64,000 nucleotides of DNA, from contig JBBRDV010000002.1 in assembly GCA_038203565.1 (NCBI GenBank), positions 14,283 to 78,282 on the forward strand, written 5' to 3'. Numbering within the stretch: position 1 is the stretch's first letter; each line of letters begins with the position of its first letter. The notes under the pieces were generated by a model. That model was not told the DNA's origin, searched no databases, and saw only the letters and a program-made list of their open reading frames with translations. This stretch comes from Atribacterota bacterium. Lineage in GTDB: Bacteria; Atribacterota; Phoenicimicrobiia; Phoenicimicrobiales; Phoenicimicrobiaceae. Of this stretch, positions 1 to 64,000 are shown in pieces. Both the position numbers and the translations under genes were made by a program.

Positions 1-97
1 TAACCACTGGAAGCCCGGTAATTTTATGTCTGGATAATATTCCTATTAAATCTGCCAGTTTACATGAGGCTAAAGCACCGGTAACATCCCGAATCAT
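1..97 (-). CDS. Partial CDS: N-terminus of a CBS-domain-like protein (MIRDVTGALASCKLADLIGILSRHKITGLPVV...). It starts at 97 and runs off the window edge.
   Basis: Reverse-strand ATG at 95-97 preceded by AAGGAT; the translation resembles a CBS-pair N-terminus. Truncated by the window. Confidence 0.3.
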   Translation of the reverse strand, partial: MIRDVTGALASCKLADLIGILSRHKITGLPVV

Positions 98-144
98 AAT
101 ATCCTTTATTTTCAATCTTGAGTATCTCCTCTCTATATTTATCT

Positions 145-1077
145 TTATAGTCTCTTAACGTTCACATATTGAAGACATCTCTCTACTTCTTCCCTTGAAC
201 TAAATTCTTCTTCTTCTCTTAGAGCGCTGGCTAAAGCACAGGCCATAGAAAATTTTATTGCTTCCTCAAGATTTTTCCCTTCTTCGGTTAGGGCAATTGC
301 AAATCCCGCAATCAAGGCATCGCCCGCTCCGATTAAATTTATGATTTCATGATAGTTAGTCTCTGCAAACCATATTTTATCTCGGGTAGCAATGATATCT
401 TTTTCTTGTTCCAGAGAAATTACACCAATTTCTGCTCCTCTCTGTACAACTTCTTTTGCTGCATTAATCGCATCTTTTTCCTTATCAATTTTAATTCCAA
501 AGACTCGATTGCTTTCTCGAAGATCAGGTTTTGCTAAAAAAGGCTTTTTCTCTAAACCTTTTATAAATTGTTCTCCGGAAGTATTTAAAATAGTTTTTAC
601 CCCTCTTTCCTTAGCAATAGAAATTAAATCGCCATATATATTTACAGGAACGCCTCGAGGTAAACTTCCAGAGAGTGTAACTACACTGCATTGAGACATA
701 ACCCGATAAAAGATTGATTTTAGCATCTCTAAGTCATATTCTGTAATTTTAGGTCCTGCTTCACTAAATAAAGTATGCTGCCCAGCTTTTTTATCTGAAA
801 TAATGGTATTACTTCTAGTCTTCTCTTCGATATGCCAAAAATTAGTAGTTATACCCATTTTTCTTAGTTCTTCTTCTATCATTCTCCCTCTGCCGCCTCC
901 TAAAAATCCGATAGCGATAGTTTCTCTGTTACATCCCCTAACAGCTTTAGATACATTTATCCCTTTACCACCAGAAGTGGTATGGGCATTTAAAACTTTA
1001 TTATAATGATTTATTTTTAAATTATTAATCTCTATAATTACATCTATTGCAGGGTTTAAGGTAACAGTACCTATCAT
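145..1077 (-). CDS. PfkB-family sugar kinase, probably 1-phosphofructokinase or tagatose-6-phosphate kinase
   Basis: N-terminus MIGTVTLNPAIDV, the GGKG.N ribokinase-family motif, and a C-terminal GAGDA.IAGF anion-hole motif. Confidence 0.75.
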   Translation of the reverse strand: MIGTVTLNPAIDVIIEINNLKINHYNKVLNAHTTSGGKGINVSKAVRGCNRETIAIGFLGGGRGRMIEEELRKMGITTNFWHIEEKTRSNTIISDKKAGQHTLFSEAGPKITEYDLEMLKSIFYRVMSQCSVVTLSGSLPRGVPVNIYGDLISIAKERGVKTILNTSGEQFIKGLEKKPFLAKPDLRESNRVFGIKIDKEKDAINAAKEVVQRGAEIGVISLEQEKDIIATRDKIWFAETNYHEIINLIGAGDALIAGFAIALTEEGKNLEEAIKFSMACALASALREEEEFSSREEVERCLQYVNVKRL

Positions 1078-1163
1078 ATTTTATTCCTTCCTTTTTATTA
1101 TACTAATTTTTTTGAGACATTTTTAAAATTATAACTTACTTAAATATATTTATCAATCTTTAC

Positions 1164-1198
1164 TCGTATATCGTATATCGTATATCGTATATCGTATA
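1164..1198. repeat. (TCGTATA)x5 perfect heptad tandem repeat
   Basis: Seen directly: tcgtatatcgtatatcgtatatcgtatatcgtata. Confidence 0.9.
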
Positions 1199-1200
1199 TA

Positions 1201-1875
1201 CTATTCCAAAAATGGCTTAAGTAATTTAATTAAAATAACCCCACAAATAAAGCCGCCAATGTGAGCAAACCAGGCTACCCCACCCTCTCCTGTTTTAACC
1301 GCCAAAGAAGATATGCCATATAAAAATTGGTATATTATCCAAAAACCTAATACTACTACCGCAGGAATTTTAATTAATCTAACAAAAAAAACAAAAATAA
1401 TCACCGTAGTAACTTTAGCTCGAGGATAAAGCAACAAATACGCACCTAATACACCAGCTATTGCTCCACTTGCTCCAACCATCGGTACTTTAGAATCAGG
1501 ATTAAAAAATACTTGTGTAAAAGCAGCAGCTATTCCACAAATAAGATAAAAGATTACAAATTTTTTTCTACCTAAATAATCCTCTATATTATTTCCAAAT
1601 ATCCATAAAAACAACATATTTCCTAATAAGTGAACAATACTGCCATGCATAAACATAGAAGAAAATATAGTTAAATAAATAGGTGCTGGACCGGAAGGAA
1701 AAAGATCGATATGATGAGTAATTTCAAAAGGAAGTAATCCCATTGAATGGATAAATTCAGTGAACCTTTCACCTAAGGATACTTGATATAAAAATACCAT
1801 TGAATTCAGTGCAATTAAAATCACTGTTATTAAGGGAAACTTTTTTGTTGGTACATCATCCCAAATAGGAAACAT
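1201..1875 (-). CDS. Rhomboid-family intramembrane serine protease
   Basis: Polytopic membrane protein with the GASG.I.G motif, a downstream AHIGG histidine motif and rhomboid topology. Confidence 0.8.
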   Translation of the reverse strand: MFPIWDDVPTKKFPLITVILIALNSMVFLYQVSLGERFTEFIHSMGLLPFEITHHIDLFPSGPAPIYLTIFSSMFMHGSIVHLLGNMLFLWIFGNNIEDYLGRKKFVIFYLICGIAAAFTQVFFNPDSKVPMVGASGAIAGVLGAYLLLYPRAKVTTVIIFVFFVRLIKIPAVVVLGFWIIYQFLYGISSLAVKTGEGGVAWFAHIGGFICGVILIKLLKPFLE

Positions 1876-1892
1876 AAAAATATCACACCTTA

Positions 1893-1980
1893 ATTAGTCG
1901 TTTGTATATAGTATATCGTATATAGTAGAGAAATAAAAGCCACAAATATAATTCGTATCTCGTGAATCGTATCTCGTGAA
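1893..1980. repeat. Heptad-type repeats (tatatcgtatata; TCGTATCTCGTGAA x2)
   Basis: attcgtatctcgtgaatcgtatctcgtgaa and gtatatagtatatcgtatatag lie directly upstream of the rhomboid RBS. Confidence 0.8.
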
Positions 1981-2000
1981 GAAAATAATAATGTATAACA

Positions 2001-2113
2001 TGTAGGAGCAGATCTTGTGTCTGCCCACCGTAGGACAGACGTCTCGCCTGTCTAAGTAGGGATTTGATTCCTGTCTGCGCCTGCCATAATTAGGCAGGTC
2101 GAATAAATTCGAC
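2001..2113. repeat. GC-rich REP-like palindromic cluster (gtaggagcagatcttgtgtctgccc ... gattcctgtctgcgcctgcc ... ggcaggtcg)
   Basis: Hairpin-forming GC-rich segments in an AT-rich background. It is a reverse-orientation copy of the gggcagacacaaggtctgcccctac unit and of the gcgcagacaggaatc unit seen at 26900 and 59900. Confidence 0.7.
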
Positions 2114-2196
2114 ATTAATAGCAATACTTTATTTAAAAAAGTTTTGAATTTTAAATTATGGTTTTGCGTTTTTCGATTTTAGTTTTAAACTTTAAT

Positions 2197-3366
2197 TTAT
2201 TTTGCTTTAAATTCATCAGGAGATTGATCAATTAAATTAAAATTATAGAGTATTTTTTTGACAATTCTTTCTGAAGCTTTTCCGTCTCCATAAGGATTGA
2301 TACTTTTTGACATTTTTATATATTTATCTTTATTATTTAATATTGTTTTAACTTCGCTATAAACCCTTTCTTTATTAGTTCCAACCAGTTTTACTACACC
2401 TGCTTCAACTGCTTCCGGTCTTTCTGTTTCATCCCGTAAGACCAACACTGGCTTTCCCAAGGAAGGGGCTTCTTCCTGTATCCCACCGGAGTCTGTAAGT
2501 ATAATGTATGATTTAGACATTAAGTTAATCATATCATCATAATCTAAAGTATCAAGAAGTAGAATATTTTTTCTATTTTGCAAGACTTCCTTAACATTCC
2601 TTCTTATTTCAGGGTTTTTATGCAAAGGGAAAATGATGCATGTATCAGAATGCTCATTGATTATTTTATTTATTGCTTGGCAAGTTTCCCTTAATGGTTC
2701 TCCCCAATTCTCTCTTCTATGCATGGTTACTAAAATAATTTTTTTCTCTAATATTTTTTTATTTTTTAATAAAGGTTCTCTAAATATATAGTTCTCTTTA
2801 ATCATTAATAACAGAGAATCTATTACGGTATTTCCAGAGATAAAAATATCTTCTCTTCTTACTCCTTCAGAAAGCAAATTCTCACACGATTTTCTGGTGG
2901 GAGTAAAGTGGAGAGCAGTTAGTACACTGGTTAGATGACGATTTACCTCCTCGGGAAAAGGATAATATTTATTGTGAGTTCTAAGCCCGGCTTCTACATG
3001 ACCTATTTTTATTTTCTGATAAAAAGCAGCTAAAGCTCCAGCAAAGGTAGTAGTAGTATCACCCTGCACTAATACCATAGACGGCTTTTCTTTTTTTAAT
3101 ATTTTTTCGATACCTAAAAGACTATTATTAGTGATATTTGATAAAGATTGATCTTTTTCCATGATATTTAAATCATAATCAGGATTAATTTGAAAAATCT
3201 TTAACATCTGATCTAACATTTCCCGATGTTGACCAGAAACTATGATTTTATAATCTATAAGATGAGGGTATTTTTTTATTTGTAAAATTATGGGAAATAT
3301 CTTTATGGTTTCGGGACGAGTTCCGAAAATCATAGCAATTTTTATTTTATTCATAATGAATCTCAA
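2197..3366 (-). CDS. wecB: UDP-N-acetylglucosamine 2-epimerase (non-hydrolysing)
   Basis: IFGTRPE...HVEAGLRT...[10 protein letters not shown] motifs. The true start is probably the internal [11 protein letters not shown] at 3354. Confidence 0.85.
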
Positions 3367-3790
3367 CTACTTCTGCTTCTTTTAGCATCTTTCGTGCTAA
3401 TTCATCAGGGTATTTTTCTTTATAAACAATCTTCTTTATTCCTGAATTTATAATCATCTTAGTACAGGTAACACAAGGTTGAGTTGTACAATATAATACG
3501 CTGCCTTTTATACTTAAGCCATGTAATGCAGCCTGAACAATAGCATTTTGTTCAGCATGTAATCCCCTACACAACTCCTGCCTTTCTCCGGAAGCAACTT
3601 TTTTTATTTCTCTTAAACATCCTATTTCTAAACAATGAGGCAGCCCTTTAGGTGCGCCATTGTACCCGGTTGTAAGTATTCGCTTATCTTGTACAATTAC
3701 TGCTCCAACTTTTCTTCTTAAACAAGTAGAACGTTTGGAAACTAATTCAGTTATTTCCATAAAATATTCATCCCAGGTTGGACGGCTCAT
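3347..3790 (-). CDS. comEB: dCMP deaminase (cytidine/deoxycytidylate deaminase family, ComEB-like)
   Basis: HAEQNAI and PC..C zinc-binding motifs; 147 aa. Confidence 0.8.
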
Positions 3791-3822
3791 AAATTGAAAT
3801 CTCCTTTAATAAATTTACTAAT

Positions 3823-4452
3823 TTACTTTGTCCCGAATAACCTATCCCCAGCGTCACCTAAGCCCGGTACTATATATCCATGAGAATTTAGTCTTTCATC
3901 TACAGCCGCTGTATATACCTTTACATCTGGGTGGTATTTTTGTAACATATTTATACCTTCCGGTGCAGCAATTAAGCACATAAACTTTATATCTACTGTA
4001 CCGCATTTCTTGATATAATCTATACAGGCAACAGCCGTACCTCCGGTTGCTAACATGGGGTCAACTATAATAACTTTTCTATCTTTAATGTCAGATGGCA
4101 ATTTAGCATAATATTCTATAGGTTTTAAAGTTTCAGGATCACGATACATACCAATATGTCCTACTTTTGCAGAAGGAATAAGTTTCAATATCCCATCAAC
4201 CATGCCCAAACCTGCTCTTAAAATTGTCACAATAGCAATGTTTTTTCCCGAGATAATTTTACTTTTAGTCTTGCCAAGAGGGGTTTCAATTTCAATTTCC
4301 TCTAATTCTATTTCTCTGGTTGCTTCATAAGCTATTAAATTAGATAGCTCATCTACTAACTCTCTAAATTCTTTCATCTGAGTATTTTTATCTCTGATTA
4401 AAGTTATTTTGTGTTGTATTAAAGGGTGGTCTAAAATGATTACTTCTGACAA
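3823..4452 (-). CDS. upp: Uracil phosphoribosyltransferase
   Basis: 209 aa; [14 protein letters not shown]-binding motif, and full-length UPRTase similarity. Confidence 0.9.
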
Positions 4453-4493
4453 TGACTTTTCCTCCTTATATGTCGTATCGATGCTGGTTTAAT

Positions 4494-4946
4494 TTATTTA
4501 CAAATTTTATCTTCTTCTTGTTTTATTTTATTCAAACGGTTAATATGCCTTTTTTCCTGGCTGAATTTAGTATCTAACCAAACTTTTACAATTTCTTTGG
4601 CTAATCCCGAGCCAATAACTCTACCTCCCAGGACTAAAATATTCGCATCGTTATGTTCTCTGGAATATCGGGCAGTCAATTCATTATGACAGAGTGCTGC
4701 CCTAATACCTTTAACTTTATTAGCAACGATAGACATGCCAATTCCGGTGCCACAAATTAAGATTCCTTTGTCATATTTTCCTTTTTTTACTTCTATGGCA
4801 ACTTTAAATCCAATATCTGGATAGTCTACAGATTTCTCATTTTCGCAGCCGAAATCTATATATTCTACGTTTAGCTCCTTTAAATATTCTTTTACATTTT
4901 CTTTTAACTGATAGCCACCATGATCACTTCCCAAAGCTACCTTCAT
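4494..4946 (-). CDS. rpiB: Ribose-5-phosphate isomerase B
   Basis: MKVALGSDHGG...ILICGTGIG; 150 aa. Confidence 0.85.
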   Translation of the reverse strand: MKVALGSDHGGYQLKENVKEYLKELNVEYIDFGCENEKSVDYPDIGFKVAIEVKKGKYDKGILICGTGIGMSIVANKVKGIRAALCHNELTARYSREHNDANILVLGGRVIGSGLAKEIVKVWLDTKFSQEKRHINRLNKIKQEEDKICK

Positions 4947-4963
4947 CTTCTATCTCACCACCG

Positions 4964-5467
4964 TTATTTATTATTTTCTTCAAGAATTTTATTTAATATC
5001 TTTTCTAAGTTTTCTTTCAACTGTCTTGCTACAATTCGATAAAATTCTATAGGTCTACCAAGAGGGTCAACTACTTCATAGTTTTCGTCAGTTTTTTGTA
5101 TACTTTTAAATTCACCAACCTGAGCAAATTTTTTAAGTAAATAAATTTTATCTTGAGCCAAGGTAAATTTTGTTTTAATATAATCTTTATGTGTATTGGA
5201 CATAACCAAAATTAGATCTGCTTTTTTAACTAAATCTTCCTGTAATTGTAAGGCTTTATGTTGGGAAATATTTATTCCTTGTTCAAACATCACTGAAATT
5301 GCTTCCGGAGTTGGACTCATTCCCGGAATAACAGAAATTCCCGCAGATAGAATATTATAATTATTTTCATTTTCTGCTTTTTCTTTTAACATACTTTCAA
5401 ATAATCCTTGTGCCATAACACTCCTGCAGGTATTTCCGGTGCAAACAAATAAGATATTTGTGATCAT
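4964..5467 (-). CDS. Low-molecular-weight protein-tyrosine phosphatase (YwlE-like)
   Basis: CTGNTCRS P-loop at the N-terminus. The position matches the B. subtilis ywlE-rpiB arrangement. Confidence 0.8.
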   Translation of the reverse strand: MITNILFVCTGNTCRSVMAQGLFESMLKEKAENENNYNILSAGISVIPGMSPTPEAISVMFEQGINISQHKALQLQEDLVKKADLILVMSNTHKDYIKTKFTLAQDKIYLLKKFAQVGEFKSIQKTDENYEVVDPLGRPIEFYRIVARQLKENLEKILNKILEENNK

Positions 5468-5510
5468 TTCAAAATTATCCTCACGATATACGCTATACTC
5501 AATACTATGG

Positions 5511-6407
5511 TCATTTTCTGTATGCTATTACTACTCGCTCTATTCCAGAATAATCTTTAAAAATTTCAACATTTTGTCTATAATTATCTTCTTTTAAAAT
5601 TAACTCTTTTATTATTTTTGCTTGGCCCATCCCAACTTCTAAAGCTATAAAACCATTCTTTTTTAAATATTGAGGACTTTTCCTTATTATTTTACGATAA
5701 TAATCTAAACCGTCAATTCCTCCAGATAAAGCAATTTTAGGTTCATTGTCTCTTACTTCGGGCGGCAATAATTTAAAATCGTAAGAATCTATATAGGGGG
5801 GATTTGAAATAATTCCATCTAAGCTATTTTTTTTTATTCTGCCTATAAATGGTTCAAATAAGTCTCCTTGTAAAAAAATAATTTTATCTTTGCACGCATG
5901 TTTTTGAGCATTTTTCAACGCTATTTGCAAAGATATTTTAGAAATATCGGTTGCGTAAATGATAATATCTTCTATAAATTTAGCTATACTTACAGCAATT
6001 ATACCTGTACCGGTTCCTAAATCTGCTACCTCTAATTTATTAGAACATTTATGGTTTTTTAATTTTTTAATAACTTCTTCTACTAAAATCTCTGTCTCTG
6101 GTCGGGGAATAAAAACCCCCTTTTCTACCGAAAAATCCATCCCCATAAATTCTTGGTATTTAGTAATATATTGGAGTGGAATTTTCTCTATTCTTTTTTG
6201 AATCTTTTTCTCTAATTGTGTTTTTTCTATATCTTTTAATACTCTATCAGAATTTAAATATATTTCGCTCCTACTCATCTCCAAAGAATAACTTAATAGA
6301 ATTTCCGCTTCTCTTTCTGAATTTATTATTCCCTTATTTTTAAATATTTCATGAATATTTTTTAAGGCCTGCCCTATGGTCTGAAATCTATATTTATTTT
6401 CCAACAT
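5511..6407 (-). CDS. prmC: Release factor glutamine N5-methyltransferase PrmC/HemK
   Basis: NPPY motif (IISNPPYI), SAM-binding DLGTGTG, directly downstream of prfA. Confidence 0.85.
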   Translation of the reverse strand: MLENKYRFQTIGQALKNIHEIFKNKGIINSEREAEILLSYSLEMSRSEIYLNSDRVLKDIEKTQLEKKIQKRIEKIPLQYITKYQEFMGMDFSVEKGVFIPRPETEILVEEVIKKLKNHKCSNKLEVADLGTGTGIIAVSIAKFIEDIIIYATDISKISLQIALKNAQKHACKDKIIFLQGDLFEPFIGRIKKNSLDGIISNPPYIDSYDFKLLPPEVRDNEPKIALSGGIDGLDYYRKIIRKSPQYLKKNGFIALEVGMGQAKIIKELILKEDNYRQNVEIFKDYSGIERVVIAYRK

Positions 6408-6411
6408 TGTT

Positions 6412-7470
6412 TTAAATTTTACTACCCATTTTTAATTTCTCTGAAAGATTAGCCACTAAATCATTTAAATTTCCTTCTAATACTTCTTCCAAATTATGTA
6501 AATTTAAACCAATACGATGATCGGTTATTCTATTTTGAGGGAAATTATAAGTTCTAATTCTCTCACTTCTATCACCTGTACCAATTTGACTTTTTCTTTT
6601 CTGAGCAAGCTCATCATGCTTTTCTCTTTCTATTTTATCTAAAAGCCTGGCTCTTAGTACCATTAATGCCTTCGCTTTATTTTTAAATTGAGATTTCTCA
6701 TCCTGACAGGAAACTACCAATCCTGTGGGAAGATGAGTAATCCTTATCGCTGAATCCGTAGTATTAACACTTTGTCCTCCATGCCCGGTAGAATGGAAGG
6801 TGTCAATTCTTAAATCATTGGGATTAATATTAACTTCAACCTCTTCTGCTTCAGGAAGTATGGCTACTGTAACAGTAGAAGTATGAATTCTTCCGTTTGA
6901 CTCAGTTACAGGAATACGTTGGACACGATGTACTCCACTCTCATATTTTAACTTTCCATATACTTCTTTTCCCGCAACATTGAATATTATCTCTTTAAAT
7001 CCTCCGCTACCGGTAGGACTGGAACTCATTACTTCAGTTTTCCATCCATTATTTTCAGCAAATCGAGAATACATTCTAAAAAGATCACTGGCAAAAAGCG
7101 CAGCTTCATCTCCACCGGCACCTGCCCTTATTTCTACTATTATATCTTTTTTATCATAAGGATCTTTTGGAAACATTAGTTCTTGTAATTTTGTCTTTAA
7201 ATTTTCTTTCTTTCCTTCTAATCTTTCTAATTCTTCATTTATTAATTTTTTAAATTCCACATCTTTCTCTTCGGTAAGCATTTTTAAATTTTCTTCAATT
7301 TCTTTAGCTATATTTTTATATTCTATATATTTCAAAACTACTTTAGAAATATCGGAATGCAACTTTGCGCATTCCTGAAACTTAGATTGATTAGAAATAA
7401 TTTTAGGGTCAGAAAGAGCTTTATTCAATTCTTCATATTTTTTTTCTAATTCATCTAATTTTTTAAACAT
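6412..7470 (-). CDS. prfA: Peptide chain release factor 1
   Basis: GGQ motif ([24 protein letters not shown]) and the PxT tripeptide (SSSPTG) that distinguishes RF1. Confidence 0.95.
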
Positions 7471-8365
7471 TATTTTCTACTTCGGATTTTATATTTTGTT
7501 CCTGTTCAGGTAAAACACCTTCTAATGCCCTTATGGCAACTTCAATCTGAGCATCATCAGGTTCACTGGTAGTAAGTTTTTGAAACCATAATCCTGGCAT
7601 TACTGCCCATTTTATAAAAGTTTTATTCATGTTTTTTGCGGATAATTTCAGGATTTCATAAGACAGACCAGCTATTATGGGAATTATGGAAACCCTATAG
7701 GCTATCCTTAAAAGCAAAGTTTGCTTTCCCAACAAAGAAAATACTAAAATACTCATTATTAAAACAATAAAAATAAAACTTGTTCCACATCGAGGGTGTA
7801 GAGTACTGTATTTTTTCACATTATCGACGTTGAGTTCTTCGCCTGCTTCATAAGTATATATTACCTTGTGTTCTGCTCCATGGTATTGAAATACTCTTCT
7901 TATATCTTTTATTTTTGAGATAAAGAATAAGTAAGTTATAAATATACTAATTCTTAATAATCCTTCAAACAAATTATAAATAATTATATTAGATAGGTAC
8001 CTATCTAAATATCGAGCTATTGCGGTAGGAAGAGCTATAAAAAACACTATAAACAATGCAAAAGCAATTACAATTGTAAAAAACATTTCTACGCTATTAA
8101 TTTTCTCTTCTTCACCAGTTGCCTGTTCTGCAGAATAAGTTAATGCCTTCAAGCCAAGTATTAAAGACTCGATTAAATTAATTACTCCTCTAAAAATAGG
8201 CCATTTAAGAAATTTCATCTTATCGGACAATGTCCTTAATTTACCTACTTTTAAAATTATTTCTTTATCTGGTTTACGAACAGCGATGGCATATTTTAAA
8301 GGAGATCTCATCATCACTCCTTCAATTACCGCTTGACCTCCATAATTACACTCAGCATTTTTCAT
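7463..8365 (-). CDS. DUF1385 (YqhQ-like) membrane-associated metal-dependent enzyme
   Basis: [12 protein letters not shown] at the N-terminus; HGAEHK and HPRCGTSF motifs. This family is typically adjacent to prfA. Confidence 0.7.
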
Positions 8366-8367
8366 TA

Positions 8368-9063
8368 TTATCTATTTACTCCTTCTTCTTTATTTTTATG
8401 CCAGGGTTTACCACAGGATAATTCCCCTTCTGGGCAAGGTCCTAAAATACAAGGCGGACCAGCATTTTCAAATATATTGGGCGCAATACCCTTAACTTCT
8501 TTTAACATATTCATAGCAACTTCTCTGATCTCCCATTGGGCTCGATTGCAGCATCTTAATTTAAAGATATGTAGTAATTCTCGAGCATTTGCTGTTATTA
8601 TTATTTTAGTTGTAACCGCCTGAGGCAAGATATATCTGGCATCTTCTGCCTCAATATTATAATCTAATAATAGTTGATAAATTTCATCTAATTTTTTAAT
8701 AGTATCTATATATATTTTAGCTAACTTTTTATTCTTCTCAATAGATTTTGGAATAATAAAAGTAAAGCCTTCCTTATTTATTTTAACATATCTTTGGCTT
8801 TGTTGGGAAAAAGAGGCTAGCCGATGTCTCACTAATTGATGGGAAGTAACTCTGGATATTTCTTCTATGGCGAAAGTAAAAGTAGCATGCTCCAAAACAG
8901 AATAATGTCCTAATTTCATTATTTTTTTAATTAATTTTATTATCGATTCATCGGAAAGTTTTTCTTCTAAATCTTCAATATTTAACGCAGAATAGCATAA
9001 TCTTGCTGACTGAGCTACTATTTTCTCAGGGCCCTTAGTGTAGTTTATCAACCTAACTTTCAT
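8368..9063 (-). CDS. thyX: Flavin-dependent thymidylate synthase ThyX
   Basis: RHRxxSxxxxSQRY ThyX signature (HQLVRHRLASFSQQSQRY). The ORF call to 9135 runs through the heptad repeats, so the true start is MKVRLINYT at 9063, behind a GAGAGAGG RBS. Confidence 0.85.
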   Translation of the reverse strand: MKVRLINYTKGPEKIVAQSARLCYSALNIEDLEEKLSDESIIKLIKKIMKLGHYSVLEHATFTFAIEEISRVTSHQLVRHRLASFSQQSQRYVKINKEGFTFIIPKSIEKNKKLAKIYIDTIKKLDEIYQLLLDYNIEAEDARYILPQAVTTKIIITANARELLHIFKLRCCNRAQWEIREVAMNMLKEVKGIAPNIFENAGPPCILGPCPEGELSCGKPWHKNKEEGVNR

Positions 9064-9081
9064 AGAATTAACCTCTCTCAA

Positions 9082-9123
9082 CTCGTATATCGTATATCGT
9101 ATTATATAGTATAGCGTATAGTC
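9082..9123. repeat. Heptad tandem repeats (TCGTATA x2.5, tatagtatagcgtatag)
   Basis: Seen directly, abutting the thyX RBS. Confidence 0.85.
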
Positions 9124-9128
9124 TTTAT

Positions 9129-9195
9129 CGGGCACGATGCATCGTGCCCCCCCTACATATTACTTATTACGGGCAGACACAAGGCCTGCCCCTAC
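9129..9195. repeat. Two GC-rich REP-like hairpins: gggcacgatgcatcgtgccc and gggcagacacaaggcctgcccctac
   Basis: Perfect 10-bp and 8-bp stems, each followed by the cccctac tag. Confidence 0.85.
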
Positions 9196-9232
9196 ATATC
9201 ATATTTTACTAATTCCTATACGAAATACCAAA

Positions 9233-9811
9233 TTATTCCTTTGGTACCACATGGCATTTCCGACATCTCGCTTCATAGCTTTCTTGTGCTCCAATTAATA
9301 TAGTCGGGTCACTATACTTTGCTGGCTGACCATCTACTAATCTTTGAGTTCTGGAAGCTGTATTACCACAAATCATGCAGATAGCTTGCAACTTATCTAT
9401 GTATTCTGCTACTGCAAGCAATTTAGGAATGGGGCCGAATGGTTCCCCCCTAAAATCTTGGTCTAAACCAGCAATAATTACCCTTTTCCCTTGGTCCGCA
9501 AGTTTTTGGCAAACGAGTACAATATCATCATCATAAAATTGAGCTTCATCAATAGCGATTGCCTCAGTATCTGGTTCTATTCTTTCCAAAATTTCTTTTG
9601 ATTTAGTAATATTTATAGCTTCAACCTTGGTACCGTTATGTGAGTAAATATACTGAACAGCATACCTATTATCAATAGTTGGTTTAAATATCTGAACCTT
9701 TTTTTTAGCAATTTGAACTCTATGAACTCTTCTTATTAATTCTTCACTCTTCCCGCTAAACATGCTCCCACATATAACTTCAATCCACCCCTCATTTCTG
9801 CTCTTAGACAT
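9233..9811 (-). CDS. tdk: Thymidine kinase
   Basis: P-loop [15 protein letters not shown]-terminal Cys zinc motifs; 192 aa. Confidence 0.9.
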
Positions 9812-9846
9812 TTCTTCCCTCCTCTACACCGTAAAATTAGTGGATA

Positions 9847-9940
9847 GCCTGTCTGCGCCTGCCTGTGCAACCTGCCTGTGCGCCTGCACGCAGACAGGTG
9901 CAAGCACGCACAGGTAGATGAATAGTCGTTAGTCGTTAGT
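9847..9940. repeat. Complex GC-rich nested palindrome (cctgtctgcgcctgcctgtgc ... cgcagacaggtgc ...) followed by (TAGTCGT)x2
   Basis: Inverted repeats cctgcctgtgcg/cgcacagg. It belongs to the same family as the 26926 and 59894 elements, and is followed by aatagtcgttagtcgttag. Confidence 0.75.
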
Positions 9941-9981
9941 TTAAAATGTAAAACTATTTTCATATATAATTAAATTAACAT

Positions 9982-10016
9982 AAAAAGACAGAGCTTTCGA
10001 AAGCTCTGTCTTTTTA
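9982..10016. terminator. Bidirectional rho-independent terminator downstream of rpmE
   Basis: aaaaagacagagctttc gaaagctctgtcttttt: 14-bp stem with A- and T-tracts on both sides. Confidence 0.6.
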
Positions 10017-10181
10017 TTATTTAAATTGATTCATCATTTTATTACAAATATTCTTAAATAATATCTTTTTCTCGTTCATATTTTTTATTCTTGTAATCAT
10101 TCATCAAAAACTTTTTCAATTTATTTTTTAATGGAATATTTATTTTGAAATCATTTAAATATTTTTGTGATAGTATCTCAA

Positions 10182-10403
10182 TTAATTATCACTCTCTTCA
10201 TCATTGGTTAAATTGTATTTTTTATTAAATCTCTCAACTCTTCCTGCAGTATCAATTATCTTTTGTTTACCGGTAAAAAGAGGGTGACAGGCAGAACATA
10301 TTTCTACTTTCATATTCTTTTTAGTAGAACCGGTTTCAAAACTGTTACCACAAGCACAACTTATTGTTGCTTTTTCATATTTTGGATGTATATCTTTTTT
10401 CAT
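10182..10403 (-). CDS. rpmE: 50S ribosomal protein L31
   Basis: MKKDIHPKY...CxC...CSACHP. The ORF call has an 11-aa upstream extension, so the likely start is the internal Met at 10403. Confidence 0.85.
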
Positions 10404-10549
10404 TTTCCTCTTCCTTTGACTTCCTTTCGTTAACATTATTAGATTAAAAATATATAAATTATAACATATCCTTGTTTTTAGGTCAAAATTAAATCAGTAA
10501 CCAATTTACACTAAACCTTAATCTTTCTAATTTACTTTATAATATTTTA

Positions 10550-11806
10550 TTAAATATCCTGTTCTTTAATAGAATCTAAAAACTCTTGATTATTCTTAGT
10601 CTTTTTTAATTTAGTAATCACTAATTTTACCGCACCCAGAGATGGTTGTGAAGCTAATGCTCTTCTTAACAACCACATTTTTTGTAAATTCTCTTTAGTT
10701 AGTAATAATTCTTCTTTTCGAGTGCCTGATTTCTTAATATCAATTGCCGGAAATATTCGATTTTCAGAAAGTTCTCTATCTAATCTTAATTCCATATTAC
10801 CAGTACCTTTAAATTCCTCAAATATTACATCATCCATTCTGCTTCCTGTTTCCACTAAAGCGGTGGCAAGTATAGTCAAGCTACCTCCCTCTTCAATATT
10901 CCTCGCTGCCCCAAAGAATCTTTTTGGCAAATAAAGAGCACTTGAATCTAAACCACCGGATAGAGTTTTGCCACTTGTTGGAATATTTTGATTGTAGGCA
11001 CGCGCTAATCTCGTAATACTGTCTAATAATATGACCACGTCTTTTTTTTGTTCTACTAGCCTTTTAGCTCTTTCTAAAACAATTTCCGCAACTTTTATAT
11101 GATTAGTGACAGGTTGATCAAAAGTAGAGCTTATTACTTCAGCTTTTACCGATCTTTGCATGCTGGTTACTTCTTCTGGTCTCTCGTCAACTAATAAAAC
11201 CATAAGATTTATCTCCGGATGATTAGCGGTAATTCCATTGGCAATTTTTTCTAATAAAATTGTCTTACCTGCTTTTGGAGGGGAAACTATAAGGCCTCGC
11301 TGACCTTTCCCGATTGGTGAAAATAAATCAATAATTCGTGTTGATATTTCACTTGATTTATCTTCTAATTTAATCATCTTTTCTGGGAAAAGCGGAGTAA
11401 GATTTTCAAAGTCTAATCTTTTTTTAGATAATTCTGGATCTTCATGATTAACGGCTTCAATTTTTAATAAAGCATAATATCTTTCTCCTTCTTTGGGTGG
11501 TCTAACCTGGCCTGATACAAGATCACCAATGCTAAGATTAAATCTTCTTATTTGAGAAGGAGAAATATAAATATCATTTTCGCCAGGCAAGTAACCCGCT
11601 GTTCTCAAAAAACCAAATCCATCAGACATAATCTCCAAAATCCCCTCAGAAAACATGTAACCCTTTTTCTCTGTTTCAGCTTGTAAAATTTTAAAGATTA
11701 GATCCATCTTTTTTATTCTGGAAAAATTATTAATATTATATTCACTCGCAATTTTGCATAAATCGTTAATCTTTTTTTCCTTTAATTCTGTTAAAAGCAA
11801 CTGCAA
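10550..11806 (-). CDS. rho: Transcription termination factor Rho
   Basis: N-terminal RNA-binding OB fold, Walker A (GKTIL), and the RecA-type ATPase core; 418 aa. Confidence 0.95.
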
Positions 11807-12127
11807 GACCTCCCTTTGGATACTATTAGATTTTACTAATATTTTTATATTTTTTTAAGGCATAAATAATATTTAAATTAATAGCGTAGTTATTTCTAAA
11901 TGAATTTAGTAAAAAAACTGGCGTATAATGCTATTTTTAACCTGTGAGATTAAAAAATATATTTTCCACCGGTACTTTTTAATAAAAAAATAGCTTAAAG
12001 AAGTAATATTTTTTGAAAATTCATTAAAAAGAGGGCTATTGAAGAGTTATCCTTCTAAATTTTATGTCCAAAGATATTTTATCACTAATATTTTATTATT
12101 ACAAATTTTTTTTATTATTTTAAAATA
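11807..12127 (-). promoter_or_regulatory. Long rho leader/promoter region (321 nt)
   Basis: Long AT-rich untranslated region upstream of rho. Rho genes commonly have long autoregulatory leaders. No specific structure was assigned. Confidence 0.3.
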
Positions 12128-12895
12128 TCATCTCTGCCTCTCCAAACAGTTTCGAATTAATTCCAAATCACTGAGCTTATCTAAATCAATCATTATTTCA
12201 GGATATGATACCATAACTGCAACAGAATTATAACCAACTATGTCGGTTACTCTTTTTTCTGCTTCCTCCAGAGTTAGTGTTTTAAATAAAAATTTTAATA
12301 TAAATTTAAGGCCTAACATTTTAGCATTTTTCCAGTTATCTTTTCTATTATTAAATAATTCTTGAATTAATTCTTTATTTTGAAAAAATACTTCTGGTTT
12401 AAAAAATATAATATTCCCTCCACAGAATACCCCTTCTTTCATTTTGACATAAGTTCTCTCCGTTTCAGGGTACTTTTTTATAATGTTTTCTTTGGTAATT
12501 ATGGGATAACCGATACAAGCTTTTCTTTTAGTACATATTATTAAAAATTCATCAATTGCTTCAGGGGTAATCAGGGGAATATCAGAAGTTAAAAGCAATA
12601 AATTGTCAGTAGAATTAAAATAATTTAATCCAATTTCCATATTTTCAAGTATAGAATTACCGGGATTTAATATTTCCTCAACTTTTTTACCTATATAAGG
12701 ATGAAGTTCATTTTTTGGACCTACTACTAAAATTTTATCAATATTTTCTGAATTATTTAACGCATCAACAATATAGTCAATCATGGGTCTACTGTCTATC
12801 ATAATTAGAGCTTTGTTATCTACATTCTCAGTAATTTCTAAAGGACCTTTTTTCTTCGTTCCTGCTAATATTAAAGCATTAAACATTTTTTTCAC
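12128..12895 (-). CDS. MobA-like NTP-transferase family protein (nucleotidyltransferase, substrate unknown)
   Basis: ALILAGTKKKGPL...K.L N-terminal nucleotide-binding region, similar to the NTP_transf_3 / MobA / IPCT fold. It sits immediately downstream of pyrG. Confidence 0.45.
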   Translation of the reverse strand: MKKMFNALILAGTKKKGPLEITENVDNKALIMIDSRPMIDYIVDALNNSENIDKILVVGPKNELHPYIGKKVEEILNPGNSILENMEIGLNYFNSTDNLLLLTSDIPLITPEAIDEFLIICTKRKACIGYPIITKENIIKKYPETERTYVKMKEGVFCGGNIIFFKPEVFFQNKELIQELFNNRKDNWKNAKMLGLKFILKFLFKTLTLEEAEKRVTDIVGYNSVAVMVSYPEIMIDLDKLSDLELIRNCLERQR

Positions 12896-12954
12896 CTGTC
12901 TTTAAAAATAAATTATCTATTATTTTGATTTACTAATTAAGCAATCCACCAAAC

Positions 12955-15246
<2,292 letters not shown>

Positions 15247-15296
15247 GATTTTACTCCTTCCTCTATTTTTCTCCTGGTTTTTTCTTATGTGATTTT

Positions 15297-15326
15297 CGAT
15301 ATACGATATACGACATACGATATACT
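15297..15326. repeat. (CGATATA)-type heptad array: cgatatacgatatacgacatacgatatact
   Basis: Seen directly, between the stop of the 496-aa ORF and the MBL gene start. Confidence 0.85.
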
Positions 15327-16815
15327 AAAATATTTCCCCAATTATTTTATTTAATCTTTCTTTTGCTAATTCCGGTTTAAAGTTTAATATAATGCTTCCC
15401 ATTTCCGTTTTTTGTATTATATTAAATGGCTCCAAAGAAAATACTTTAGTAATTTCTTCTACTTCATATTCTTGTACTCTTTCAAAACCAATGTATGTGT
15501 CTGTTCTTTGATTAATAATTTTGGTTAGTGACTCTACATTAAGATAAATTTTTTTGCCACTATTCTCGTGTAATAAATTAATAATGATATTAACCAGTTT
15601 TATTTTGTTATAAAGTATTTTTCTTTTTTCAAATAATTGAAAAATGTTATTCTCAGTAGAATTATCTACTAAAAAAATTGATTCCAAATTACTTAAAGAA
15701 AAAGGTAATTTATCATGTTCTTCTATCAGATTGCATAACCACCTTAGTTCAAACAATGTAACTTTGTTCTTATCTGTTTTTCGGTTTAGTTTATCATAAT
15801 CGAAATCCGGAGAAATAATCACCGAATAATCTGATTTTGTTTCCTCTTTTACCTTGCTCAACTCGTTCCAATGTTCATACTTTTGTATTTTTTCGTTTTT
15901 TTTATCTGATAACTTTGCATCAACAATTAAATTATATGTTTTATAATCTAATAATGCTTTTGCTAAAATAAAAGATACCTGTCCTTCTAATACAATAGAA
16001 GTTTCAAAACCCAAGAATTCAAACACTTTTTGAAGTAATTTTTTAAGATTTTCGTTATCTTCGGAACTTATCATTCTTAATTGCAATTTTTTAATTTCGC
16101 TCAACCAATCAAAGAGACCCCACATTTCTTCTTTCTCTTCGATAAATCGGAAGTCTTTCCTCAAAATATTATCAATATATTTAGAAAATAAATTCTCTCC
16201 GTTCACTTCTACCTCTAATACCCTTTCGCAAATCTCTGTATAAGTTAGAGATCGGCCTGCTTCTTGCAATATTTTAAAAATTTTTTCACTTAAATCGTCC
16301 TGAGGTTCTATCTTAGTCTCATCTTCTGTTACCAAAAAATATCGTTTTTTATCATAGTCAATAAGGCCAACAAAAACAACATCATTTACCTTTAATTTTT
16401 TCTTTTCATACCATTCTTTTAATCCCACTATATATTTTGAAACATTATTCACTATTGCTTCTATTTTATTTCCTTCTTTATCTATAAAGGTAATTTCAAC
16501 GGCATTTTCTTCTTTCGGGAAAAATGGTCTCATATAACTAGTTAAAAACATGGTACCGTCTTTCAAACAATAACTGGTGAGAGAATACTTAATGTTTGCA
16601 TCTTTATATTGCCATTTCACTAAACCCCATACTCCTCTTTTTATCCTCATAAATCTTTTATCTCCACTCATAGAGGCATTTACAGCATAATAGGGTTCTT
16701 TGACCTTTAATGGTCTTATTTTTGTTAACTCTTGAGTAATTTCGCGATAATGTAATGGCTTTTTATGTTTGATTAATATTTCATAAGCACTGTCAGCAAC
16801 TGATTTATGTTTCAT
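15325..16815 (-). CDS. Hypothetical protein with two HARE-HTH (RNAP delta-N-like) domains and a possible PD-(D/E)xK-like motif
   Basis: Two segments, ...DKRFMRIKRGVWGLVKW and ...DFRFIEEKEEMWGLFDW, match the F..x.G.WGL..W signature of HARE-HTH. D-x8-VDAK at LLDYKTYNLIVDAK resembles a PD-(D/E)xK core. Otherwise no homolog was recognised. Confidence 0.4.
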   Translation of the reverse strand: MKHKSVADSAYEILIKHKKPLHYREITQELTKIRPLKVKEPYYAVNASMSGDKRFMRIKRGVWGLVKWQYKDANIKYSLTSYCLKDGTMFLTSYMRPFFPKEENAVEITFIDKEGNKIEAIVNNVSKYIVGLKEWYEKKKLKVNDVVFVGLIDYDKKRYFLVTEDETKIEPQDDLSEKIFKILQEAGRSLTYTEICERVLEVEVNGENLFSKYIDNILRKDFRFIEEKEEMWGLFDWLSEIKKLQLRMISSEDNENLKKLLQKVFEFLGFETSIVLEGQVSFILAKALLDYKTYNLIVDAKLSDKKNEKIQKYEHWNELSKVKEETKSDYSVIISPDFDYDKLNRKTDKNKVTLFELRWLCNLIEEHDKLPFSLSNLESIFLVDNSTENNIFQLFEKRKILYNKIKLVNIIINLLHENSGKKIYLNVESLTKIINQRTDTYIGFERVQEYEVEEITKVFSLEPFNIIQKTEMGSIILNFKPELAKERLNKIIGEIF

Positions 16816-16969
16816 AAATCTTTAACCTCCAACTAATCAATTCACCGATTAGCCGATTCTTCAATTATATTTATAGCAGATACTAATTTTGAAAAAAATA
16901 TTTTGGTACTTTCTGATATTTTTCTTTTTTTTATTATATACATTTTTTTTTATATTTTACAAGTAAATT

Positions 16970-17087
16970 AATCGTTAGTCGATAGTGAATAGTTAACAGT
17001 TGCTTGGTTAGCTAGTTTGATATAATTCACCAACTAACCAAATATTCTAGGCGTTAGAATACGATATACTATATACGATATACTATT
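16970..17087. repeat. Mosaic: 17-mer-like aatcgttagtcgatagtgaatag, hairpin ttggttag/ctaaccaa, heptads acgatatactatatacgatatact
   Basis: Seen directly. Confidence 0.7.
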
Positions 17088-17089
17088 CT

Positions 17090-17590
17090 TTACTTATATT
17101 TTTTCATTAACTCGACATAATCCAGGGCGTGGTTTTTTAAATTCTCAATTTCTTCTTCAGAAAGACTGCGCACTACCTTCGCTGGTACACCTAAAGCCAG
17201 GGTAAACGGAGGTATTTTAGTCTTTGGGGTTACTATTGCCCCAGCTCCCACTATGGCTCCTTCGCCTACTTCTGCACCATCAAGCACGATTGCCCCTATC
17301 CCTATCAAAGAATTATCTCCAATCTTGCACGCGTGAAGCATTACATTATGACCTATGGTAACATTGTTTCCTATTATAGTAGGAACTCCTACATCACAAT
17401 GAACAATACTGCCATCCTGAACGCTGGTATTATTTCCTATACTAATGGGAGCCAGGTCACCTCTTAATACTACATTATACCAAATGCTGGAGCATTTTCC
17501 GATTATAACTTCTCCAATTACAGTAGCATTTTTAGCAACAAAACTTTCTTCGCTAATCATTGGTCTCTTTTCTTCAAAATTTAATATCAT
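17090..17590 (-). CDS. Gamma-class carbonic anhydrase / hexapeptide-repeat family protein
   Basis: Left-handed beta-helix hexapeptide repeats, with three His residues in the HCDVG and GHNVMLHAC motifs. It overlaps the uvrC stop by 4 nt. Confidence 0.7.
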   Translation of the reverse strand: MILNFEEKRPMISEESFVAKNATVIGEVIIGKCSSIWYNVVLRGDLAPISIGNNTSVQDGSIVHCDVGVPTIIGNNVTIGHNVMLHACKIGDNSLIGIGAIVLDGAEVGEGAIVGAGAIVTPKTKIPPFTLALGVPAKVVRSLSEEEIENLKNHALDYVELMKKYK

Positions 17591-19086
17591 CTTCTTACTC
17601 CCATAACTGTTTTAATTTTTTCGGCAATTTTATCTCCTAATCCTGGTATTTTGCTTATTTCAATCTTGGAAGCATTCTTTAGCTCTTCTATGCTTTTAAA
17701 GTGTTCTAATAATACTCTTTTTCGTTTAGCGCCAATTCCTGGAATAAGATCTAACTTTGAATTGCGTAATTCTTTACTTCTAATCCTTCTGTGATAAGTC
17801 ACCGCGAATCTATGGGCCTCATCTCTTATTCTTTGCAGTAAAAAAAGTGCCTCAGAATTAGAAGGCAATATTATTGGTTTATGAACCTCCGGTTTAAATA
17901 TTTCCTCTTCTTTTTTAGCAATACTTATTATTGGCAATTTAAGATTCAGATCGTTTAATATTTTTTCTACCGCACTAAGTTGACCTCTCCCTCCATCAAC
18001 AAGGATTAAATCAGGTAATCTTTTATTTTCCAACAATAATCTTTTATATCTTCTTTCCGTTACTTCCTGTAACATGGCGTAATCATCAATTCCCTTAATT
18101 TTTTTTAATCTGAATCTTCGATAGTCTTCCTTTTTTGGTTGCCCTTCCTCAAAAACAACTAAAGAACCAACGGATAATTTTCCCTGAATATTTGAGATAT
18201 CGAATGCTTCAATTCTTTCTGGTAATTTTTCTAAGCTCAATTTATCTTTCAAATCAATAACTGCCTTCCGGCCTTTCTTAATTTCGTCTTCTTCTACTTC
18301 TTCTATTTTTTTCAACAAATAATCATTTTTATTACTTTTTCTAGATAAGTTTATCTCCTGACCTTTTAAAATTGCTTCAATTGATTTTATTCTATCTCTT
18401 ATTTTGGCAGCTTTTTCGTAATTTAGAATATGAGAAGCTTCTTTCATTTCTCGATAAAGACCATTAAATAATCTTTTTTGTTTCCCTGCCAAAAACAAGC
18501 AAATTTCCTTTATTCTTTTTCGGTACTCTGTTTTACTAATCATATTCGCACAAGGCGCTGAACATAAACCAATCTGGTAATCTAAGCAAATTTTCGTCTT
18601 CTTTAAATCCTTTTTTTTGCATCCTCTAATTTTAAAAACTTGCCTCAATAATTTTATAACAACCCGCGTGGCATTTGTATCCACAAAAGGACCAAAATAT
18701 AAAATTTTACCTTCTTTTATCTTTCGATTTATTTTTCTATAAAATAATATTTGAGGAAAGTCTCTCTCTAAAGTAATTTTAATATAGGGATAACTCTTAT
18801 CATCTTTCGATTGAGTATTATAGTAAGAATTACTGCTTTTAATCATTATACTTTCCAAGATAAGTGCTTCTATTTCAGAAGAAGTGGGTATATATTCAAC
18901 ATTTACGATCTCCTTTATCATCTTACTTATCTTTGGAGACTGTTGGGAAGAATTAATAAAATAAGAAGAAACTCTATTTTTCAAGGAATTAGCCTTCCCT
19001 ACATATATTACCTTTCCTTTTTTATCTTTAAAAAAATAAACTCCGCTTGTTTCAGGTAATTTACTTATCTTCGATTTAATATCCAT
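17587..19086 (-). CDS. uvrC: Excinuclease ABC subunit C (shorter than usual, 499 aa)
   Basis: N-terminal GIY-YIG (GVYFFKDKKGKVIYVGKA), the UvrC family region, and C-terminal HhH (IPGIGAKRK). Confidence 0.85.
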   Translation of the reverse strand: MDIKSKISKLPETSGVYFFKDKKGKVIYVGKANSLKNRVSSYFINSSQQSPKISKMIKEIVNVEYIPTSSEIEALILESIMIKSSNSYYNTQSKDDKSYPYIKITLERDFPQILFYRKINRKIKEGKILYFGPFVDTNATRVVIKLLRQVFKIRGCKKKDLKKTKICLDYQIGLCSAPCANMISKTEYRKRIKEICLFLAGKQKRLFNGLYREMKEASHILNYEKAAKIRDRIKSIEAILKGQEINLSRKSNKNDYLLKKIEEVEEDEIKKGRKAVIDLKDKLSLEKLPERIEAFDISNIQGKLSVGSLVVFEEGQPKKEDYRRFRLKKIKGIDDYAMLQEVTERRYKRLLLENKRLPDLILVDGGRGQLSAVEKILNDLNLKLPIISIAKKEEEIFKPEVHKPIILPSNSEALFLLQRIRDEAHRFAVTYHRRIRSKELRNSKLDLIPGIGAKRKRVLLEHFKSIEELKNASKIEISKIPGLGDKIAEKIKTVMGVRR

Positions 19087-19133
19087 AGTTAAACAATTCT
19101 CCGATTCACCGATTGACCTATTAATTAAGTTAG

Positions 19134-21956
19134 TTAATTTAATACTTTTTTTAAAAATTCTCCAGTAAATGAATTCTTATTGCACGCTATTTCTTCAGGA
19201 GTTCCCTTGGCCACAACTCTTCCTCCCTCTTCCCCGCCTTCCGGACCAAGATCAATAATATAGTCTGCTGATTTAATGACTTCTAAATTATGTTCAATTA
19301 CTATAACTGTATTCCCGACTTCTACTAGCCTATCTAAAACCTTGAGTAATTTTTTTACATCATCAAAATGTAAACCAGTGGTTGGCTCGTCTAATAAATA
19401 CATAGTCTTTCCTGTACTTTTAGTGCTCAATTCTTTAGCTAATTTGACCCTTTGTGCTTCTCCACCGGATAGGGTAGTGGCGGATTGACCTAATTTTATA
19501 TATCCTAATCCTACATCGCATAAAGTTTGTAATTTTCTTTTTATCATAGGGATTGCTGCAAAAAATTCCAAGGCCTCTTCAACGGTCATATCTAACACCT
19601 GAGCTATATTTTTACCCTTATATTTTATATCTAAAGTTTCACGATTGAACCTTTGACCTTTACAAATTTCACAGGGTATATATACATCAGGTAAAAAATA
19701 CATTTCAATCTTTACTATCCCTCCACCCTGACAAGCCTCACATCTTCCACCTTTTACATTAAAGCTAAATCTACCCGCTTTATAACCTCTAATTTTAGCT
19801 TCTTCGGTCCTGGAAAATATTTCTCTAATCGGAACAAAGGCTCCGGTATAAGTAGCAGGATTAGAGCGAGAAGTTCTACCTATGGGTGATTGATCGATAA
19901 TTATCACTTTATCAATATTTTCTATTCCTTCAATCTTATCATAATCACCAGGATGAACTCTGCTCTGATATATTTTTTTGATTAAAGCTTTATACAAGGT
20001 CTCCTCGATCAAAGTACTTTTCCCGGAACCAGATACTCCAGTAATACAAGTCAGTGTACCTAATGGAATAGATACATCAATATTTTTTAAATTGTACTGT
20101 CGAGCTCCGTAAATCTTTAAATATTTTCCATTACCCTTTCTTCTTCTGGAGGGGATATTAATTTTACTGAAGTGGCTCAGATATTTTCCAGTAATAGATT
20201 TCTTATTTTCTATTATATCCTTGCAGCTCCCCTTCGCTACTAAATATCCTCCATGTACCCCTGCTCCAGGACCAAGATCTACAATGTAATCTGCAATTCT
20301 CATCGTAGCTTCATCATGTTCAATTACTATCACTGTGTTCCCTAAATCTCTCAGCTTGATAAGAGTCTCCAAAAGTTTAGAGTTATCTTTTTGATGTAAA
20401 CCAATACTCGGTTCATCCAAGATATAAAGTACTCCGGTTAGGCTCGAGCCAATCTGGGTAGCCAAACGGATTCTCTGGTTTTCTCCTCCTGCTAATGTAG
20501 AAGATGAACGAGATAAGGATAGATAATTTAAACCTACATTACTTAAAAAACTTAATCTATTTTTTATCTCTTTTAAAATTTGTCCGGCAATAACCCTTCG
20601 TCTTTCATTTAATTTTAATTTTTCAAAAAAATTATAATTCCATTCGATAGATTTTTCAGTAATATCCGCTATAGAAAAACCGTCAATAGTAACACTTAAG
20701 CTTTCCGGACGAAGTCTTTTACCCTCACAAGAGGGACAGGGTCCAATATTCATAAACTTTTGTATCTCTGTGCGAATATATTCTGATTTAGTTTCTCGAT
20801 AACGTCTTTTCAAATTATTAATTACTCCCTCAAAAGAATTTTCATGAGTCCAATAGGTAGATCGTTCATCGTTCTGATATTGAAAGGGTATCTTTATTCC
20901 TCCCGAACCGTATAATAGAATCTCCTGAAATTCAGGTTTTAATTTAACGAAAGATGTATCAAGGTTGAAACCATAAAAATCAGCTAAACCTTTTAATATA
21001 TGATATAAATATTTTCCTTTAACCTCTCCCCAGGGAACTAAGGCACCCTGAAGTATAGATTTGTTCTTATCCGGTACAACTAATTCAGGATCAAATTCCA
21101 TTTTAAAACCTAAACCACCACAAGCAGGACAGGCTCCATAAGGATTATTAAATGAAAAGATTCGGGGAGCAATTTCTGGTAAATTAATTCCACAACTGGG
21201 ACAAGAAAAATGCTCGCTAAAGATCTTTTCTTTACCACCTTCTATATTAATTACTACTGTTCCTTCACTTAAACTTAAAGCAGTTTCGATAGAACCAGCC
21301 AAACGAGTCTTCATTTCAGGATTTACTATTAACCTGTCTACTACAACTTCGATATTATGATTTTTATACCGATCGATTTTTATATCCTCTTCTACTTCGA
21401 AAGTGTTTCCATCAACCCTTACTCTAACAAATCCTTTTTTTTGAATATCTTCTAATATTTGTTTGTGTTCACCTTTTTTGAAGCGAATTATTGGTGCTAA
21501 AACTTGTATTTTTGTTCCCGGGGATAAATTTAAAATTTGGTCAACCATCTGCTCGACCGTCTGCTTGCTAACCTGTCTACCGCACTGCGGGCAATGAGGT
21601 ATTCCAATCCGGGCAAAAAGTAACCGTAAATAATCATAAATTTCCGTTACGGTGCCTACGGTAGAACGAGGATTCTTACTTGCTTTTCTCTGATCAATTG
21701 AAATCGCTGGTGATAATCCTTCAATGTAATCCAGGTCAGGTTTTTTCATTCTTTCCATAAATTGACGAGCATAAGAAGACAAAGATTCAATATATCTTCT
21801 CTGACCTTCTGCATAAATCGTATCAAAAGCTAAAGAAGATTTACCAGAACCGCTCAATCCAGTAATTACAATTAATTTATTTCTAGGTATTTCCAAATTA
21901 ATATTCTTTAGATTATGTTCTCGTGCGCCTTTAATTATTATCTTAGTCTGAACCAC
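19134..21956 (-). CDS. uvrA: Excinuclease ABC subunit A
   Basis: Two ABC ATPase modules, zinc-finger CxxC motifs; 940 aa. Confidence 0.95.
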
Positions 21957-21973
21957 TTAATATCTCTCCTCTG

Positions 21974-21998
21974 AATCAGTATATACTATATACTGATT
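21974..21998. repeat. 25-bp palindrome aatcagtatatactatatactgatt
   Basis: Seen directly, between the uvrB stop and the uvrA start. Confidence 0.8.
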
Positions 21999-22005
21999 TA
22001 ATTCT

Positions 22006-24000
22006 TCATTTCCCGAATAAAGTTTCCTCTTTTTTTAATCTTTTTATTTCATCCCTCAGCAAGGCTGCTCTTTCAAAATCTAAATTTTTTGCTGCTTGCT
22101 TCATCTCTTTCTCCAAAGATTTTATCAATAACCATAAATTGCTCTTACTTAAGTATTTTTCATGCTCTTCGCTTACAGTAGAAAAATCTTCGGAACTATT
22201 CATGTTATTAATAACAGCAAATTCTTCTACCGTCTTAGTTATAGTTTTGGGAGTTATCTGGTATTTATGATTATATTCTGATTGTATTTCCCTTCTTCGA
22301 TTAGTTTCTTTCACTGCCCTTCTTATCGACCCAGTCATATTTTCACAATACAAAATAACTGTGCCGTTTATGTTTCTTGCTGCTCTCCCCATAGTCTGAA
22401 TTAAAGAGGTTTCTGACCTTAAAAAACCCTCTTTATCAGCATCCAAAATAGCTACTAAAGATACTTCCGGGAGGTCTAATCCTTCTCTTAAAAGATTAAC
22501 TCCTACTAATACATTAAATTTACCTAATCTTAAGTCCTTTAAAATGTTAATCCTTTCCAAAGTCTTAATCTCTGAGTGAAGATATTTTGCTTTTATATTA
22601 ATTTCTTCCAAATACTCAGCTACATCTTCAGCCATTCTTTTAGTTAAAGTAGTCACTAATACTCTCTCTTTTTTTTCTGTCCTTTTTTTTATTTCTGCTA
22701 TCAAGTTATCAATCTGATTTTTAACTGGTTTTAAAATTACCTCCGGGTCAACTAATCCTGTGGGTCTGATAATCTGTTCAACTGTTTGCTTACTTCCTTC
22801 TAATTCATATTTGGCTGGGGTTGCTGAAACGAAGATAACTTTATCCATATAATTTTCTATTTCTTTGAAATACAGTGGTCTATTATCATAGGCAGAAGGT
22901 AGACGAAAACCATATTCTACCAAACTATCCTTTCGAGACTTATCGCCCGCAAACATACCTCTTAATTGAGGAATAGTTACGTGGGATTCGTCAATAAACA
23001 TCATAAAATCAGAAGGAAAATAATCTAACAGAGTTGCCGGCGGTTCTCCTGATTTTCTTCCGCTAATATGACGAGAATAGTTCTCAATTCCACTGCAATA
23101 TCCCACTTCTTTTAACATTTCCAAATCATATTTTGTTCTTTGTTCTAATCTTTGAGCTTCCAAGAGCTTTCCCTCTTTTTTAAAATACTTTAATCTTTCT
23201 TTTAATTCTTCTTCAATATACAAAATTGCTTTTTCTAATTTATCTTTAGTGGTAACAAAGTGTTTTGCAGGATAAACTATCAATGTATCTTTTCTCTTTA
23301 TAGCTTTTCCGGTGAGAGGGTTTATCTCTAAAATTGCTTCTATTTTATCACCCCATAACTCTATACGAAAGGCATACTCTAAGTAGGAAGGAAATATTTC
23401 AATTACATCTCCTCTAACCCTAAAACATCCACGGTGAAAATCAATATCATTTCTCTCATAGTGTATATTTATAAGCCTCTCTAAAATACTATCTCTTTTG
23501 GAAATTTCGTTCTTACTAATTTTTAATACTAATTCTTGGTAATCTGTAGGAGAACCTAACCCGTATATACAAGATACACTGGCAACAATAATCACATCTC
23601 TTCTTTCCAAGAGAGAACTGGTAGCAGAGAGTCTTAAACGGTCAATTTCTTCGTTTATGGAGGAATCTTTTTCTATATAAGTATCTGTTCTCGGAATATA
23701 AGCTTCAGGTTGATAATAATCATAATAGCTTACAAAATATTCAACAGCATTATCAGGAAAAAATCTTCTAAATTCACTGCACAGTTGAGCAGCTAAGGTT
23801 TTATTATGTGAAATAACCAGAGTGGGTAATTGAACTTTTTGAATTACATTTGCCATAGTAAAAGTCTTCCCTGAACCGGTTACTCCCAGTAAAGTTTGAT
23901 ATTTGTAACCATTACGTATACCCTCTACTAATTTTTTTATAGCATGGGGCTGGTCTCCTTGAGGGGGAAAATCAGATACTAAATTAAATTCTTGAGTCAT
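22006..24000 (-). CDS. uvrB: Excinuclease ABC subunit B
   Basis: Helicase motifs (GVTGSGKT), beta-hairpin region, and a C-terminal UVR domain ([14 protein letters not shown]). Confidence 0.95.
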
Positions 24001-24080
24001 TTACAACACCTTTCTAAAACTACACTTATAATTTAATACTTATAATCTTCTTTTTACCATTAAATAATTATACACTTATT

Positions 24081-24354
24081 ATATCGTATTGCGTATATAG
24101 TATTTAGTATATAGTTAAAAAAGAAAGAGTACCCGGATAGGAGGGGCGTATCGGGTATCGAGTATCGCGGATAAGAATAGTGATGAGTAATGCGTAATAA
24201 GTAATTTGTAGGGGCACGATACATCGTGCCCAAGGCAAACAAAAGATAATAAAACAGGAAGGCACAATTCATTGTGCCCCTACACCTGAATCATATTTTT
24301 TTCACGCGATATACGATATACGATATACGATATACTATTCACTCACGACTAATT
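24081..24354. repeat. Large intergenic repeat mosaic: heptads (24081-24117, 24146-24172, 24305-24336), REP hairpins gtaggggcacgatacatcgtgccc (24208-24231) and ggcacaattcattgtgcccctac (24261-24283), and the 17-mer ctattcactcacgactaatt (24335-24354)
   Basis: Seen directly in the 370-bp region between ade and uvrB. Confidence 0.85.
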
Positions 24355-24369
24355 TAATTGGTTATTCAG

Positions 24370-26091
24370 CTAATCTACAAACAAATCTACAATTTTTGAA
24401 TTATTAACATCTACCAAGCCTTTATTGGTTATTTTAAGATGAGGAGCCACTTCTAAAGATAAAAAAGCGATACTCATAAAAGGATTGTCTACTGTAACTC
24501 CTAAATTTTGGGCAGTTTTGTAGATGGAGTCTAAATTTTCTTTTACCTCTAATAAAGGTTTATCTGACATCAGACCGGCAATAGGTAGAGGAAGTGAATT
24601 TACTATTTTTTCATCCACGGATATTGCCAATCCGCCTCCCATCTTTGAAATAGCTGCCCCGACATTTAACATATCTTTATCATTGGTACCCACAATTATA
24701 ATATTATGGGAATCATGGGCAACAGATGAGCCTAAAGCACCTTTTTTCAGGCCAATCCCTTTAACTAAACCTATATTTACTTTTTCTAAAGCATGATGTC
24801 TCTCTATTACGGCAATTTTTAAGATATCGCGCTTGGTATCAGAAACGACAAAGCCATCTTCGATTTTAGGAACTTCTATCATTTCTTCAGTAAGAATTTG
24901 GCCTGGAGTAATTTTTATAACTCTGCATTTATTACCTTTTGCCGGAATCTTGAAATCTTCGGGGTAAAGCCACTTGATATTAATTGACCCCCTGATAGGT
25001 ACCTCCAATGGTTTGGGACTTAGTTCCAACAACTCTCCGTTTTCGGCAACTAATTTTCCATTATTAAAAACTTTAAGGATATTAAAATCTTTAAAATTAT
25101 CAAAGACAACCAAATTTGCCACATAACCAGGAGCAATTGCACCTAAATTTCTTAGTCTAAAATATTCAGTAGTATTTATGGTGGCCATCCTTATAGCGGT
25201 AACAGGATCTATACCCTTCTTGATAGCAGTTTTTATAACATAATTAATATGCCCCTCTTCAATTAAATCTTTGGGGTGGCGGTCATCACAACAAAAGAAA
25301 CATCTTCGAGAATTATCAGGATTTATAAGGGGTAAAAGGTCGATTAAATTTCGAGTGACTGACCCTTCTCTCAACATAATATACATACCTAGTCTCAATT
25401 TTTCTTTAGCCTCCTCTACTGTAGTACATTCATGGTCAGATCTTATTTGAGCGGAAACATAGGCACAAAGATCCTTGCCGGATAAATTGGGAGCATGACC
25501 GTCAATACATTTTTTTGAAAATGCTACTATTTTATCTAAAACCTCAGGAATTTGGTTTAAAACTCCCGGAAAATTCATCATCTCTCCCAGCCCTAAAACC
25601 CATTTTTCGTCTAAAAGAGGGAATAAATCATTTACACTAAGATTTGCTCCGGAAGTTCCTAAAGATGAAGCAGGAACACAAGAAGGTAGCATCATAAAAA
25701 TATTTAAGGGGTTATATTTACTGGATTCTAACATATACCTGATACCTTCTAAACCCAATACATTGGCAATTTCGTGAGGATCAATTATTACTGAAGTTGT
25801 CCCCATTGGTACTACAGTCTTAGCAAATTCTGAAATTTTGACCATAGAACTTTCTAAGTGAATATGGCCATCTATAAATCCAGGAGACACATAACAATTA
25901 GAAATATCTATTTCCTTATCAGCGTCATATCCTTCCCCTAATCCTACAATCATATCTTTATAAATTGCAACATCGGAAGTATATATTTCTCCGGAAAAAA
26001 CATTAATTATCTTCCCATTTTTTAATAATAGATCTGCTCTTTCCTCTCCTCGAGCAATTTTAATAGTTTCAGCAAGACTCAAAACAATCAC
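24370..26091 (-). CDS. ade: Adenine deaminase
   Basis: Amidohydrolase HxH motif (GFIDGHIHLESS), similarity to adenine deaminase over 573 aa. The start may be the TTG about 9 nt downstream of the called GTG. Confidence 0.8.
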   Translation of the reverse strand: MIVLSLAETIKIARGEERADLLLKNGKIINVFSGEIYTSDVAIYKDMIVGLGEGYDADKEIDISNCYVSPGFIDGHIHLESSMVKISEFAKTVVPMGTTSVIIDPHEIANVLGLEGIRYMLESSKYNPLNIFMMLPSCVPASSLGTSGANLSVNDLFPLLDEKWVLGLGEMMNFPGVLNQIPEVLDKIVAFSKKCIDGHAPNLSGKDLCAYVSAQIRSDHECTTVEEAKEKLRLGMYIMLREGSVTRNLIDLLPLINPDNSRRCFFCCDDRHPKDLIEEGHINYVIKTAIKKGIDPVTAIRMATINTTEYFRLRNLGAIAPGYVANLVVFDNFKDFNILKVFNNGKLVAENGELLELSPKPLEVPIRGSINIKWLYPEDFKIPAKGNKCRVIKITPGQILTEEMIEVPKIEDGFVVSDTKRDILKIAVIERHHALEKVNIGLVKGIGLKKGALGSSVAHDSHNIIIVGTNDKDMLNVGAAISKMGGGLAISVDEKIVNSLPLPIAGLMSDKPLLEVKENLDSIYKTAQNLGVTVDNPFMSIAFLSLEVAPHLKITNKGLVDVNNSKIVDLFVD

Positions 26092-26099
26092 CCCTTCTT

Positions 26100-26139
26100 T
26101 CGTATATCGTATATCGTATATCGTATATCGTATATCGTT
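26100..26139. repeat. (TCGTATA)x5.5 perfect heptad array abutting the ade RBS
   Basis: tcgtatatcgtatatcgtatatcgtatatcgtatatcgtt. Confidence 0.9.
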
Positions 26140-26209
26140 AAAAACCTATACTTTATTAGCTATAAAATATTCTGAATACTGACTTCTTGCTTTTTTTACG
26201 AGATACGAT

Positions 26210-26824
26210 TCACGATATACTAGATAAGAGACTCTGCCAGATTGTTTCAACTTGTTTCTTCGTTTTATCTAACGTATCATTATTATCTATCACATAATCA
26301 GCCATTTTAATTTTTTCTTTCATTGGTATTTGCGATTTTATCCTCTGTGAGGCTTCATCTTTGGATAAATTGTTTCTTTTAATTAATCTCTTTACCTGCT
26401 CATCTTCATCTATATATACAACTATTATCTTATCCATTAATCTATCCATCTTAGCTTCATAGATTAAGGCAGCATCTATAATTAGTATTTTTTCCTGGTT
26501 ATGAGTTTTATCTCTTGCTAAATTTATTTCATTTTTAATCAACTTTATTATTTCAGGATGAGTAATTTCATTTAATTTTTTTAAGAGAACCTGATCTGCA
26601 AAAACTATTTTACCCAATTTTTCTCTATCAATAGTCAGGTCTTTTCTCAAAATATCTTCCCCAAATAATTTAACTATTTTCTTCCAGGCAGGTTTGTATG
26701 GTAAAATTACGCTATGGCCAAGTATATCAGCATCAATAATCTTAGCTCCCAAATCTCTAAACATTGATGCTACTGTACTTTTACCGCCTACAATTCCGCC
26801 AGTAAGACCAACAATCAATGCCAT
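26210..26824 (-). CDS. coaE: Dephospho-CoA kinase
   Basis: MALIVGLTGGIVGGKST Walker A; 204 aa. Confidence 0.85.
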   Translation of the reverse strand: MALIVGLTGGIVGGKSTVASMFRDLGAKIIDADILGHSVILPYKPAWKKIVKLFGEDILRKDLTIDREKLGKIVFADQVLLKKLNEITHPEIIKLIKNEINLARDKTHNQEKILIIDAALIYEAKMDRLMDKIIVVYIDEDEQVKRLIKRNNLSKDEASQRIKSQIPMKEKIKMADYVIDNNDTLDKTKKQVETIWQSLLSSIS

Positions 26825-26826
26825 GA

Positions 26827-27038
26827 TTCCTCCCTTAATAGTCGCTAGTCGTTAGTTATTGGTTTTTAGTGTAGGGGGCGGATTTATCCGCCCCGTTCAG
26901 TGATTATTTTCTTTCGGGCTCGATGCCTGCCTGTGCGTATCCGTACGCAGACAGGTGCAACGCACAGGCAGGCGCAGACAGGAATCGAGCCCCTACAGCA
27001 CAATATTTATTACGGGCAGACACAAGGTCTGCCCCTAC
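26827..27038. repeat. Repeat mosaic: tagtcgctagtcgttag (26838-26854), hairpin gtagggggcggatttatccgccccg (26871-26895), complex nested palindrome gggctcgat...atcgagcccctac (26926-26996), and REP gggcagacacaaggtctgcccctac (27014-27038)
   Basis: Seen directly. It fills the whole coaE-polA intergenic region. Confidence 0.85.
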
Positions 27039-29704
27039 TACTTTAACTCTGCCCAATTATTACCCGTCTTCAAATTTACTTTTATAGGAACAGAAAGTTC
27101 TAAACTATGTTCCATAATCTCTTTAATAATGGACTTGACTTTTTCTAACTCTGGCCTGTAAACCTCAAATATTAATTCATCGTGTATTTGGAGTAGTAAT
27201 CTACTTTTAAATCGCTCTTTTTTAAAGGATTCATCTATTTTAATCATAGCTAATTTTATTAAATCAGCTGCACTTCCTTGAATTGGAGCATTAATAGCAA
27301 TTCTCTCATTAAATTCACGGATTTTTCTATCTTTACTGTTTATGCCTTCCAAATATCTCCTTCGATTTAATAGAGTTAATACATAGCCCTTCTTTCGAGC
27401 TTCTTCTTTCTCCCTTTCAATATATTTTTTTACACCTTGATATCTAAAAAAATAATTATTAATATATTTTTCGGCTTCTTCTCTCCCTACCCCCAAATTG
27501 CCTGCTAACCCGTAACTACTCATTCCATAAATAATACCAAAATTAATTACCTTAGCCATTCTTCTCATTTGCTCGCTAATTATATTTTGATCAAGGTTAA
27601 ATACTCCCGAGGCAGTATGAGCATGGATATCTTCATCATTTTTAAAAGCATTAAGCAAACTTTCATCCCGAGAGAGATGAGCCAAAATACGCAACTCTAT
27701 CTGAGAATAATCTGCGGATAGCAGTACAAGTCCTTCCTCTGCGATAAAAGCTTTTCTAATTTCTCTCCCCATTTCGGTTCTAATGGGAATATTTTGAAGA
27801 TTAGGCTCACTACTGCTTAATCTTCCGGTAGAAGTAACAGTTTGATGGAAAGAAGTATGTATCCTCTTGGTTTTACTATTAACCAAAAAGGGTAATTTAT
27901 CGATATAAGTATTCTTTAACTTGTCTAATTCTCTATATTCCAGAATAAAAGACACAACCTTGTGCTGGGGAGCTAAAGTATTAAGTACCTCCGCATTGGT
28001 AGAATAGCCAGTTTTTATCTTTTTTACTACCGGCAGTTTTAATCTTTCAAAAAGTATAATACTCAACTGTTTAGGAGAATTAATATTAAATTCCGTTCCA
28101 GATAAATTATAAATAGTGTTTTTCAATTCTTCAAGGCGGGTATCCACTTGTCTGGACATCAATTTTAAAAAATCAATATTCAGTTTAATACCATTGATTT
28201 CCATTTCTCCTAATATTTTTACTAAAGGCATTTCTATTTTTCTAAATAATGAAATTAAGTTTTTTTCTTCCATTTTTTCTTCTAAAACATCTTTTAATTT
28301 CAAAATATTCTGAGCATTTTCGCAAGCTTCTGCTATGCTTATGCTCATAATAGCCTTTTTTTTAATTTCTTTATCTTCGTTTTTAAAATATTTTAAATAT
28401 TCCCAGAATAAATCCCTTAAACCATAGTTCTCTCTTGAGGGATTTAACAAATAAGCAGCAATCATAGTATCAAAATTATTTCCTTCTATTTCAACTTTAT
28501 GCCTACAAAGCAATATGAAATTAAATTTAAGGTTATGACTAATTTTAATAATTCCTTGGTTTTCAAAACATGGTCGCAAGTTACTTAAAACCAATTCGAG
28601 AGAAAGACATTTGGAATTTTCGATTAAATTTAAAGCAAATAACGGGATATAATAATTTTCACTATCTTTGAAGCTGAGTGCAATTCCTAAAATATTTGAT
28701 GAAATCGCATTGTCTGAGGAAGTAACCAAATAGAAAGAAAAATATTTCCTTTCTATAATTTTATTAGTCAATCCTTCTAATTCTTCTTCAGTGTCGACCA
28801 AATTGAATTTTAACTTAGTTTTTTCATGATTAATTTTAGGAGCAATCTTTTTTATTAGATTTTTAAATTCTAATTTTTTAAATATTTTCCACAATTCTTC
28901 GTAATTTGGCAGTTTAACTTTAAAAGAATCAAAATCGTACTTTATGGGTACTTCTCTTACTATAGTAGCCAACATTTTACTCATCTTAATCTGGTCTTCA
29001 TATTTCTTTATCTGTTCTCTCAAAGATTTCTTAGATATTTTGTCTGTATTATTCAAAATATTTTCTACACTGCCCAATTCTTTAATTAAAGCTACGGCAG
29101 TTTTTTCTCCTATACCCGGAACACCTGGAATATTATCAGATATATCCCCCTTTAATGCTAAAATATCTACTATTTTCTCCGGATCTACTCCGTATTTTTT
29201 CTTTATACCTTCTTCATCATAAATTATCACCTCGGTTACTCCCTTGATAGTAGTCATTACCTTAGTATGGGGAGAGATAAGCTGAAAAGCATCTTTATCT
29301 CCGGTAACAATAATCGTATTACAATTTCTTTTTTCTGCTTCCTTTGCAAGAGTACCAATAACATCATCTGCTTCGTAACCTTCTTTTGAACAAATAGTAA
29401 TATTATAATTATCGATAATTTCTTTAATTAGAGGAATTTGGCTGATTAATTCGTCAGGCATTTTCTTCCGATGAGCTTTGTATTCTTTAAACTCCTTATG
29501 TCGAAAAGTAGGAACAGGAGTATCAAAGGTAACTACCATATATTCTGGTTTCTCTTCTTCCAATAATCTGATTAATATCATAGTAAACCCGTAAACTGCA
29601 TTGATTATCTGGCCATAAGTGGTAGTTAATTGAGGTAAAGCATAAAAAGCACGGTAGAGCAAACCTTGTCCATCAACCAAAATAAATTTTTTCCTATTAT
29701 TCAT
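27038..29704 (-). CDS. polA: DNA polymerase I
   Basis: 5-prime nuclease domain, 3-5 exonuclease-like domain, and the polymerase motifs DYSQIELR and HDE; 888 aa. Confidence 0.95.
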   Translation of the reverse strand: MNNRKKFILVDGQGLLYRAFYALPQLTTTYGQIINAVYGFTMILIRLLEEEKPEYMVVTFDTPVPTFRHKEFKEYKAHRKKMPDELISQIPLIKEIIDNYNITICSKEGYEADDVIGTLAKEAEKRNCNTIIVTGDKDAFQLISPHTKVMTTIKGVTEVIIYDEEGIKKKYGVDPEKIVDILALKGDISDNIPGVPGIGEKTAVALIKELGSVENILNNTDKISKKSLREQIKKYEDQIKMSKMLATIVREVPIKYDFDSFKVKLPNYEELWKIFKKLEFKNLIKKIAPKINHEKTKLKFNLVDTEEELEGLTNKIIERKYFSFYLVTSSDNAISSNILGIALSFKDSENYYIPLFALNLIENSKCLSLELVLSNLRPCFENQGIIKISHNLKFNFILLCRHKVEIEGNNFDTMIAAYLLNPSRENYGLRDLFWEYLKYFKNEDKEIKKKAIMSISIAEACENAQNILKLKDVLEEKMEEKNLISLFRKIEMPLVKILGEMEINGIKLNIDFLKLMSRQVDTRLEELKNTIYNLSGTEFNINSPKQLSIILFERLKLPVVKKIKTGYSTNAEVLNTLAPQHKVVSFILEYRELDKLKNTYIDKLPFLVNSKTKRIHTSFHQTVTSTGRLSSSEPNLQNIPIRTEMGREIRKAFIAEEGLVLLSADYSQIELRILAHLSRDESLLNAFKNDEDIHAHTASGVFNLDQNIISEQMRRMAKVINFGIIYGMSSYGLAGNLGVGREEAEKYINNYFFRYQGVKKYIEREKEEARKKGYVLTLLNRRRYLEGINSKDRKIREFNERIAINAPIQGSAADLIKLAMIKIDESFKKERFKSRLLLQIHDELIFEVYRPELEKVKSIIKEIMEHSLELSVPIKVNLKTGNNWAELK

Positions 29705-29731
29705 AACTCTCTTCTTTCGTTCTATTTTTTC

Positions 29732-29760
29732 TTGACAATAAATATCACTTAACCTATAAT
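29732..29760 (+). promoter_or_regulatory. Consensus sigma-70-type promoter for tRNA-Leu: TTGACA (29732-29737), 17-nt spacer, TATAAT (29755-29760)
   Basis: Perfect -35 and -10 hexamers with 17-bp spacing; the tRNA starts about 22 nt downstream. Confidence 0.75.
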
Positions 29761-29782
29761 TTTTAAACAGAGACGCACATAT

Positions 29783-29871
29783 GCCGAAGTGGCGAAATTG
29801 GTAGACGCACTGGACTCAAAATCCAGCGAGCCTCACAGCTCGTGTCGGTTCGACTCCGACCTTCGGCACCA
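29783..29871 (+). tRNA. tRNA-Leu (anticodon CAA)
   Basis: Acceptor stem GCCGAAG/CTTCGGC, anticodon loop cuCAAaa, long variable arm, T-arm GGTTCGACTCC, and an encoded CCA. Confidence 0.9.
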
Positions 29872-29878
29872 CTTTATT

Positions 29879-29910
29879 TAGTCGTTAGTGAATAGTGATT
29901 AGTCGATATC
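29879..29910. repeat. 17-mer family copy: tagtcgttagtgaatagtgattagtcgatatc
   Basis: Seen directly, downstream of the tRNA. Confidence 0.7.
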
Positions 29911-30126
29911 ATTTAGTAAATCATCATTATAAATCAGAACTTGATTGATTAAATCAATTGCTTCTTGAGTTTCGCATTTAGGAACTAAAATTTCTACATT
30001 TCCGTTTAATTCATCTTTCCCCATTTCTAATTGGTTTAAAATAGTTACAATCCCTTTTTCTTTTAATATTTTTTCTAAATTTCTGGCTAATAAAAAATCC
30101 TTAGCGATATAAATAACTTTCCACAT
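29899..30126 (-). CDS. Small hypothetical protein (75 aa), possibly a DUF2007-like PII-fold protein
   Basis: The ORF is compact with a good start. No strong motif; the assignment is weak. Confidence 0.35.
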   Translation of the reverse strand: MWKVIYIAKDFLLARNLEKILKEKGIVTILNQLEMGKDELNGNVEILVPKCETQEAIDLINQVLIYNDDLLNDID

Positions 30127-30163
30127 TATAAATAAATCCTCTAATAGTAATTTTTATTATTCT

Positions 30164-33100
30164 TTAACATTTTTCTTTCCATATTTTTTCATCTCCTAAA
30201 ACACCACGAATCTCTTCCATAAATTTATCACCAAGGTTAACTGAATATTTTTTATCTATGGCATGTAATATAGTTTTATCCTTACCCTTAAAATGAAGTA
30301 TTACTTGACTTTTCCCTGGATATCCGTAAAATAATTCTTTCAATTTTCTTAAAAGATCAGATTCATTTTCCCCTGTGCTAATCTCAAGGTGAAGTTCTTC
30401 AGCAAGATTCTGATTCTTTTCTTCTGTTTTAGGAGTAGGTCTTTTATTTTCTACATATTTTTCTAAAAGAGATATCTTCTCAGCAATAATTTTTGTCTTT
30501 CCTTCTGCCACATCAATATGTCCTTCTGTTATGATAATCTCATCTTTTTTTATCATTTCTTTGCATTTTTCATAAACCTTAGGAAAAGCTATTATTTCTA
30601 CAGTGCCCTCTAAATCTTCTAAGGTAATAAATGCCATAAGATTCCCATTTTTGGTACTCTTTATTTTTAAATTATTAATAACTCCAGCTAAAACTACTCT
30701 ACTTTTATCTGAAAGGTTAGTTAATTCGATTGAGGTGGAAGTTATAATTTTCTTTAATTTTTCCCTGTAATCATTCAATGGGTGATAGGAAATATATAAT
30801 CCTAACATTTCCTTTTCCATAGCTAAAAGTTCATTTTTAGAAAATTCTGAAATATCCGGTAATCTATCCTGGTAATTACCGCTATTTTTATCTGGGTTAT
30901 TTTCTTCGAAAAGATCAAAGATTGAAGTCTGTCCATTCCCCTTGGATTTTTGATATTCTTGGCCACTTTTTAAGGTTACATCTAAAACTGCCAGTAATTG
31001 GGATCTTTTCGCACCGATAGAATCGAAGGCACCACATTTGATTAAACTTTCGATTACCCTCTTATTTACTACTCTTAAATCAACTCTCTGGCAAAAATCG
31101 AGTAAAGAAGTAAAATTAGAATTTCTTTTGTGTTCATCAATAATGCTTTTTATAGCTTTCTCGCCAACATTTTTTATAGCAGCCAACCCAAAGCGAATAG
31201 CCTTTCCCCCTACTACAGTAAAATTTACTAAACTCTGGTTTATATCGGGAGGCAGTATTTCAATATTCATATTCCGGCATTCTTTTATATACAAAGCTAC
31301 TTTATCATTGTTTCCCATAATACTGGTAAGCAAAGAGGCCATATATTCTAAGGTATAATGAGTTTTTAAATAGGCAGTCTGATATGAGATAAAGGCGTAA
31401 GAAACGCTGTGAGATTTATTAAAACCATATCCGGCGAAATAAGCAATCAAATCAAATATTTCAACAGCTGTATTTTTTTTAATATTATTTTTTTGAGCTC
31501 CTTTTATAAAAAGTTCCCGTTGTTTTTCCATCACTTCTTTCTGTTTTTTTCCCATAGCTTTTCGCAGGATATCTGCTTGTCCCAAAGTAAACCCGGCCAA
31601 TTCACTGGCAATCATCATAACTTGTTCCTGATAAACGATTACTCCATAAGTTTCCTTTAATATAGACTCTAAACGAGGATGAGGATATTTTATTTCTACA
31701 ATTCCCTTCTTTCTATTAATGAAATCTTCGATCATGCCGCTCCCCAAAGGTCCTGGTCTATATAATGCCAGCAAGGCAGTAATATCTTCTAAGTTTTCCG
31801 GTTTTAATCTTTTAACTAAATCTCTCATCCCTTCACTTTCTATTTGGAAAACACCAGCACAGTTTCCTTTAGATAACATTTTGTACACTTTTTTATCATC
31901 CAAAGGTATTTTGTTTATATCAACCTGTTCTCCCCGAGTATGTTTTATTATTTTTAAAGCATCACTTATTACAGTCAGGGTGCGGAGTCCTAAAAAATCC
32001 ATCTTCAATAATCCCAGTTCTTCCAATTCAGCCATAGCATACTGAGTACATATTTCTCCTTCAGCTGTCTTTTGTAAAGGAATGTAATCAGTCAGTGGCT
32101 TTCGAGAAAGAACTATACCCGCAGCATGGGTCGAGGCATGACGAGCTAAACCTTCTAAAAAAGAAGCAGTTTCAATTAACTTTTTTATATCCTCGTCACT
32201 TTCCATTAACTCTTTAAGTCGGCTTTCCATCTTTAAAGCCTTTTCGATAGTAATATTAAGTTCCCAGGGAATCATTTTAGCGATAGTATCCACCCGAGCA
32301 TAGGGAATTCCTAATGCTCTTCCTACATCTCTAACAGCAGCTCTGGCTGCCATAGTACCAAAAGTAATAATCTGAGCTACTTTATCATTACCATATTTTT
32401 TAGAAACATACTCAATTACTTCTTCTCTTCGTTCATAACAAAAATCAATATCAAAATCTGGCATACTGATTCTTTCAGGATTTAAAAATCTTTCAAACAG
32501 CAATCCGTATGCTATAGGGTCAATATTGGTAATATTCAGACAATAAGCAACTAAACTTCCTGCTGCAGAACCTCGACCAGGTCCCACCATAATTCCCTTT
32601 TCTTTGGCATATCTTACAAAATCCCACACAATTAAAAAATAAGGTTCAAATTCCATTTTTTTTATAACTGAAAGTTCGTACTCTAATCTCTCCTCTAACG
32701 GTTTGGTAGTCTCGGGGTATCTCTCATTAAGCCCTTTATAGCATAGCTCTTTTAAATAAGTATTAATATTATATTCGGGAGGAACCTTAAATTCTGGTAA
32801 TTGAGCATGCCTAAAATCTATTTCTAAATTACATCTTTCAGCAATACGGATAGTGTTTTCGATGGCTTGAGGAACTTTTGAGAAGTTTTTATTCATTTCC
32901 TCTGGAGAATTAAAATAAAATGCATCAGTGGCAAATTTTAAACGTTTAGAGTCACTTAAATTTGTAGCTGTTTGGATACACAGTAAAATTTCGTGGGCTC
33001 GGGCATCTTCTTTATTTATATAATGAATATCATTGCTCGCAACAAGAGGAATAGAAAGTTCTTGACTTATCTGAATGAGATTTTCGTTTACAATTTCCTG

Positions 33101-33652
33101 TTCGGGAATACCGTTTTTTTGTAATTCTAAATAAAAATTATCTTTGCCAAAAATATCTAAAAAATCAAGAGCTACTTCTTTTGCTCTCTTAATATCATTC
33201 CCTAAAATACATTGAGAGATTTCTCCTTTTAAGCAGGCAGAAAGAGCAATTAATCCGCCGCTATGTTCTCTTAATACTTCTTTATCAATTCTTGGTTTAT
33301 AATAAAAACCTTCCAGATAAGATAAGGTAACTAACTTTATTAAATTCTTATAACCTTCATTGTTTTTAACCAGTAGTATTATGTGATGGGGAGTTTCTTT
33401 TCTTTGTGAGGATCTGTCAAGCCTGCTCTGCTGGGCAACATACATTTCGCAACCAATAATGGGTTTTACTCCCTGCCTGATAGCTTCTTTGTAAAACTGT
33501 ATAGCTCCATACATAACCCCATGATCAGTAATAGCCAAAGCAGGCATTTTGTGTTTTTTAGCTTGAGCGACTAATTCTGATATTCGGCAGGCTCCATCTA
33601 ACAGGCTATATTCAGTATGTACATGTAGGTGAACAAAGTTTGCGTGCCACAC
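30164..33652 (-). CDS. dnaE: DNA polymerase III alpha subunit
   Basis: PHP domain (HLHVHTEYSLLDG), polymerase core and OB fold. The ORF call to 33784 runs through heptad repeats, so the likely true start is the GTG at 33652 behind the AGGGGG RBS. Confidence 0.9.
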   Translation of the reverse strand: MWHANFVHLHVHTEYSLLDGACRISELVAQAKKHKMPALAITDHGVMYGAIQFYKEAIRQGVKPIIGCEMYVAQQSRLDRSSQRKETPHHIILLVKNNEGYKNLIKLVTLSYLEGFYYKPRIDKEVLREHSGGLIALSACLKGEISQCILGNDIKRAKEVALDFLDIFGKDNFYLELQKNGIPEQEIVNENLIQISQELSIPLVASNDIHYINKEDARAHEILLCIQTATNLSDSKRLKFATDAFYFNSPEEMNKNFSKVPQAIENTIRIAERCNLEIDFRHAQLPEFKVPPEYNINTYLKELCYKGLNERYPETTKPLEERLEYELSVIKKMEFEPYFLIVWDFVRYAKEKGIMVGPGRGSAAGSLVAYCLNITNIDPIAYGLLFERFLNPERISMPDFDIDFCYERREEVIEYVSKKYGNDKVAQIITFGTMAARAAVRDVGRALGIPYARVDTIAKMIPWELNITIEKALKMESRLKELMESDEDIKKLIETASFLEGLARHASTHAAGIVLSRKPLTDYIPLQKTAEGEICTQYAMAELEELGLLKMDFLGLRTLTVISDALKIIKHTRGEQVDINKIPLDDKKVYKMLSKGNCAGVFQIESEGMRDLVKRLKPENLEDITALLALYRPGPLGSGMIEDFINRKKGIVEIKYPHPRLESILKETYGVIVYQEQVMMIASELAGFTLGQADILRKAMGKKQKEVMEKQRELFIKGAQKNNIKKNTAVEIFDLIAYFAGYGFNKSHSVSYAFISYQTAYLKTHYTLEYMASLLTSIMGNNDKVALYIKECRNMNIEILPPDINQSLVNFTVVGGKAIRFGLAAIKNVGEKAIKSIIDEHKRNSNFTSLLDFCQRVDLRVVNKRVIESLIKCGAFDSIGAKRSQLLAVLDVTLKSGQEYQKSKGNGQTSIFDLFEENNPDKNSGNYQDRLPDISEFSKNELLAMEKEMLGLYISYHPLNDYREKLKKIITSTSIELTNLSDKSRVVLAGVINNLKIKSTKNGNLMAFITLEDLEGTVEIIAFPKVYEKCKEMIKKDEIIITEGHIDVAEGKTKIIAEKISLLEKYVENKRPTPKTEEKNQNLAEELHLEISTGENESDLLRKLKELFYGYPGKSQVILHFKGKDKTILHAIDKKYSVNLGDKFMEEIRGVLGDEKIWKEKC

Positions 33653-33678
33653 GATAAAACCCCCTAGTCTACATCTTG

Positions 33679-33716
33679 TATCGAGTAAGAACAGTATATA
33701 GTATCGAGTATATATT
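33679..33716. repeat. Heptad-type repeats gtatcgagtaagaacagtatatagtatcgagtatat
   Basis: Seen directly. A second array, tactatatactcgataatatatactcgatactga, lies at 33831-33864. Confidence 0.8.
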
Positions 33717-33870
33717 AAAAACAAAGAATACTTTATATAAATTTGGATTATAATTTTTGTATTATTTTTACTGTCATTCGACAAATATATTTTATCTTTT
33801 CAGTCATTCTTCTCTTTGCTTTTCTCTCTTTACTATATACTCGATAATATATACTCGATACTGATTCTGT

Positions 33871-34926
33871 TTATTTGAAAAATACCTGTGCCAGTTTCCA
33901 CCATTTTTTATCTACCAATTTAAGTTTGCTTACCGCTTCTTCTAAAGGTACTCCTATTACTTCACTGCCTTTAAGGGCGGCCATATAACCAAATTTTCCT
34001 TGAGCAATCAGATCTACGGCAGTAACTCCACACCTAAGACCTAAAATACGGTCGAAAAGTGTAGGAGAACCCCCTCTTTGAATATGACCTATCACTGCAT
34101 GGCGAGCTTCAATGCCGGTATTCTTTTTAATTAAATCAGCCAAAAGATTTCCCACTCCCCTATCCCGTAATATCATATGCCCAAAGTGGTCCAAGCTTTC
34201 CTTCTCGATATCTATGCCAGGAAGAGTTACTCCTTCCGATATAACCACAGAAGCATACTTGTTCTTTTTATAGACTTCTTTTAAATGCAAACACATCTTC
34301 TTTATATCTGTTTTTTCTTCAGGAATAAGGGTCCAATCTGCGCCAGAAGCCATACCGGTAAATAAAGCTACCCAACCGGCATGTCTTCCCATTACTTCTA
34401 AAACCATTATTCTGCGATGAGAGCGTCCACTATCTTGAAGGCTTCGCATCGCCTCAATTGCCCGGGTGACTGAACTATCGAAACCAAAAGTGTAATCTGT
34501 CCCGCTAAGATCATTATCCATAGTCTTAGGAGCACCAACCAACTTAACATTTTCCTCTTTAAATAATTTATTAGCTACACCTAAAGTATCTTCCCCGCCA
34601 ATAGCTATCACCGCATCTAATTTAAACTTTTTTATTGAGTCAAGAACCTGTTTAATGCCATTATCTATTTTATAAGGATTTAATCTTGAAGTCCCTAAAA
34701 CAGTACCTCCCCTATCAACTATTTCCTTTACTTCACTTAAAGATAGGGGGCTTATATTTTCCTTTATCAATCCCTTCCATCCTTCTTGAATGCCATAGAC
34801 TTCATAATTATAATCCTGAGCCCGGTATACTGCTCCCCTGATAGTCGGATTTAATCCGGAACAATCTCCTCCCCCGGTTAAAATGCCTACTCTTTTAATC
34901 ATATTTATCAAGCCTTTCCGCAACAA
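33871..34926 (-). CDS. pfkA: 6-phosphofructokinase, possibly pyrophosphate-dependent
   Basis: GGDCS and GGEDT..PKTMDND motifs. A Lys at the position of Gly124 in E. coli PfkA is characteristic of PPi-PFKs (inference). Confidence 0.85.
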   Translation of the reverse strand: MLRKGLINMIKRVGILTGGGDCSGLNPTIRGAVYRAQDYNYEVYGIQEGWKGLIKENISPLSLSEVKEIVDRGGTVLGTSRLNPYKIDNGIKQVLDSIKKFKLDAVIAIGGEDTLGVANKLFKEENVKLVGAPKTMDNDLSGTDYTFGFDSSVTRAIEAMRSLQDSGRSHRRIMVLEVMGRHAGWVALFTGMASGADWTLIPEEKTDIKKMCLHLKEVYKKNKYASVVISEGVTLPGIDIEKESLDHFGHMILRDRGVGNLLADLIKKNTGIEARHAVIGHIQRGGSPTLFDRILGLRCGVTAVDLIAQGKFGYMAALKGSEVIGVPLEEAVSKLKLVDKKWWKLAQVFFK

Positions 34927-35774
34927 CCAAAGACTCTCATTCTATCACGAATAATTTCTTTGGCTGCATCTTTTGCCGGTCCCAATATTTTGCGAGGGTC
35001 TATTTGATTTGGGTTTTCCTCAAATATCTCTTTCATCTTTTTTGTAAAAATCATTCTGATGAGAGTATCTATATTTATCTTGCATATTCCTGCGGCAATA
35101 CCTTTTCTGACCTCATCATCATTCGCCCCGGAGGCACCATGTAAAACCAAAGGAACTGCAGTTAATTCTCTTATTCTCTCGATACGAGGGATATCTAACT
35201 TTGCAAAAGGAGTACGACATCCATGAATTGTCCCCACGGCTGCAGCAAGAGAATCAATTCCGGTCAACTCTACGAATTTTGCAGCTTCCTCTGGAACAGC
35301 CATACTCTCTTTTACTTTCTCCAAAGCAACCCCGGGTTCATCACTATCTCCCATAGTACCTATCTGACCCAATTCTGCTTCTACCGGAATTTCAACGGTA
35401 TGAGCCATCTCTACTACTTTTTTAGTCATATCAACATTTTCATTAAATGGTAATTTTGAACCATCAAACATTAAAGAGGTAAATCCTGCTCTTAAACATT
35501 TTATATTTTGGTAATAATCTGTACCGTGATCTAAATGTAAAGCTATTGGTACTTTTACTTTTTCAGCCATGACTTTAACCATAGCTACAATAGTTTCTAA
35601 CCCCGCATATTTTATAGCTCCCTGAGAAGCTTGCAAAATCACCGGCGCTTTTTCTTCCTCGGCAGTTTCAATTATAGCCTGAATAATCTCCATATTATTG
35701 GCATTAAATGCACCAATACCGTATCTTCCTTTCTGAGCATCTTTTAACATTTCTTTAGTAGTTACAAAAGTCAT
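34908..35774 (-). CDS. fba: Fructose-bisphosphate aldolase, class II
   Basis: HLDHG zinc ligand motif and a class II FBA N-terminus; 288 aa. Confidence 0.9.
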   Translation of the reverse strand: MTFVTTKEMLKDAQKGRYGIGAFNANNMEIIQAIIETAEEEKAPVILQASQGAIKYAGLETIVAMVKVMAEKVKVPIALHLDHGTDYYQNIKCLRAGFTSLMFDGSKLPFNENVDMTKKVVEMAHTVEIPVEAELGQIGTMGDSDEPGVALEKVKESMAVPEEAAKFVELTGIDSLAAAVGTIHGCRTPFAKLDIPRIERIRELTAVPLVLHGASGANDDEVRKGIAAGICKINIDTLIRMIFTKKMKEIFEENPNQIDPRKILGPAKDAAKEIIRDRMRVFGCCGKA

Positions 35775-35941
35775 CTTTTTCTCCTTTCGTCATTATATTA
35801 TTTATTTTAGATTTAATTATCTATAAATATTATCTTTTTCTAAATCAATTTGATAGTTTCTAATTTTTAACTATTATAACTGGTTTAATTTTTCATTTCA
35901 AGCAAGTTTATTAATAAATAAATGACATAAATGTAATAAAT

Positions 35942-35970
35942 TTGTGAATAATCCGAATTAATGGTATAGT
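35942..35970 (+). promoter_or_regulatory. Candidate promoter for hflKC: TTGTGA-17-TATAGT
   Basis: Hexamers with 17-bp spacing about 40 nt upstream of the hflK AGGAGG RBS. Confidence 0.35.
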
Positions 35971-36006
35971 TTTAACAACAAATATTAATTAAAGGAGGAA
36001 ATTATC

Positions 36007-37026
36007 ATGCCAGATTATTATGATGAAGAGAAAGAGAAGATTATTAATCTTGCTGAAAAAATACCAAAATTAATATTTTCTAAGAAAATATTTGGTATTA
36101 TTTTAGTATTAGTAATTGCTCTCTATCTTGCCAGTGGAATTTTTATAGTTGCCCCTGATGAGCAAGGAGTAGTTAGAAGATTTGGTAAATTTGTCCGCAT
36201 AGAAAGTCCGGGACTTAATTATCATCTACCTTATCCCATAGAAACAGTGGTTACTCCGGCAGTTACTCGGGTAAAAAGAGTGGAAATAGGATTTCGCACT
36301 ATTAGCCCTGGCCCGCCTGTTCGCTATCAGAAACTTCCGGCAGAGGCACTGATGTTAACCGGGGATGAAAATATTGTCAGTGCAGAAGCGATCGTCCAAT
36401 ACAAAATAAAAGACCCGGTTGGTTATCTCTTTAATATTATTTTACCTGAAGAGACAGTCAAAAATGCTGCTGAGGCTGCTTTAAGGCAGGTAATTGGAGA
36501 AAGAAAAATTGATGAAGCGCTTACTGTAGGAAAATATGAAATACAAGAGGGAACAAAAAAACTACTTCAAGATCTTTTAGATTCGTATAAATCAGGAATC
36601 TTCGTAGTGGCAGTTCAGCTACAAGATGTTAACCCTCCTAATGAAGTACAAGAAGCTTTTAAAGATGTAGCCAGCGCCAAAGAAGATAAGAGTAAATATA
36701 TAAATCAAGCTCAAGGATATGAAAACGATCTAATTCCAAAAGCTCGCGGAGAAGCAGTACAAATAACTAAAGAAGCTGAAGGTTATAAGATTGAGAGAAT
36801 AAAAAAAGCAGAGGGTGATGTTGCCAAATTCAATAGTATTTTAACCGAATATAAAAAAGGCGAGTATATAACTCAAGCTCGCCTCTATCTGGAAACTATG
36901 GAAGAAATTTTACCGAATATGAATAAAGTAATCGTCGATTTAAAAGAAAATCAATCTTTAATAAATTTATTGCCCTTAGGTGATACAAGTATCTTAACTG
37001 CTCCTTCCAAGGAGGTGGCCAAGTAA
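36007..37026 (+). CDS. hflK: FtsH protease modulator HflK (SPFH/band 7)
   Basis: N-terminal TM segment plus an SPFH domain, with the start/stop overlapping hflC. Confidence 0.75.
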   Translation: MPDYYDEEKEKIINLAEKIPKLIFSKKIFGIILVLVIALYLASGIFIVAPDEQGVVRRFGKFVRIESPGLNYHLPYPIETVVTPAVTRVKRVEIGFRTISPGPPVRYQKLPAEALMLTGDENIVSAEAIVQYKIKDPVGYLFNIILPEETVKNAAEAALRQVIGERKIDEALTVGKYEIQEGTKKLLQDLLDSYKSGIFVVAVQLQDVNPPNEVQEAFKDVASAKEDKSKYINQAQGYENDLIPKARGEAVQITKEAEGYKIERIKKAEGDVAKFNSILTEYKKGEYITQARLYLETMEEILPNMNKVIVDLKENQSLINLLPLGDTSILTAPSKEVAK

Positions 37027-37877
37027 TGAAAAAAGGAACGCTACTAATAATACTTATTGTTGTAATCTTATTCTTAGCTAATTTAAGTTTGTTTATTGTT
37101 GACGAAACTAAACAAGCAATCGTTTTACAATTTGGTAAACCAATAAGAGCAATTAAAGAGCCCGGTCTAAACTGGAAAGTTCCCTTCATTCAAAATGTAG
37201 TATTTTTTGAAGACCGACTGTTAGTTTACGATGCTGCCCCGACCGAAATCATTACTAAAGACAAAAAGACTCTGATTGTGGATAATTATGCTCGTTGGAA
37301 AATCATCGATCCTTTAGAATTCTTACAAACGGTTCATGATTTAATTGGCGCTCAGGCAAGATTGGATGATATCATTTATTCCGAATTAAGAGTGGATTTA
37401 GGTTTGTTTGACATGAGCGAAATAGTCTCGGAAAGAAGAGAAGGCATTATGAAAAGAGTCACCGAGATAAGCAATGAGAAAGCTAATACCTATGGAATAG
37501 AGATTATAGATGTAAGGATTAAACGGGTAGACTTACCACCAGAAAATGAAAAATATATCTTTGATAGAATGAAAGCTGAACGAGAACGAATTGCCAAGCA
37601 ATATCGAGCAGAAGGGCAGGAAGAATCGGCTAAAATTATTGCAGAAACCGAAAGAGAGAAAACAGTTATTTTAGCGGAAGCTTATAAGACTGCTCAAACT
37701 TTAAAAGGTGAAGGAGAAGCAGAGGCTATCAAAATCTATGCTGAGAGTTTTAATCAAGATCCTGAATTCTATAAATTTTACAGAACTCTAGAAGCTTATA
37801 GGAAAACATTTATAGACAAAACTACTGTCTTGCTTTCTACTGATTCTGATTTTTTAAAATACTTGAGTAAACCCTGA
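37026..37877 (+). CDS. hflC: FtsH protease modulator HflC (SPFH/band 7)
   Basis: N-terminal TM segment plus an SPFH domain, overlapping the hflK stop. Confidence 0.75.
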   Translation: MKKGTLLIILIVVILFLANLSLFIVDETKQAIVLQFGKPIRAIKEPGLNWKVPFIQNVVFFEDRLLVYDAAPTEIITKDKKTLIVDNYARWKIIDPLEFLQTVHDLIGAQARLDDIIYSELRVDLGLFDMSEIVSERREGIMKRVTEISNEKANTYGIEIIDVRIKRVDLPPENEKYIFDRMKAERERIAKQYRAEGQEESAKIIAETEREKTVILAEAYKTAQTLKGEGEAEAIKIYAESFNQDPEFYKFYRTLEAYRKTFIDKTTVLLSTDSDFLKYLSKP

Positions 37878-37880
37878 AAG

Positions 37881-38036
37881 CTCGTATCCAGTATCGAATA
37901 TCCGGTATATAGTATAGAGTAAAGAGAAAAAATAAATAAAAGAATAACTAAAAACTTCTAAAATTTAAGAATCTTACAAATTTGCCTCAGTTATTCACTC
38001 GATACTTGATACTGGATACTGGATACTCGATACTGA
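37881..38036. repeat. Two heptad arrays flanking an AT-rich spacer: ctcgtatccagtatcgaatatccggtatatagtatagagt, and ttattcact-(NGATACT)x5
   Basis: cgatacttgatactggatactggatactcgatactgac is seen directly, between convergent hflC and the fusion gene. Confidence 0.85.
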
Positions 38037-38041
38037 CTATA

Positions 38042-39691
38042 TCAATATTCTAATTCAGGATCTATTCTACTTTCTGGTTCTTCCCCGTAATAAATCTTCA
38101 CTATATCATCAAAAACAGACTTTATATTTTCTTCTAATGCTCTATCAGTATAGCCTGCGGTATGAGGACTCATCACTACATTATCTAATTTATTAAAATC
38201 ATATTTACTGGGTAGTACTTCTCTCTGTTCCGAAGAAGGATATTGATACCAGGTATCTATTGCTGCTCCAGTAAGATTACCTTCTTTTAAAGATTTAAAT
38301 AAAGCTTCCTCGTCTATTACCACTCCTCGGGAAATATTTATAAGATATTTTCCCTTCATTAACTTTAGCTCTTTCTTTCCAATTAATCCCTTGGTTTCCT
38401 TAGTCAGGGGAACAGCTACCACAATAAAATTTGATTCCTTAATCACTTTTTCTAAATCTTTTTTTTCTCCTAAAAATTCCAAAATATTTTTCTTTTTTAA
38501 ATCCTTCTCCTCTATCTTCCTTTTTAAAGCAAACACTTTCATGCCTAAGGTATGACCAATTTTAGCAATCTCCCATCCAATTGAACCCAAACCTATTATT
38601 CCTAAACTTTTACCCTGAAGTTGAACCGTAGGTTCTTTGACAGTAAAGCCATGCCACCTACCCAATCTCAAATCTCTGTCGTTACGAACAATATTTTTAG
38701 CTAAAGCTAAAATAAGAGCGAAGGCATGTTCAGCAACTGCAAACTTATTGGCATGGATATTACAAATAAATATGTCTGGGTAATTTTTATATAAGCTAAA
38801 ATCTAATTTATCTACCCCTGCAAAAGGAATTTGAATTAATTTTAATTTCTTAGCCTGTTCAAGGTCTTCTTTACTGAAATTTTCTCCTATCACCGCTTCA
38901 ACATCTTTGAGGTATTTTTTAATAGTTTCTCTTTCATCCTTTTTAGGTATAATAAACTCTAAATTAAGTTTTGCTTTTTTATTTAATTCATTAAATGCCT
39001 TCTCCCATACTTGAGGTTTCACCATCTTGCTTAATATCAATATTTTCATCTTTGGCCTGCTCTTGGTCTCTCTTTTTCTTCCCGATTCTTGTAAAAAGTT
39101 CCGAACTGCCATTATATGTTTACACTCGAGTTTTAATTTTCGAGCTCTTCTTAAAAAATCTATACATTCGCACTGAGGGATATTTATATCAACCTTATAA
39201 TATTTTCCCGGCTTTGAACTACTTACTAAAAAATAATCATTTTTTTGTTCTACCTTTAAATCTTTAGCAGACTGTTCCCTCTTGCTTATTTCTTCTTCAG
39301 TCAGAGCTCTTTTAGCTAAGCCATCAGCCATGGTGTTGTCATCTCTTCTATTCCAGATGAAATATACTTTCCCTGGAATGGTTCGAATGATCTCTTCAAC
39401 CCGATTAAATAGTGGAATTATTCCCTTATTTTTAACTTTGTATTTTTTATTTAACTGCTTAACCAATAGTTGGCTATCACAATATATATCTATCCTCTCA
39501 GGGTTTATTTCTTTTACCTCTTCCAACCCTCTAATTAAGGCTTTATATTCAGCAATATTATTTGTTCCATAACCGATAGCTTCACTTATTTTTTTAAACA
39601 ATTCTCCATCTTTATAAATCACTATACCAATTGCCATATTCCCTGGGTTGGGGTAACAGGCGCCATCTACTTTTATTAATATCTTAGACAT
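38042..39691 (-). CDS. Three-domain fusion: RNase HI-like domain + SWIM zinc finger + D-isomer-specific 2-hydroxyacid dehydrogenase
   Basis: Residues 1-135 carry the RNase H DEDD residues (VDGAC, AEYKAL, CDSQ, ADGLA). Residues ~170-195 carry CEC-x14-CKH (SWIM). Residues ~210-549 carry the NAD fold GIIGLGSIGWEIA plus the catalytic NISRG, IDEEAL and SPHTAG. It is one uninterrupted 549-aa ORF. Confidence 0.6.
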   Translation of the reverse strand: MSKILIKVDGACYPNPGNMAIGIVIYKDGELFKKISEAIGYGTNNIAEYKALIRGLEEVKEINPERIDIYCDSQLLVKQLNKKYKVKNKGIIPLFNRVEEIIRTIPGKVYFIWNRRDDNTMADGLAKRALTEEEISKREQSAKDLKVEQKNDYFLVSSSKPGKYYKVDINIPQCECIDFLRRARKLKLECKHIMAVRNFLQESGRKRETKSRPKMKILILSKMVKPQVWEKAFNELNKKAKLNLEFIIPKKDERETIKKYLKDVEAVIGENFSKEDLEQAKKLKLIQIPFAGVDKLDFSLYKNYPDIFICNIHANKFAVAEHAFALILALAKNIVRNDRDLRLGRWHGFTVKEPTVQLQGKSLGIIGLGSIGWEIAKIGHTLGMKVFALKRKIEEKDLKKKNILEFLGEKKDLEKVIKESNFIVVAVPLTKETKGLIGKKELKLMKGKYLINISRGVVIDEEALFKSLKEGNLTGAAIDTWYQYPSSEQREVLPSKYDFNKLDNVVMSPHTAGYTDRALEENIKSVFDDIVKIYYGEEPESRIDPELEY

Positions 39692-39910
39692 AATTAGCCA
39701 CTTCCTTAGATTTAAAAATTGTCTTTACCAACTTGCCTCCGCCCATAACTCCAATAATAATCTTTCTGATAATAATCCCCTTCTCTCTCTTTAAATTTAA
39801 TATAATTATTATAAGTTACAAAAAATGTGGCATAACTCCTCTTTTTGTAGTAAAATATTAATGTCAATATTATATATTAAAATATTTTTTTTGTCATGTT
39901 GATTAATTAC

Positions 39911-39940
39911 AGTATCAAGTATATAGTATCGAGTATCGAG
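39911..39940. repeat. Heptad-type repeats agtatcaagtatatagtatcgagtatcgag in the divergent promoter region
   Basis: Seen directly. Confidence 0.8.
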
Positions 39941-40035
39941 CTAAGAGATAAAAACATCGGATTAGCTATAAATTATATATAAATTATTTTTTGGAAAAAG
40001 AATTAAATATTTTTTCGAATTAAGTAGGAGTAAAA

Positions 40036-40770
40036 ATGAATATAGATGAAAAAATAAGGTATGCTTTTGAACATACTGAAATATTAAGAAGACCTAAACA
40101 ACTAATATCTACTTTTGGTTCCTCGGTAATTCATTATTATGTTCTAACTGAACCGGTATATTCTGAATTTACCAAAGATAATTTAGAAACTGTAGTTAGG
40201 GAGGGAAAAGTTAGCTGGTATCAACCTAAATTACTTACTCCTTCTTATATGTTTAGAATAGAAGGGTTTAGCGGAGAAGCTAAAAAGGCTTTTGAAATAC
40301 TGGCCAGCCAATATCCTGATTTAGCAGGAATTCTTTATAAATTTAAGGTTAACAAAGAACTTGATGAAATGAATTTCGTTTCCGGTCCTTTGTTAACCGT
40401 AGCAGAAAATATTAACCATGAGATTGATAAAAAGGGAGATACCCTTTGTGCCGTTATTAAGGGTATAGCTGGTCTATGGGACGTATCTCTTTCGAAGTTT
40501 ATTTTAGATATGATGGTTAGAAGTGTTTATACAGCTCAGGTACCTGATTTTAGAAAAAGAGGGTTTATAGGCGTAAACCAGATTGGTCAAGCTATTATCT
40601 CTAAAGATAGATATGGTGTCCCGCTAGCTGCCCGAGAAGAAATAGAAATATTATTTAAATTAGTAGAAAAAGGAGAATTGGAGCCGGTTGAATTAAAAGA
40701 AGAACTGGATAATTGGGGATTATTCGAACATTATCAGGATAAATTTTTTAATCTCTTTAAAAAGAGGTAA
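40036..40770 (+). CDS. Hypothetical protein (244 aa), no recognisable domain
   Basis: Good RBS (TAGGAG) and clean ORF. No motif recognised. Confidence 0.5.
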   Translation: MNIDEKIRYAFEHTEILRRPKQLISTFGSSVIHYYVLTEPVYSEFTKDNLETVVREGKVSWYQPKLLTPSYMFRIEGFSGEAKKAFEILASQYPDLAGILYKFKVNKELDEMNFVSGPLLTVAENINHEIDKKGDTLCAVIKGIAGLWDVSLSKFILDMMVRSVYTAQVPDFRKRGFIGVNQIGQAIISKDRYGVPLAAREEIEILFKLVEKGELEPVELKEELDNWGLFEHYQDKFFNLFKKR

Positions 40771-40839
40771 TAAAATAACTAAAATAAAAATTTCATTAAA
40801 AATTGTTATGAAAAAACTTTTTTGGTCTTCAACACCCAA

Positions 40840-42288
40840 TTATTTCCTTATCCTCTGTTTTATAGTATCAAAGACAAAATCGGGTTTTGCCCTTCCTTTA
40901 GTATAACGCATAACCTGGCCTACTAAATAGTGTAAAGCTTTTTCTTTTCCTTCATTAAAATCTTCTACCGACCTGGGGTTTTCCTTAATCACCCTATCCA
41001 TTACTTCAAATAATGCATTTTTGTCAGTAATCTGAGTAATTCCGCTTTCTTTCACGATTTTAGAGGCATCTTTCCCGGTCTTAAACATCTTTTCAAAGAT
41101 GCCTTTGGCCATCTTACCACTAACTATTCCCTCATCAATTAATTTCAACATCCCAACTAATTTTTCCGGAGAAATAGGAGAATCTTCTATCTCTACTTTA
41201 TTTTCATTTAAATAACGTATTAATTCTCCCATAATCCAATTACTTAAAACTTTACTATTGGAATATAAGGAAGCAGCCTTTTCGTAAAAATCACCCAATG
41301 CTTTGCTCGAAGTTAATATCTCGGCATCATATTCGGGAATTTGATAATTTTTGATGAACCGCTCTCTTCTTGCTTCAGGTAATTCAGGAAGATTTCTCCT
41401 GATCTTATCAACCATTTTTAAATCTACTTTAAGAGGCAGGAGATCCGGTTCGGGGAAATAACGATAATCATGAGCTTCTTCTTTGCTTCGCATTGAGATA
41501 GTAACACTCTTTGATTCATCCCAGTGCCTGGTTTCCTGAATTATCTCTATTCCCTCAGCCAAGAGCTTCTTTTGGCGGTCCACCTCAAATTGCAAGGCTT
41601 TTTTGACTGCCTTAAACGAATTCATATTCTTTATTTCTGCCTTGGTACCTAAAGTACTGGATTTCGCATCTCTAAGTGAAACATTGGCATCGCAACGCAT
41701 CGATCCTTCTTCCATATTTCCATCACATACTCCTAAATGCTGAACTATACTTCTTAATTTTACCAAGAATATTCGAGCTTCTTCGGGAGAACGAAAATCA
41801 GGTTCGGTTACAATCTCTGCTAGAGGAATTCCGCAACGATTATAATCTACCAGAGAGTAAGATGAGGAAGCAATATCCCCTTCATGAACTAGTTTACCGG
41901 CATCTTCCTCTGTATGAACCCGGGTAATTCCAATCCTGTGTTTTTCTTTGCTTTCGGGGAACAAAATCTCCATATATCCATTTATCCCTAAAGGAATATC
42001 ATATTGAGATATCTGATAAGCTTTGGGTAAATCGGGATAAAAATAATTTTTACGGTGAAATTTGCTTACCTGATTAATTTCACAATTTAAAGCCACTGCT
42101 GTTCTTATGGCAAATTCTAATGCTTTTTTATTAAGTACGGGAAGTGAACCGGGCAAACCCAAACACACCGGACAGGTATTGGTATTGGGTTCTTTTCCAA
42201 TGTAATCAGTGCTGCAATGACAGAACATTTTTGCTTTAGTCATTAATTGGATATGAATCTCTAGACCGATTACTACTTCTTTTTTCAT
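40840..42288 (-). CDS. gatB: Asp/Glu-tRNA amidotransferase subunit B
   Basis: GLEIHIQL...CHCS N-terminus; 482 aa. Confidence 0.95.
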
Positions 42289-43775
42289 TTTTTTGCCTCC
42301 TTATGTTTTGCTGGTTTTATCGATGGTTTCTTCTTTTCTACACCATTATTTTGTTCAAAGTTAAAGGCTGCTCGAAGTATAGTCTCTTCACTAAAATGCT
42401 TACCGATAATTTGTAAACCTATAGGCAGATTACTTTTGCTGTATCCGCAATTAAGAGAAATTGCGGGTATACCGGCTAAATTAATAGGGATAGTATAAAT
42501 ATCAGAAAGATACATAGTTAAAGGATCGGATACCTTTTCATTCAGCTTAAAAGCAGGGGTAGGCGAAGTAGGGGTAATAAGGATATCGTATTTTCTAAAT
42601 ACTTTATCAAAATCTTCTTTTATTAAAGTACGAACTTTCTGGGCTTTCAAATAATAAGCATCATAATAACCTGAACTCAAGGCATATGTACCTAACATAA
42701 TTCTTCTTTTTACTTCTCTTCCAAAACCTTCACTTCTGGTCTTCTGATACATGGAGGACAGATTTTCATACTCTTCTGCTCTATAACCGTATTGCACGCC
42801 ATCATATCGCGCTAAGTTTGAGCTTGCTTCTGCAGTAGCAATCAAATAATAAGTGGGTAGAGAATATTCTGTGTGGGGTAATGATGCTTCTTCAATCTTT
42901 GCTCCTAATTTTTCAAATGTTTTCAAAGCTTTATCCAATGCACCCTTTACTTCCGGGTCTATTCCTTCGATAAAATATTCCTTAGGAACACCTACTTTTA
43001 AATCCTTTATTCCTTCTTGACAAGATTTTAGATAATCAGGCACTTCTAAATTTACGGAAGTAGAATCCATATTATCATGTCCGCTTATAACTTTCATTAC
43101 TAGAGCACAATCGGTCACATCTTTTGCTATGGGTCCTATTTGATCTAAAGACGAGGCATAGGCAACCAAACCGTATCTGGAGACCCTGCCATAAGTCGGT
43201 TTTAATCCCACCATTCCACAGAGAGATGCAGGTTGACGTATAGAGCCTCCCGTATCTGTACCCAAAGCAACAAAGGTCTCATCTGCTGCCACTGCGGCAG
43301 ATGAACCACCGCTGGAACCACCGGGCACCCTTTCCAAGTCCCAGGGATTATAAGTGGGGCCAAAAGCAGAATTTTCAGTAGATGAACCCATAGCAAATTC
43401 ATCCATATTGGTTTTTCCTATTATTATTGCTCCCGCTTCCCTTAATCTATTTATTACCGTAGCATTATAGGGCGGAATAAAACCTTTTAGTATTTTAGAA
43501 CCACAAGTTGTCTCTAATCCTTTTGTAGTAATTATATCCTTTATAGCAACCGCTACACCTGCCAGAGGAGGAAGTTTTTCTCCGTTTTTCACTTTTTTGT
43601 CTATTTCTTTGGCTTGTTTTAAGGCCTCTTCTCGGTTAATAACTAGAAAGGCTTTGATTAGATTGTCTACTTTATCTATCTGATTAAAAATATCCTGCAT
43701 AATTTCATAAGCAGTTATTCTCTTTTTTTTAATTAAGTTTACAGCTTCGTGAGCAGTTAATTGGTTTAAGGTCAA
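42285..43775 (-). CDS. gatA: Asp/Glu-tRNA amidotransferase subunit A
   Basis: Amidase signature [13 protein letters not shown]; 496 aa. Confidence 0.95.
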
Positions 43776-43810
43776 TTATCTTTCCTCCTCTTACTTTATC
43801 AAATTTTAGA

Positions 43811-44104
43811 TTACATTATTTTAGGAACTTTGAAATATCCTTTTTTAATATATTTACTATTGGAAAGGACTTCTTCTCGGGGTAAAGAAGGTTTAACCTT
43901 ATCTTCATTCATTAGATTAGGCATGGAAATAACATAAGCGGTGGGTTCAACCTTTTCAGTATCAAGTTCATCTAATTTTTTAAAATAATCTAAAATTGAA
44001 TTTAACTGAGAAGTAAATTCCTCTTTTTCTTCTTCATTAAATTCTAATTTAGATAATTCAGCGACATATTCTACTTCTTTTTTAGTAATTATTTTTTCTG
44101 TCAT
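43811..44104 (-). CDS. gatC: Asp/Glu-tRNA amidotransferase subunit C
   Basis: 97 aa, located upstream of gatA-gatB. Confidence 0.85.
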   Translation of the reverse strand: MTEKIITKKEVEYVAELSKLEFNEEEKEEFTSQLNSILDYFKKLDELDTEKVEPTAYVISMPNLMNEDKVKPSLPREEVLSNSKYIKKGYFKVPKIM

Positions 44105-44136
44105 ATTATCTCCTCCATCTTAATTCGTATCTCGTA

Positions 44137-46182
<2,046 letters not shown>

Positions 46183-46286
46183 CTAATAAGTGTATCTAGA
46201 TTTACTCTATAAGAAACTGCCTGGTTAGATATTTTATTACAATTAAGTATATACAAAAGATTGTTAAAACACAATCATGTTATTCT

Positions 46287-46425
46287 TATCGCGTATCGAG
46301 TATTAGGTATTTCGTAAAGAGAAAGAAAAGATTCAGAAACAAAATAAGAAAGGAAAAAACAAGAGTAATTACTATTCTTTTCTTTATCTTACTACCCCGC
46401 TTATGTAAAGTTATAGATTTTTTAA
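46287..46425. repeat. Repeat element: gcgtatcgagtattaggtat heptads, then aagagaaagaaaagat ... actaccccgcttatgtaaagtt. It is paralogous to the copy at 48326-48420.
   Basis: The two ~100-bp copies share gtatcgag-aagaaagagaagaaaagat-...-ACTACCCC-...-AAAGTT. Confidence 0.65.
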
Positions 46426-46451
46426 TAAATGATAATCTATGCTTTTATTGG

Positions 46452-48188
46452 TTATTCAATTTCATCCGGTATAAAACCTCTGAATTGAGCATTGTAAAGT
46501 TTAGTATATAATCCATCCTTGGCAATAAGCTCATCATGATTACCTTTTTCTTTAATTCCTTGGTCAGTTAAAACCACAATCTGGTTAGCATTTTTAATAG
46601 TAGATAGCCTGTGGGCAATTACCAGCACTGTTCTGCCGACAGTTAATTTTTCCAAGGCCTGTTGTATGACAATTTCAGCTTCACTGTCTAAAGCAGAGGT
46701 AGCTTCATCAAGTATGAGGATAGCAGGATTCTTTAAAAATGCTCTGGCCAGAGATATCCTCTGTTTTTGACCTCCTGAAAGTTTTATTCCTTTTTCCCCT
46801 ATATAGCTATCATATCCTTCGGGTAAACTCATAATAAAATCATGAATGTTAGCATTTTTGGAAGCTCTCACCACTTCTGTATCTTCTGCATCGGGTTTCC
46901 CATATAATATATTTTCCTTTATTGTCCCGGTAAACAAAAAAATATCCTGCTGGACCAAGCCAATATTCTCTCTTAGGGATTTTATTTTTAGATTTTTTAT
47001 ATTAATGCCATCAATTAATATTTCACCATCATTAACCTCATAAAATCTGGGGATTAACTGGCAAAGAGTAGTTTTCCCACCACCGGATGGACCTACTAAT
47101 GCCATTGTTTCTCCCGGCATTATAATAAGATTTATATTTGATAAAATATATTTTTCCTCGCTATACTTAAAAGCAACATTTTTAAACTCAATCTTTCCCT
47201 TTATTTCTTTTAAAGTAACGGCATCCTCTTTGTCTACTATAGAAGGTTTTACTTTCATAATTTCCACAAATCGTTCAAAGCCAGTCATGCCATCTTGAAA
47301 TTGCTGAGTAAAGTTAGTGAGTTTTCTAATCGGTTGAAGAAAGAAATTTATATACAAAAGATAGGCAACTAAATCCCCCATCCTTATATATCCCCGATAA
47401 ACAAAAAATCCACCAACGCTTAGTGTAATAATATTTAAGATATTTGACAAAAAGAATATTCCAGCAAAGAACTCTGCCATTACTTTATAAGCAAACTCTC
47501 TCGAATTATTAAACTCACTATTTCCCTGGTTAAATTTTTCAATTTCGTACTCTTCGTTAGTAAATGATTTTGCAACCCGTATACCAGATATACTGTTTTC
47601 TAATTGTGCATTAACATTGGCGATTCTTTTTTTGACTGATCTAAAGGCACTCGTCATTTTCTCCCTTTTTAAAATTGCATACCAGACTAACAAAGGTAAA
47701 AAACCATATATAATTAAAGTAAGCCTCCAGTCTATAGTAGTAAGAATAATAAATGAACCTATCAGCATTACCAGAGATAGGAATAAGTCTTCTGGTCCGT
47801 GATGGGCTAATTCAGAAATCTCCCTTAGGTCGTTTACTATTCGAGACATTATATGCCCGGTTTTTACATTATCAAAATAATCAAAAGATAGGGTCTGTAA
47901 ATGTTCAAAGAGATCTCTTCTCATGTCCCGTTCCATTCTGGTTCCCACAATATGTCCCCAGTAATCTATAATATAATTTAAAACTGCTCTAATTACAGCA
48001 AGCACTAACAAGACTATAGTAAATAAATAAAATATTCTTAATTTACCATTGGGTATAATATCATTAATAAATTGCCTGGTAATCAAGGGAAAAGCTAAAT
48101 CAATGGAGGATATTAAAAAAGCGCAGCTTAGATCCAATATAAATAACTTCAAGTACGGTTTATAATAAGATATAAATTTTTTTAGCAT
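46452..48188 (-). CDS. ABC transporter, fused permease/ATP-binding exporter (MsbA/LmrA-like)
   Basis: Six TM segments, Walker A GPSGGGKTT, signature LSGGQKQR, Walker B ILILDEATSALD. Confidence 0.85.
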   Translation of the reverse strand: MLKKFISYYKPYLKLFILDLSCAFLISSIDLAFPLITRQFINDIIPNGKLRIFYLFTIVLLVLAVIRAVLNYIIDYWGHIVGTRMERDMRRDLFEHLQTLSFDYFDNVKTGHIMSRIVNDLREISELAHHGPEDLFLSLVMLIGSFIILTTIDWRLTLIIYGFLPLLVWYAILKREKMTSAFRSVKKRIANVNAQLENSISGIRVAKSFTNEEYEIEKFNQGNSEFNNSREFAYKVMAEFFAGIFFLSNILNIITLSVGGFFVYRGYIRMGDLVAYLLYINFFLQPIRKLTNFTQQFQDGMTGFERFVEIMKVKPSIVDKEDAVTLKEIKGKIEFKNVAFKYSEEKYILSNINLIIMPGETMALVGPSGGGKTTLCQLIPRFYEVNDGEILIDGINIKNLKIKSLRENIGLVQQDIFLFTGTIKENILYGKPDAEDTEVVRASKNANIHDFIMSLPEGYDSYIGEKGIKLSGGQKQRISLARAFLKNPAILILDEATSALDSEAEIVIQQALEKLTVGRTVLVIAHRLSTIKNANQIVVLTDQGIKEKGNHDELIAKDGLYTKLYNAQFRGFIPDEIE

Positions 48189-48289
48189 TATTTTTCCTTT
48201 TTTATTATTTCAATCTTTTCAGCCTTATTTTTTAATGTTTTTACTATTTAACTTATAAAGTTTATCACTTTAAAAAAGGTTTTTCAAAT

Positions 48290-48355
48290 GTATCAAAGAA
48301 AGTATCAAAGAAAGTATCAAAGAAAGTATCGAGCATATAGTATCGCGTATCGAGT
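48290..48355. repeat. (GTATCAAAGAAA)x3 perfect 12-mer direct repeats followed by gtatcgagcatatagtatcgcgtatcgag
   Basis: Seen directly in the divergent ABC-transporter/prsA promoter region. Confidence 0.9.
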
Positions 48356-48522
48356 TAAGAAAGAGAAGAAAAGATAAAAAAATGGTATTCTTTTTTCATC
48401 TAACTACCCCAATAAAGTTTATGATAATAGAATTTAAAATTATCTTTACTTTGATTTTGAAAAATGATAAACTTTAAACTGCATGTTACAATTTATATAT
48501 ATATTTTGGAAGGAGCTTTTTA

Positions 48523-49452
48523 ATGAATAAACCAATGAATATTTTTAGAACCTTGACTGTTTTAACTCTATGCCTTTTGGTATTTTTAATTTTTAATTTT
48601 TCTTTTGTTTTTGCTGTTGAAGAAACATCTACTACCGAGACCAATACAGATACTGCCGACACTACCACCCTACCTTCCCAAGAAAAAACCGAAACTATAC
48701 TACCTCCGGAAACGATATTGGCTTCTTTTGGGGAGTATACTATTTCGCTGGGTGAATTTAATCAATTATGGGAAGAGATTCCGGAAGAGTCCAAAGTACA
48801 GCTTGATAAAAGTATGGTGCTCGACCAGATGATCTCAGAAAAACTGTTAATTCAAGAAGCAAAAAATATGGGTTTAGAAAAAGACAACGACGTATTAGAA
48901 CAGATTAAAAAAATAGCCGAACAAATTATAGTTCAAACTTTAATAGAAAGAGAAATCTTAAACAAGGTAAAGGTTAGTGATGAAGAAGTTTCCGAATATT
49001 ATGAACAAAACAAGGATAGTTTCACTGAAAAAGAACAAGTGCATTTATATAATATTTTATTAAAGACCGAGGAAGAGGCCCAAAATGTTCTCCAGCAATT
49101 GATAGCTGGAGGAGATTTTAACGCAATTACCATAGAAAAATCTACCGGCCCCAGTGCTGCCCAGGGTGGAGATTTAGGATATTTGTCTAAGGGTTCATTA
49201 ATTCCAGAAATTGAAGAGGTAATCTTCGCCTTAGAGATAGAAGAATTGAGCGAAGTAGTTAAAACTGATTTCGGTTTTCATATTTTTAAAATCACTGATA
49301 AAAAACCAGAAACCGTTATAGCTCTTGAAGAGGTTAAAGAAGAAATCATTCAAACTTTACTGCCTACTAAACAAAAAGAAGCTTTTGATAATCTCTTAGA
49401 AGAACTAAAGGGTAAAGTAGAAATCGAAATAAATGAAGAAGCTTTTAAATAG
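48523..49452 (+). CDS. PpiC/parvulin-type peptidyl-prolyl isomerase (PrsA/SurA-like foldase), secreted or lipid-anchored
   Basis: N-terminal signal/TM segment, Thr-rich linker, and parvulin domain (GGDLGYLSKG...FGFHIFK). Confidence 0.75.
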   Translation: MNKPMNIFRTLTVLTLCLLVFLIFNFSFVFAVEETSTTETNTDTADTTTLPSQEKTETILPPETILASFGEYTISLGEFNQLWEEIPEESKVQLDKSMVLDQMISEKLLIQEAKNMGLEKDNDVLEQIKKIAEQIIVQTLIEREILNKVKVSDEEVSEYYEQNKDSFTEKEQVHLYNILLKTEEEAQNVLQQLIAGGDFNAITIEKSTGPSAAQGGDLGYLSKGSLIPEIEEVIFALEIEELSEVVKTDFGFHIFKITDKKPETVIALEEVKEEIIQTLLPTKQKEAFDNLLEELKGKVEIEINEEAFK

Positions 49453-49513
49453 TATCGAGTATCGCGTATTGCCTAAGATATATGGGAGCTCAATGAATCG
49501 AGCTCCCATATAT
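49451..49513. terminator. Heptads (agtatcgagtatcgcgtatt), then a 14-bp perfect-stem hairpin atatatgggagctc-aatgaatc-gagctcccatatat, between convergent prsA and pcrA
   Basis: Perfect inverted repeat at 49478-49513. There is no strong T-tract, so its terminator function is inferred. Confidence 0.45.
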
Positions 49514-49557
49514 TACTTATTACATATCACTTATTACTGTATTCTGTACGCTACACG

Positions 49558-51750
49558 CTATAATTTTTCCACGGGTGCGAAATTCACCGATAACTTTTTT
49601 AATCCCACTCTTTCAAAATCCACAGTTATAAAAATATCATTTTTAGTATCTATTTTATTTAATATAACCCCTATTCCCCAATCCATATGCCTTATCTTAT
49701 CTCCCACTGATACCTCGATTTTTTCTCTTCTATTGTCAAGTGAAGGAATTTCTTCTCCTTTTTCTATACCTGCTTCTTCTTTAAGATGTTTTGGAATCTC
49801 AGAAATAAATCGTGAAACACTGTTAAATAAGGTATTACCATTCAAATTTCTTCTCCAGGCATAAGTCAAATATAACCTTTCTTTTGCTCTGGTCATCCCC
49901 ACATAACATAACCTTCTTTCTTCTTCTAATTCCTCCTCACTATTCAGGGAACGAGAATGGGGGAATATGCCTTCCTCAAACCCGGTAATAAAAACTACCG
50001 GAAATTCTAAACCCTTAGCACTATGCAGGGTCATAACTGTAACTACATCCTCTTCTCCTTTGTAAAGATCGATATCTGTAATTAAAGCAATGTATTCTAA
50101 AAAGGCAGTTAGGGATTTATCTTCATTATTCTCTTCAAACTCTTTTACCGCCAGGATCAATTCCTTTATATTTTCGATCTTGCTTTGAGCCTTGAATTCC
50201 CCTTCTTTTTTTAGTTCCTCATAATAATTGATTTTTTTTGTTAACTCTATGAGCAGTTCGCTCCCTTTCATTTCATCTTTCTTATCATTAAGCTCGTCAA
50301 TCAGGAAAGTAAATTTCTCTATCTTTTCTTTTCTGTCTACGGATATTTTTATTATTTTTAAACTCTTTTTTAAAGCTTGATAAAAATTTAAATTATTTTT
50401 TTTAGCCAATTCTATTATTTTGTTCAAGGTGGTCTTGCCGATACTCAATTTAGCATTATTAATAATTCTTAAAAAGCTTACTCCATCTTTTTGATCATGA
50501 ATAAATCGCAGATAAGCCAGAATATCTTTTACTTCCTTTCTCTCGTAAAATCTCAATCCCCCAACTACCCGAAAAGGAATACCTTGCTTATTAAAAATTT
50601 CTTCAAAAGACCTCGATTGGGCATTAGTCCGGTATAAAATGGCGAAATCCTTAAAAGTTTTATCTTCTTCCTTATTTAATTTCATAATCTGCTGACTTAC
50701 AAATACTGCTTCATCGATAGCACTGGCTGCTTCATAGCACCTTATCTTCTCACCGCCCCTTTTATCAGTCCATAGTTCTTTTTCTTTACGATTTTTGTTA
50801 TGTTTTATCAGATTTGTAGCTCCCTCTAATATTACTTTGGTAGATCGATAATTCTGTTCCAACTTGACCACTTTACTATGAGGAAAATCTTGTTCGAATC
50901 TTAAAATATTATTTAAATCCGCTCCTCTAAATTTATAAATACTCTGGTCAGGATCACCTACCACAAATAAATTAATATTTTTTTCCGAAAGTGATTTTAT
51001 TAACTGATATTGAGCTAAATTTATATCCTGATATTCATCTACCAATATATACCTAAATTTATTCTGATAATTTTCTAAAATCTCAGGTCTTTCTCTTAAG
51101 AGCTTTACCGTAAGTAAAATTAGGTCTCCAAAATCTAGGGCGTTGTTTTCGAATAATTCTTTTTGATATTGTTGGTAAATCTTTACTATAATTTTCTTAA
51201 AGTAGCTTACAGCATTATACTCAAATATTTCTGGGTCTTCTAAATTATTTTTAGCTTTATCTATTATAGATGAAACAATATTAGGGTTATATTTTTTGCT
51301 ATCTAAATCTAGAGCCTTAATACATCTTCTTATCATGCTAAGCTGATCGCCTTTGTCATAAATAACAAAATTTTTATCATAACCCAGGATATCTATCTCC
51401 TGGCGTAAAATCCGTGCACAGATAGAGTGAAAAGTACCCATCCATAAGCCTTTCATCATATTTCTATTGGAACTAACTTTACTTAACAATTCAATCCTAT
51501 TTTTCATCTCTTGAGCAGCTTTATTGGTAAAGGTAACAGCTAATATGTTGCTCGGGTTAATATTTTTTTGAAAAATTAAATAAGCGATTTTATGAGTCAA
51601 GACTTTTGTTTTTCCACTACCCGCGCCGGCAATAACTAATATTGGAGCATCTTTAATTTTTACTGCTTCCCGTTGTTTTTCATTTAAATTCTCTAATATC
51701 TTCATCTTTTTCTTCCGCAACTCCAATTTTCCTACCTCGGTCATTTCCAT
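49558..51750 (-). CDS. pcrA: ATP-dependent DNA helicase PcrA/UvrD
   Basis: Walker A GAGSGKT, UvrD helicase motifs, and a C-terminal Tudor-like tail. The real start is probably the internal MKILENLNEKQ. Confidence 0.9.
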   Translation of the reverse strand: MEMTEVGKLELRKKKMKILENLNEKQREAVKIKDAPILVIAGAGSGKTKVLTHKIAYLIFQKNINPSNILAVTFTNKAAQEMKNRIELLSKVSSNRNMMKGLWMGTFHSICARILRQEIDILGYDKNFVIYDKGDQLSMIRRCIKALDLDSKKYNPNIVSSIIDKAKNNLEDPEIFEYNAVSYFKKIIVKIYQQYQKELFENNALDFGDLILLTVKLLRERPEILENYQNKFRYILVDEYQDINLAQYQLIKSLSEKNINLFVVGDPDQSIYKFRGADLNNILRFEQDFPHSKVVKLEQNYRSTKVILEGATNLIKHNKNRKEKELWTDKRGGEKIRCYEAASAIDEAVFVSQQIMKLNKEEDKTFKDFAILYRTNAQSRSFEEIFNKQGIPFRVVGGLRFYERKEVKDILAYLRFIHDQKDGVSFLRIINNAKLSIGKTTLNKIIELAKKNNLNFYQALKKSLKIIKISVDRKEKIEKFTFLIDELNDKKDEMKGSELLIELTKKINYYEELKKEGEFKAQSKIENIKELILAVKEFEENNEDKSLTAFLEYIALITDIDLYKGEEDVVTVMTLHSAKGLEFPVVFITGFEEGIFPHSRSLNSEEELEEERRLCYVGMTRAKERLYLTYAWRRNLNGNTLFNSVSRFISEIPKHLKEEAGIEKGEEIPSLDNRREKIEVSVGDKIRHMDWGIGVILNKIDTKNDIFITVDFERVGLKKLSVNFAPVEKL

Positions 51751-51795
51751 GGAAATAGGAACCTATCTTTCCTTTTTTATCTTTTGGCATCTTTG

Positions 51796-51815
51796 GACAC
51801 GATGCATCGCACCCC
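51796..51815. repeat. REP-like hairpin ggacacgatgcatcgcacccctac
   Basis: Imperfect copy of the gggcacgatgcatcgtgcccctac family. Confidence 0.6.
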
Positions 51816-51821
51816 TACATT

Positions 51822-53015
51822 CTAATACCTTAAAATATTTTCTATCCTATCCAAACCCTCTTTAATATCTTCCATAGAAGTAGCATAAGACAACCTCAAA
51901 TATCCTTCTGCTTCAAAAGCACTTCCCGGAATTAAAGCAACTTCCGTTTCCTTTAAGATAAAATCAGCAAGGTCAAACGAATTAATAATTCTCTTACCAT
52001 TATATTTAACACCTTTCTCTAATATTTTACTCACATTAGGAAAGGCATAAAAGGCTCCAGAAGGCTTAAGACATGAAACTCCTTTTATTTTGTTTAGCTT
52101 TTCTACCATATATTTCCTTCTCTCTTCGAATTTTCTTCTCATCTCTTCGATAGTATCTTGTCTCCCGTTTAAGGCTTCCACACTGGCTTTTTGAGCAATA
52201 GAATTAGGATTAGAAGTACTGTGTTCTTGGATTTTGGACATTCCTTTGATAATTTCCTCAGGACCTGCAGCATAACCAATTCTCCAGCCAGTCATAGCAT
52301 AAGATTTGGATACACCATTTATAGTAATAATTTTTTCTTTTATTTCATCACTCAAGGAAGCTATGCTTAGATGTTTTGCATTATCATAAACCAATTTTTC
52401 GTATATTTCATCAGATATACAATAAATATCATACTTTACAAGAAGCTGAGCTATCTTTTTTAGCTCTTCCACTTCATATACAGCACCAGTAGGATTATTA
52501 GGGCTATTTAAGATAAGTAATTTAGTCTTGGAAGATATTTTTTCTTCAACTTGAGCAGCAGATAATTTAAAAGCATCCTCCTGATAAGTATTAATAAATA
52601 TGGGGACTGCTTCTGCGAATTTTATCTGCTCAGTATAACTAACCCAGCAAGGAGTCGGCAATAATACTTCATCACCTGGATCGCAAATAGTTAAAATTGT
52701 ATTAAAAAGGCATTGCTTTGCTCCGGTAGACACCATTATCTCTGAAGTTTTGTACTCTATTTTATTATCTTTCTTAAGTTTTTCTAATATTGCTTCTTTA
52801 AGCTCAATTATTCCTGAATTTGTAGTGTAATGGGTAAAACTTTCTCTTATAGCAGAAATAGCCTTTTCTCTAATATTTTCTGGAGTAGCAAAGTCAGGTT
52901 CACCTGCAGCAAAACTGATTACTTTCTTCCCTTCCCGTTTCATCTTAAGAGCCAGTGCAGTAATAGTCAAAGTCTGGGATGGATTTATATTTATTACTCT
53001 TTTTGAAATAGTCAT
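51822..53015 (-). CDS. aspC: Aspartate/aromatic aminotransferase (class I PLP enzyme)
   Basis: Fold type I aminotransferase with the PLP Lys in the SKSYAMTGWR motif; 397 aa. Confidence 0.75.
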   Translation of the reverse strand: MTISKRVININPSQTLTITALALKMKREGKKVISFAAGEPDFATPENIREKAISAIRESFTHYTTNSGIIELKEAILEKLKKDNKIEYKTSEIMVSTGAKQCLFNTILTICDPGDEVLLPTPCWVSYTEQIKFAEAVPIFINTYQEDAFKLSAAQVEEKISSKTKLLILNSPNNPTGAVYEVEELKKIAQLLVKYDIYCISDEIYEKLVYDNAKHLSIASLSDEIKEKIITINGVSKSYAMTGWRIGYAAGPEEIIKGMSKIQEHSTSNPNSIAQKASVEALNGRQDTIEEMRRKFEERRKYMVEKLNKIKGVSCLKPSGAFYAFPNVSKILEKGVKYNGKRIINSFDLADFILKETEVALIPGSAFEAEGYLRLSYATSMEDIKEGLDRIENILRY

Positions 53016-53040
53016 CTTTTCCTTTCCTTTCCATTTGTAT

Positions 53041-53125
53041 AGGGGTCAGGTCTCAACATTTGACATAAGCTATTTTTAAATTAAGCAGATAGTAAGCTTA
53101 TGTCAAATGTTGAGACCTGACCCCT
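53041..53125. repeat. 85-bp perfect palindrome: 31-bp arms aggggtcaggtctcaacatttgacataagct / agcttatgtcaaatgttgagacctgacccct with a 23-nt loop. It is flanked by tat-agggg...cccct-ac.
   Basis: Seen directly, between the ilvE stop and the aspC start. Confidence 0.9.
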
Positions 53126-53137
53126 ACTTTTTATTTT

Positions 53138-54046
53138 TCAGATATAATCAAGCCAACTTAAGTATTTATCTTCCTTCCCTTTAGCGATATCGAAGAACTT
53201 CTTTTGTATATTTTCAGTTATTGGGCCACGCTTACCTTCACCGATCTGATAATTATCAATTTCTCTGATAGGAGTTACTTCGGCCGCTGTACCGGTAAAA
53301 AATACCTCATCAGATATATAAAGTTCATCTCGACAGATATACTTCTCTTGAAATTGGTAGTTCATATCCCCTACAATTTTTATTATAGAATCTCGAGTAA
53401 TTCCTTCTAACACTGTGGCAGTAGGCGTTGTATAAATTATTCCATTTTTAATCCAAAATATATTCTCACCTGATCCCTCAGTTACAAAGCCTCTTGTGTC
53501 CAATAATATCGCCTCATCAACTCCTGCTTCAATTGCTTCCATCTTGGCAAAGATAGAATTAACATAATTACCACAAATTTTGGCTTTTTGAGAAGTTGAA
53601 TTTATATAACTTCGAGCATAACTCGAAATCTTAGTCTTGATCCCATTGACTATTGCTTCTTCGCCTAAATAAGCGCCCCATTCCCAAACAGCAATAGTAC
53701 AATTAACTGGACATGTGAAGGGATTTAATCCTAATTGTTCAAAACCACGATAGATTAAAGGACGGATATAACCACTCTTAAGCTTATTTACCTTTATAGT
53801 ATCTTTAATAGCTTCCCTAATCTCTTCTTTTGTATAACGAATAACCATTTTGAATATTTTTGCTGAATTAAATAAACGATCAATATGTTCTTTTAATCTA
53901 AAAACTGCGGTCCCACTCTCGGTCTCGTAAGCCCTTATACCTTCAAATACTCCACTTCCATAATGCAGGGCATGAGTGCATACATGAACTTTTGCCTCAT
54001 CCCAATCGACCATCTTCCCATCCATCCAGATTTTTTCAGCTTTCAT
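53138..54046 (-). CDS. ilvE: Branched-chain amino acid aminotransferase (class IV PLP enzyme)
   Basis: WMDGKMV...FEG.RAY...EVFFTGTAAEVTPI motifs; 302 aa. Confidence 0.8.
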   Translation of the reverse strand: MKAEKIWMDGKMVDWDEAKVHVCTHALHYGSGVFEGIRAYETESGTAVFRLKEHIDRLFNSAKIFKMVIRYTKEEIREAIKDTIKVNKLKSGYIRPLIYRGFEQLGLNPFTCPVNCTIAVWEWGAYLGEEAIVNGIKTKISSYARSYINSTSQKAKICGNYVNSIFAKMEAIEAGVDEAILLDTRGFVTEGSGENIFWIKNGIIYTTPTATVLEGITRDSIIKIVGDMNYQFQEKYICRDELYISDEVFFTGTAAEVTPIREIDNYQIGEGKRGPITENIQKKFFDIAKGKEDKYLSWLDYI

Positions 54047-54119
54047 TTTTACTTACCTCCTCATTAAGACTAACTTTAGGATAATTTTAACATATTTTTC
54101 TAAAAATTACATAATATTA

Positions 54120-54180
54120 ATTCGTATCTCGTGAATCGTATCTCGTGAATCGTATCTCGTTTTTTAGCGTATAACGTATA
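54120..54180. repeat. (TCGTATCTCGTGAA)x2.8 14-nt (2x7) tandem array plus agcgtataacgtatag
   Basis: ttcgtatctcgtgaatcgtatctcgtgaatcgtatctcgt. It is the same unit as at 1951-1980. Confidence 0.9.
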
Positions 54181-54221
54181 GAATTTGGGTAGTAATCACA
54201 TAATGCTCTAATTAAATATTT

Positions 54222-55028
54222 TTATTCCAATTCTTTTAACTTTACTTTTTGAATTTTAAAATCATTATTATTAAGAATAATCTTAGCAATTCTTTCTACT
54301 TTTTCAGGCAAACCAGTAGTATAATAATTTTCTTCACATTTCCCTCTTTCTTTTAGAATTCCTTTCTGACTAAGGATTTTTTTTAAAGTTAATGAGGTGC
54401 TGACAGATGGATCAATCAATATTACTTCTTGACCTATAATCTCAGAAATCACTTTTTTTAAAAAAGAATAATGGGTGCAGCCTAATATCAAAGTGTCAAT
54501 TTGCGCATCTTTTAAAGGTTTTAAATATTCTCGGGCAATTTCGTAGGTTTCAGGTGTAGTAAATTTACCGGCCTCAACTATAGAGACAAATTTAGGGCAA
54601 AAATTAGAAAAAACTTTTATTTCAGGAGAAACTTTTTTAATCTCTTTAGGATAAGCTCCATTTTTTGTGGTAAATTCGGTGGCAATAATTCCAATCTTCT
54701 TGTTTAAAGTCTTCTTTATGGCATCCTGAACTGCTGGCTGGATAACTCCGATGATGGGAATTGGAAAATATTCTCTTGCTTTTTTGAGGCTGGCAGCGGT
54801 AGCAGTATTGCATGCTATAACACAAATTTTAATTTTTTTCTTTAAAAGGAAGCTAATTATCTGGAAAGTAAATTTAATTAGTTCTGATTGGTTTTTCTCG
54901 CCATAAGGTTGATGCAGATTATCAGCAAAATATTCAATATTTTCTCGGGGAAGCAATTTTTTAACTTCTTTTACTACCGATAAACCACCTAAGCCTGAAT
55001 CTAAAAAACCAACCGGCTGCTCTTTCAT
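54222..55028 (-). CDS. murI: Glutamate racemase
   Basis: DSGLGGLS and CNTA motifs, plus the second catalytic-Cys motif GCTHY; 268 aa. Confidence 0.85.
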   Translation of the reverse strand: MKEQPVGFLDSGLGGLSVVKEVKKLLPRENIEYFADNLHQPYGEKNQSELIKFTFQIISFLLKKKIKICVIACNTATAASLKKAREYFPIPIIGVIQPAVQDAIKKTLNKKIGIIATEFTTKNGAYPKEIKKVSPEIKVFSNFCPKFVSIVEAGKFTTPETYEIAREYLKPLKDAQIDTLILGCTHYSFLKKVISEIIGQEVILIDPSVSTSLTLKKILSQKGILKERGKCEENYYTTGLPEKVERIAKIILNNNDFKIQKVKLKELE

Positions 55029-55092
55029 TTAATACCCCTTTTTTCTGTGTACTACAAGCAATATTCTTTATATTAAAAAGTAATTTACAGGT

Positions 55093-55941
55093 TTAATACT
55101 TATAGCTTTGGGCGAAGAAGGGAAGGTTAAAGGCTGATTTATGCATACCTCTATCATAATATTTTAAATCGTTAAGCTTTAAAGCTTCTGTTTCGTTAAA
55201 GTTGTTTATGGGATGATATTTCTTAGAACAGAAAGTGAATCCAATTACCCCACTGGGATAAGTGGGCACTAAAGTGTAATAATATTCCGAAATGGGATAA
55301 ATATCTCTTATAAAAGAGAATAGTGATTTAATTATTTCTGAATGATAGAAGAACGATTCTGCCTGGGTAACTACAATTCCATCATCTTTTAAGGCCTGGA
55401 ACATTGCTTCAAAAAATTCTCTTCTAAATAAAACTTCTGCAGAACCTACGGGGTCAGAAGAATCGACGATAATTATATCATATTCATTCTTGTGAGTTTT
55501 TACGAATTCATTTCCATCCTCACAATATATTTTTACTTTAGAATTATTAAAACTGCCGGCTAATTTTGGAAAATATTTTTTACAAATTTCTATTACTTTT
55601 CTATCAATTTCGCAGACCTCTACTTCTCTAACACTATCATGTTTTAAAATCTCTCTCACTGCTCCTCCATCCCCTCCCCCAATTACCAGAACTTTTTGTG
55701 CTGTTGGATGAACACATAAAGGAACATGGGCAATCATTTCATGATAACAGAATTCATCAGCCTCAGTGAGCATAATTACCCCGTCGATAAGCAGAATTTT
55801 ACCAAAGGAATCACTTTCTACTACTTCAATCTCTTGAAATTCTGACTTTATCTTTTCGAGAGATTTTGTAATCTTTATCTTTAAAGTTCTGCCTTTTTCT
55901 ATTTCATATTTTTCTTCTATCCAGATATCTTTATGATTCAA
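55093..55941 (-). CDS. speE: Spermidine synthase
   Basis: VLVIGGGDGG...D.IIVDSSDP motifs; 282 aa. Confidence 0.9.
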   Translation of the reverse strand: MNHKDIWIEEKYEIEKGRTLKIKITKSLEKIKSEFQEIEVVESDSFGKILLIDGVIMLTEADEFCYHEMIAHVPLCVHPTAQKVLVIGGGDGGAVREILKHDSVREVEVCEIDRKVIEICKKYFPKLAGSFNNSKVKIYCEDGNEFVKTHKNEYDIIIVDSSDPVGSAEVLFRREFFEAMFQALKDDGIVVTQAESFFYHSEIIKSLFSFIRDIYPISEYYYTLVPTYPSGVIGFTFCSKKYHPINNFNETEALKLNDLKYYDRGMHKSAFNLPFFAQSYKY

Positions 55942-55946
55942 ATATT

Positions 55947-56330
55947 TTAGCCTCTTAAAATATAATGCATTTTAACTTCTTTTGACTTAAAAAAATTCTT
56001 AGTAAATTCTGCTACTACCGAAGGATCATAATATTTACAACTAAATATATCTAGGTAAGCGTTATTAGTACTATTGGCAAAATGTCCTGAAATTAAAGAA
56101 GTTTCAATCAACTGCACCATAGAAAACCCAGCAACTCTCTCGTCTTCACCAAAATGAACAACTTGAGTATCCCCAAATTGTTTCATTTCAATTAATTCAC
56201 AAAGTTCTTTAACATATCTTTTTATTGCTTCTGCATCTCTTATGATTTGAGGGTCACAATTATAAAGATCTACGCTAGTTAACAAACCCCAGACTTTATT
56301 AGCATAATATTCTTTTTTTAAATTTTTCAT
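55947..56330 (-). CDS. SpeH-like paralog (AdoMet decarboxylase fold) lacking the canonical ES processing site and the HTWPE motif
   Basis: Alignable to the upstream SpeH (LYNC..., ...YLDIFSC), but it has IETSLISGHF in place of ISESHFSIHTWPE. It overlaps speH by 4 nt. Confidence 0.55.
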   Translation of the reverse strand: MKNLKKEYYANKVWGLLTSVDLYNCDPQIIRDAEAIKRYVKELCELIEMKQFGDTQVVHFGEDERVAGFSMVQLIETSLISGHFANSTNNAYLDIFSCKYYDPSVVAEFTKNFFKSKEVKMHYILRG

Positions 56331-56719
56331 TTTTTACACACCTCTGGCTTATGTAAAAGTTTTACTGGAAAATCTAAAATCCCTCTCTTCACTTCAATCA
56401 TAGAAATATTGCCTACTTCTAACTCCCTTTTAAGGTATTCTAAGGCTAAGTTACTTTTAATCTCATCGCCGCAGGTAAAAATATCTAAAGCACAATAGCC
56501 ATATTCAGGCCAGGTATGGATGGAAAAATGGGATTCGGAAATTACCACCACCCCACTTACTCCATGGGGAGAAAATTTATGGAAGTTTGAATTTAAGGCA
56601 GTTGCTCCTGAAATTCTTACTGACTCTAGTAATAGTTCCTCCATTTTTGACACATTGTTTATTACCTTTGTATTACAATTATACAGCTCTATCAATAAAT
56701 GATTTCCTAAATAGTTCAT
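56327..56719 (-). CDS. speH: S-adenosylmethionine decarboxylase proenzyme, small pyruvoyl type (SpeH)
   Basis: The ES processing site (VVISESHFSIHTWPE) and the conserved FTCG motif are both present; 130 aa. Confidence 0.8.
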   Translation of the reverse strand: MNYLGNHLLIELYNCNTKVINNVSKMEELLLESVRISGATALNSNFHKFSPHGVSGVVVISESHFSIHTWPEYGYCALDIFTCGDEIKSNLALEYLKRELEVGNISMIEVKRGILDFPVKLLHKPEVCKK

Positions 56720-56940
56720 CCCTCTATTTCGCGATATATACCCACATATCGCCCCCCTTTCTTTAATAAATTAGCCACCTATACCATCTACTACTTTCTT
56801 GATATTTGGTAGCTTTAAAAATACAATTAAAATACAAATGATAATATATCAAAATAGTTTGAATTTAGCAATACTTTTTAATATTTTTTTAAAATATTTT
56901 TTTTAAAAGAACGAAGGAAGAAATAATTTTTTTTCTAATC

Positions 56941-56975
56941 GACCATCTAGCATCTAGGATCATCTAGTATTTAGA
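56941..56975. repeat. (CATCTAG) heptad repeats: catctagcatctaggatcatctag
   Basis: Seen directly, abutting the purB stop. Confidence 0.7.
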
Positions 56976-58274
56976 CTATGATTGGCCAAATACTCTAGTA
57001 AAGATTATATCTATATTACGCAGGTAAGTCTGATAATCAAAACATTCTTCTATCTCTAATTTTGTTAAATATTGGCCTACTTCCGCGTTTTCGAATAAGA
57101 GAGCTTTAAATTCGGCTTGGCCCTGCCAAACCTGCATAGAAATACTCTGCACCATCTTATAGGCCTCCTCTCGAGAAAGGCCTCTTTCAGTCAGTTCTAA
57201 CATTATCTTTTGAGAAAATATCAAACCTTTAGTCTTTTCTAAATTTTGTTTCATATGTTCAGGATAAATATTTAAATTAGTAATAAGATTAGTAAATTTT
57301 TGTAACATATAATCGACTAGAATATTGCTATCGGGAATAATAATCCGCTCTGCAGAAGAATGAGAAATGTCTCTTTCATTCCATAGATTTATATTTTCCA
57401 TGGCGGCAATGGCATTAGCTCTCACTACCCGGGAAAGCCCACAAACTCTCTCACAAATTATGGGATTTCTCTTGTGAGGCATAGCCGAAGAACCCTTCTG
57501 TCCTATGGCAAATTTTTCTTCTACTTCATAAATTTCCGTTCTCTGTAAACTCCTTATTTCAGTGGCAAACTTTTCTAAAGAACTGGCTATTAATGCCAAA
57601 GTAATTAAATAATAAGCATGTCTATCTCTTTGGATAATCTGATTAGAAATTTTTGCTGGTTTTAGGCTAAGTTCTTTACAGACATATTCCTCTACATAGG
57701 GATCAAGGTGAGCTAAGGTCCCTACTGCCCCCGATATCTTACCATAACTTATTTCTTCCTGCGCCCTCTTCATCCTTTCCAAATTTCTCTCCATTTCGGA
57801 GAACCATAAAGCCATTTTAAAGCCAAAAGTAATCGGTTCGGCATGGACACCATGCGTCCTTCCTACCATCAGAGTATATTTGTGCTCTAACGCCCTTTCT
57901 TTCAATGCATTTATTAAATTATTAATATTTTCTATGATTATTTCAGCAGACTGCTTTAACATCAAGGCTAAAGAAGTATCTAATATATCAGAAGAGGTTA
58001 ATCCTTGATGGAAATAACGGGAATACTCTCCTAAATTTTCTCCCACTGCGGTAGTAAAAGCTAATACATCATGCTGAGTTATTTTTTCAATTTCCTGAAC
58101 GCGGGCTAAAGAATATCTGGCATTTTTTCTGATGTTTTCAATAGCTTCTTGGCCTATCTTTCCTAATTCAAATAAAGCTTCACAAACCAAAAGCTCTATT
58201 TTTAACCAAGTTTTATATTTATTTTCCTCTTCCCAAATATTTTTCATAGCCGGAAGAGCATATCGGTCAATCAT
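56976..58274 (-). CDS. purB: Adenylosuccinate lyase
   Basis: Fumarase/ASL family signature (SSAMPHKRNP). The called GTG start at 58283 overlaps the AAGAGGTG RBS, so the ATG at 58274 is preferred. Confidence 0.9.
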   Translation of the reverse strand: MIDRYALPAMKNIWEEENKYKTWLKIELLVCEALFELGKIGQEAIENIRKNARYSLARVQEIEKITQHDVLAFTTAVGENLGEYSRYFHQGLTSSDILDTSLALMLKQSAEIIIENINNLINALKERALEHKYTLMVGRTHGVHAEPITFGFKMALWFSEMERNLERMKRAQEEISYGKISGAVGTLAHLDPYVEEYVCKELSLKPAKISNQIIQRDRHAYYLITLALIASSLEKFATEIRSLQRTEIYEVEEKFAIGQKGSSAMPHKRNPIICERVCGLSRVVRANAIAAMENINLWNERDISHSSAERIIIPDSNILVDYMLQKFTNLITNLNIYPEHMKQNLEKTKGLIFSQKIMLELTERGLSREEAYKMVQSISMQVWQGQAEFKALLFENAEVGQYLTKLEIEECFDYQTYLRNIDIIFTRVFGQS

Positions 58275-58291
58275 TATGGTCACCTCTTATT

Positions 58292-58336
58292 TAGTCGTTA
58301 GTATATAATTAGCGTAGAGCGTACAGCGTATAGTGT
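58292..58336. repeat. 17-mer-like tagtcgttagtatataat then (GCGTANA)x3 repeats
   Basis: tagcgtagagcgtacagcgtatagtgtc seen directly, immediately upstream of the purB RBS. Confidence 0.8.
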
Positions 58337-58443
58337 CAAATTAGTAAGATGCTTGTCCTAATCAAGTTAAAAAGCTAAAGCCAAAAACTAAAAACCATAA
58401 TTTAAAATTTAAAACCTCTTTTGTATAAACTATTGCTTTTAAT

Positions 58444-58500
58444 GTAGGGGTCGGATTTATCCGACCAGAGTTTTGCGGGCTTGATAAATCAAGCCCCTAC
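58444..58500. repeat. Two GC-rich hairpins gtaggggtcggatttatccgacc and gggcttgataaatcaagcccctac
   Basis: Perfect stems cggat/atccg and gggcttgat/atcaagccc, with the cccctac tag. Confidence 0.85.
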
Positions 58501-58546
58501 ACTAAATCTGATCAACCAGTCTGCTAGTCAATTTAATTTTTATTTT

Positions 58547-59842
58547 TTATTTAAATACTTTTTCTCTAATAATTGTCTGGCTTCTTTTGGGACCCAAAGA
58601 TACTATAACCACTTTTGTTCTGACTAATTCTTCTATACGGTGAATATAAGCCTTTAACTGGGGAGGAAGGTCTTCATAATTAGTTACCTGAGAAATATCT
58701 TTCTTCCATCCTTTCATTTCTTCGTATACTGGAATACATTTTTGTAAAATCTCTAAACTAGCCGGGAATTCTTTTATCAATTTTCCATCATATTTATAAG
58801 AAGTACATATCTTAATTTTATCTAAATCGCTCAGAACATCTATCTTAGTTAAAGCTACGCTGTCCATTCCATTTATTCTAACTGCATAGTTTACTACTAC
58901 TGTATCAAACCAACCACACCTTCGAGGTCTTCCCGTAGTTGCTCCAAACTCTCTACCTTTTTGGCGTATATATTCTTCCATTTCCCCTTGAATTTCAGTG
59001 GGCAAAGGTCCTCTTCCTACTCGGGTAGTATAGGCTTTAGTTATTCCTATAACTTTGTCTATTTTAGTAGGACCTACTCCTGTTCCCACACAAGCACCAC
59101 CAGCAATTGGATTAGAGGAAGTCACATAAGGAAAAGTACCATGATCAACATCTAAGAGAGTTCCTTGAGCACCTTCAAATAATATTTTTTTATCTTCCTT
59201 AATAGCTTGATTCAAATATAAGGACACATCCATTAAATATTTTTTCAGTAATTGACCATATTCTTGATATTTTTTTATAAGGTTAATCTTTTCTTGATTA
59301 GACATATTAAGTCCGTATAATTTATTAAAGATTTCGGTCTTTTCTTTCCAATTAATCTCTAGTTTCTTTGATAAGGACTTTTCATCAATTAGATCTACCA
59401 TTCTTATCCCGGTACGAGCAATTTTATCTATATAAGCTGGGCCAATACCTCTTTTAGTCGTACCTAATTTATCTTTTCCTCTTTTTTTTTCCTTTAACTC
59501 ATCTAAGGTTTTATGGTAAGGTAAGACAATGTGGGTTTTAGGATCTATGAATAATTTACCGTCAATTTCTACCCCTTCTTTTTTTAAATTTTCCATTTCC
59601 TGCAATAAAGATTCTGGATCTAATACTACTCCATTACCGATAAGACATTTTTTTCCTTTATGTAAAATGCCAGAGGGTATGAGGTGGAAGATAAATTGCT
59701 TATCTCCTATTACTACGGTATGACCAGCATTGCAGCCACCTTGATATCTCACAATAATGTCTGCTTCCTCGGAAAGTAAATCAGTTATTTTTCCTTTTCC
59801 TTCATCTCCCCATTGAGATCCAACTACAACCAATGTTGACAT
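58547..59842 (-). CDS. purA: Adenylosuccinate synthetase
   Basis: GSQWGDEGKGK P-loop; 431 aa. Confidence 0.95.
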   Translation of the reverse strand: MSTLVVVGSQWGDEGKGKITDLLSEEADIIVRYQGGCNAGHTVVIGDKQFIFHLIPSGILHKGKKCLIGNGVVLDPESLLQEMENLKKEGVEIDGKLFIDPKTHIVLPYHKTLDELKEKKRGKDKLGTTKRGIGPAYIDKIARTGIRMVDLIDEKSLSKKLEINWKEKTEIFNKLYGLNMSNQEKINLIKKYQEYGQLLKKYLMDVSLYLNQAIKEDKKILFEGAQGTLLDVDHGTFPYVTSSNPIAGGACVGTGVGPTKIDKVIGITKAYTTRVGRGPLPTEIQGEMEEYIRQKGREFGATTGRPRRCGWFDTVVVNYAVRINGMDSVALTKIDVLSDLDKIKICTSYKYDGKLIKEFPASLEILQKCIPVYEEMKGWKKDISQVTNYEDLPPQLKAYIHRIEELVRTKVVIVSLGPKRSQTIIREKVFK

Positions 59843-59893
59843 AAAATACTACCTACCCTTTCGATATTTTTTCAAATAAAGTATATTTTTTAA

Positions 59894-60075
59894 GGGTTTG
59901 ATGCCTGCCTGTGCGTTCCCGCACCTGTCTGCGTACGGATACGCACAGGCAGGCGCAGACAGGAATCAAACCTCTACAACACATTACTTATTTCGGGCAG
60001 ACACAAGGTCTGCCCCTACTTGTACCTTACGACCTTATCTTTCTTCTTCTTTCCAACTATACGCTATACGCTATT
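59894..60075. repeat. Complex nested palindrome gggtttgat...atcaaacctctac (59894-59977), REP gggcagacacaaggtctgcccctac (59995-60019), and heptads ctatacgctatacgctatt (60057-60075)
   Basis: Seen directly. It is paralogous to 26926-27038. Confidence 0.85.
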
Positions 60076-60076
60076 T

Positions 60077-61627
60077 TCATTCCCATTCAATCGTTGCTGG
60101 TGGTTTTGAACTAATATCATAAACCACCCGGTTAATACCTTTAACTTCATTAATAATTCTATTAGATATCTCTCCTAATATCTTATATGGTATTTTAGCC
60201 CAATCAGCAGTCATACCATCACTACTGGTTACAATCCTTAAGGTAAGAACAAAATCATAGGTTCGACTATCTCCCATCACTCCAACTGTCTTTATGGGAA
60301 GTAAGATGCCAAAAGATTGCCATACCTTTTTATAGAGATTGTTCTTTTTTATTTCTTGTTTAATTATCTCATCTGCTTCTCTTAAAATATCTAACTTTTC
60401 TTTATCGGCCAAACCAATTACTCTTATAGATAACCCCGGCCCAGGGAAAGGTTGTCTCCAGATTACTTCTTCAGGAAACTTTAGTTTTTTCGCTACTTTC
60501 CTCACTTCATCCTTAAACAGGTATTTTAAGGGCTCCAGGACTTTAAGTTTCATTTCCTCAGGCAATCCACCTACATTATGATGAGACTTAATCTTTGAAG
60601 AAGGACCTTCTAAGGAAATACTCTCTATTACATCGGGATAGAGAGTCCCTTGTAATAAATATTCTACCTTACCGATGTCTTTTGCCTTTTCCTCAAATAT
60701 TCGAATAAATTCTTCCCCAACAACCTTTCTCTTTGTTTCGGGGTCACTTATGCCTTTCAATCTCTTTAAAAATCTCTCAGAGGCATCAACATAGATTAAA
60801 TCTATTTTAAAATTTTCTTTAAATCTTTTTTGTACTTCTTCTGCTTCTCCCTTTCTTAATAGGCCATTATTAATGAAAATACAATATAGCTGATTACCAA
60901 TAGCCTTGTGGGTTAATACTGCTGCCACCAATGAATCTATCCCTCCACTTACGCCAGCTACTACCCTACCTTTACCAACTTTTTCTTTAATCTCCTTTAC
61001 AGATTGTTCGATGAATGACTCCAGATTCCAACTAGGCTTGCACTGGCATATCTTATACAGAAAATTCTCAAATATCTTTTTTCCTAAAGGTGTATGGGTA
61101 ACTTCAGGATGAAATTGGATTCCATAAATTTTCTTCTCCTTATTTACCATGGCTGCAATTTTGGTATTTTCGCTACGAGCGATGGTTTTAAAATTTAGAG
61201 GAAGATCTTCTACTAAATCTTGATGACTCATCCAGCAATCGGTCTCTTTAGGATATCCATAAAAAATATCCTCTTGATTATCCAAAATAATATTAACCCT
61301 GCCATATTCTGCTTGATACGTCTTGGCAACTTTCCCTCCTAAAACCTGGGCAATTAGTTGGGCACCATAACAAATACCTAATATGGGTATATCTAATTCA
61401 AATATTTTTTTATCACATATTGGTGCTTGAGCTTCATATACGCTTGCTGGTCCCCCAGAGAGGATAACCCCTTTAGGTGGATCCTTTCGTATTTTTTCTA
61501 AGCTGATATAATAAGGAAATATTTCCGAGTAAACTTTAGCTTCTCTTATTCGTCTGGCAATTAATTGGGTATATTGTGAACCAAAATCTAAAATTGCAAT
61601 CCATTCTTTCTTTTCCCCTTTTTTCAA
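60077..61627 (-). CDS. guaA: GMP synthase (glutamine-hydrolysing)
   Basis: GATase domain plus an ATP-pyrophosphatase domain (SGGIDSLV P-loop); 516 aa. Confidence 0.95.
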   Translation of the reverse strand: MKKGEKKEWIAILDFGSQYTQLIARRIREAKVYSEIFPYYISLEKIRKDPPKGVILSGGPASVYEAQAPICDKKIFELDIPILGICYGAQLIAQVLGGKVAKTYQAEYGRVNIILDNQEDIFYGYPKETDCWMSHQDLVEDLPLNFKTIARSENTKIAAMVNKEKKIYGIQFHPEVTHTPLGKKIFENFLYKICQCKPSWNLESFIEQSVKEIKEKVGKGRVVAGVSGGIDSLVAAVLTHKAIGNQLYCIFINNGLLRKGEAEEVQKRFKENFKIDLIYVDASERFLKRLKGISDPETKRKVVGEEFIRIFEEKAKDIGKVEYLLQGTLYPDVIESISLEGPSSKIKSHHNVGGLPEEMKLKVLEPLKYLFKDEVRKVAKKLKFPEEVIWRQPFPGPGLSIRVIGLADKEKLDILREADEIIKQEIKKNNLYKKVWQSFGILLPIKTVGVMGDSRTYDFVLTLRIVTSSDGMTADWAKIPYKILGEISNRIINEVKGINRVVYDISSKPPATIEWE

Positions 61628-61905
61628 ATAAATCCCTCCAGTTTACGCTTTTCGGTTTCTATGAAATACTTTATAAATATACAACAATTTACTATCAATA
61701 ATTTATTCACAGTAATAATTATAACATATCTTTAATTCGTAACCATATTTATTTAATATTTTTAAATTTTTTTAAAAAAAAAGAAGGACTTTTATAAATT
61801 GATGTAGTATATATATTTAGTTATGTTTAGAATGTATGATAGTAAATTAAAAAATAGTACCAAGAAAAATATTTCTCCTAATTAAATACAGTAATCTGTA
61901 TGAAA

Positions 61906-62130
61906 GTAGGGGGAGAAGTCTTTTCTTTTATAGAAAAGGAGCCGAAGGGGCACGATGTATGATACATTTAAACTCTCAGGCAAAAGGACCCTTACTGGAC
62001 AGAACTCTGGAAAGTTTTTTAATAAACACCGAAGGGGCAATTTTTTGTTATCTATTGATAACCAAAAAAAATCTCTCAGGTAAAAAGACAGAGCAGGAAT
62101 AATCTTTAAATATTCTTTTTCTGTCTTTTA
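61906..62130 (+). ncRNA. Tandem glycine riboswitch (two aptamers) with a terminator-type expression platform
   Basis: Aptamer 1: GGGGGAGAAG ... GCCGAAGGGGCA ... CUCUCAGGCAAAAGGACC. Aptamer 2: ACUCUGGAAAG ... CACCGAAGGGGCAA ... UCUCUCAGGUAAAAAGACAGAGC. Both match the glycine-riboswitch conserved cores. The hairpin aaagacagag...ctctgtcttt plus a T-tract (62083-62130) overlaps the 3-prime P1 strand of aptamer 2. Confidence 0.8.
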
Positions 62131-62175
62131 TTATTTTAACTAAAATAAATAACAAAAAACTAAGGAGGCACAAAA

Positions 62176-63873
62176 ATGAAATCAGATCTACAGATTGCTC
62201 AAGAAGCACAACTAAAACCGATCACCGAAATCGCTCTATCTATCGGAATAGGAGAAGACGAATTAGATCTCTACGGTAAATACAAAGCCAAGGTCACTCC
62301 GGATATCCTAAAGAGACTACAAGACCGTCCTCAAGCAAAATACATCGTAGTAACTGCCATCACTCCTACCCCTTTAGGCGAAGGTAAGACGGTAACCTCT
62401 ATCGGATTAGGCCAGGGTCTGGCTAAGATAGGTAAAAAAGTAATAAATACCCTGCGCGAACCCTCCATGGGACCGGTCTTCGGAATAAAGGGTGGAGCAG
62501 CAGGAGGAGGATATTCGCAAGTCGTTCCCATGGAAGACTTAAATCTACACTTTACCGGAGATATCCATGCGGTAGGAGCAGCCAATAACCTGCTCTGTGC
62601 TATGTTGGATACTCACCTGCAGAAAGGCAATAAATTAGGAATAGATATTCACAATATCAATATTAATCGAGTGGTGGATATCTCTGACCGAGCCCTGCGT
62701 CAAATCATCATCGGCTTAGGAGGAAAGGACAACGGTATTCCCCGCGAGACTAGCTATGATATTACCGTTGCTTCTGAGGTGATGGCTATCCTTTCTTTGG
62801 CTACTGATATCTTCGATCTTAGAGCAAGATTGGGTCGAATGACGGCAGCCTATACTACCGATAGTAAACCGGTAACTGCCGAAGACCTAAAAGCCGCAGG
62901 AGCGATGACCGTCCTTTTAAAAGATGCCTTAAAACCTAATCTCATTCAAACTTTAGAACACGGACCCTGCCTGATGCATTGCGGACCTTTTGCCAATATT
63001 GCCCATGGCAACAACTCCGTTTTGGCTGATCTAATCGCCTGTAAATTAGCGGACTATGTAGTCACCGAATCCGGTTTTGGTGCTGATATGGGTTTTGAGA
63101 AGATGTGTAATATAAAATGTCGGACCAGTGGTCTTAAAGTAGATGCTGCAGTAGTAGTATGTTCTATCCGCGCCTTAAAGATGCACGGAGGGGCTATTAA
63201 GGTAGTGGCTGGTAAACCTTTAGACCAGGAAACTTTGGCCAAAGAAGATTTAGAATCAGTGGCTAAAGGGTGTGAGAACTTAGAAAAACAGGTAGAAAAT
63301 GTTCTCCTGCACGGAGTTCCTCCCGTCGTAGTCATTAATCGATTTACTACCGATACCCCAGCTGAGATCGAACTAGTTAAAGAAAAAGCCTTAGCTGCTG
63401 GAGCAACTACTGCGGTGACCCATGAAGTCTGGGCCAAAGGGGGAGCAGGTGGAATCGAATTAGCCCAAGCGGTGGTAGAGGCTGCTAAAAAATCTAATCA
63501 TTTTCACTTTCTTTATCCCTTAGATATACCTATTAAAGAAAAGATCGAGACTATAGCCACCAAGATCTATGGCGCTGAGGGAGTTGATTATGCTCCTCTG
63601 GCTGAAAAGAAAATTAAACTTTATACTGAGTTAGGTTTTGATAAACTGCCTATGTGTATGGCTAAGACTCATCTTTCTTTATCTCATGATCCTTCCGTAA
63701 AGGGTAGACCCCGTAATTTCCGCATACCTATTCGAGATGTGAGGGCTTCAGTAGGAGCAGGTTTTCTCTATCCTCTTTTGGGAACTATGATGACTATGCC
63801 TGGATTGCCTTCTGTACCTGCGGCTATGAAAGTAGATATCGATAAAGAAGGAAAGACAGTGGGATTATTCTAA
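62176..63873 (+). CDS. fhs: Formate--tetrahydrofolate ligase
   Basis: Full-length FTHFS with the ATP-binding motif PTPLGEGKTVTSIGL; strong RBS AAGGAGG. Its GC content (~45%) and codon use differ from neighbouring genes. Confidence 0.95.
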   Translation: MKSDLQIAQEAQLKPITEIALSIGIGEDELDLYGKYKAKVTPDILKRLQDRPQAKYIVVTAITPTPLGEGKTVTSIGLGQGLAKIGKKVINTLREPSMGPVFGIKGGAAGGGYSQVVPMEDLNLHFTGDIHAVGAANNLLCAMLDTHLQKGNKLGIDIHNININRVVDISDRALRQIIIGLGGKDNGIPRETSYDITVASEVMAILSLATDIFDLRARLGRMTAAYTTDSKPVTAEDLKAAGAMTVLLKDALKPNLIQTLEHGPCLMHCGPFANIAHGNNSVLADLIACKLADYVVTESGFGADMGFEKMCNIKCRTSGLKVDAAVVVCSIRALKMHGGAIKVVAGKPLDQETLAKEDLESVAKGCENLEKQVENVLLHGVPPVVVINRFTTDTPAEIELVKEKALAAGATTAVTHEVWAKGGAGGIELAQAVVEAAKKSNHFHFLYPLDIPIKEKIETIATKIYGAEGVDYAPLAEKKIKLYTELGFDKLPMCMAKTHLSLSHDPSVKGRPRNFRIPIRDVRASVGAGFLYPLLGTMMTMPGLPSVPAAMKVDIDKEGKTVGLF

Positions 63874-64000
63874 ATTAGTCGACTATCTAATAAGGAGGTG
63901 ATATTTGGAAAATAATTAGAAAACAGTATTAAAATGAAATTTAATAAAAATTATTAAATAATAAAATAACATGGAGGAAATATATTAAATGACTAATAAA

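Follow-up and report, generated by a model that had tools for sequence, protein, structure and literature searches.

The intergenic gaps of an Atribacterota (JS1-type) MAG carry a real, non-random family of short tandem arrays in strict 7-nt register, which represents a new lineage and a new unit family of the STRR/LSSR heptanucleotide class. The reading we favour, with our confidence evenly balanced, is that they are palindromic intergenic repeats of a BIME-like kind, driven by slippage and acting at the level of DNA. Our sequence basis was 64 kb of this one genome (the whole stretch of DNA analysed, hereafter the window) together with some 46 kb of sequence belonging to four relatives (L001-L004). 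Non-coding DNA makes up 11% of the window, which has 35 intergenic gaps. The window genes are all housekeeping genes, with uvrABC, polA, dnaE, ligA, thyX and coaE among the array neighbours.

Based on Tandem Repeats Finder (TRF), the window holds about 20 period-7/14 arrays with 2.6-5.6 copies, and the arrays listed in the original prediction were recovered at the positions it had given or a few bases away. When the 35 gaps were shuffled 100 times with dinucleotides preserved, 0.16 ± 0.37 period-7 arrays were found (maximum 1), whereas 14 were seen in the actual gaps; periods 5, 6, 8, 9 and 10 stayed at chance level in the same test. In the window the heptamers are thus well above what composition predicts. 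The intergenic self-match at lags 7, 14 and 21 was 0.373, 0.348 and 0.326 against a background of about 0.31, and coding DNA showed period 3 only. AT-rich DNA does yield many weak short-period matches, and relaxed matches at periods 5 and 6 are as numerous as at period 7, but period 7 alone exceeds the shuffles, G and C occur in register inside the arrays, and the same arrays are present in independent assemblies (L082, L084, L091) as well as in four related MAGs, so that low-complexity chance or an assembly artefact as their source is refuted. Within the window, intergenic enrichment and positional bias were both found: 13 of 16 strict arrays lie in non-coding DNA, and a gene boundary is no more than 26 nt away for 16 of 23 arrays (9.5 expected, p = 0.0014). 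The arrays were said to avoid coding regions altogether, which is true of most, but a few overlap the last codons or stop of the upstream gene (26205-26235, 15325-15329, 1201-1205). They were also said to occupy almost every gap; the arrays are real, but 17 of the 35 gaps carry a typed array, or about 23 if degenerate or two-unit runs are included. Arrays make up about 10% of the intergenic DNA, at a density 17 times that of control loci of other phyla. The strict 7-nt period applies to most arrays and not to the AATCGGT-type ones at 16831-16860 and 19096-19122, whose period is 8; octamers of the YGGNNAAT type also occur in L002, L003, L004 and L141.

The in-register invariant is [A/C]GT, mostly as GTAT/ATAC, with the consensus MGTATAK, and the unit superfamily can be written as 5'-[A/C]GT-A-T-N-N-3'. 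Among 110 distinct heptads, the frequencies at positions 1-3 are 0.94 for A or C, 0.98 for G and 0.96 for T; those at positions 4-5 are 0.69 for A and 0.63 for T. The lag-7 recurrence is 25 for ATAC and 18 for GTAT, as compared with 0-0.2 at other lags. CG also recurs (44 versus 5.8), but it falls in variable positions of the unit, and the CG-centred core first proposed must give way to [A/C]GT. A unit contains at most one or two isolated G. We considered all-frame stop codons as the purpose of the arrays. AGT-type units do produce a TAG every 7 nt; the CGT-type units, which account for about 44% of the heptads, are free of stop codons in every frame, and this purpose was therefore rejected. 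No TAACTGA array was found in the 64-kb window by TRF or phased heptads; a TAACTGA-like array is present at 17834-17857 of the Atribacterota locus L001.

About half of the arrays lie directly 3' of stop codons, and both convergent gaps carry arrays. As predicted, others adjoin ribosome-binding sites: arrays of the AC[G/T]N4 type stop 2-25 nt short of the RBS or the start of ade, thyX, rhomboid, coaE and the gene at 56976-58283. The thyX and dnaE ORF calls are over-extended at the N-terminus by about 25 and 47 codons, respectively, as had been suspected, so the arrays there lie upstream of the true starts (the true thyX ATG is at 9062); these are examples of how heptad arrays lead to over-extended ORF calls. 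Adjacent arrays follow an inward rule, 5'-MGTATNN...NNATACK-3', in 19 of 21 pairs and the reverse order in 2, a count taken over the window, the related MAGs, loci of other phyla and, among the matches listed, metagenome loci. The resulting gap layout is 5'-(MGTATNN)n ... (NNATACK)n-3' on either strand, and arms of the same gap match each other better than arms across gaps (permutation p = 0.0012). Four convergent inverted pairs are matched in the window and others are found in L001, L004, L011 and metagenome loci; many gaps have a single arm only. The motif GTAGGGG occurs 18 times, versus 3.5 expected, and forms inverted doublets at 24208/24277, 26871/26990 and 58444/58494. Since matching arms often enclose such REP-like GTAGGGG hairpins, the gap as a whole is a long imperfect palindrome. 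The REP criterion, a GTAG head with an imperfect palindrome, fits the central hairpins only and not the heptad arrays. Neither a transposase gene nor, specifically, a RAYT (Y1 transposase) gene is present within the 64-kb window.

The features of the uvrB-ade gap (the focal gap) head Table 1. Its outermost left array lies just upstream of the uvrB -10-like element TGTATAAT (24074-24067, minus strand), a promoter-like sequence conserved in L001, L002 and L003. A minus-strand hairpin at 24280-24259 with a T-rich tail has a terminator-like score for ade. The right arm lies 26 nt past the ade stop codon and contains a TRF call of CGATATA at 24307-24335 (4.1 copies, 100%); the contig L091 of the same strain terminates within this array.

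Table 1. Coordinates of the repeat features in the window, those of the uvrB-ade gap first.
Feature	Position	Strand	Call
Left-arm heptads CGTATAT AGTATTT AGTATAT	24080..24115	+	TRF period 7/14; phased heptads
Second left-arm array CGTATCG GGTATCG AGTATCG	24146..24169	+	TRF; phased heptads
Degenerate heptads AGTGATG AGTAATG CGTAATA	24178..24205	+	phased heptads
REP-like inverted doublet at gap centre, GTAGGGGCACGATACATCGTGCCC ... GGCACAATTCATTGTGCCCCTAC	24208..24283	.	sequence
Right arm, minus-strand reading AGTGAAT AGTATAT (CGTATAT)3	24303..24343	-	
(CGTATAT)5 at ade RBS; left arm of coaE-ade gap	26094..26142	+	
Right arm of coaE-ade gap, AGTATAT CGTGAAT CGTATCT CGTAAAA	26205..26235	-	
(CGTATAT)5 at rhomboid stop codon	1160..1205	+	TRF
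TGTATAT AGTATAT CGTATAT + (TCGTATCTCGTGAA)2, 5' of rhomboid gene	1901..1980	+	TRF 1953-1980
(TCGTATCTCGTGAA)2.8	54118..54160	+	TRF 54122-54160
Array at thyX RBS	9079..9121	+	TRF TCGTATA 9083-9102
AGTATAT CGTATGT CGTATAT CGTATAT over stop of ORF 15325-16815	15290..15329	-	TRF CGATATA 15297-15325
Arrays of gap 16816-17089 around small hairpin	16972..17087	.	
Matched inverted arms 5' of dnaE	33679..33864	.	TRF
Convergent gap, matched arms	37881..38036	.	TRF; fold z = -5.74
AGTATAT AGTATCG AGTATCG, divergent gap	39911..39941	+	TRF AGTATCG 39911-39940
Convergent gap with GC hairpin between arrays	49449..49557	.	TRF AGTATCG 49451-49469
CGTAGAG CGTACAG CGTATAG	58309..58336	+	TRF AGCGTAC 58311-58330
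(CGTATAG)2 at stop of gene 60077-61627	60054..60078	-	TRF CTATACG 60057-60074
(AGTCGTT)2-3, outermost motif type	9919..9943	+	TRF TAGTCGT 9923-9940
AGTATTG AGTATAG CGTATAT filling 43-nt gap	5483..5507	-	
Degenerate GT-type heptads by pyrimidine tract, 5' of ligA	46287..46316	+	
Period-8 array, YGGNNAAT type, before RBS of ORF 15325-16815	16831..16860	-	by eye
Second period-8 array	19096..19122		TRF period 8

Several other gaps have two arms. The TCGTATA array at the ade RBS (TRF 26100-26138, 5.6 copies, 100%) pairs with the arm that overlaps the coaE stop codon, with an arm score of 41 and a fold z of -2.63. The GT-type arms of the dnaE gap (plus strand 33679-33716, minus strand 33831-33864; arm score 44) form a predicted stem that closes the gap, with a fold z of -3.95. 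The rare unit GTATCCA is present in both arms of one convergent gap (37881-37936 on the plus strand and 37996-38036 on the minus strand), where TRF calls ACTCGAT at 37997-38034. In the other, at 49449-49557, AGTATCG AGTATCG CGTATTG lies 3' of the plus-strand gene and AGTAATA/AGTGATA and TAGCGTG/TAGCGTA lie 3' of the minus-strand gene. Gap 16816-17089 contains the plus-strand array AGTCGAT AGTGAAT AGTTAAC at 16972-17002 and the minus-strand array AGTATAT CGTATAT AGTATAT at 17058-17087, with promoter-like -35 and -10 elements gene-ward of both. The array at the rhomboid stop codon (TRF 1164-1199, TCGTATA, 5.1 copies) alone clearly breaks the orientation rule. Two REP-like hairpins at 9150-9195 stand beside the thyX array, the array at 58309-58336 is 25 nt from the start of gene 56976-58283, and further AGTCGTT-type copies are located at 26839-26860 and 29878-29898. 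Exact copies of some mixed arrays turn up at unrelated loci. Positions 1949-1980 and 54118-54149 carry the same 32 nt, and the terminal motif ACGAATTAA (gene-sense strand) is common to 54118-54160, 1949-1980, 44105-44136 and an L001 array.

Orthologous gaps in the related MAGs show rapid turnover and differ by whole 7-nt units and by substitutions made in every copy. Upstream of ade, the arrays are (ACGATAT)5 in the window, (ACGAGAT)3+1 in L001 and four ACGCTAT-type units in L004, one substitution per unit apart and all anchored at the same RBS; the difference of five versus four units is a species-level comparison with other indels present. L003 lacks an array 5' of ade, and in L001 the gap before dnaE has a length of only 47 nt. 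Upstream of ligA, the related strains L081, L083 and L085 are short of the window by about two heptads, again with other indels present. Among exact-protein matches, no within-population copy-number variant was found: the gatC contigs either matched the window exactly or belonged to more distant strains, the only uvrB contig breaks off within an array, and coaE gave no match. Short-read assemblies of Atribacterota are broken by heptad arrays. Copying between loci is also seen in L004, where arms of 35 nt and 57 nt are common to two gaps and resemble window 58284-58546; over 47 nt, the region at 58309-58336 shows about 90% identity with an L004 arm that is not orthologous. Arms that recur between loci enclose different centres. 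A MITE was considered and rejected, as the arrays match only within arrays in a window self-BLAST and, unlike copies of one mobile element, share neither internal sequence nor flank.

Similar units in the same arrangement are found on contigs of 34-62% GC, Anaerolineae included. In a metagenome scan pre-selected on GTAT, (GTATN3)x5 arrays are widespread among the matches listed, which include eukaryotic telomere-like contigs (L149, L165) and give no measure of enrichment or taxa. In the Anaerolineales locus L011, heptad hairpins bracket a four-helix-bundle gene (TIGR02436, 23S rRNA intervening-sequence/Avd-like), and a remnant of such a gene is present in an L002 gap. A link of the arrays to TIGR02436 genes was rejected, for such genes are absent from the window, and in a third example, L016, the heptad run is weak and AT-rich.

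Then, how would such gaps come about? Replication slippage in 7-nt steps may let arrays grow, shrink and become homogenised. Recombination or template switching between repeats, or a mobilising activity, could keep the arms alike and spread the arrays; no mobilising enzyme for them was found in the 64-kb window. The outcome would be a BIME-like palindromic mosaic able to extrude hairpins or cruciforms. E. coli BIMEs are intergenic mosaics like the window gaps. Effects on neighbouring genes, such as hairpins at transcript ends or occlusion of an RBS or promoter, would be secondary and locus-dependent, with no dedicated regulatory design. Of the slipped-strand elements originally envisaged, the slippage part agrees with the whole-unit and every-copy differences in relatives, and the tuning of promoter-to-RBS spacing found no support. 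Slippage alone leaves unexplained the shared in-register [A/C]GT core amid variable positions, the single inverted arrangement and the 34-62% GC spread, features that sequence-specific reading or a common mobile origin would account for better.

The main alternative, possible though on the unlikely side, is that the arrays are putative binding sites for an abundant protein that reads the 7-nt register on DNA or on a single strand. Each protomer would sit on the [A/C]GTAT core, and the inward-pointing arrays would mark or insulate gene boundaries; ribbon-helix-helix dimers (omega/ParB of pSM19035) or a nucleoid-associated protein could serve as models. An invariant core with variable neighbours at many loci in several lineages, the 19:2 orientation and the clustering at gene boundaries are all consistent with such a reader. 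In the stems of L095 and L112, pairing involves the GTAT/ATAC blocks and often leaves out the 2-3 variable bases, which suggests a constraint on the motif and not on pairing. The omega2 protein, by analogy, reads a 7-bp register (PMC9499535), and the authors of the Nostoc and Beggiatoaceae studies postulate a heptamer-binding protein. However, no candidate heptad-reading protein was found among the genes of the 64-kb window, and the presence or absence of arrays in orthologous gaps of close relatives, as seen for ade in L003 and dnaE in L001, argues against an essential site. The core may also derive from the common descent of copied arrays, and the arms of one gap share variable positions beyond what a motif needs.

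An action at the RNA level, in which paired arms loop out the gap in polycistronic or read-through transcripts and provide an RNase III site, a barrier to 3'-end degradation or stop-to-RBS translational coupling, appears improbable to us. It would fit arms that lie at stop codons on one side and at an RBS on the other, and the stability predicted for the stems far exceeds that of shuffles (z = -2.6, -3.95 and -5.7); the translational role that MacGregor proposed for TAACTGA repeats ending 1 nt before start codons (PMC4679880) would be a parallel. Yet sense and antisense folds do not differ consistently in stability or G-U use, and this lack of strand preference favours a palindrome at the DNA level. 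The two convergent gaps, which lack a downstream start, have the same architecture. For the focal gap and for 16816-17089, promoter-like elements lie between the gene-proximal arm and the gene, so that the mRNA of the downstream gene would not include that arm. An Rfam search returned a tRNA and a glycine riboswitch only and no family that matches the arrays, and the one-armed gaps also speak against paired arms.

A cross-phylum "heptad boundary code", which would unite the Atribacterota arrays, TAACTGA, STRR1/STRR3 and the GC-rich ACG-type repeats of Anaerolineae in one family, is similarly doubtful. STRR1 (CCCCAGT) and STRR3 (CAACAGT) have an AGT core. Under such a code, AC[G/T]-N4 runs would point toward the adjacent gene and their complement away from it, a conserved putative protein would read both in a 7-nt register and so set the limits of transcription units or insulate them, and the palindromic look of the gaps would come from two gene boundaries facing each other.

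Very unlikely is the proposal that the arrays serve as contingency elements whose variable copy number sets the promoter-to-RBS spacing and gives phase-variable expression. Unit number does differ between relatives and several arrays adjoin an RBS, but some half of the arrays lie after a stop codon or in a convergent gap, the visible promoter-like elements are gene-ward of the arrays (the -10 of the focal gap, the -35 and -10 of 16816-17089), and an array upstream of an intact RBS leaves RBS-to-start spacing unchanged. The neighbours are core housekeeping genes and not surface or contingency genes, and the arrays, which lie at stop codons, upstream of promoter-like elements or upstream of an intact RBS, do not have the phase-variation arrangement of a repeat in an ORF or between the promoter elements of a surface or contingency gene.

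As to known systems, the original prediction held that the arrays belong to no recognised feature class, whereas STRR, LSSR, TAACTGA and the Xanthomonas GGGAATC repeats are all documented (PMC4679880, PMC4692102). Reports of heptamer repeats go back to 1990 for cyanobacteria, with Xanthomonas, Beggiatoaceae and Bacteroidetes following later, and as of 2022 such repeats had no accepted function. Our literature searches returned nothing on intergenic repeats in Atribacteria, and the arrays add a deep-branching uncultured subsurface phylum to the bearers of such repeats. As recounted in later papers (PMC4679880, PMC4692102), the STRR/LSSR repeats (Mazel 1990; Mrazek 2007) resemble our arrays in being tandem, 7 nt long, mostly intergenic and present at many loci per genome, with several related units per genome and over-representation relative to other unit lengths. 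The same papers relate that heptamers are the commonest unit among Mrazek's long simple sequence repeats and that polymerase slippage was proposed. Unlike these, the arrays here are from Atribacterota, have AT-rich MGTATNN units with one in-register core for nearly all, and are short (3-6 units) and set as inward-pointing inverted arms around REP-like hairpins.

The TAACTGA repeats of marine Beggiatoaceae, Cyanobacteria and Bacteroidetes (MacGregor 2015, PMC4679880) are likewise runs of two to six heptads with related heptamers interleaved, and they lie "forward" just before start codons and, in Flexibacter, in reverse after stop codons. They show 7-nt-step indels between strains and contigs that end inside arrays, and when written as ACTGATA the unit fits the AC[G/T]N4 register of the window arrays. 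They differ in that a single unit dominates and a canonical RBS is mostly absent, whereas the window has a unit family and GGAGG-type RBSs; one inverted pair is reported for TAACTGA repeats, whereas such pairs are common in the window. The GGGAATC/GGGGAYT heptamers of Xanthomonas and Nostoc (Rehm 2015, PMC4692102) are transcribed on either strand. They share with our arrays an intergenic location, convergent inverted pairs (70-75 per Xanthomonas genome) and a position that is kept in close relatives while length and sequence vary. Their G-rich units form G-quadruplexes or i-motifs, which the window units, lacking G tracts, cannot.

With REP/BIME/REPIN elements (Bertels and Rainey 2011, PMC3116915) the gaps share intergenic mosaics of short motifs in fixed order and alternating orientation, GTAG-headed hairpins often in inverted doublets, location at gene ends and fast turnover; the heptad tandem arms fall outside any REP definition. 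The ribbon-helix-helix protein omega of pSM19035 binds one dimer per 7-bp iteron, at least four contiguous, in direct or inverted orientation (PMC9499535), but its heptads are few sites of another sequence on one plasmid with a known protein, whereas the arrays here are chromosome-wide. Contiguous heptads do occur in the window. Among heptamer systems the window is a particularly clean case, with a single core, a single orientation rule, a gene-end position and a nested palindrome, in a layout that recurs on contigs of widely differing GC, and these regularities offer concrete probes toward a binding protein or a mobilising activity.

Direct reading of the focal uvrB-ade gap (24001-24369) and the other listed sites, together with a Tandem Repeats Finder scan, placed the period-7 arrays where the original prediction had put them. 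Base recurrence in the non-coding DNA was 0.373 at lag 7, 0.348 at lag 14 and 0.326 at lag 21, with other lags at about 0.31; autocorrelation in the coding DNA showed the codon period only. With the threshold set at 80% self-match or more across three units, 16 period-7 arrays were detected, of which 13 fell in intergenic DNA (11% of the window). The 35 gaps held 14 period-7 arrays vs 0.16 ± 0.37 in 100 dinucleotide-preserving shuffles, well above what composition yields, and periods 5, 6, 8, 9 and 10 were at chance level in the same shuffles. Chance or artefact is rejected as the origin of the arrays. The window has about 32% GC, and its minus strand carries nearly all genes. The heptad observation is confirmed with corrections: the ORF calls of thyX and dnaE are over-extended as proposed, and the claim that almost every gap contains arrays comes down to a typed array in 17 of 35, or about 23 of 35 counting two-unit or degenerate runs.

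The proposed CG core does not hold. CG does recur at lag 7 (44 vs 5.8), and what repeats in register is [A/C]GT, usually GTAT/ATAC. ATAC and GTAT recurred 25 and 18 times at lag 7, vs 0-0.2 at lags 5, 6 and 8-11. Phasing of every array on GT yielded 110 distinct heptads (window plus four related MAGs) with the consensus M-G-T-A-T-A-K, in which position 1 is A or C in 94% and positions 4-7 vary. Because the phase was set so as to give the most GT, what carries information is the share of arrays that can be phased in this way: of about 26 intergenic arrays in the window, 21 or more can, against roughly one third expected from composition. The AATCGGT-type arrays, originally listed as heptads, have a period of 8.

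The arrays make up about 10% of the intergenic DNA and lie at the edges of gaps, 16 of 23 being within 26 nt of a gene boundary vs 9.5 expected (p = 0.0014). Read on either strand, a gap has the form 5'-(MGTATNN)n ... (NNATACK)n-3'; in gene sense, the GT type comes after stop codons and the AC type ahead of the promoter or RBS. The two convergent gaps of the window also conform to the rule, which is strand-symmetric and therefore cannot be linked to transcription direction. In 19 of 21 neighbouring pairs of opposite type, drawn from the window, the related MAGs, other-phylum loci and metagenome loci, the order was GT-then-AC; of the two pairs in reverse order, one has a gene between its members. 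Arms were more alike within a gap than between gaps (permutation p = 0.0012); the gap at 37878-38041 has the rare unit GTATCCA in both arms. Of the four gaps with matched arms, three were folded as single strands, and the arms formed the basal stem in all three (z = -2.6, -3.95 and -5.7); since sense and antisense folded equally, the folding is no specific pointer to RNA.

The heptad arms enclose other motifs, whose order recurs among gaps. Outermost are AGTCGTT/AGTGAAT heptads, followed by a purine tract AGTAAAGAGAGAAAAG, which lies 3' of the GT-type arm with its complement 5' of the AC-type arm, and by period-8 YGGNNAAT arrays; the centre is taken by GC-rich GTAGGGG-headed hairpins (18 copies vs 3.5 expected), several of them inverted doublets. 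In the focal gap, one hairpin with its T-rich tail scores as a predicted terminator for ade. The period-8 arrays often form inverted pairs inside the heptad arms and represent a second short-period class of the same gaps. The hairpins resemble REP/REPIN elements; the 64-kb window holds no RAYT gene.

Coordinates of repeat arrays, companion elements and other features in the window and the compared loci
Feature	Sequence	Coordinates	Description
Focal uvrB-ade gap, plus-strand order	Window	24080-24205; 24208-24283; 24303-24343	uvrB -10-like element; three GT-type arrays; hairpin doublet; (CGATATA)4; ade stop codon
GTAGGGG-headed GC-rich hairpins (e.g. GTAGGGGCAGACCTTGTGTCTGCCC)	Window	9150-9195; 12953-12981; 24208-24283; 26871-27040; 51812-51818; 58444-58500; 59983-60020	Mostly intergenic
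GTAGGGG-type doublet	L007 (Anaerolineae)	7185-7245	
Nested GC-rich palindromes (CTGTCTGCGCCTGCCTGTGCG...)	Window	59903-60020; 26925-27039	~115 nt; 91-94% identity; partly inverted
Palindrome (GTAGGGGTCAGGTCTCAACATTTGACATAAGC...GCTTATGTCAAATGTTGAGACCTGACCCCTAT)	Window	53030-53127	Near-perfect, ~95 nt; fills gap between aminotransferase gene and next gene
Period-8 arrays (AATCGGTG, AATTGGTA)	Window	16831-16860; 19096-19122	
Period-8 arrays	L002; L003; L004; L141	2380-2430; ~8660-8730; ~1150-1185; ~2100-2290	One interval per locus, in order
12-nt tandem repeat (GTATCAAAGAAA)3.4	Window	48290-48330	Perfect; leads straight into GTATCGA-type heptads; divergent gap
ACG/CGT-core arrays, contigs of 57-62% GC	L007	3330-3410; 7125-7245	
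	L011	19375-19990	GT-type then AC-type pairs, as in window
	L105 (metagenome contig)	231-938	
TAACTGA-like heptads (AAACTGATAACTGAAAACTGA)	L001 (Atribacterota MAG)	17834-17905	With a run of ACTNNNN heptads
TIGR02436 four-helix-bundle gene	L011 (Anaerolineales contig)	19375-19990	Heptad hairpins on both flanks
TIGR02436 truncated copy and N-terminal fragment	L002 (Atribacteria 4572_76)	1-213; ~858-925	Array-rich coaE gaps
Repair/replication cluster, one strand	Window	17587-33784; 44137-51750	uvrC, uvrA, uvrB, polA, dnaE; ligA, UvrD/PcrA helicase; rho, pyrG, tdk, thyX nearby
Glycine riboswitch aptamer	Window	61900-62001	RF00504, 59.8 bits; upstream of plus-strand gene 62176-63873
ORF with N-terminal RNase H domain and D-2-hydroxyacid dehydrogenase	Window	38042-39691	Unusual fusion, or possibly two genes merged by the ORF call
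496-aa ORF	Window	15325-16815	First ~70 residues resemble RNA polymerase delta subunit N-terminal domain (TIGR04567, just under cut-off); no family match for remainder
Short minus-strand ORFs in 'intergenic' gaps	Window	~10200-10405; 29945-30125	One resembles ribosomal protein L31 by eye only, with a clean terminator (hairpin plus T-tract) after it; the second, unassigned and ~75 aa long, adjoins tRNA-Leu(CAA) at 29783-29871

A search with ade (adenine deaminase) found syntenic loci in four Atribacterota/Caldatribacteriota MAGs (L001-L004), with 82-97% protein identity and uvrABC, polA, coaE, ade and dnaE colinear. The window genes examined are all housekeeping genes, with no transposase among them. 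Coding DNA aligns with the window at 72-98%, and most gaps fail to align. At the ade RBS the window has (ACGATAT)5, L001 has (ACGAGAT)3 plus ACGATTC, L004 has four ACGCTAT-type units and L003 has none. These units are one substitution apart between relatives and the substitution is carried by every copy, which, as read from the sequences, is the signature of homogenisation inside the array. The strain difference upstream of ligA amounts to about two heptads. Copying between loci occurs as well: a mixed 32-mer at 54118-54149 is identical to 1949-1980; in L004, two gaps with different centres share a left arm of 57 nt and a right arm of 35 nt, both showing a specific order of variant heptads, and window 58284-58546 is about 90% identical to that right arm. 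Array families have defined termini in common (...GATACGAATTAA and CACTAACGACTAA(T/A)TAA). Self-comparison of the window found no shared sequence outside the arms; since the sharing stops there, classic MITE copies are excluded. An independently assembled contig of the same strain (L091) stops at its positions 1-30, equivalent to window ~24336, inside the focal (TATATCG)n array, and the heptad repeats probably fragment Atribacterota assemblies. Four gatC contigs (L082, L084, L087 and L088) end about 40 nt past the gene.

Strict period-7 density was 17 times higher in Atribacterota (32 in 110 kb) than in other-phylum control loci (20 in 1.17 Mb). Two Anaerolineae loci have the same design with GC-richer units: L011 reads stop-(GCGTGAA/GCGTGGA)n-spacer-(CGCTCCA/CGCTTCA)n-RBS, and in L007 heptads adjoin a GTAGGG hairpin doublet. 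A metagenome scan was queried with five GTAT cores at 7-nt spacing; being selected on GTAT, it demonstrates presence, not enrichment. Among the matches listed were two contigs of 34% GC (L162 and L131) with the unit families of the window, together with GT-then-AC pairs on contigs of 39-62% GC; L141, from the latter group, has the full nesting of heptads, octamers, GC hairpin, octamers, heptads and ATG. TIGR02436, absent from the window, is a relative of Avd and of the 23S rRNA intervening-sequence protein, and its gene may represent a small mobile cassette exploiting heptad gaps.

What, then, are these arrays? To the observed register, location, orientation rule, arm matching, turnover and between-locus copying we would fit, at about an even chance, tandem repeats prone to slippage and homogenisation, copied from locus to locus and retained as inverted arms; the resulting intergenic DNA would be palindromic and BIME-like, with any action it has taking place at the DNA level. 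Units would be gained and lost by slippage, the arms would recombine with each other, and the palindromic gaps might extrude hairpins or cruciforms. The main rival, a protein reading the 7-bp register, would explain better why the core does not vary and only one orientation is allowed, and omega2 reads the heptads of pSM19035 (PMC9499535); we nevertheless regard it as unlikely, as the presence of arrays differs among relatives and the window encodes no candidate protein. That the arms touch stop codons and RBSs would suit stems formed in RNA, a model made quite improbable by the strand symmetry, the convergent gaps and the arms upstream of promoter-like elements. Tuning of promoter-to-RBS spacing is rejected. 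The original interpretation is partly supported.

Heptamers are the commonest unit of long simple sequence repeats in prokaryotes, with slippage proposed as the cause, according to Mrazek (2007) as cited in PMC4679880 and PMC4692102. MacGregor described the TAACTGA unit in Guaymas Basin Beggiatoaceae, and it occurs in Beggiatoaceae, Cyanobacteria and Bacteroidetes; 'forward' arrays end just 5' of start codons and a reversed copy follows a stop codon, related heptamers are interleaved, strains differ by 7-nt indels and contigs are truncated (PMC4679880). The GGGAATC arrays of Xanthomonas form 70-75 convergent inverted pairs, whose position is kept and whose length varies among close relatives (PMC4692102). 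The role of the Nostoc heptamers was still speculative in 2022. The class, inverted pairs included, is thus already known; literature searches turned up no heptamer repeats in Atribacterota. With clear rules of orientation and core, and an apparent reach across phyla, the arrays make this old unexplained repeat class more testable. Read as ACTGATA, TAACTGA would fit the AC[G/T]N4 register of these arrays, and so would STRR1 and STRR3, each serving as a lead only.

Follow-up and report, generated by a model that had tools for sequence, protein, structure and literature searches.

The closest described counterparts of the GC-rich hairpins considered here are the REPs paired with subclass 2.4 of the RAYT/TnpA-REP transposases (Quentin et al., 2018, PMC6006769), which corresponds to RAYT group 4 (Bertels et al., 2017, PMC5581495). 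As described in the available text of these surveys, such REPs have a 5' GT[AG]G foot and a stem that starts with three G-C pairs, include 'canonical long' and 'double-foot' forms, and both flank the transposase gene and are inserted into its reading frame, between the HUH motif and the Tyr motif, the latter being a trait given as unique to the subclass (PMC6006769); the protein bears the signatures NH[IFV]H, WQ and YIxNNP and is patchily spread over many phyla. The E. coli REP/BIME elements and their TnpA-REP enzyme, a member of RAYT group 2 (PMC3333891, PMC3479197, PMC8266576), combine a GTAG foot and a GC-rich, imperfect palindrome with mosaics held together by conserved linkers, a REP-flanked Y1 HUH enzyme and no target duplications. 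Related in form are the GTAG-tagged palindromic repeats (Di Nocera et al., 2013, PMC3733652), for which the main text describes a tag at one end, singles and dimers near ORF ends, tags that often supply or touch a TAG stop, and occasional in-frame insertion into genes, as well as the inverted REP doublets known as REPINs (Bertels and Rainey, 2011, PMC3116915).

The window that we analysed, a 64-kb stretch of Atribacterota DNA with a GC content of about 33%, holds hairpins that resemble those of subclass 2.4 in each of these respects, the double-foot form lying at 53040-53127 and the gene-linked REPs being found in relatives. We regard it as probable, at roughly 80%, that they are REPs of the type paired with RAYT/TnpA-REP subclass 2.4 (Bertels group 4). 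The kind of element is already known; what is new is the Atribacterota host genome, this phylum not being found as a host in the available text of the two surveys (PMC6006769, PMC5581495). The head GTAGGGGC is the commonest REP start in Table S1 of PMC6006769, which holds 105 such strings for the group, while the exact 25-mer of the window, with its loop CTTGTG, is absent from that table, the nearest entry being GTAGGGGCAGACCGGCGCGTCTGCCC. The density of the repeats is also distinctive: 64 kb hold 16 units, and one 25-mer alone has five copies, set against a group 4 average, as reported in the available text, of about 14 occurrences of flanking 16-mers over a whole genome (PMC5581495). Furthermore, unlike the subclass 2.4 surveys as far as their available text goes, we find four REP classes together, with three of them arranged in a C-B-linker-A mosaic.

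The likeness to the other systems is more partial. The foot, the palindrome, the linker mosaics and, in relatives, the REP-flanked Y1 HUH enzyme recall E. coli; however, the enzyme belongs to another RAYT subclass, with the E. coli TnpA-REP structure matching the linked proteins only weakly in sequence (E 0.27), the stems are shorter and mostly perfect, and the mosaic contains a direct-orientation pair, B then A. The inverted dimers at 24208-24283 and 58444-58500 are REPIN-like, as are doublets of two inverted 25-mers about 50 nt apart in Petroclostridium (L013, L015, L040), whereas the units of the window are mostly singles or direct tandems of different classes and not symmetric doublets. 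The main text of PMC3733652 contains neither a GTAGGG string nor Clostridia, and whole-unit identity across phyla was not found in its available text.

Anatomy of the hairpins and their mosaics

All 16 GC-rich hairpins of the window are intergenic, intergenic DNA making up 11.6% of its length. Each unit consists of a 5'-GTAG foot, a stem built on three G-C pairs (GGG...CCC, in classes A, B and C of the four sequence classes A to D) and a short loop. The GTAG lies immediately 5' of the stem in 15 of the 16 units; ATAG is one foot of the unit at 53040-53127. The string GTAGGGG occurs 18 times against 3.46 expected, a count reached in none of 100 shuffles, and 13 of these sites are intergenic. 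Folded as single-stranded DNA, all hairpins are far more stable than shuffled sequence (z -3.6 to -15). Most are single 23-27-nt hairpins with one foot each, the short units folding at -6.9 to -10.4 kcal/mol (z -3.6 to -5.8), and three are long forms of 81-88 nt that owe their length to loop insertion or extended arms. Scans were anchored on GTAGGG, since a generic search for GT[AG]G followed by any 6-bp stem was too permissive and returned mostly AT-rich chance matches in coding DNA. At gathering thresholds, Rfam recovered only a tRNA and a glycine riboswitch, with no RNA family covering the hairpins.

The original prediction had called these hairpins REP/BIME-like, and this reading stands: the GT[AG]G foot, the GC-rich palindrome, high copy number, extragenic location, inverted dimers and linker mosaics are all present. 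The 25-mer GTAGGGGCAGACCTTGTGTCTGCCC, which defines REP-A, has five matches at up to three mismatches where none is expected, four with the GTAG on the minus strand (9171-9195, 12955-12979, 27014-27038 and 59995-60019) and a two-mismatch copy on the plus strand (2002-2026). Likewise, GGGCACGATGCATCGTGCCC recurs as predicted at 9130-9149, 24212-24231 and 51795-51814, with 0, 1 and 3 mismatches and 0 expected, and the hairpins claimed at 26871-26894, 58444-58466, 58477-58500 and 24261-24283 have the sequences given for them. Other details required correction. Almost all hairpins had been said to be bracketed as gta-GGG...CCC-ctac, but a single hairpin has a GTAG foot on one side only, and the bracket is limited to the inverted dimers and the long palindrome. 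The latter, described as an 85-bp perfect palindrome at 53041-53125, is in fact the double-foot long REP of 53040-53127, in which a 23-nt loop separates two perfectly matching 32-nt arms (-36.2 kcal/mol, z -15.2), with a GTAG foot on the minus strand and a degenerate ATAG foot on the plus strand. The similar copies proposed at 46403 and 48393 correspond to ACTACCCC at about 46396 and 48401; no such hairpin follows this sequence, which is part of another repeat module.

The stretch 26871-27038 is one complete copy of the three-hairpin mosaic C-B-linker-A. It opens with the REP-C unit GTAGGGGGCGGATTTATCCGCCCC at 26871-26894, foot on the plus strand (-10.4 kcal/mol, z -4.6), which occurs also at 58444-58466 and in loci L026 and L111. 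There follows, on the minus strand, a long REP-B, GTAGGGGCTCGAT...ATCGAGCCC, at 26916-26996 (-29.1 kcal/mol, z -6.8), whose 59-nt GC-rich palindromic loop insert is known from the window only. The B-A linker on the same strand at 26997-27013, reading AGCACAATATTTATTAC on the plus strand, is conserved at 9157-9170 and 59978-59994 and in loci L019, L049, L091, L102 and L111. The mosaic closes with the minus-strand REP-A at 27014-27038 (-9.9 kcal/mol, z -5.8); the polA stop codon ends on the G with which the foot of this unit begins. This arrangement, made of REPs only, recurs across loci, including L026 and L111. The identities of polA and pyrG were borne out, and coaE was identified as well.

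Elsewhere in the window, the same classes appear in other combinations. The plus-strand cluster at 2002-2085 joins the REP-A variant (2002-2026), the REP-D unit GTAGGACAGACGTCTCGCCTGTC (2030-2052) and a truncated long REP-B (2056-2085). On the minus strand, a tandem at 9130-9195 comprises REP-B at 9130-9156 (GGGCACGATGCATCGTGCCCCCCCTAC on the plus strand), the linker and REP-A at 9171-9195, and its counterpart at 59895-60019 comprises a long REP-B with the foot GTAGAGG (59895-59977), the linker and REP-A at 59995-60019; the 59-nt insert of this long REP-B is shared with that at 26916-26996, with the central 21 nt inverted. A degenerate minus-strand REP-B lies at 51795-51818 (GGACACGATGCATCGCACCCCTAC on the plus strand). 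Of the two inverted dimers, the one at 24208-24283 reads GTAGGGGCACGATACATCGTGCCC ... GGCACAATTCATTGTGCCCCTAC, and the other pairs a plus-strand REP-C (58444-58466) with a minus-strand REP-B (58477-58500). At 12955-12995, again on the minus strand, REP-A (12955-12979) abuts an exact copy of the 17-mer TAGTCGTTAGTGAATAG (12979-12995). Finally, a copy of the GC-rich block CCTGTCTGCGCCTGCC... stands alone at 9845-9915, with no GTAG foot and with TAGTCGT heptads after it.

A RAYT gene linked to the same hairpin in relatives and other phyla

The exact 25-mer of REP-A recurs in other genomes, where at least 115 stretches contain it, and as GTAGGGGCAG(A/G)CCTTGTGTCTGCCC it occurs in at least 59 species-level assemblies whose GC content ranges from 22% to 65%. 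By record title, these represent about ten phylum-level lineages: Atribacterota, Clostridia, Bacteroides, Desulfobacterales and other 'Deltaproteobacteria', Planctomycetaceae, Anaerolineales/Promineifilum, Nitrospiria, Coatesbacteria, Peribacteria and an unclassified proteobacterium. Clustering of the ORFs of 115 loci holding the 25-mer gave a single recurrent non-housekeeping family, a RAYT-type Y1 HUH gene found in four Atribacterota loci (L047, L075, L116, L117) and four of other phyla (L052, L064, L096, L110). REP-A flanks this gene in three of the Atribacterota loci (L047, L116, L117), and in five loci (L052, L064, L075, L096, L110) the stretch from the HUH to the Tyr motif contains in-frame REPs, which encode peptides such as VGAG..SA and RADTRPAPT. 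The translations contain PNHIHAI, WQRNY(Y/F)EH and YI(V/R)NNP, matching the subclass 2.4 signatures as given in the available text of PMC6006769. The Pfam model PF01797 detects the proteins of L047 and L096 at 29.7-37.8 bits (cut-off 23), and that of L110 has no Pfam match. The best-scoring NCBIfam model is REP_Tyr_transpos; the scores of 55.3 and 61.2 bits fall short of the curated RayT (NF047646) cut-off of 80, the model being an equivalog that was probably built on proteobacterial RayT.

The reverse comparison points the same way. In metagenome loci picked solely by RAYT homology, GT[AG]GGG hairpins are present in 76 of 80, and 213 of 332 GTAGGGG sites lead into a perfect hairpin of 7 bp or more against one in shuffled sequence, with 41 distinct stems among them. 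The REP class tracks the RAYT subclade, and since classes A and B go with different subclades, the lineage of the window is likely to have, or to have had, at least two RAYTs.

The original prediction had anticipated a cognate RAYT elsewhere in the genome. Such a gene, flanked by the 25-mer, does exist in related Atribacterota and in other phyla, whereas a tblastn search of the 64-kb window with three RAYT proteins matched only REP-encoded peptides, so that no RAYT gene lies within it. Among the RAYT loci compared, that of the closest relative (L075, whose MAG also contains L097 and L102) is an internally deleted copy without the Tyr motif, which means that mobilisation of the REPs in the window may have ceased and left them as relics.

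Turnover, neighbouring repeats and competing explanations

Among genomes 82-92% identical to the window, the presence, type and number of REPs differ at orthologous intergenic sites. Different REPs stand at the site of the 24208-24283 dimer in L097, the 58444-58500 dimer is kept in L080 with two substitutions, and the GC-rich block of 9845-9915 is missing from the orthologous site of L029. The orthologous intergenic regions of L029, L097 and L080 and of the L032/L035 pair yielded no clean pair of empty and filled sites, being too rearranged for an insertion boundary to be defined.

The same intergenic space holds the 17-mer and arrays of 7-nt units. The 17-mer has nine matches in the window at up to three mismatches against 0.22 expected, and heptads occupy most intergenic regions of the lineage. 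The arrays found by TRF are tandem 7-nt units, intergenic and often beside start codons, and many lie just upstream of a Shine-Dalgarno sequence or start codon, as at 58292-58308 and at 26839-26859, where TAGTCGC TAGTCGT TAGTTAT on the plus strand, a degenerate '17-mer', stands on the minus strand 4 nt upstream of the coaE Shine-Dalgarno. A period of 7 accounts for 42 of the 60 arrays with at least three copies in the Atribacterota loci and is the dominant period in all three locus sets. In these traits they resemble the cyanobacterial STRR-type and TAACTGA repeats of Beggiatoaceae, Cyanobacteria and Bacteroidetes (PMC4679880, PMC4692102), which are likewise intergenic, built of varied tandem 7-nt units, often placed directly upstream of a Shine-Dalgarno or start, and changeable in length between relatives; unlike in those repeats, the units of the window are TAGTCGT/TAGTGAA, TCGTATA, GTATCGA and others. 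The original prediction had the hairpins co-occurring as composites with the 17-mer and the heptads in a fairly fixed order, a reading by which all three would make up a single module, mobile or functional, with a fixed internal order. Proximity speaks for this: 27 of 48 Atribacterota REP-A copies have a heptad array within 150 nt where random placement gives 5.5, a control that ignores the confinement of both to about 12% intergenic DNA, in which most regions hold heptads, and at five or more independent Atribacterota loci the CTAC end of the hairpin is directly joined to (TATTCAC/TAACGAC)n. However, the two examples cited for the order are inverted relative to their genes and differ in heptad unit and spacing; more generally, the order of the parts, their orientation to the genes, the heptad unit and the spacing are all variable; in other phyla heptads accompany the same REP in 4 of 80 cases against 1.8 expected; and an excess of heptamers is a general bacterial feature (PMC4692102). 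We consider a composite module unlikely. REPs and heptads have been gained or lost independently at orthologous sites, and the 17-mer and the arrays are separate simple-sequence repeats in the same intergenic space as the REPs, the arrays being common neighbours in this lineage and not obligate parts of the element. Heptads as RAYT by-products or obligate partners were set aside in view of the dominance of period 7 in all three locus sets, the general heptamer excess and the lack of REP-heptad proximity outside the Atribacterota. It is at most a remote possibility that the single-strand processing proposed for the REPs also gave rise to heptamer arrays and to tandem copies of REP half-sites (in L048 and the GC-rich block of the window).

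Other readings concern the hairpins themselves. They might be RNA elements selected by the host as terminators or exonuclease-blocking 3'-end stabilisers and kept for that role instead of being spread by a transposase, and their position gives this some weight: REP-A is closer to the upstream stop than to the next start in 19 cases against 8 (medians 101 and 190 nt), the distances to the stop in the window being 0, 7, 38 and 58 nt, and REP termini often furnish TAG stops in other species, according to the available text of PMC3733652. Of the two hairpins predicted to end exactly at stop codons, that of polA shares 1 nt of its foot with the stop at 27038-27040, whereas the pyrG stop (12986-12988) lies 6 nt away, inside the 17-mer. 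In the Atribacterota loci, moreover, the GTAG strand coincides with the coding strand, the transcribed sense, 24 times against 6, and with the G-rich strand 34 times against 14; RNA-level selection explains this bias equally well because transcription and replication are co-oriented here. Yet foot, stem and loop are identical at unrelated loci and across phyla, which is more than selection for a stable hairpin alone would give; some copies face the other way, form inverted dimers or lie within the RAYT reading frame; and their presence varies among genomes about 90% identical. Moreover, among the REPs of the scanned stretch 24000-30200 a T-rich tail is found only at 24259-24280, and REP-A is followed by GTAATAAA. 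We therefore hold a primary RNA role to be improbable, although the REPs may have a secondary, co-opted one, with copies just past stop codons acting on the mRNA 3' end. Still less credible, indeed barely so, is a derivation as MITEs by deletion from a DDE insertion sequence, with GTAGGGG...CCCCTAC as terminal inverted repeats, cut-and-paste movement and target-site duplications. These strings do frame three inverted dimers and one long palindrome; nevertheless, the typical unit is a lone hairpin of 23-27 nt with a single foot, and the sole recurrently linked gene encodes a Y1 HUH enzyme and not a DDE transposase. The borders of the inverted dimers and the long palindrome show no direct repeats, the flanks being TAATTT/ACCTGA (24208-24283), TTTTAAT/ACTAAAT (58444-58500) and TTTGTAT/TTTTTAT (53040-53127). 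HUH-type single-strand transposition produces no target-site duplications. With no such duplications and most copies devoid of a T-tract, the MITE-like mobility and the classical terminator function that had been suggested are both unsupported. Alternatively, the hairpins could stem from autonomous IS200/IS605 elements (TnpA-IS200, alone or together with TnpB), either as their end hairpins or as palindrome-associated relics, and not be REPs of a domesticated RAYT. The linked protein does weakly match the IS200 model (30 bits), and the spread of subclass 2.4 / group 4, as described in the available text of the surveys, is patchy and IS-like. Against this, REP_Tyr_transpos and not IS200 is its best model, its motifs are those of class 2 (NHIH, WQ, YIxNNP) and not class 1 (DH[VI]H, Y[IV]ENQ), there is neither a tnpB nor distinct left and right ends, single GTAG-foot hairpins are the REP signature, and the Atribacterota gene occupies the same hypD-hypE locus in two genomes, so that we find such an origin very unlikely.

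Predicted mobilisation and wider implications

For REPs paired with a subclass 2.4 RAYT, a mechanism that would accommodate the anatomy, copy number, family structure and strand bias of the hairpins, together with their turnover and RAYT linkage in relatives, can be modelled on the biochemistry and structure of E. coli TnpA-REP (PMC3333891, PMC3479197, PMC8266576). By this analogy, the hairpin would fold in single-stranded DNA, for example at the replication fork, and a small Y1 HUH endonuclease, the RAYT, would recognise the foot and hairpin, then cut and rejoin the strand without target duplications. REP units and their dimers would thereby be seeded, duplicated, inverted or deleted in intergenic DNA, presumably by a RAYT that works, or once worked, in this particular genome.

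Atribacterota is a widespread subsurface phylum with few cultured members, and the identification of these elements gives a name and a likely mechanism to the conspicuous GC-rich intergenic islands of its genomes. It is also of practical use, as REP repeats break assemblies and yield spurious ORFs, with translations such as GQTQGLPL, RADTRPAPT and VGADLVSA. For RAYT group 4 / subclass 2.4, the least studied group of REP-associated transposases, the window provides a dense case with multiple REP classes. To our knowledge, no RAYT of this subclass has been biochemically tested, and L047 and L116, in which an intact gene is flanked by its own REP, offer concrete substrates for the first such work.

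The sole unusual point of these REPs is the letter-for-letter identity of one 25-base copy in many phyla. The RAYTs beside the exact 25-mer are just 35-51% identical and do not form one clade. Phage carriage was rejected as a spreading route, with two matches to the 25-mer among 2.9 million viral contigs. It is conceivable, if rather doubtful, that the REP is more conserved than the enzyme supposed to mobilise it, unless this is a sampling effect. Were it so, REPs or REP-RAYT pairs would be crossing phyla in anoxic habitats by an unknown route or, alternatively, independent REP populations would be converging on a very narrow optimum substrate. That one REP is identical across phyla is relevant to the question of whether REP-RAYT systems are passed on vertically as 'domesticated' elements or are still moving between lineages.

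REP units of the window and their arrangement

The hairpins of the window are repetitive extragenic palindromes (REPs) of the type belonging to subclass 2.4/group 4 RAYTs (REP-associated Y1 HUH transposases), set in BIME-like mosaics in an Atribacterota genome. The central idea of the original prediction, a REP/BIME-like family with a RAYT, is borne out, the RAYT gene being bracketed by 25-mers in relatives. The window is AT-rich (GC ~33%), with nearly all genes on the minus strand and negative GC skew throughout; its intergenic DNA (11.6%) contains short GC-rich islands. The predicted hairpin copies exist, at coordinates right to within 1-2 bases, and on single-strand folding every one is far more stable than shuffled controls. 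At up to three mismatches, the REP-A 25-mer GTAGGGGCAGACCTTGTGTCTGCCC has five matches against 0 expected and the 17-mer TAGTCGTTAGTGAATAG nine against 0.22; GGGCACGATGCATCGTGCCC has three matches, and the heptamer GTAGGGG 18 where 3.46 would be expected, 13 of the 18 being intergenic. One GTAGGGG, at 61906, is a chance match within a glycine riboswitch aptamer (61900-62001, 59.8 bits) upstream of a plus-strand ORF (62176-63873).

We counted 16 REP units, each built of a GTAG foot, a GGG-initiated stem and a 2-9-nt loop, and falling into four classes: A, GTAGGGGCAGACCTTGTGTCTGCCC; B, GTAGGGG(C/T)NYGAT-NNA-ATCRN(G/A)CCC, as in GTAGGGGCTTGATTTATCAAGCCC and GTAGGGGGGGCACGATGCATCGTGCCC; C, GTAGGGG(G/T)CGGATTTATCCG(C/A)CC; and D, GTAGGACAGACGTCTCGCCTGTC. 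The GTAG tag, previously placed on both sides of a single hairpin, is on one side only, and what had been described as an 85-bp perfect palindrome consists of two 32-nt arms and a 23-nt loop. Inverted REP dimers lie at 24208-24283 and 58444-58500. A mosaic order of C, ~10 nt, B, a linker A(A/G)CACATTAYTYATTAC and A recurs, and is also found in stretches of other genomes (L026, L111, L019, L049, L091 and L102); 26827-27038 is one full mosaic together with three heptads of the TAGT type that immediately precede the ribosome-binding site of coaE. The class B loops at 26916-26996 and 59895-59977 hold a 59-nt GC-rich palindromic insert, whose central 21 nt are mutually reverse complementary in the two copies (flip/flop). 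A GC-rich element with heptad-like rhythm, CCTGTCTGCGCCTGCCTGTGCG...CGCACAGGCAGGC, has four copies in the window (26929-26987, 59908-59968, 9845-9915 and 2069-2085), two of them within class B hairpin loops, and none among 195 other loci.

The annotated thyX ORF (8368-9135) starts at a GTG within a class B REP; since the first residue matched by the family profile is 26, the real start probably lies ~75 nt further downstream, leaving the REP extragenic. In L048, from an uncultured bacterium (55% GC), GGGCAGACACA, which forms one arm of a REP-A hairpin, is repeated six times in tandem directly 5' of a full REP-A; therefore, REP half-sites can undergo tandem amplification.

Heptads and other intergenic repeats

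Heptad arrays of many sequences occupy most intergenic regions of the window, often directly upstream of a Shine-Dalgarno sequence or just past stop codons, and the 17-mer is itself a portion of (TAGTNNN)n arrays. Varied heptads (TCGTATA, CGATATA, ACTCGAT, TCGTATCTCGTGAA) occur at 1164-1199, 15297-15325, 24307-24335, 26100-26138, 37997-38034, 54122-54160 and elsewhere. A fixed composite of REP, 17-mer and heptads finds no support: a heptad array lies within 150 nt of 27 of 48 Atribacterota REP-A copies versus only 4 of 80 in other phyla. Period 7 characterizes 42 of 60 tandem arrays with at least three copies in Atribacterota loci and dominates the tandem repeats of all locus sets. Over-representation of heptamer repeats is already known as a general bacterial feature (PMC4692102), with start-codon-adjacent heptads in Beggiatoaceae, Cyanobacteria and Bacteroidetes (PMC4679880). 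On these grounds, we regard the heptads as simple repeats that share the intergenic space with the REPs. That view leaves unexplained a recurrent junction, seen at five or more independent loci, where CCCCTAC runs straight into (TATTCAC/TAACGAC)n. The Atribacterota 17-mer CTATTCACTAACGACTA is made of two units, one of which, TATTCAC, is also arrayed in up to 11 copies in 25-mer-bearing Clostridia genomes, those of Petroclostridium sp. X23 (L088, 806-886) and a Clostridia MAG (L051, 7506-7527).

An exact 17-mer (29879-29895) begins 10 nt past the 3' end of a tRNA gene (29783-29868) lying on the plus strand amid minus-strand genes. A separate intergenic module, present at 46287-46410 and 48290-48410, runs from GTATCGA-type heptads through a purine-rich/pyrimidine-rich inverted repeat (AAGAGAAAGAAAAGA ... 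TCTTTTCTTTATCT) to ACTACCCC; the ACTACCCC copies once counted with the hairpin family belong to this module and are not REPs. A perfect 12-mer array, GTATCAAAGAAA x3.4, occupies 48290-48330.

The linked RAYT gene

All-against-all clustering of the ORFs of 115 loci holding the 25-mer yielded, besides ABC ATPases, only one recurrent family, a protein of ~160-310 aa found in L047, L052, L075, L096 and L110, to which tblastn added L064. The L047 and L096 proteins score above the Pfam Y1_Tnp cut-off and that of L110 has no Pfam match; the top NCBIfam model is REP_Tyr_transpos, at a score under its curated cut-off. The motifs PNHIHAI, WQRNY(Y/F)EH and YI(V/R)NNP are signatures that Quentin et al., 2018 (PMC6006769) assign to TnpA-Y1 subclass 2.4 (Bertels RAYT group 4). 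The same paper gives subclass 2.4 REPs a GT[AG]G foot with a stem base of three G-C pairs, ‘double-foot’ forms and, as a trait unique to the subclass, REPs lying in frame inside the gene, where they separate its HUH and Tyr motifs; its Table S1 has 105 ‘GTAGGGGC’ strings for this subclass. All three traits are also observed here, the in-frame REPs of L052, L096 and L110 translating as VGAG..SA and RADTRPAPT.

In the Atribacterota locus L047, an intact RAYT gene lies between two inverted 25-mers, an arrangement shared by L116 (82% identical) and L117 (92%). In L075, which comes from the same MAG as L097 and L102 (both closely related to the window), the gene stands between hypD and hypE and is accompanied by three 25-mers; an internal deletion that ends at a REP inside the gene has removed the part encoding its W and catalytic Tyr motifs. 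The gene adjoins hypD in two Atribacterota genomes, as hypF-hypD-RAYT (L047, 232-908) and hypD-RAYT-hypE (L075, 2774-3271), suggesting a fixed, vertically inherited position.

Conversely, metagenome loci were picked solely by similarity to the L047 protein (489 confirmed stretches, 80 kept), and 76 of the 80 contain GT[AG]GGG hairpins. Of their 332 GTAGGGG sites, 213 lead into a perfect stem of 7 bp or more, versus 1 in shuffled sequence, with 41 distinct stem sequences; REP structure is conserved and stem sequence is free. Class-A-like and class-B-like REPs, recognized by the loop C-YYY-GTG and by a palindromic centre (GCATGC/TCATGA), respectively, belong with separate RAYT subclades in a rough identity tree. 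As the window holds both classes, two RAYTs probably exist, or once existed, in its lineage.

Turnover, orientation and spread

L029, L097, L080 and L104 align with the Atribacterota window over many kilobases, at a nucleotide identity of 82-92%, and REP content varies at orthologous intergenic sites even between ~90% identical genomes. At 15247-15324, the window has no REP and L029 three; at 12896-12985, the window has one REP, and L029 has 360 bp of heptads and no REP; the B-type dimer at 24208-24283 corresponds to D + A in L097, and L080 retains the dimer at 58444-58500. The window REPs show no visible target-site duplications, which fits HUH-type single-strand transposition and speaks against the MITE-like mobility of the original prediction. 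Segments between inverted arms occur both ways round, in the loop insert (its central 21 nt) and in the L032/L035 spacer, suggesting recombination or replication through hairpins. The latter loci are orthologous in Atribacterota, with a single REP-A in L032 and an inverted REP-A dimer in L035; the L032 flank matches the dimer spacer inverted, implying spacer inversion and then deletion rather than simple insertion.

In Atribacterota loci, both neighbouring genes have the GTAG strand as their coding strand in 24 cases versus 6, and this strand is the locally G-rich one in 34 versus 14; REP-A lies closer to the upstream stop than to the downstream start in 19 cases versus 8. These biases fit processing of the lagging-strand template and an RNA-level role alike; with transcription and replication running in the same direction here, the two cannot be told apart. 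A role as terminators is not supported, as the stretch scanned (24000-30200) has a single intrinsic-terminator-like REP. The polA and pyrG genes, at whose stop codons hairpins had been said to end exactly, are correctly identified; the polA stop overlaps the foot by 1 nt, and that of pyrG falls inside the 17-mer at a distance of 6 nt from its hairpin.

Scanned for exact matches, species-representative genomes yielded the REP-A 25-mer in at least 115 stretches from at least 59 assemblies (by contig accession); almost no viral contigs carry it. Many of the matches listed are Atribacterota/Caldatribacteriota MAGs; the isolates among them include Petroclostridium sp. X23, Geosporobacter ferrireducens, G. 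subterraneus, Sporobacter termitidis, Bacteroides sp. 51 and Oscillospiraceae WX1, and other listed MAGs are labelled Desulfobacterales, Deltaproteobacteria, Planctomycetaceae, Anaerolineales, Promineifilum, Nitrospiria, Coatesbacteria and Peribacteria. Because the flanks of the listed loci are unrelated and their GC content spans 22%-65%, the 25-mer is a discrete unit with no larger conserved region around it. It often has an inverted partner, in which the stem is altered by compensating changes and GTAGGGG and the CTTGTG loop are retained. The least expected result is that, among the matches listed, REP-A is letter-identical in many phyla despite neighbouring RAYTs that share only 35-51% identity.

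Follow-up and report, generated by a model that had tools for sequence, protein, structure and literature searches.

A conserved gene that joins predicted RNase HI, SWIM zinc finger and D-2-hydroxyacid dehydrogenase modules in Atribacterota

Overview

A single gene in the window (the whole 64 kb stretch of Atribacterota DNA analysed here) joins a predicted type-1 RNase H, a SWIM-type zinc finger and a D-2-hydroxyacid dehydrogenase (2HADH) in one protein. The gene is genuine and conserved, and is not an assembly artefact. Each single module is a known kind of domain; the combination is new. We favour, with moderate confidence, a dimeric bifunctional enzyme whose RNase H and dehydrogenase activities would be largely independent, as in mycobacterial RnhC.

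Gene structure and distribution

The gene and its parts are as follows.

38042..39691, (-) strand: complete RNase HI-SWIM-2HADH gene, 549 aa (ORF listing, Pfam and NCBIfam; stop codon at 38042-38044)
39287..39691, (-) strand: type-1 RNase H domain, aa 1-135 (Pfam, PDB relatives and invariant carboxylates)
39056..39286, (-) strand: connector helix and SWIM-type zinc finger, aa 136-212
39092-39256, (-) strand: core of the SWIM finger, about aa 146-200, with ligands C174, C176, C190 and H192
38045..39055, (-) strand: D-2-hydroxyacid dehydrogenase module, aa 213-549 (Pfam and PDB relatives)
38156-38722, (-) strand: NAD(P)-binding domain of the 2HADH module, aa 324-512

The start codon is ATG, with the Shine-Dalgarno-like AAGGAAGTGG upstream of it. 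An earlier sequence-only reading had described one uninterrupted 549-aa ORF with three modules, and the same ORF with the same Pfam architecture was found in independent assemblies. Every motif it quoted is present in the protein: VDGAC (residues 8-12), AEYKAL (47-52), CDSQ (71-74), ADGLA (122-126), CEC (174-176), CKH (190-192), GLGSIG (367-372), ISRG (453-456) and SPHTAG (508-513). Among the Pfam families it proposed to search, RNase_H, RVT_3, 2-Hacid_dh and 2-Hacid_dh_C all matched above threshold. The AF2 structure prediction of the full-length fusion had pLDDT of 91.2, and helices at aa 120-142 and aa 191-211 form the inter-module connectors in the model; the inter-domain geometry is not established by it, because pTM is only 0.68.

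Among the matches listed, at least 120 clusters have an ORF of 544-558 aa with identical Pfam architecture, and they come from NCBI, JGI, ENA and Logan assemblies. About 30 Atribacterota species-representative genomes or MAGs carry the uninterrupted fusion ORF, with identity down to about 50%. The gene is under purifying selection, with whole-gene dN/dS of 0.08-0.15 and values of 0.02-0.25 in each of the three modules. The sequence-only reading had asked whether the ORF might be an assembly chimera, or a pair or trio of neighbouring genes merged by frameshift. An in-frame TAG does separate the RNase H part from the SWIM part in one metagenome contig (L076), but four independent data sources supply more than 100 clusters with the same unbroken ORF, the about 30 species genomes have it too, the unfused arrangement was found nowhere in the searches made, and dN/dS is uniformly low across the module junctions. 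The chance of a chimera or merge is therefore practically nil, and the independent assemblies carrying the same ORF refute it.

In the best 150 of 51,228 matches (from 1.84 billion representatives), the fusion is represented by one full-length cluster and one fragment, and all remaining matches are standalone 2HADHs about 330 aa long. No independent RNase H-SWIM-2HADH fusion outside Atribacterota was among these 150. A weakly scoring independent fusion may lie beyond them. Judged from the sequence matches, the architecture is confined to class Phoenicimicrobiia/JS1 of Atribacterota, in a single lineage. A query with aa 1-213 for unfused precursors returned only fragments of the same family and standalone RNases HI (127-188 aa) without SWIM, and over the divergence of about 50% identity the fusion was never seen split into separate genes. 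One candidate standalone RNase H (P0290) was rejected, being the fusion gene with an in-frame TAG. Another sequence, P0292, is set among small phage-like genes. The sequence-only reading knew of no characterised equivalent, and we likewise found no literature on an RNase H-SWIM-2HADH fusion.

RNase H domain

The N-terminal domain is assigned as a type-1 RNase H with intact catalytic residues. With the type-1 families of Pfam (PF00075 / PF13456), RVT_3 matched residues 8-129 (E 3.3e-15, 56.5 bits against a cut-off of 21.6) and RNase_H matched residues 4-130 (E 5.3e-12, 46.6 bits against 25.8). The catalytic residues of 3u3g and 3hst have their aligned counterparts in D9, E48, D72 and D123, and these DEDD carboxylates, which the sequence-only reading had picked out, are invariant in 23 of 23 aligned family members. 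It also placed the domain with Rv2228c and Sulfolobus RNase HI as the type without basic protrusion. This agrees with the best solved relatives of aa 1-131, which are LC11-RNase H1 3u3g (2e-17), the Rv2228c N-domain 3hst (1e-16) and Sulfolobus tokodaii RNase HI (2ehg/3aly); the basic protrusion is absent, as in the Sto/LC11/Rv2228c subtype. With E. coli-type RNases HI (1ril, 2e4l) the match is confined to aa 3-80 and has E of 1e-4 to 1e-3. The domain is modelled with pLDDT of 92-98 (AF2), and its dN/dS of 0.02-0.13 shows the strongest purifying selection among the three modules.

Could the domain instead act on dsRNA, or only bind nucleic acid so as to target the dehydrogenase, and be no housekeeping hybrid nuclease? 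The top Pfam match is RVT_3 and not RNase_H, and the relative from Sulfolobus tokodaii also cleaves dsRNA. We consider this highly improbable: the four catalytic carboxylates are invariant in the module that is most strongly constrained, and the nearest relatives of solved structure carry the name ribonuclease H or RNase HI in their depositions. LC11-RNase H1, Sto-RNase HI and the Rv2228c N-domain have demonstrated RNase H activity.

SWIM zinc finger

A CEC-x14-CKH motif had been noticed after the RNase H part. The CxC...CxH pattern is there, with a spacing of x13 rather than x14, and the signature C174-x-C176-x13-C190-x-H192 is invariant in 22 of 22 members that keep the module. The Pfam check was less clear-cut. 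SWIM (PF04434) covered residues 165-196 of the full protein with E 0.083 and 12.9 bits, below the cut-off of 19.6, and the excised module reached 16.9 bits against the same cut-off; across the family, SWIM is the top family in 17 of 17 members (best E 6e-05). In one MAG (L019) the entire module has been cleanly removed by an in-frame deletion, so the finger is not indispensable.

Dehydrogenase module

The C-terminal module belongs to the 2HADHs. Pfam 2-Hacid_dh_C matched residues 324-512 (E 1.9e-45, 154.9 bits) and 2-Hacid_dh matched residues 243-543 (E 1.8e-13, 50.7 bits); the catalytic domain is in two pieces, one on either side of the NAD-binding domain. Among solved structures, P. horikoshii 3PGDH (1wwk) and the Pyrococcus glyoxylate reductases (5aov/2dbq) are the best relatives, with 31-34% identity. 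The key residues are G367-L-G-S-I-G372, R455, D479 (pyridine-binding), Y484 and H510. The GxGxxG loop and D479 are conserved in the fusion family and its relatives; conservation extends to Arg455, His510 and the substrate-loop Gly.

The sequence-only reading had named the catalytic Arg, Glu and His, with the Glu in IDEEAL. The Arg, the His and the GxGxxG loop stand; the Glu does not. When the position is assigned by alignment to the Pyrococcus glyoxylate reductases, the catalytic-Glu column (D479 + 5, before the invariant Pro485) is an invariant Tyr484 in the fusion family. In this column, the best 150 of 51,228 representative-database matches have Y in 128, E in 11 and H in 10. One pairwise alignment (1wwk) proposed Glu491 as the catalytic Glu, and it was rejected as the position is not conserved. 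Tyr484 lies in the motif D-T-W-Y-x-Y-P, or more broadly D-[TV]-W-Y-x-Y-P, followed by a longer loop, which is common to the closest standalone 2HADHs. The triad is thus a variant, with Arg and His present and Glu(Gln) replaced by Tyr, and the fold and family membership stand. The motif and the longer loop define an uncharacterised 2HADH subfamily with a predicted Arg-Tyr-His active site.

With Tyr in place of Glu, the dehydrogenase chemistry could be altered or lost. The standalone Tyr-variant relatives (37-46% identity) are found in ordinary metabolic operons, with amidohydrolase, MFS transporter, aminotransferase and ATP-grasp genes; that Tyr484 and the active site are common to them argues for a working enzyme. 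Their gene contexts are heterogeneous and give no substrate clue. NCBIfam equivalog cut-offs were missed, the best score being for glyoxylate reductase (NF009714, 175 against 455 bits), with TIGR01327 at 156 against 454 bits; the fusion should therefore not be named glyoxylate reductase or 3-phosphoglycerate dehydrogenase.

A complete NAD-dependent 2HADH had been claimed. Both Pfam domains are above threshold as said, but the NAD part is doubtful: the beta-B end loop reads F-A-L-K390-R391-K, in K/R-rich columns without Asp. By the criterion of an NAD-specifying Asp for 2HADHs (PMC6303947, section 8), a preference for NADP(H) appears more likely, because no such Asp is in the cofactor pocket.

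Neighbourhood and the SLOG partner gene

Upstream and downstream of the fusion gene, the window has the following features.

39684..39800, (-) strand: remnant of a SLOG gene after in-frame deletion (the mini-ORF ends YV and a stop codon, and overlaps the fusion ATG by 8 nt)
39869..39897, (-) strand: best sigma-70-like promoter match (ATGACA-17-TATAAT, 11/12), upstream of the SLOG remnant and the fusion
39911..39940, (+) strand: heptamer tandem repeat AGTATCG x 4.3 (TRF), in the divergent intergenic region
40036..40770, (+) strand: divergent conserved hypothetical gene, 244 aa (ORF), the "ORFan" of the sequence-only reading
37884-37926, and inverted at 37997-38035: similar heptamer arrays downstream of the fusion gene

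The neighbouring genes are of housekeeping kind (dnaE, pfk, fba, hflKC, gatCAB, ligA), and synteny of the locus with housekeeping genes holds throughout the class. The divergent 244-aa gene is indeed present, but it is not an ORFan: its protein has 213 homologous clusters with 55-98% identity, and all the named ones are from Atribacterota or Caldatribacteriota. It had no Pfam, NCBIfam or PADLOC match. In every locus with upstream coverage it is divergent to the SLOG/fusion unit, even where the adjacency to gatB or hflKC is lost. A reading of the locus as a defence system was rejected, as neither the fusion nor the divergent neighbour had a PADLOC match.

The promoter match is a consensus-scan pattern only, and the count of such sites in the region is not above shuffled expectation. 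The region between the divergent genes had been called a repeat-filled promoter region. Repeats are there, but the heptamers are intergenic genome-wide and their arrays are scattered through intergenic DNA over the whole 64 kb; the pattern GTATCNAGTATC has 19 matches in the window against 0.78 expected. No structured RNA was found in the gene flanks, and a SCARNA7 match there was spurious, far below threshold.

In 26 of about 30 loci, with both deep clades represented, the gene immediately before the fusion in its operon belongs to SLOG cluster4 / TIGR00725; in the near clade the two genes overlap by 8 nt, at the SLOG stop and the fusion ATG. The intact gene matches PF18306 (1.7e-46) and TIGR00725 (107-115 bits, cut-off reached), and the protein retains the LOG-like PGxxGTxxE motif. 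In the window only a remnant is left, with the translation ...RKIIIGVMGGG followed by KLVKTIFKSKEVANYV and the stop. The intact frame in another locus (L002) has 186 codons, with N-terminus and end identical to those of the remnant, and DNA alignment shows that about 440 bp is missing from the gene in the window.

SLOG proteins bind or process nucleotides (PMC6459960), and no SLOG gene was found beside the standalone 2HADH relatives. Together with the frequent adjacency, the 8-nt overlap, the family scores and the LOG-like motif, these points are in keeping with the fusion and the SLOG/TIGR00725 protein sharing one nucleotide-centred pathway, either ribonucleotide salvage or handling of NAD-derived nucleotides. 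In the salvage version, the nuclease would free ribonucleotides, the LOG-like enzyme would cleave or bind them, and the dehydrogenase would process a downstream product. However, the SLOG gene is lost in the window and in two other loci (L003 and L016), and in L009 a toxin-antitoxin-like gene pair lies upstream of the fusion with no SLOG gene. The fusion is intact in all four loci and stays constrained there, so the partnership is dispensable. To our knowledge, moreover, no chemistry joins RNase H products to any 2-hydroxyacid dehydrogenase. We give such a common pathway, its salvage version included, a small probability.

Proposed function

In the bifunctional enzyme that we favour, the RNase H domain would cut the RNA strand of RNA:DNA hybrids such as R-loops and primers. 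The basic SWIM finger, which would be held on the long continuous helix of aa 120-142, probably adds a nucleic-acid or partner-binding surface that is missing from the catalytic domain; hybrid-binding domains have the same role on other RNases H1. The 2HADH module would be an active, NADP(H)-preferring 2-oxoacid reductase of the Tyr-variant subfamily. Homodimerisation would go through the 2HADH core, as in 2HADHs generally, and the holoenzyme would then consist of one dehydrogenase core bearing two RNase H-SWIM heads. Mechanistic coupling between the two chemistries is most likely absent, and the fusion would provide co-expression, dimerisation and tethering. The sequence-only reading had suggested that the fusion could bring an NAD(H)-dependent activity to RNA:DNA hybrids. 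In the probable ancestral gene order the fusion was the second cistron after the gene of the SLOG/TIGR00725 nucleotide-binding protein, which would place it in nucleotide and nucleic-acid housekeeping. The absence of fission and the rigid connectors hint at more than accidental co-expression.

The same two features, the persistence of the fusion without fission across the whole class and connectors that are rigid helices rather than floppy linkers in the AF2 model, would also suit a CtBP-like dehydrogenase module that serves chiefly for dimerisation or regulation, senses NAD(P)(H) and switches the RNase H-SWIM heads by redox or metabolic state. R-loop and primer removal would then track the energy status of very slow-growing subsurface cells. 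Tyr stands in place of the Glu that tunes the catalytic His, the recognised subfamilies of 2HADHs include CTBP with its NAD(H)-driven dimerisation (PMC6303947), and entry 9a5q of the solved-structure library models a B. subtilis 2HADH (TkrA) bound to RecF, on which we found no literature. Still, this regulatory role, with the energy tracking it implies, is unlikely, since Tyr484 and the remaining active site are shared with standalone relatives in metabolic operons, and Arg455, His510 and the substrate-loop Gly are all kept. A more specific form, with the Tyr-variant core as NAD(P)H/2-oxoacid sensor and dimeriser that gates the two RNase H-SWIM heads, possibly with the SLOG partner, is quite unlikely. 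If it were true, there would be a direct physical link from central metabolism to replication and R-loop maintenance in energy-starved subsurface bacteria.

Significance

What is new here is the first SWIM-RNase H combination, the putative Arg-Tyr-His 2HADH subfamily and the conserved link to a TIGR00725 SLOG protein. If the modules are independent, as in the bifunctional enzyme, this would be the second time, after actinomycete RnhC and unrelated to it, that an RNase HI of the essential type has become fixed to a metabolic enzyme, and it would be useful for thinking on the origin and persistence of such fusions. It would be useful for annotation as well, because the current database labels vary among "reverse transcriptase-like protein", "NAD(P)-dependent oxidoreductase" and "formate dehydrogenase". 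If the modules are coupled, it would be a rare metabolic control built into a nuclease of nucleic-acid repair and replication. The class that carries the fusion consists of uncultured subsurface bacteria, and the phylum Atribacterota is known almost only from metagenomes.

Comparison with known systems

The dehydrogenase module shares with GHRB/SERA-like 2HADHs (5aov, 2dbq, 1wwk) the two-domain fold (TM-score 0.75-0.85 normalised to target), the GxGxxG loop, the catalytic Arg and His and the NAD-pyridine-binding Asp. It differs from them by its low identity (31-34%), the Tyr in place of the catalytic Glu and the longer loop that follows. CtBP proteins are transcriptional corepressors responsive to NADH. 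They also have the 2HADH fold, but the likeness is conceptual only: there is no specific sequence relationship to the fusion, and CtBP has no nuclease domain. In the CTBP subfamily, binding of NAD(H)/NAD+ drives dimerisation via Trp318 and then tetramerisation (PMC6303947). The closest known kind for the finger is the SWIM domain family PF04434, for example ZSWIM8 and Shu2/SWS1.

Sto-RNase HI (2ehg/3aly) and LC11-RNase H1 (3u3g) have the same catalytic domain as the fusion, with DEDD and without basic protrusion, but they are single-domain proteins of about 140-150 aa, whereas the fusion has about 415 further residues. The NCBIfam model RNAseHI_Thmprot matched aa 4-133 with 93.5 bits, against an equivalog cut-off of 140.

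The closest precedent, as the sequence-only reading had proposed, is mycobacterial Rv2228c, with its relative MSMEG_4305/RnhC (PRK07238); this is borne out by the 3hst match and by PRK07238 (NF005567), which matches over aa 2-146 only, with 101 bits against a cut-off of 326, the C-terminus of the fusion being a 2HADH. The two domains of MSMEG_4305/Rv2228c are functionally dissociable in vivo (PMC7466739). Like the fusion, these proteins begin with a type-1 RNase H of the subtype without basic protrusion, joined to a C-terminal metabolic enzyme, and are lineage-restricted. Unlike it, they have a CobC/histidine-phosphatase as partner where the fusion has a 2HADH; the fusion further carries a SWIM finger between its domains, and belongs to another phylum.

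The fusion gene and its distribution

The fusion gene lies at 38042-39691 (-) in the ORF listing, exactly where the sequence-only reading had placed it; it starts with ATG behind the ribosome-binding sequence AAGGAAGTGG and encodes 549 aa, and all the motifs quoted in that reading were found in the protein. Searching Pfam-A with the whole protein confirmed the RNase H and D-2-hydroxyacid dehydrogenase (2HADH) domains above the curated cut-offs: RVT_3 (aa 8-129, 56.5 bits), RNase_H (aa 4-130, 46.6 bits), 2-Hacid_dh (spanning aa 243-543) and 2-Hacid_dh_C (aa 324-512, 154.9 bits). SWIM (aa 165-196) scored 12.9 bits vs the 19.6-bit cut-off. The two large domains were also called by NCBIfam, where none of the equivalog cut-offs was reached: glyoxylate reductase scored 175 bits vs 455, PGDH 156 bits vs 454, and RNase H/acid phosphatase PRK07238 101 bits vs 326, over aa 2-146 only.

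Among the matches listed from 5.8 billion clustered proteins there were at least 120 clusters at 85-100% identity, derived from NCBI, JGI, ENA and Logan assemblies, all of 544-558 aa and with a Pfam architecture identical to that of the fusion protein. In a scan with each GTDB species represented by one genome, the uninterrupted full-length ORF was present in about 30 MAGs of Atribacterota, at identities down to about 50%. An assembly artefact is ruled out by these independent occurrences, and the ORF is single and uninterrupted as first read. The named genera carrying it, Candidatus Sediminicultor, Phoenicimicrobium and Oleihabitans, fall in the class Candidatus Phoenicimicrobiia (JS1). Relatives outside Atribacterota in the same scan consisted of the dehydrogenase part only, as standalone proteins of about 330-345 aa with at most 39% identity. 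The best 150 HMMER hits against 1.84 billion representatives at 50% identity comprised one cluster of full length, one fragment from the N-terminus and otherwise only proteins matching the dehydrogenase region in a single stretch.

In ten pairs compared codon by codon, dN/dS ranged from 0.02 to 0.13 in the RNase H domain, from 0.04 to 0.25 in the SWIM core and from 0.03 to 0.25 in the dehydrogenase parts. These low values mean that selection maintains all three modules.

In a JGI metagenome contig (L076, 1110-2291) a single in-frame TAG follows the RNase H domain of the fusion gene, so that gene calling split it into a "standalone" RNase H of 129 aa and a second gene downstream; either the gene is a pseudogene or the TAG is an error of sequencing.

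RNase H domain and SWIM module

The closest solved relatives of the RNase H domain, aligned over aa 1-131, were LC11-RNase H1 (3u3g, 2e-17), the Rv2228c N-domain (3hst, 1e-16) and Sulfolobus tokodaii RNase HI (2ehg/3aly, 2e-15), and E. coli- and Thermus-type RNases HI matched weakly, over the first 80 residues only. The Rv2228c/Sulfolobus subtype was thus correctly recognised from the sequence. In the alignment the catalytic carboxylates correspond to D9, E48, D72 and D123, none of which varies among 23 aligned members of the family. A zinc module has also been added in this RNase H clade by another route: in the related standalone RNases HI P0297 and P0299, a Cys-rich, zinc-ribbon-like stretch of about 40 aa (CSC...CQEC/CQKC) is inserted within the RNase H fold.

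The Cys motif proposed as CEC-x14-CKH is present with a spacing of x13. Its ligands C174, C176, C190 and H192 are invariant among the aligned family members, and so is the helix start K-H-I-x-A behind them. When the 80-residue module was excised and scanned, SWIM was the top Pfam family in 17 of 17 diverse members (best E 6e-05; 16.9 bits for the query). Judged by these sequence features, the module is accepted as a putative SWIM-type finger, in agreement with the first reading. AlphaFold2 (AF2) predicted short strands (146-149, 154-157, 164-168) followed by helices in both the full-length model (pLDDT about 80-89 in the module) and the excised model (71.7), and this predicted structure would favour the SWIM assignment, as supportive but weak evidence. 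The module is basic, with a net charge over 79 residues of +8 to +17 in the near clade and of +1 to +9 in the distant one, the two deep groups of Atribacterota fusion loci. In a Caldatribacteriota MAG (L019, 4115-5614) the whole module is gone by a clean in-frame deletion, leaving a 499-aa product with intact RNase H and dehydrogenase parts; the SWIM module is therefore separable.

The full-length AF2 model had a mean pLDDT of 91.2 locally and was less confident globally (pTM 0.68). In it the last helix of the RNase H domain extends unbroken (aa 120-142) into the SWIM module, and the C-terminal SWIM helix (aa 191-211) runs directly into the first dehydrogenase strand, so the modules are predicted to be joined by helices and not by long disordered linkers.

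Dehydrogenase module

The 2HADH fold and family assignment are not in doubt. G367-x-G-x-x-G372, Arg455, Asp479 and His510 are conserved. The dinucleotide loop and the catalytic Arg and His were placed correctly in the first reading; the catalytic Glu, assigned at that time to IDEEAL, was not. In Pyrococcus glyoxylate reductases this Glu stands five residues after the pyridine-binding Asp, directly before a conserved Pro, and HMMER aligns their D-V-F-E-E-E-P with D479-T-W-Y-Q-Y484-P485 of the fusion protein. Among representative hits (best 150) the catalytic-Glu column holds Y in 128, E in 11 and H in 10, in the motif D-[TV]-W-[YFW]-x-Y-P. The motif also occurs in the closest standalone proteins (P0123-P0127, 39-46% identity); in the window it is located as follows.

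38237-38257, D-[TV]-W-Y-x-Y-P motif (aa 479-485)

Glu491, offered as catalytic Glu by a pairwise alignment with 1wwk, was rejected, as this position varies (E/K/I/V/D/R) within the family. With Tyr484 in the catalytic-Glu column and Glu491 variable, we infer an Arg-Tyr-His variant active site. The 2HADH classification names as exceptions the formate dehydrogenases, which have Gln, and SERA type IIIK and part of subfamily X4, which have lost the Glu; Tyr at this position is absent from its list (PMC6303947). The end of beta-B reads FALKRK, without Asp, which by the criterion in section 8 of the same work argues against strict NAD specificity, and so against the NAD dependence first proposed, and for NADP(H).

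The protein belongs to a broad 2HADH subfamily, apparently uncharacterised, with Tyr at the catalytic-Glu position and a cofactor loop rich in K/R. Its standalone members come from several phyla, including MAGs labelled Thermotogae/Mesoaciditoga, Armatimonadota and Spirochaetes, and standalone relatives adjoin amidohydrolase, MFS transporter, aminotransferase and ATP-grasp genes. Such varied metabolic neighbours suggest a working enzyme; they do not indicate its substrate. Alternatively, the dehydrogenase core could have a regulatory, CtBP-like role, a reading we keep alive given the Tyr in place of Glu, the rigid connectors of the AF2 model and the retention of the fusion without fission over deep divergence.

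In a fold search, the sixth structural match was 9a5q, an integrative model of the 2HADH-family reductase TkrA of B. subtilis bound to RecF, a recombination/replication protein. It may be an independent hint of 2HADH contacts with DNA metabolism.

Genomic neighbourhood

The fusion gene stands between dnaE-pfk-fba, an arrangement conserved across the class, on one side and ligA with gatCAB on the other:

30164-33784 (-), dnaE, replicative polymerase alpha subunit
33871-35774, pfk and class-II fba, glycolytic genes adjoining dnaE
between fba and the fusion gene (+), hflK and hflC
37884-37926 and 37997-38035 (inverted), heptamer arrays flanking the 3' end of the fusion gene
39911-39940, AGTATCG-like heptamer tandem repeat in the divergent intergenic region
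40036-40770 (+), 244-aa gene divergent to the fusion gene
beyond the 244-aa gene, gatB, gatA and gatC
44137-46173, ligA, NAD-dependent DNA ligase

The 244-aa protein had no Pfam, NCBIfam or PADLOC match. It had been called an ORFan, which does not hold: 213 homologous clusters at 55-98% identity were found, all Atribacterota where named. Its divergent pairing with the fusion unit, seen in the window, recurs at every locus with coverage on that side, also in loci without gatB or hflKC adjacency. Because gene order is widely conserved in this region, the pairing counts as weak evidence for a functional link.

The promoter region was described as filled with repeats. A repeat is indeed present there, but it is not particular to this gene. 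Besides the three arrays around the fusion gene, of which the two between hflC and the gene are opposite in orientation, heptamer arrays occur in intergenic DNA throughout the window (e.g. 1164-1199, 9083-9119, 15297-15325, 24080-24167, 26100-26138, 54122-54160), with 7-nt units (GTATCGA, GTATATA, TCGTATA, CGATATA) in 3-5.6 copies. The pattern GTATCNAGTATC had 19 hits in the window vs 0.78 expected and was found in several related loci, most often L021. The heptamer repeat is a genome-wide feature and not specific to the fusion gene.

A conserved neighbour was found on the same strand. At 26 related loci the position directly upstream is taken by a gene of about 160 aa, which shares 8 nt with the fusion gene in the near clade, its stop overlapping the fusion ATG, and ends 10-40 nt short of it in the distant clade. 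The protein belongs to SLOG cluster4 (PF18306, 1.7e-46), reaches the TIGR00725 family cut-off and retains the LOG-like motif P-G-x-x-G-T-x-x-E. SLOG proteins bind or process nucleotides (PMC6459960). The gene was not found in the neighbourhoods of non-Atribacterota dehydrogenase relatives. Intact copies in two related loci and the window remnant are located as follows:

L001, 5514-6008, intact SLOG gene
L002, 5451-6008, intact SLOG gene
window, 39684-39800 (-), SLOG remnant translating to ...RKIIIGVMGGG|KLVKTIFKSKEVANYV*

An in-frame deletion of about 147 codons produced the remnant; what is left of the intact gene is its N-terminus, its overlapping stop and the promoter region upstream. The SLOG gene is also missing in L003 and L016, and in L009, where a toxin-antitoxin-like pair (DUF6364 and ParE-like, 5353-5933) lies upstream of the fusion gene. 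From this distribution, the ancestral unit was SLOG-[RNase H-SWIM-2HADH], with a dispensable SLOG gene. The operon partnership keeps alive another explanation, that the fusion protein and SLOG act in a joint nucleotide pathway. L027 has a HicA and HicB toxin-antitoxin-like pair (4569-5191) in its divergent intergenic region.

Proposed function and comparison with known systems

The original observation and the core of its interpretation stand, with the details on catalytic Glu, cofactor, ORFan, repeats and spacing corrected. The RNase H-SWIM-2HADH architecture is new: it is undescribed, as our literature search likewise found nothing on such a fusion, and restricted to one class, and it is built from well-known domain kinds. 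The simplest reading is that of a protein with two functions, probably a dimer, in which an RNase HI, active by prediction, with the SWIM finger as an added nucleic-acid or partner handle, would be carried on a 2-oxoacid reductase, also active by prediction and probably NADP(H)-linked. A real mechanism of metabolic control hidden in the fusion seems to us improbable; if true, it would be considerably more interesting.

The only studied analogue is the mycobacterial RNase H/CobC phosphatase MSMEG_4305/Rv2228c, in which removal of CobC hardly changed growth or hybrid levels and whose authors put the fusion down to drift (PMC7466739). This closest precedent suggests functional independence, and by analogy the nuclease and reductase chemistries of the fusion protein would not be mechanistically coupled.

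Follow-up and report, generated by a model that had tools for sequence, protein, structure and literature searches.

A genuine tandem glycine riboswitch of canonical form (two RF00504 aptamers) is confirmed on the + strand of the window, as we call the whole 64,000-nt stretch of DNA analyzed here. This riboswitch probably acts as an ON switch that heads an fhs-gcvH-gcvPA-gcvPB-gcvT operon in a JS1-class member of the Atribacterota (Ca. Sediminicultor), where the operon products would convert glycine to formate with a gain of ATP. The riboswitch and the genes that follow it were delimited as listed here, with the evidence in brackets.

61895 to 61904, + strand: leader, made up of the P0 5' strand UCUG, a 3-nt bulge UAU, and GAA (inspection, MFE folds, and RF03166 alignment)
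61905 to 61996, + strand: aptamer 1 (RF00504, 59.8 bits; all listed pairs canonical)
61997 to 62004, + strand: inter-aptamer linker, GGA followed by CAGA (P0 3' strand) and A (sequence and MFE folds)
62005 to 62093, + strand: aptamer 2 (RF00504, 52.2 bits; pairs canonical)
62083 to 62137, + strand: intrinsic terminator with U-rich tail, forming the expression platform (-17.5 kcal/mol, z=-5.0)
62163 to 62169, + strand: Shine-Dalgarno sequence AAGGAGG, separated by 6 nt from the start codon of fhs (sequence)
62176 to 63873, + strand: fhs, formate--tetrahydrofolate ligase, 565 aa, the first controlled gene (NF010030)
63874 to 63989, + strand: fhs-gcvH spacer, 116 nt, AT-rich (no terminator-like site)
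63990 to 64000, + strand: first 11 nt of gcvH (ATGACTAATAA...), the rest lying beyond the window end (alignment to relatives)

It is the Rfam scores that carry the identification, the covariation support being modest among close relatives. A scan of the whole 64-kb window against Rfam with curated thresholds returned two matches, one to a tRNA and one to the glycine aptamer at 61900-62001 (+; 59.8 bits, E=7.4e-10), and aptamer 2, which the speed filters of the large scan had removed, was matched at 62000-62101 (+; 52.2 bits, E=1.7e-10) when the region was searched alone. Both aptamers thus score above the RF00504 gathering score of 32 bits, and the original prediction of a tandem glycine riboswitch, made by reading the DNA, is confirmed by the covariance model. 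The hallmark motifs quoted in that prediction are all present (GGGAGAAG, CUCUGGAAAG, (C)CGAAGGGGCA(A), CUCUCAGGCAAAAGGAC, and CUCUCAGGUAAAAAGAC). Relative to its range of 61906-62175, the element begins about 10 nt earlier, with the leader at 61895, and the structured part stops near 62137; what remains up to 62175 is spacer and ribosome-binding site. Membership in the related glycine-GGAnGA family (RF03166) was rejected, since the score of 89.2 bits falls short of that family's gathering threshold of 110; this result implies that the RNA is a standard RF00504 tandem and not the GGAnGA variant. In permissive mode, the sub-threshold RF03166 tandem model nevertheless aligned end to end over 61896-62095, including P0 and the leader. 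The RNA therefore resembles this variant in its tandem architecture with a leader-linker helix and differs from it in that each aptamer fits the standard RF00504 model.

P0, formed by UCUG (61895-61898) and CAGA (62000-62003), is present in the MFE folds. The UAU bulge and the GAA strand, opposite the non-bulged GGA strand with candidate G-A/A-G pairs, look like a kink-turn-like leader-linker motif of the type known from many tandem glycine riboswitches, and the linker at 61997..62004 is near-invariant among relatives. P1 of aptamer 1 contains 8 bp (AGUAGGGG/CCCUUACU, 61905-61912 with 61989-61996) and is joined by J1/2 (GAGAAG) and J3/1 (AAAAGGA) to a P2 of 7 bp (61919-61939) and to P3/P3a/P3b (61941-61981, with CCGAAGGGGCA and CUCUCAGGC). 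P1 of aptamer 2 contains 5 bp (CUCUG/CAGAG, 62005-62009 with 62089-62093), its junctions are GAAAG (J1/2) and AAAAAGA (J3/1), its short P2 consists of A-U pairs only, and its P3 (62028-62081, with CCGAAGGGGCAA and CUCUCAGGU) carries a long P3b hairpin. The P1 lengths of 8 and 5 bp agree with the published asymmetric pattern of tandem glycine riboswitches, in which P1 has 8-9 bp in aptamer 1 and 5-6 bp in aptamer 2 (PMC5066625).

An intact glycine pocket contains three G-C pairs, a purine-U pair, and a glycine-contacting uracil (PMC7161355). Aligned to the consensus, the P3 pockets of both aptamers retain three G-C pairs together with a G-U pair and the uracils of CUCUC. In aptamer 1, these are G61944-C61977, G61948-C61975, G61950-C61973, G61949-U61974, and CUCUC, and in aptamer 2 the equivalent residues fall at 62031-62037 and 62073-62077; the uracil that would contact glycine in the P3 pocket is a provisional assignment. 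The junction purines of aptamer 1 are GGAGAAG and AAAAGGAC. By contrast, aptamer 2 is off consensus at two highly conserved purines, with GGAAAG for GGAGAG and AAAAAGAC for AAAAGGAC, and both core substitutions are invariant in 7 genome sequences. These substitutions could weaken the predicted binding of glycine by aptamer 2. They appear to sit in the purine-purine stack above P1, and purine-stack mutations in the B. subtilis switch altered (raised) the amplitude without abolishing function (PMC7161355). A P5 pseudoknot was not found on inspection by eye of the window, L003, and L004, where complementarity was ≤3 nt. P5 pairs the aptamer 1 P3b loop with sequence 3' of aptamer 2; it is semi-conserved (~79%) and not obligatory, and among the ON riboswitches that precede aminomethyltransferase genes about 87% have it (PMC7161355).

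The terminator stem extends over 62083-62129, with a core (G62087-C62125) that includes GACAGAG and an inner stem that pairs 62095-62101 with 62111-62117, and the U-rich tail (UUUUAUUAUUUU) ends at 62137. The 3' strand of aptamer 2 P1, GACAGAG (62087-62093), also forms part of the 5' arm of the terminator. This arrangement bears out the earlier claims that one strand is shared by P1 and a hairpin followed by a T-run and that the layout is that of an ON switch, since truncated and full-length folds exchange P1 for the terminator. When the leader was cut at 62095, the MFE fold (-56.8 kcal/mol) contained P0 and both complete aptamers with aptamer 2 P1 formed, whereas in the MFE fold of the full leader (-69.5 kcal/mol) aptamer 2 P1 was open and the terminator was formed. 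Forcing aptamer 2 P1 in the full leader cost at least 7.5 kcal/mol. In these folds, P1 and terminator pairing are mutually exclusive, such that the expression platform competes with aptamer 2 P1. Equivalent terminator hairpins are found in 4 relatives (-13.8 to -22.7 kcal/mol). As modeled, this is the usual layout of a kinetic transcription-termination ON switch.

We propose that P0, aptamer 1, and aptamer 2 would fold during transcription of the leader and that the riboswitch would bind glycine. With glycine bound, the 5-bp P1 of aptamer 2, together with the purine stack above it, would be held by glycine and inter-aptamer contacts while the polymerase passes, which would make GACAGAG unavailable and allow read-through into fhs. 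When glycine is absent, the terminator would form by pairing of CUUUUUCUGUCUUUU with GACAGAG and the A-run before it, and transcription would stop at the U-rich tail near 62126-62137.

The comparative data are consistent with this structure. Among 7 sequences, 60 pairs are 97% paired, and all helices are 94-100% paired across 39 unique fhs-type leaders. In these 39 sequences, P0 is 94% paired with one pair changed on both sides, double changes occur in aptamer 1 in 3 pairs of P1, 2 of P2, and 2 of P3b, and P3b of aptamer 2 shows a compensatory change from U-A to C-G in 17-27 sequences. Over P0 and the aptamer helices, 10 pairs show double changes, as do 5 pairs of the terminator inner stem. 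Because the sequences are close relatives, the covariation supports the structure but is not strong alone.

The gene directly downstream is fhs, as claimed earlier for the first controlled gene; its product matches NF010030 over its full length (residues 1-565; 819.2 bits, cut-off 652). Upstream and divergent from fhs are guaA, purA, and purB. The last bases of the window (GGAGGAAATATATTAAATGACTAATAAA) correspond to the ribosome-binding site and start of gcvH, being identical in the relatives L024 and L001 and differing by few substitutions in L003. The best match, L024 (Ca. Sediminicultor sextus), has an Fhs with 97% amino acid identity, and in the region common to both the nucleotide identity is 83-94%. 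In L024, fhs is followed by gcvH, gcvPA, gcvPB, gcvT, a 395-nt gap in which no riboswitch or known RNA was detected at E<=1, and a gene for an agcS-type amino-acid carrier; the same gene series begins after fhs in L001 and L003. The gcvH ORFs of these three relatives score 150-156 bits against GcvH models with a cut-off of 117. Thus, co-oriented gcvH-gcvPA-gcvPB-gcvT genes follow fhs in L024, L001, L003, and 18 metagenome contigs, and the window shows the first 11 nt of this series.

Because the window stops 11 nt into gcvH, fhs had seemed an odd target. The match of the gcvH start to that of the relatives implies that the riboswitch stands in the classic glycine-cleavage context, to which fhs has been added as first gene. 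The claim that the riboswitch lies away from its normal gcv targets is therefore unsupported in that form: gcvH starts at 63990 and the relatives continue into gcvH-gcvPA-gcvPB-gcvT. As the first gene of a glycine-cleavage operon, fhs is a far less unusual target than it would be by itself. On the + strand of the window, no terminator-like site follows fhs, which makes it likely that fhs and gcv are co-transcribed, and agcS, the Na+/alanine-glycine symporter gene, may be part of the same operon. Neither folD nor an L-protein gene is present in the cluster.

We sought Fhs relatives in contigs from one genome per species, which gave 80 fhs loci in all and placed the window in the Atribacterota class JS1 (Phoenicimicrobiia), genus Ca. 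Sediminicultor. An identical copy of the Fhs sequence was matched on no recorded contig. The tandem riboswitch precedes fhs in 6 genome loci (L001, L002, L003, L004, L008, and L024), so that the arrangement suggested by the window recurs in other genomes of the lineage. It was found upstream of fhs in none of the 74 other loci (Rfam on the Atribacterota subset, regular expressions, and a covariance model on all 80), and that covariance model, custom-built from aptamer 1 and run on 1.24 Mb of fhs loci, detected no further riboswitch outside the JS1 group. Weak covariance matches in L020 and L030 (E 0.1-0.4) were rejected as not upstream of fhs, and matches to a loose regular expression for the glycine core in L025 and L038 were rejected as chance matches within coding regions. 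When metagenomes were scanned for a pattern that singles out the aptamer-2 variant, 86 contigs were recovered. On 37 of the 86, an fhs gene 89-98% identical begins 50-250 nt after the aptamer, and 3 more are guaA-flanked but short. Among contigs with enough sequence past fhs, 18 of 19 continue into gcvH-gcvPA-gcvPB-gcvT (and agcS).

In the exception, L081, fhs again comes after the glycine riboswitch, but a THF riboswitch (81 bits) and a folT-like gene stand next in line, which implies that the riboswitch-fhs pair can stand alone. Conversely, two JS1 loci whose Fhs is 81% identical, L006 and L007, contain fhs-gcvH-gcvPA-gcvPB-gcvT-agcS without the riboswitch; no known RNA was found upstream of fhs in L006 at E<=1, and the fhs-gcvH gap in these riboswitch-free relatives is only ~35-55 nt. 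In L005, fhs is followed by the THF riboswitch and folT. The glycine riboswitch, present or absent, is thus combined with either gcv or THF-folT downstream in all four ways. Recombination inside fhs as the origin of these four flank combinations was unsupported, because identity profiles are flat along the gene.

The same metagenome scan contained a second tandem glycine riboswitch, on 44 of the 86 contigs, whose aptamer 2 is near-identical to that of the window. In L082, this paralogous riboswitch (Rfam, 66 bits) has its own terminator, and the first gene after it encodes a PgeF/YfiH-family protein (TIGR00726, 171 bits), followed by genes for sarcosine-oxidase-like alpha fragments, a soxB/ThiO-like FAD dehydrogenase, and a Liv-type ABC transporter. 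PgeF strips misincorporated Ser or Gly from position 1 of peptidoglycan precursors (PMC8844914, PMC12280929), and induction of a PgeF-type enzyme by glycine would be logical. A literature search found no paper that links PgeF with a glycine riboswitch. Contigs of the L082 type would share the lineage of the window, judging only by the near-identity of the riboswitches and the shared source metagenomes.

The glycine cleavage system places a one-carbon unit on THF, and sustained flux requires that this unit be removed. Under our preferred interpretation, high glycine would induce the glycine cleavage system and Fhs together, and glycine would be cleaved to CO2, NH3, and methylene-THF. FolD, encoded elsewhere, would oxidize the one-carbon unit to 10-formyl-THF, and Fhs running in reverse would release formate, regenerate free THF, and gain one ATP. 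Addition of fhs to the gcv operon would thus be biochemically sensible in this organism, and agcS, the last gene of the cluster, is in keeping with uptake of glycine. The suggestion in the original prediction that fhs is wired into glycine catabolism is supported, and L081 has no gene other than fhs between its glycine and THF riboswitches. Of the tandem glycine riboswitches, over 80% switch on glycine catabolism (PMC7161355), and glycine ON switches before gcv, which form the majority class, are catabolic or detoxifying (PMC7161355, PMC12452182). Because both Fhs and the glycine cleavage system can run in either direction, it is only the regulatory logic that points to the oxidative direction. 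Induction of fhs-gcv by glycine suggests that at least this copy runs in the glycine-consuming direction. Since a glycine ON switch would drive fhs together with gcv, this copy of the JS1 "reductive glycine pathway" set may be a glycine-inducible catabolic module that yields CO2, NH3, and formate, with ATP from reverse Fhs; whether it is such a module we regard as an even call.

Alternative interpretations concern the extent of the regulated unit, the purpose of the regulation, and the glycine sensor. It is unlikely, in our estimation, that the riboswitch controls fhs alone and that gcv has its own promoter in the fhs-gcvH spacer. The spacers are long, 116 nt in the window and 95-890 nt in relatives (~890 nt in L100), and some contain inserted repeats, which makes an internal gcv promoter possible; two promoter-like matches fall in the spacer of the window, and the riboswitch-fhs unit of L081 leads to the THF riboswitch and folT, not to gcv. 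However, a promoter was not located in the AT-rich spacer, as the 5 promoter-like matches in the scanned region were no more than the 6.4 expected from shuffles. The lack of a terminator-like site after fhs also speaks against separate transcription, as does retention of the fhs-gcvH-gcvPA-gcvPB-gcvT order in 18 of the 19 contigs long enough to be informative and in the relatives that lack the riboswitch and have short gaps. Whether aptamer 1 is the sole glycine sensor, with aptamer 2 acting as a structural partner or switching helix in the manner of a type-1 singlet, is a separate question, and we consider this behavior possible but doubtful. It would account for the two conserved-purine substitutions and lower score of aptamer 2, and in ON switches found with gcv genes, aptamer 1 is conserved better than aptamer 2 and is the dominant binder (PMC6944388, PMC7161355). 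On the other hand, by alignment the P3 pocket of aptamer 2 is fully consensus (three G-C pairs, the G-U pair, and the uracils), and the substitutions are placed tentatively in the purine stack, where the mutations in B. subtilis raised the amplitude and left function in place.

Purine synthesis uses glycine and two formyl-THF. Glycine-induced fhs (with or without gcv) could therefore be anabolic, feeding purine synthesis or forming part of a formate-assimilating reductive glycine route. In such a scheme, 10-formyl-THF made from formate and methylene-THF would be useful when the purine precursor glycine is plentiful, and the operon is always divergent from guaA-purA-purB; moreover, a reductive glycine pathway for CO2/formate assimilation has been proposed in the phylum (PMC11227167). 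We nevertheless find an anabolic role quite improbable, as a pathway that makes glycine is expected to be repressed by glycine and not induced, the documented glycine ON switches upstream of gcv are catabolic or detoxifying (PMC7161355, PMC12452182), and the operon is followed by a glycine/alanine symporter gene. The glycine-inducible, catabolic fhs-gcv operon remains the interpretation that we prefer.

The riboswitch itself is ordinary, in that the RNA class, the mechanism, and the main target pathway are already known. It resembles the B. subtilis gcvT-gcvPA-gcvPB riboswitch (RF00504), which PMC7161355 places in the ON class that precedes aminomethyltransferase genes. Shared features are the pair of homologous aptamers with only a short linker between them, the contrast between the long P1 of aptamer 1 and the short P1 of aptamer 2, the P0/kink-turn-like leader, a terminator that competes with aptamer 2 P1, and glycine-induced gcv expression, which is predicted here. 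Unlike in B. subtilis, fhs comes first, the gene order is gcvH-gcvPA-gcvPB-gcvT, no P5 is evident, aptamer 2 contains GGAAAG and AAAAAGAC, and the host is an uncultured member of the Atribacterota with about 32% GC. As cited in PMC12452182, glycine riboswitches of Streptomyces griseus activate gcvT-gcvH(-glyA-sdaA) and gcvP (Tezuka and Ohnishi, 2014). Both systems place a glycine ON switch before a gcv operon extended by enzymes of C1/serine metabolism; in S. griseus, the added glyA and sdaA lead the C1 unit to serine and pyruvate, whereas here the added fhs would lead it to formate and ATP.

A reversed reductive glycine pathway, in which syntrophic acetate oxidation proceeds through glycine cleavage, was proposed for JS1 (Nobu, 2015, as cited in PMC6281690; PMC11227167). 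Lee et al. described syntrophic acetate oxidation via the glycine cleavage system (PMC6281690), and Jiao et al. described the genes of the reductive glycine pathway as forming a central hub of the Atribacterota and left open whether it serves formate/CO2 assimilation or runs in reverse (PMC11227167). The system described here shares Fhs, the glycine cleavage system, FolD elsewhere, and the lineage with the proposed JS1 route. Those papers infer the pathway from gene presence, and here regulatory evidence is added. In full-text searches, the term "riboswitch" was not matched in PMC6281690 or PMC11227167, and a full-text literature search of incomplete coverage found no paper that links a glycine riboswitch to fhs; the riboswitch-fhs association thus appears to be unreported.

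What is new is therefore the host lineage, the position of fhs as leading regulated gene, and a regulatory pointer to pathway direction. Together, fhs and the PgeF-led operon join the genes known behind glycine riboswitches, and, if our interpretation is true, the fhs-gcv operon and the paralogous riboswitch on PgeF/sox-like genes would form a small glycine regulon in an uncultured phylum. These predictions are open to metatranscriptomes from JS1-rich sediments. The value of the finding lies in the insight that it offers into an uncultured and very abundant subseafloor lineage, for which, if true, it would provide a sequence-based hint on whether the pathway runs toward formate/CO2 assimilation or toward oxidation of acetate and amino acids through glycine.

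A second, paralogous tandem glycine riboswitch was found on metagenome contig L082 (9375-9650, - strand), and it appears in similar form in 43 more of the metagenome contigs L083-L166. This riboswitch has a separate terminator of its own; its aptamer 2 differs very little from the one in the window, and its aptamer 1 scores 66 bits against the Rfam model. The gene downstream on L082 belongs to the PgeF/YfiH family (TIGR00726, 171 bits). After it come genes for sarcosine-oxidase-like alpha fragments, for a soxB/ThiO-like FAD dehydrogenase, and for a Liv-type ABC transporter; nrdD-nrdG lie upstream of the riboswitch. A literature search found no paper that links a glycine riboswitch to PgeF. We infer the lineage of the L082-type contigs.

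On another metagenome contig, L081, the glycine riboswitch and fhs are followed directly by a THF riboswitch and a folT-like ORF, where other contigs have gcvH. The L081 fhs is 90% identical and is the sole gene between the two riboswitches, whose aptamers lie as follows in the stored orientation:

L081 4356-4457, - strand, glycine aptamer
L081 2379-2473, - strand, THF aptamer (THF riboswitch, 81 bits)

A second group of JS1 Fhs proteins, 81% identical, is encoded without a glycine riboswitch at three loci (L005 5129-7593; L006 2557-10708; L007 145-7986). In L006 and L007, the order fhs-gcvH-PA-PB-T-agcS is preceded by plain AT-rich spacers, and L007 contains a promoter-like site (TTGACA-17-TATACT). 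In L005, ectoine-degradation-like genes are followed by fhs, a THF riboswitch, and folT. Both types of fhs occur in the MAG UBA4082, the riboswitch type as locus L004 and the riboswitch-free type as L007, and these two copies are either paralogues or the product of a mixed bin.

Some relatives carry insertions of 100-800 nt in either the terminator-fhs or the fhs-gcvH interval:

L004 3540-3728, insertion
L008 2440-2607, insertion
L001 2260-2545, insertion
L100, insertion in the fhs-gcvH gap

The GC-rich inverted or direct repeats that these insertions hold, such as GCGTATAGCG/CGCTATACGC, give them the look of small mobile repeat elements.

Elsewhere in the window, we noted the following features:

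38042-39691, - strand, 549-aa ORF joining RNase H / RVT_3 (N-terminal, aa 4-130) to D-2-hydroxyacid dehydrogenase (aa 243-543), an unusual fusion
55947-56719, - strand, side-by-side pair of short ORFs, 127 and 130 aa long, that resemble speD (S-adenosylmethionine decarboxylase)
15325-16815, - strand, 496-aa ORF whose sole match is an N-terminal HARE-HTH
40036-40770, + strand, 244-aa ORF without any Pfam match
29783-29868, + strand, tRNA of 86 nt whose variable arm is long

The model match is strong for one ORF of the speD-like pair and weak for the other, and a spermidine synthase gene adjoins the pair. The anticodon loop of the tRNA, CUCAAAA, implies that it is probably tRNA-Leu(CAA).

Across window positions 1-61627, as far as guaA, the - strand encodes every ORF of at least 110 aa with about five exceptions, and the GC skew stays below zero (-0.07 to -0.27). 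The first + strand unit is the fhs operon at the right-hand end. This strand switch is not an obvious replication origin, because in L024, the best match, - strand genes (groEL, tsaD) resume past agcS. The window fhs (62176-63873) is also a compositional outlier, with a GC content of 44% compared to 30-36% in guaA, purA, and purB; in L024, the values are 44% for fhs, 30-36% for the gcv genes, and 41.5% for agcS. Possible reasons for the high GC content of fhs are high expression, strong constraint, and a transfer in the past.
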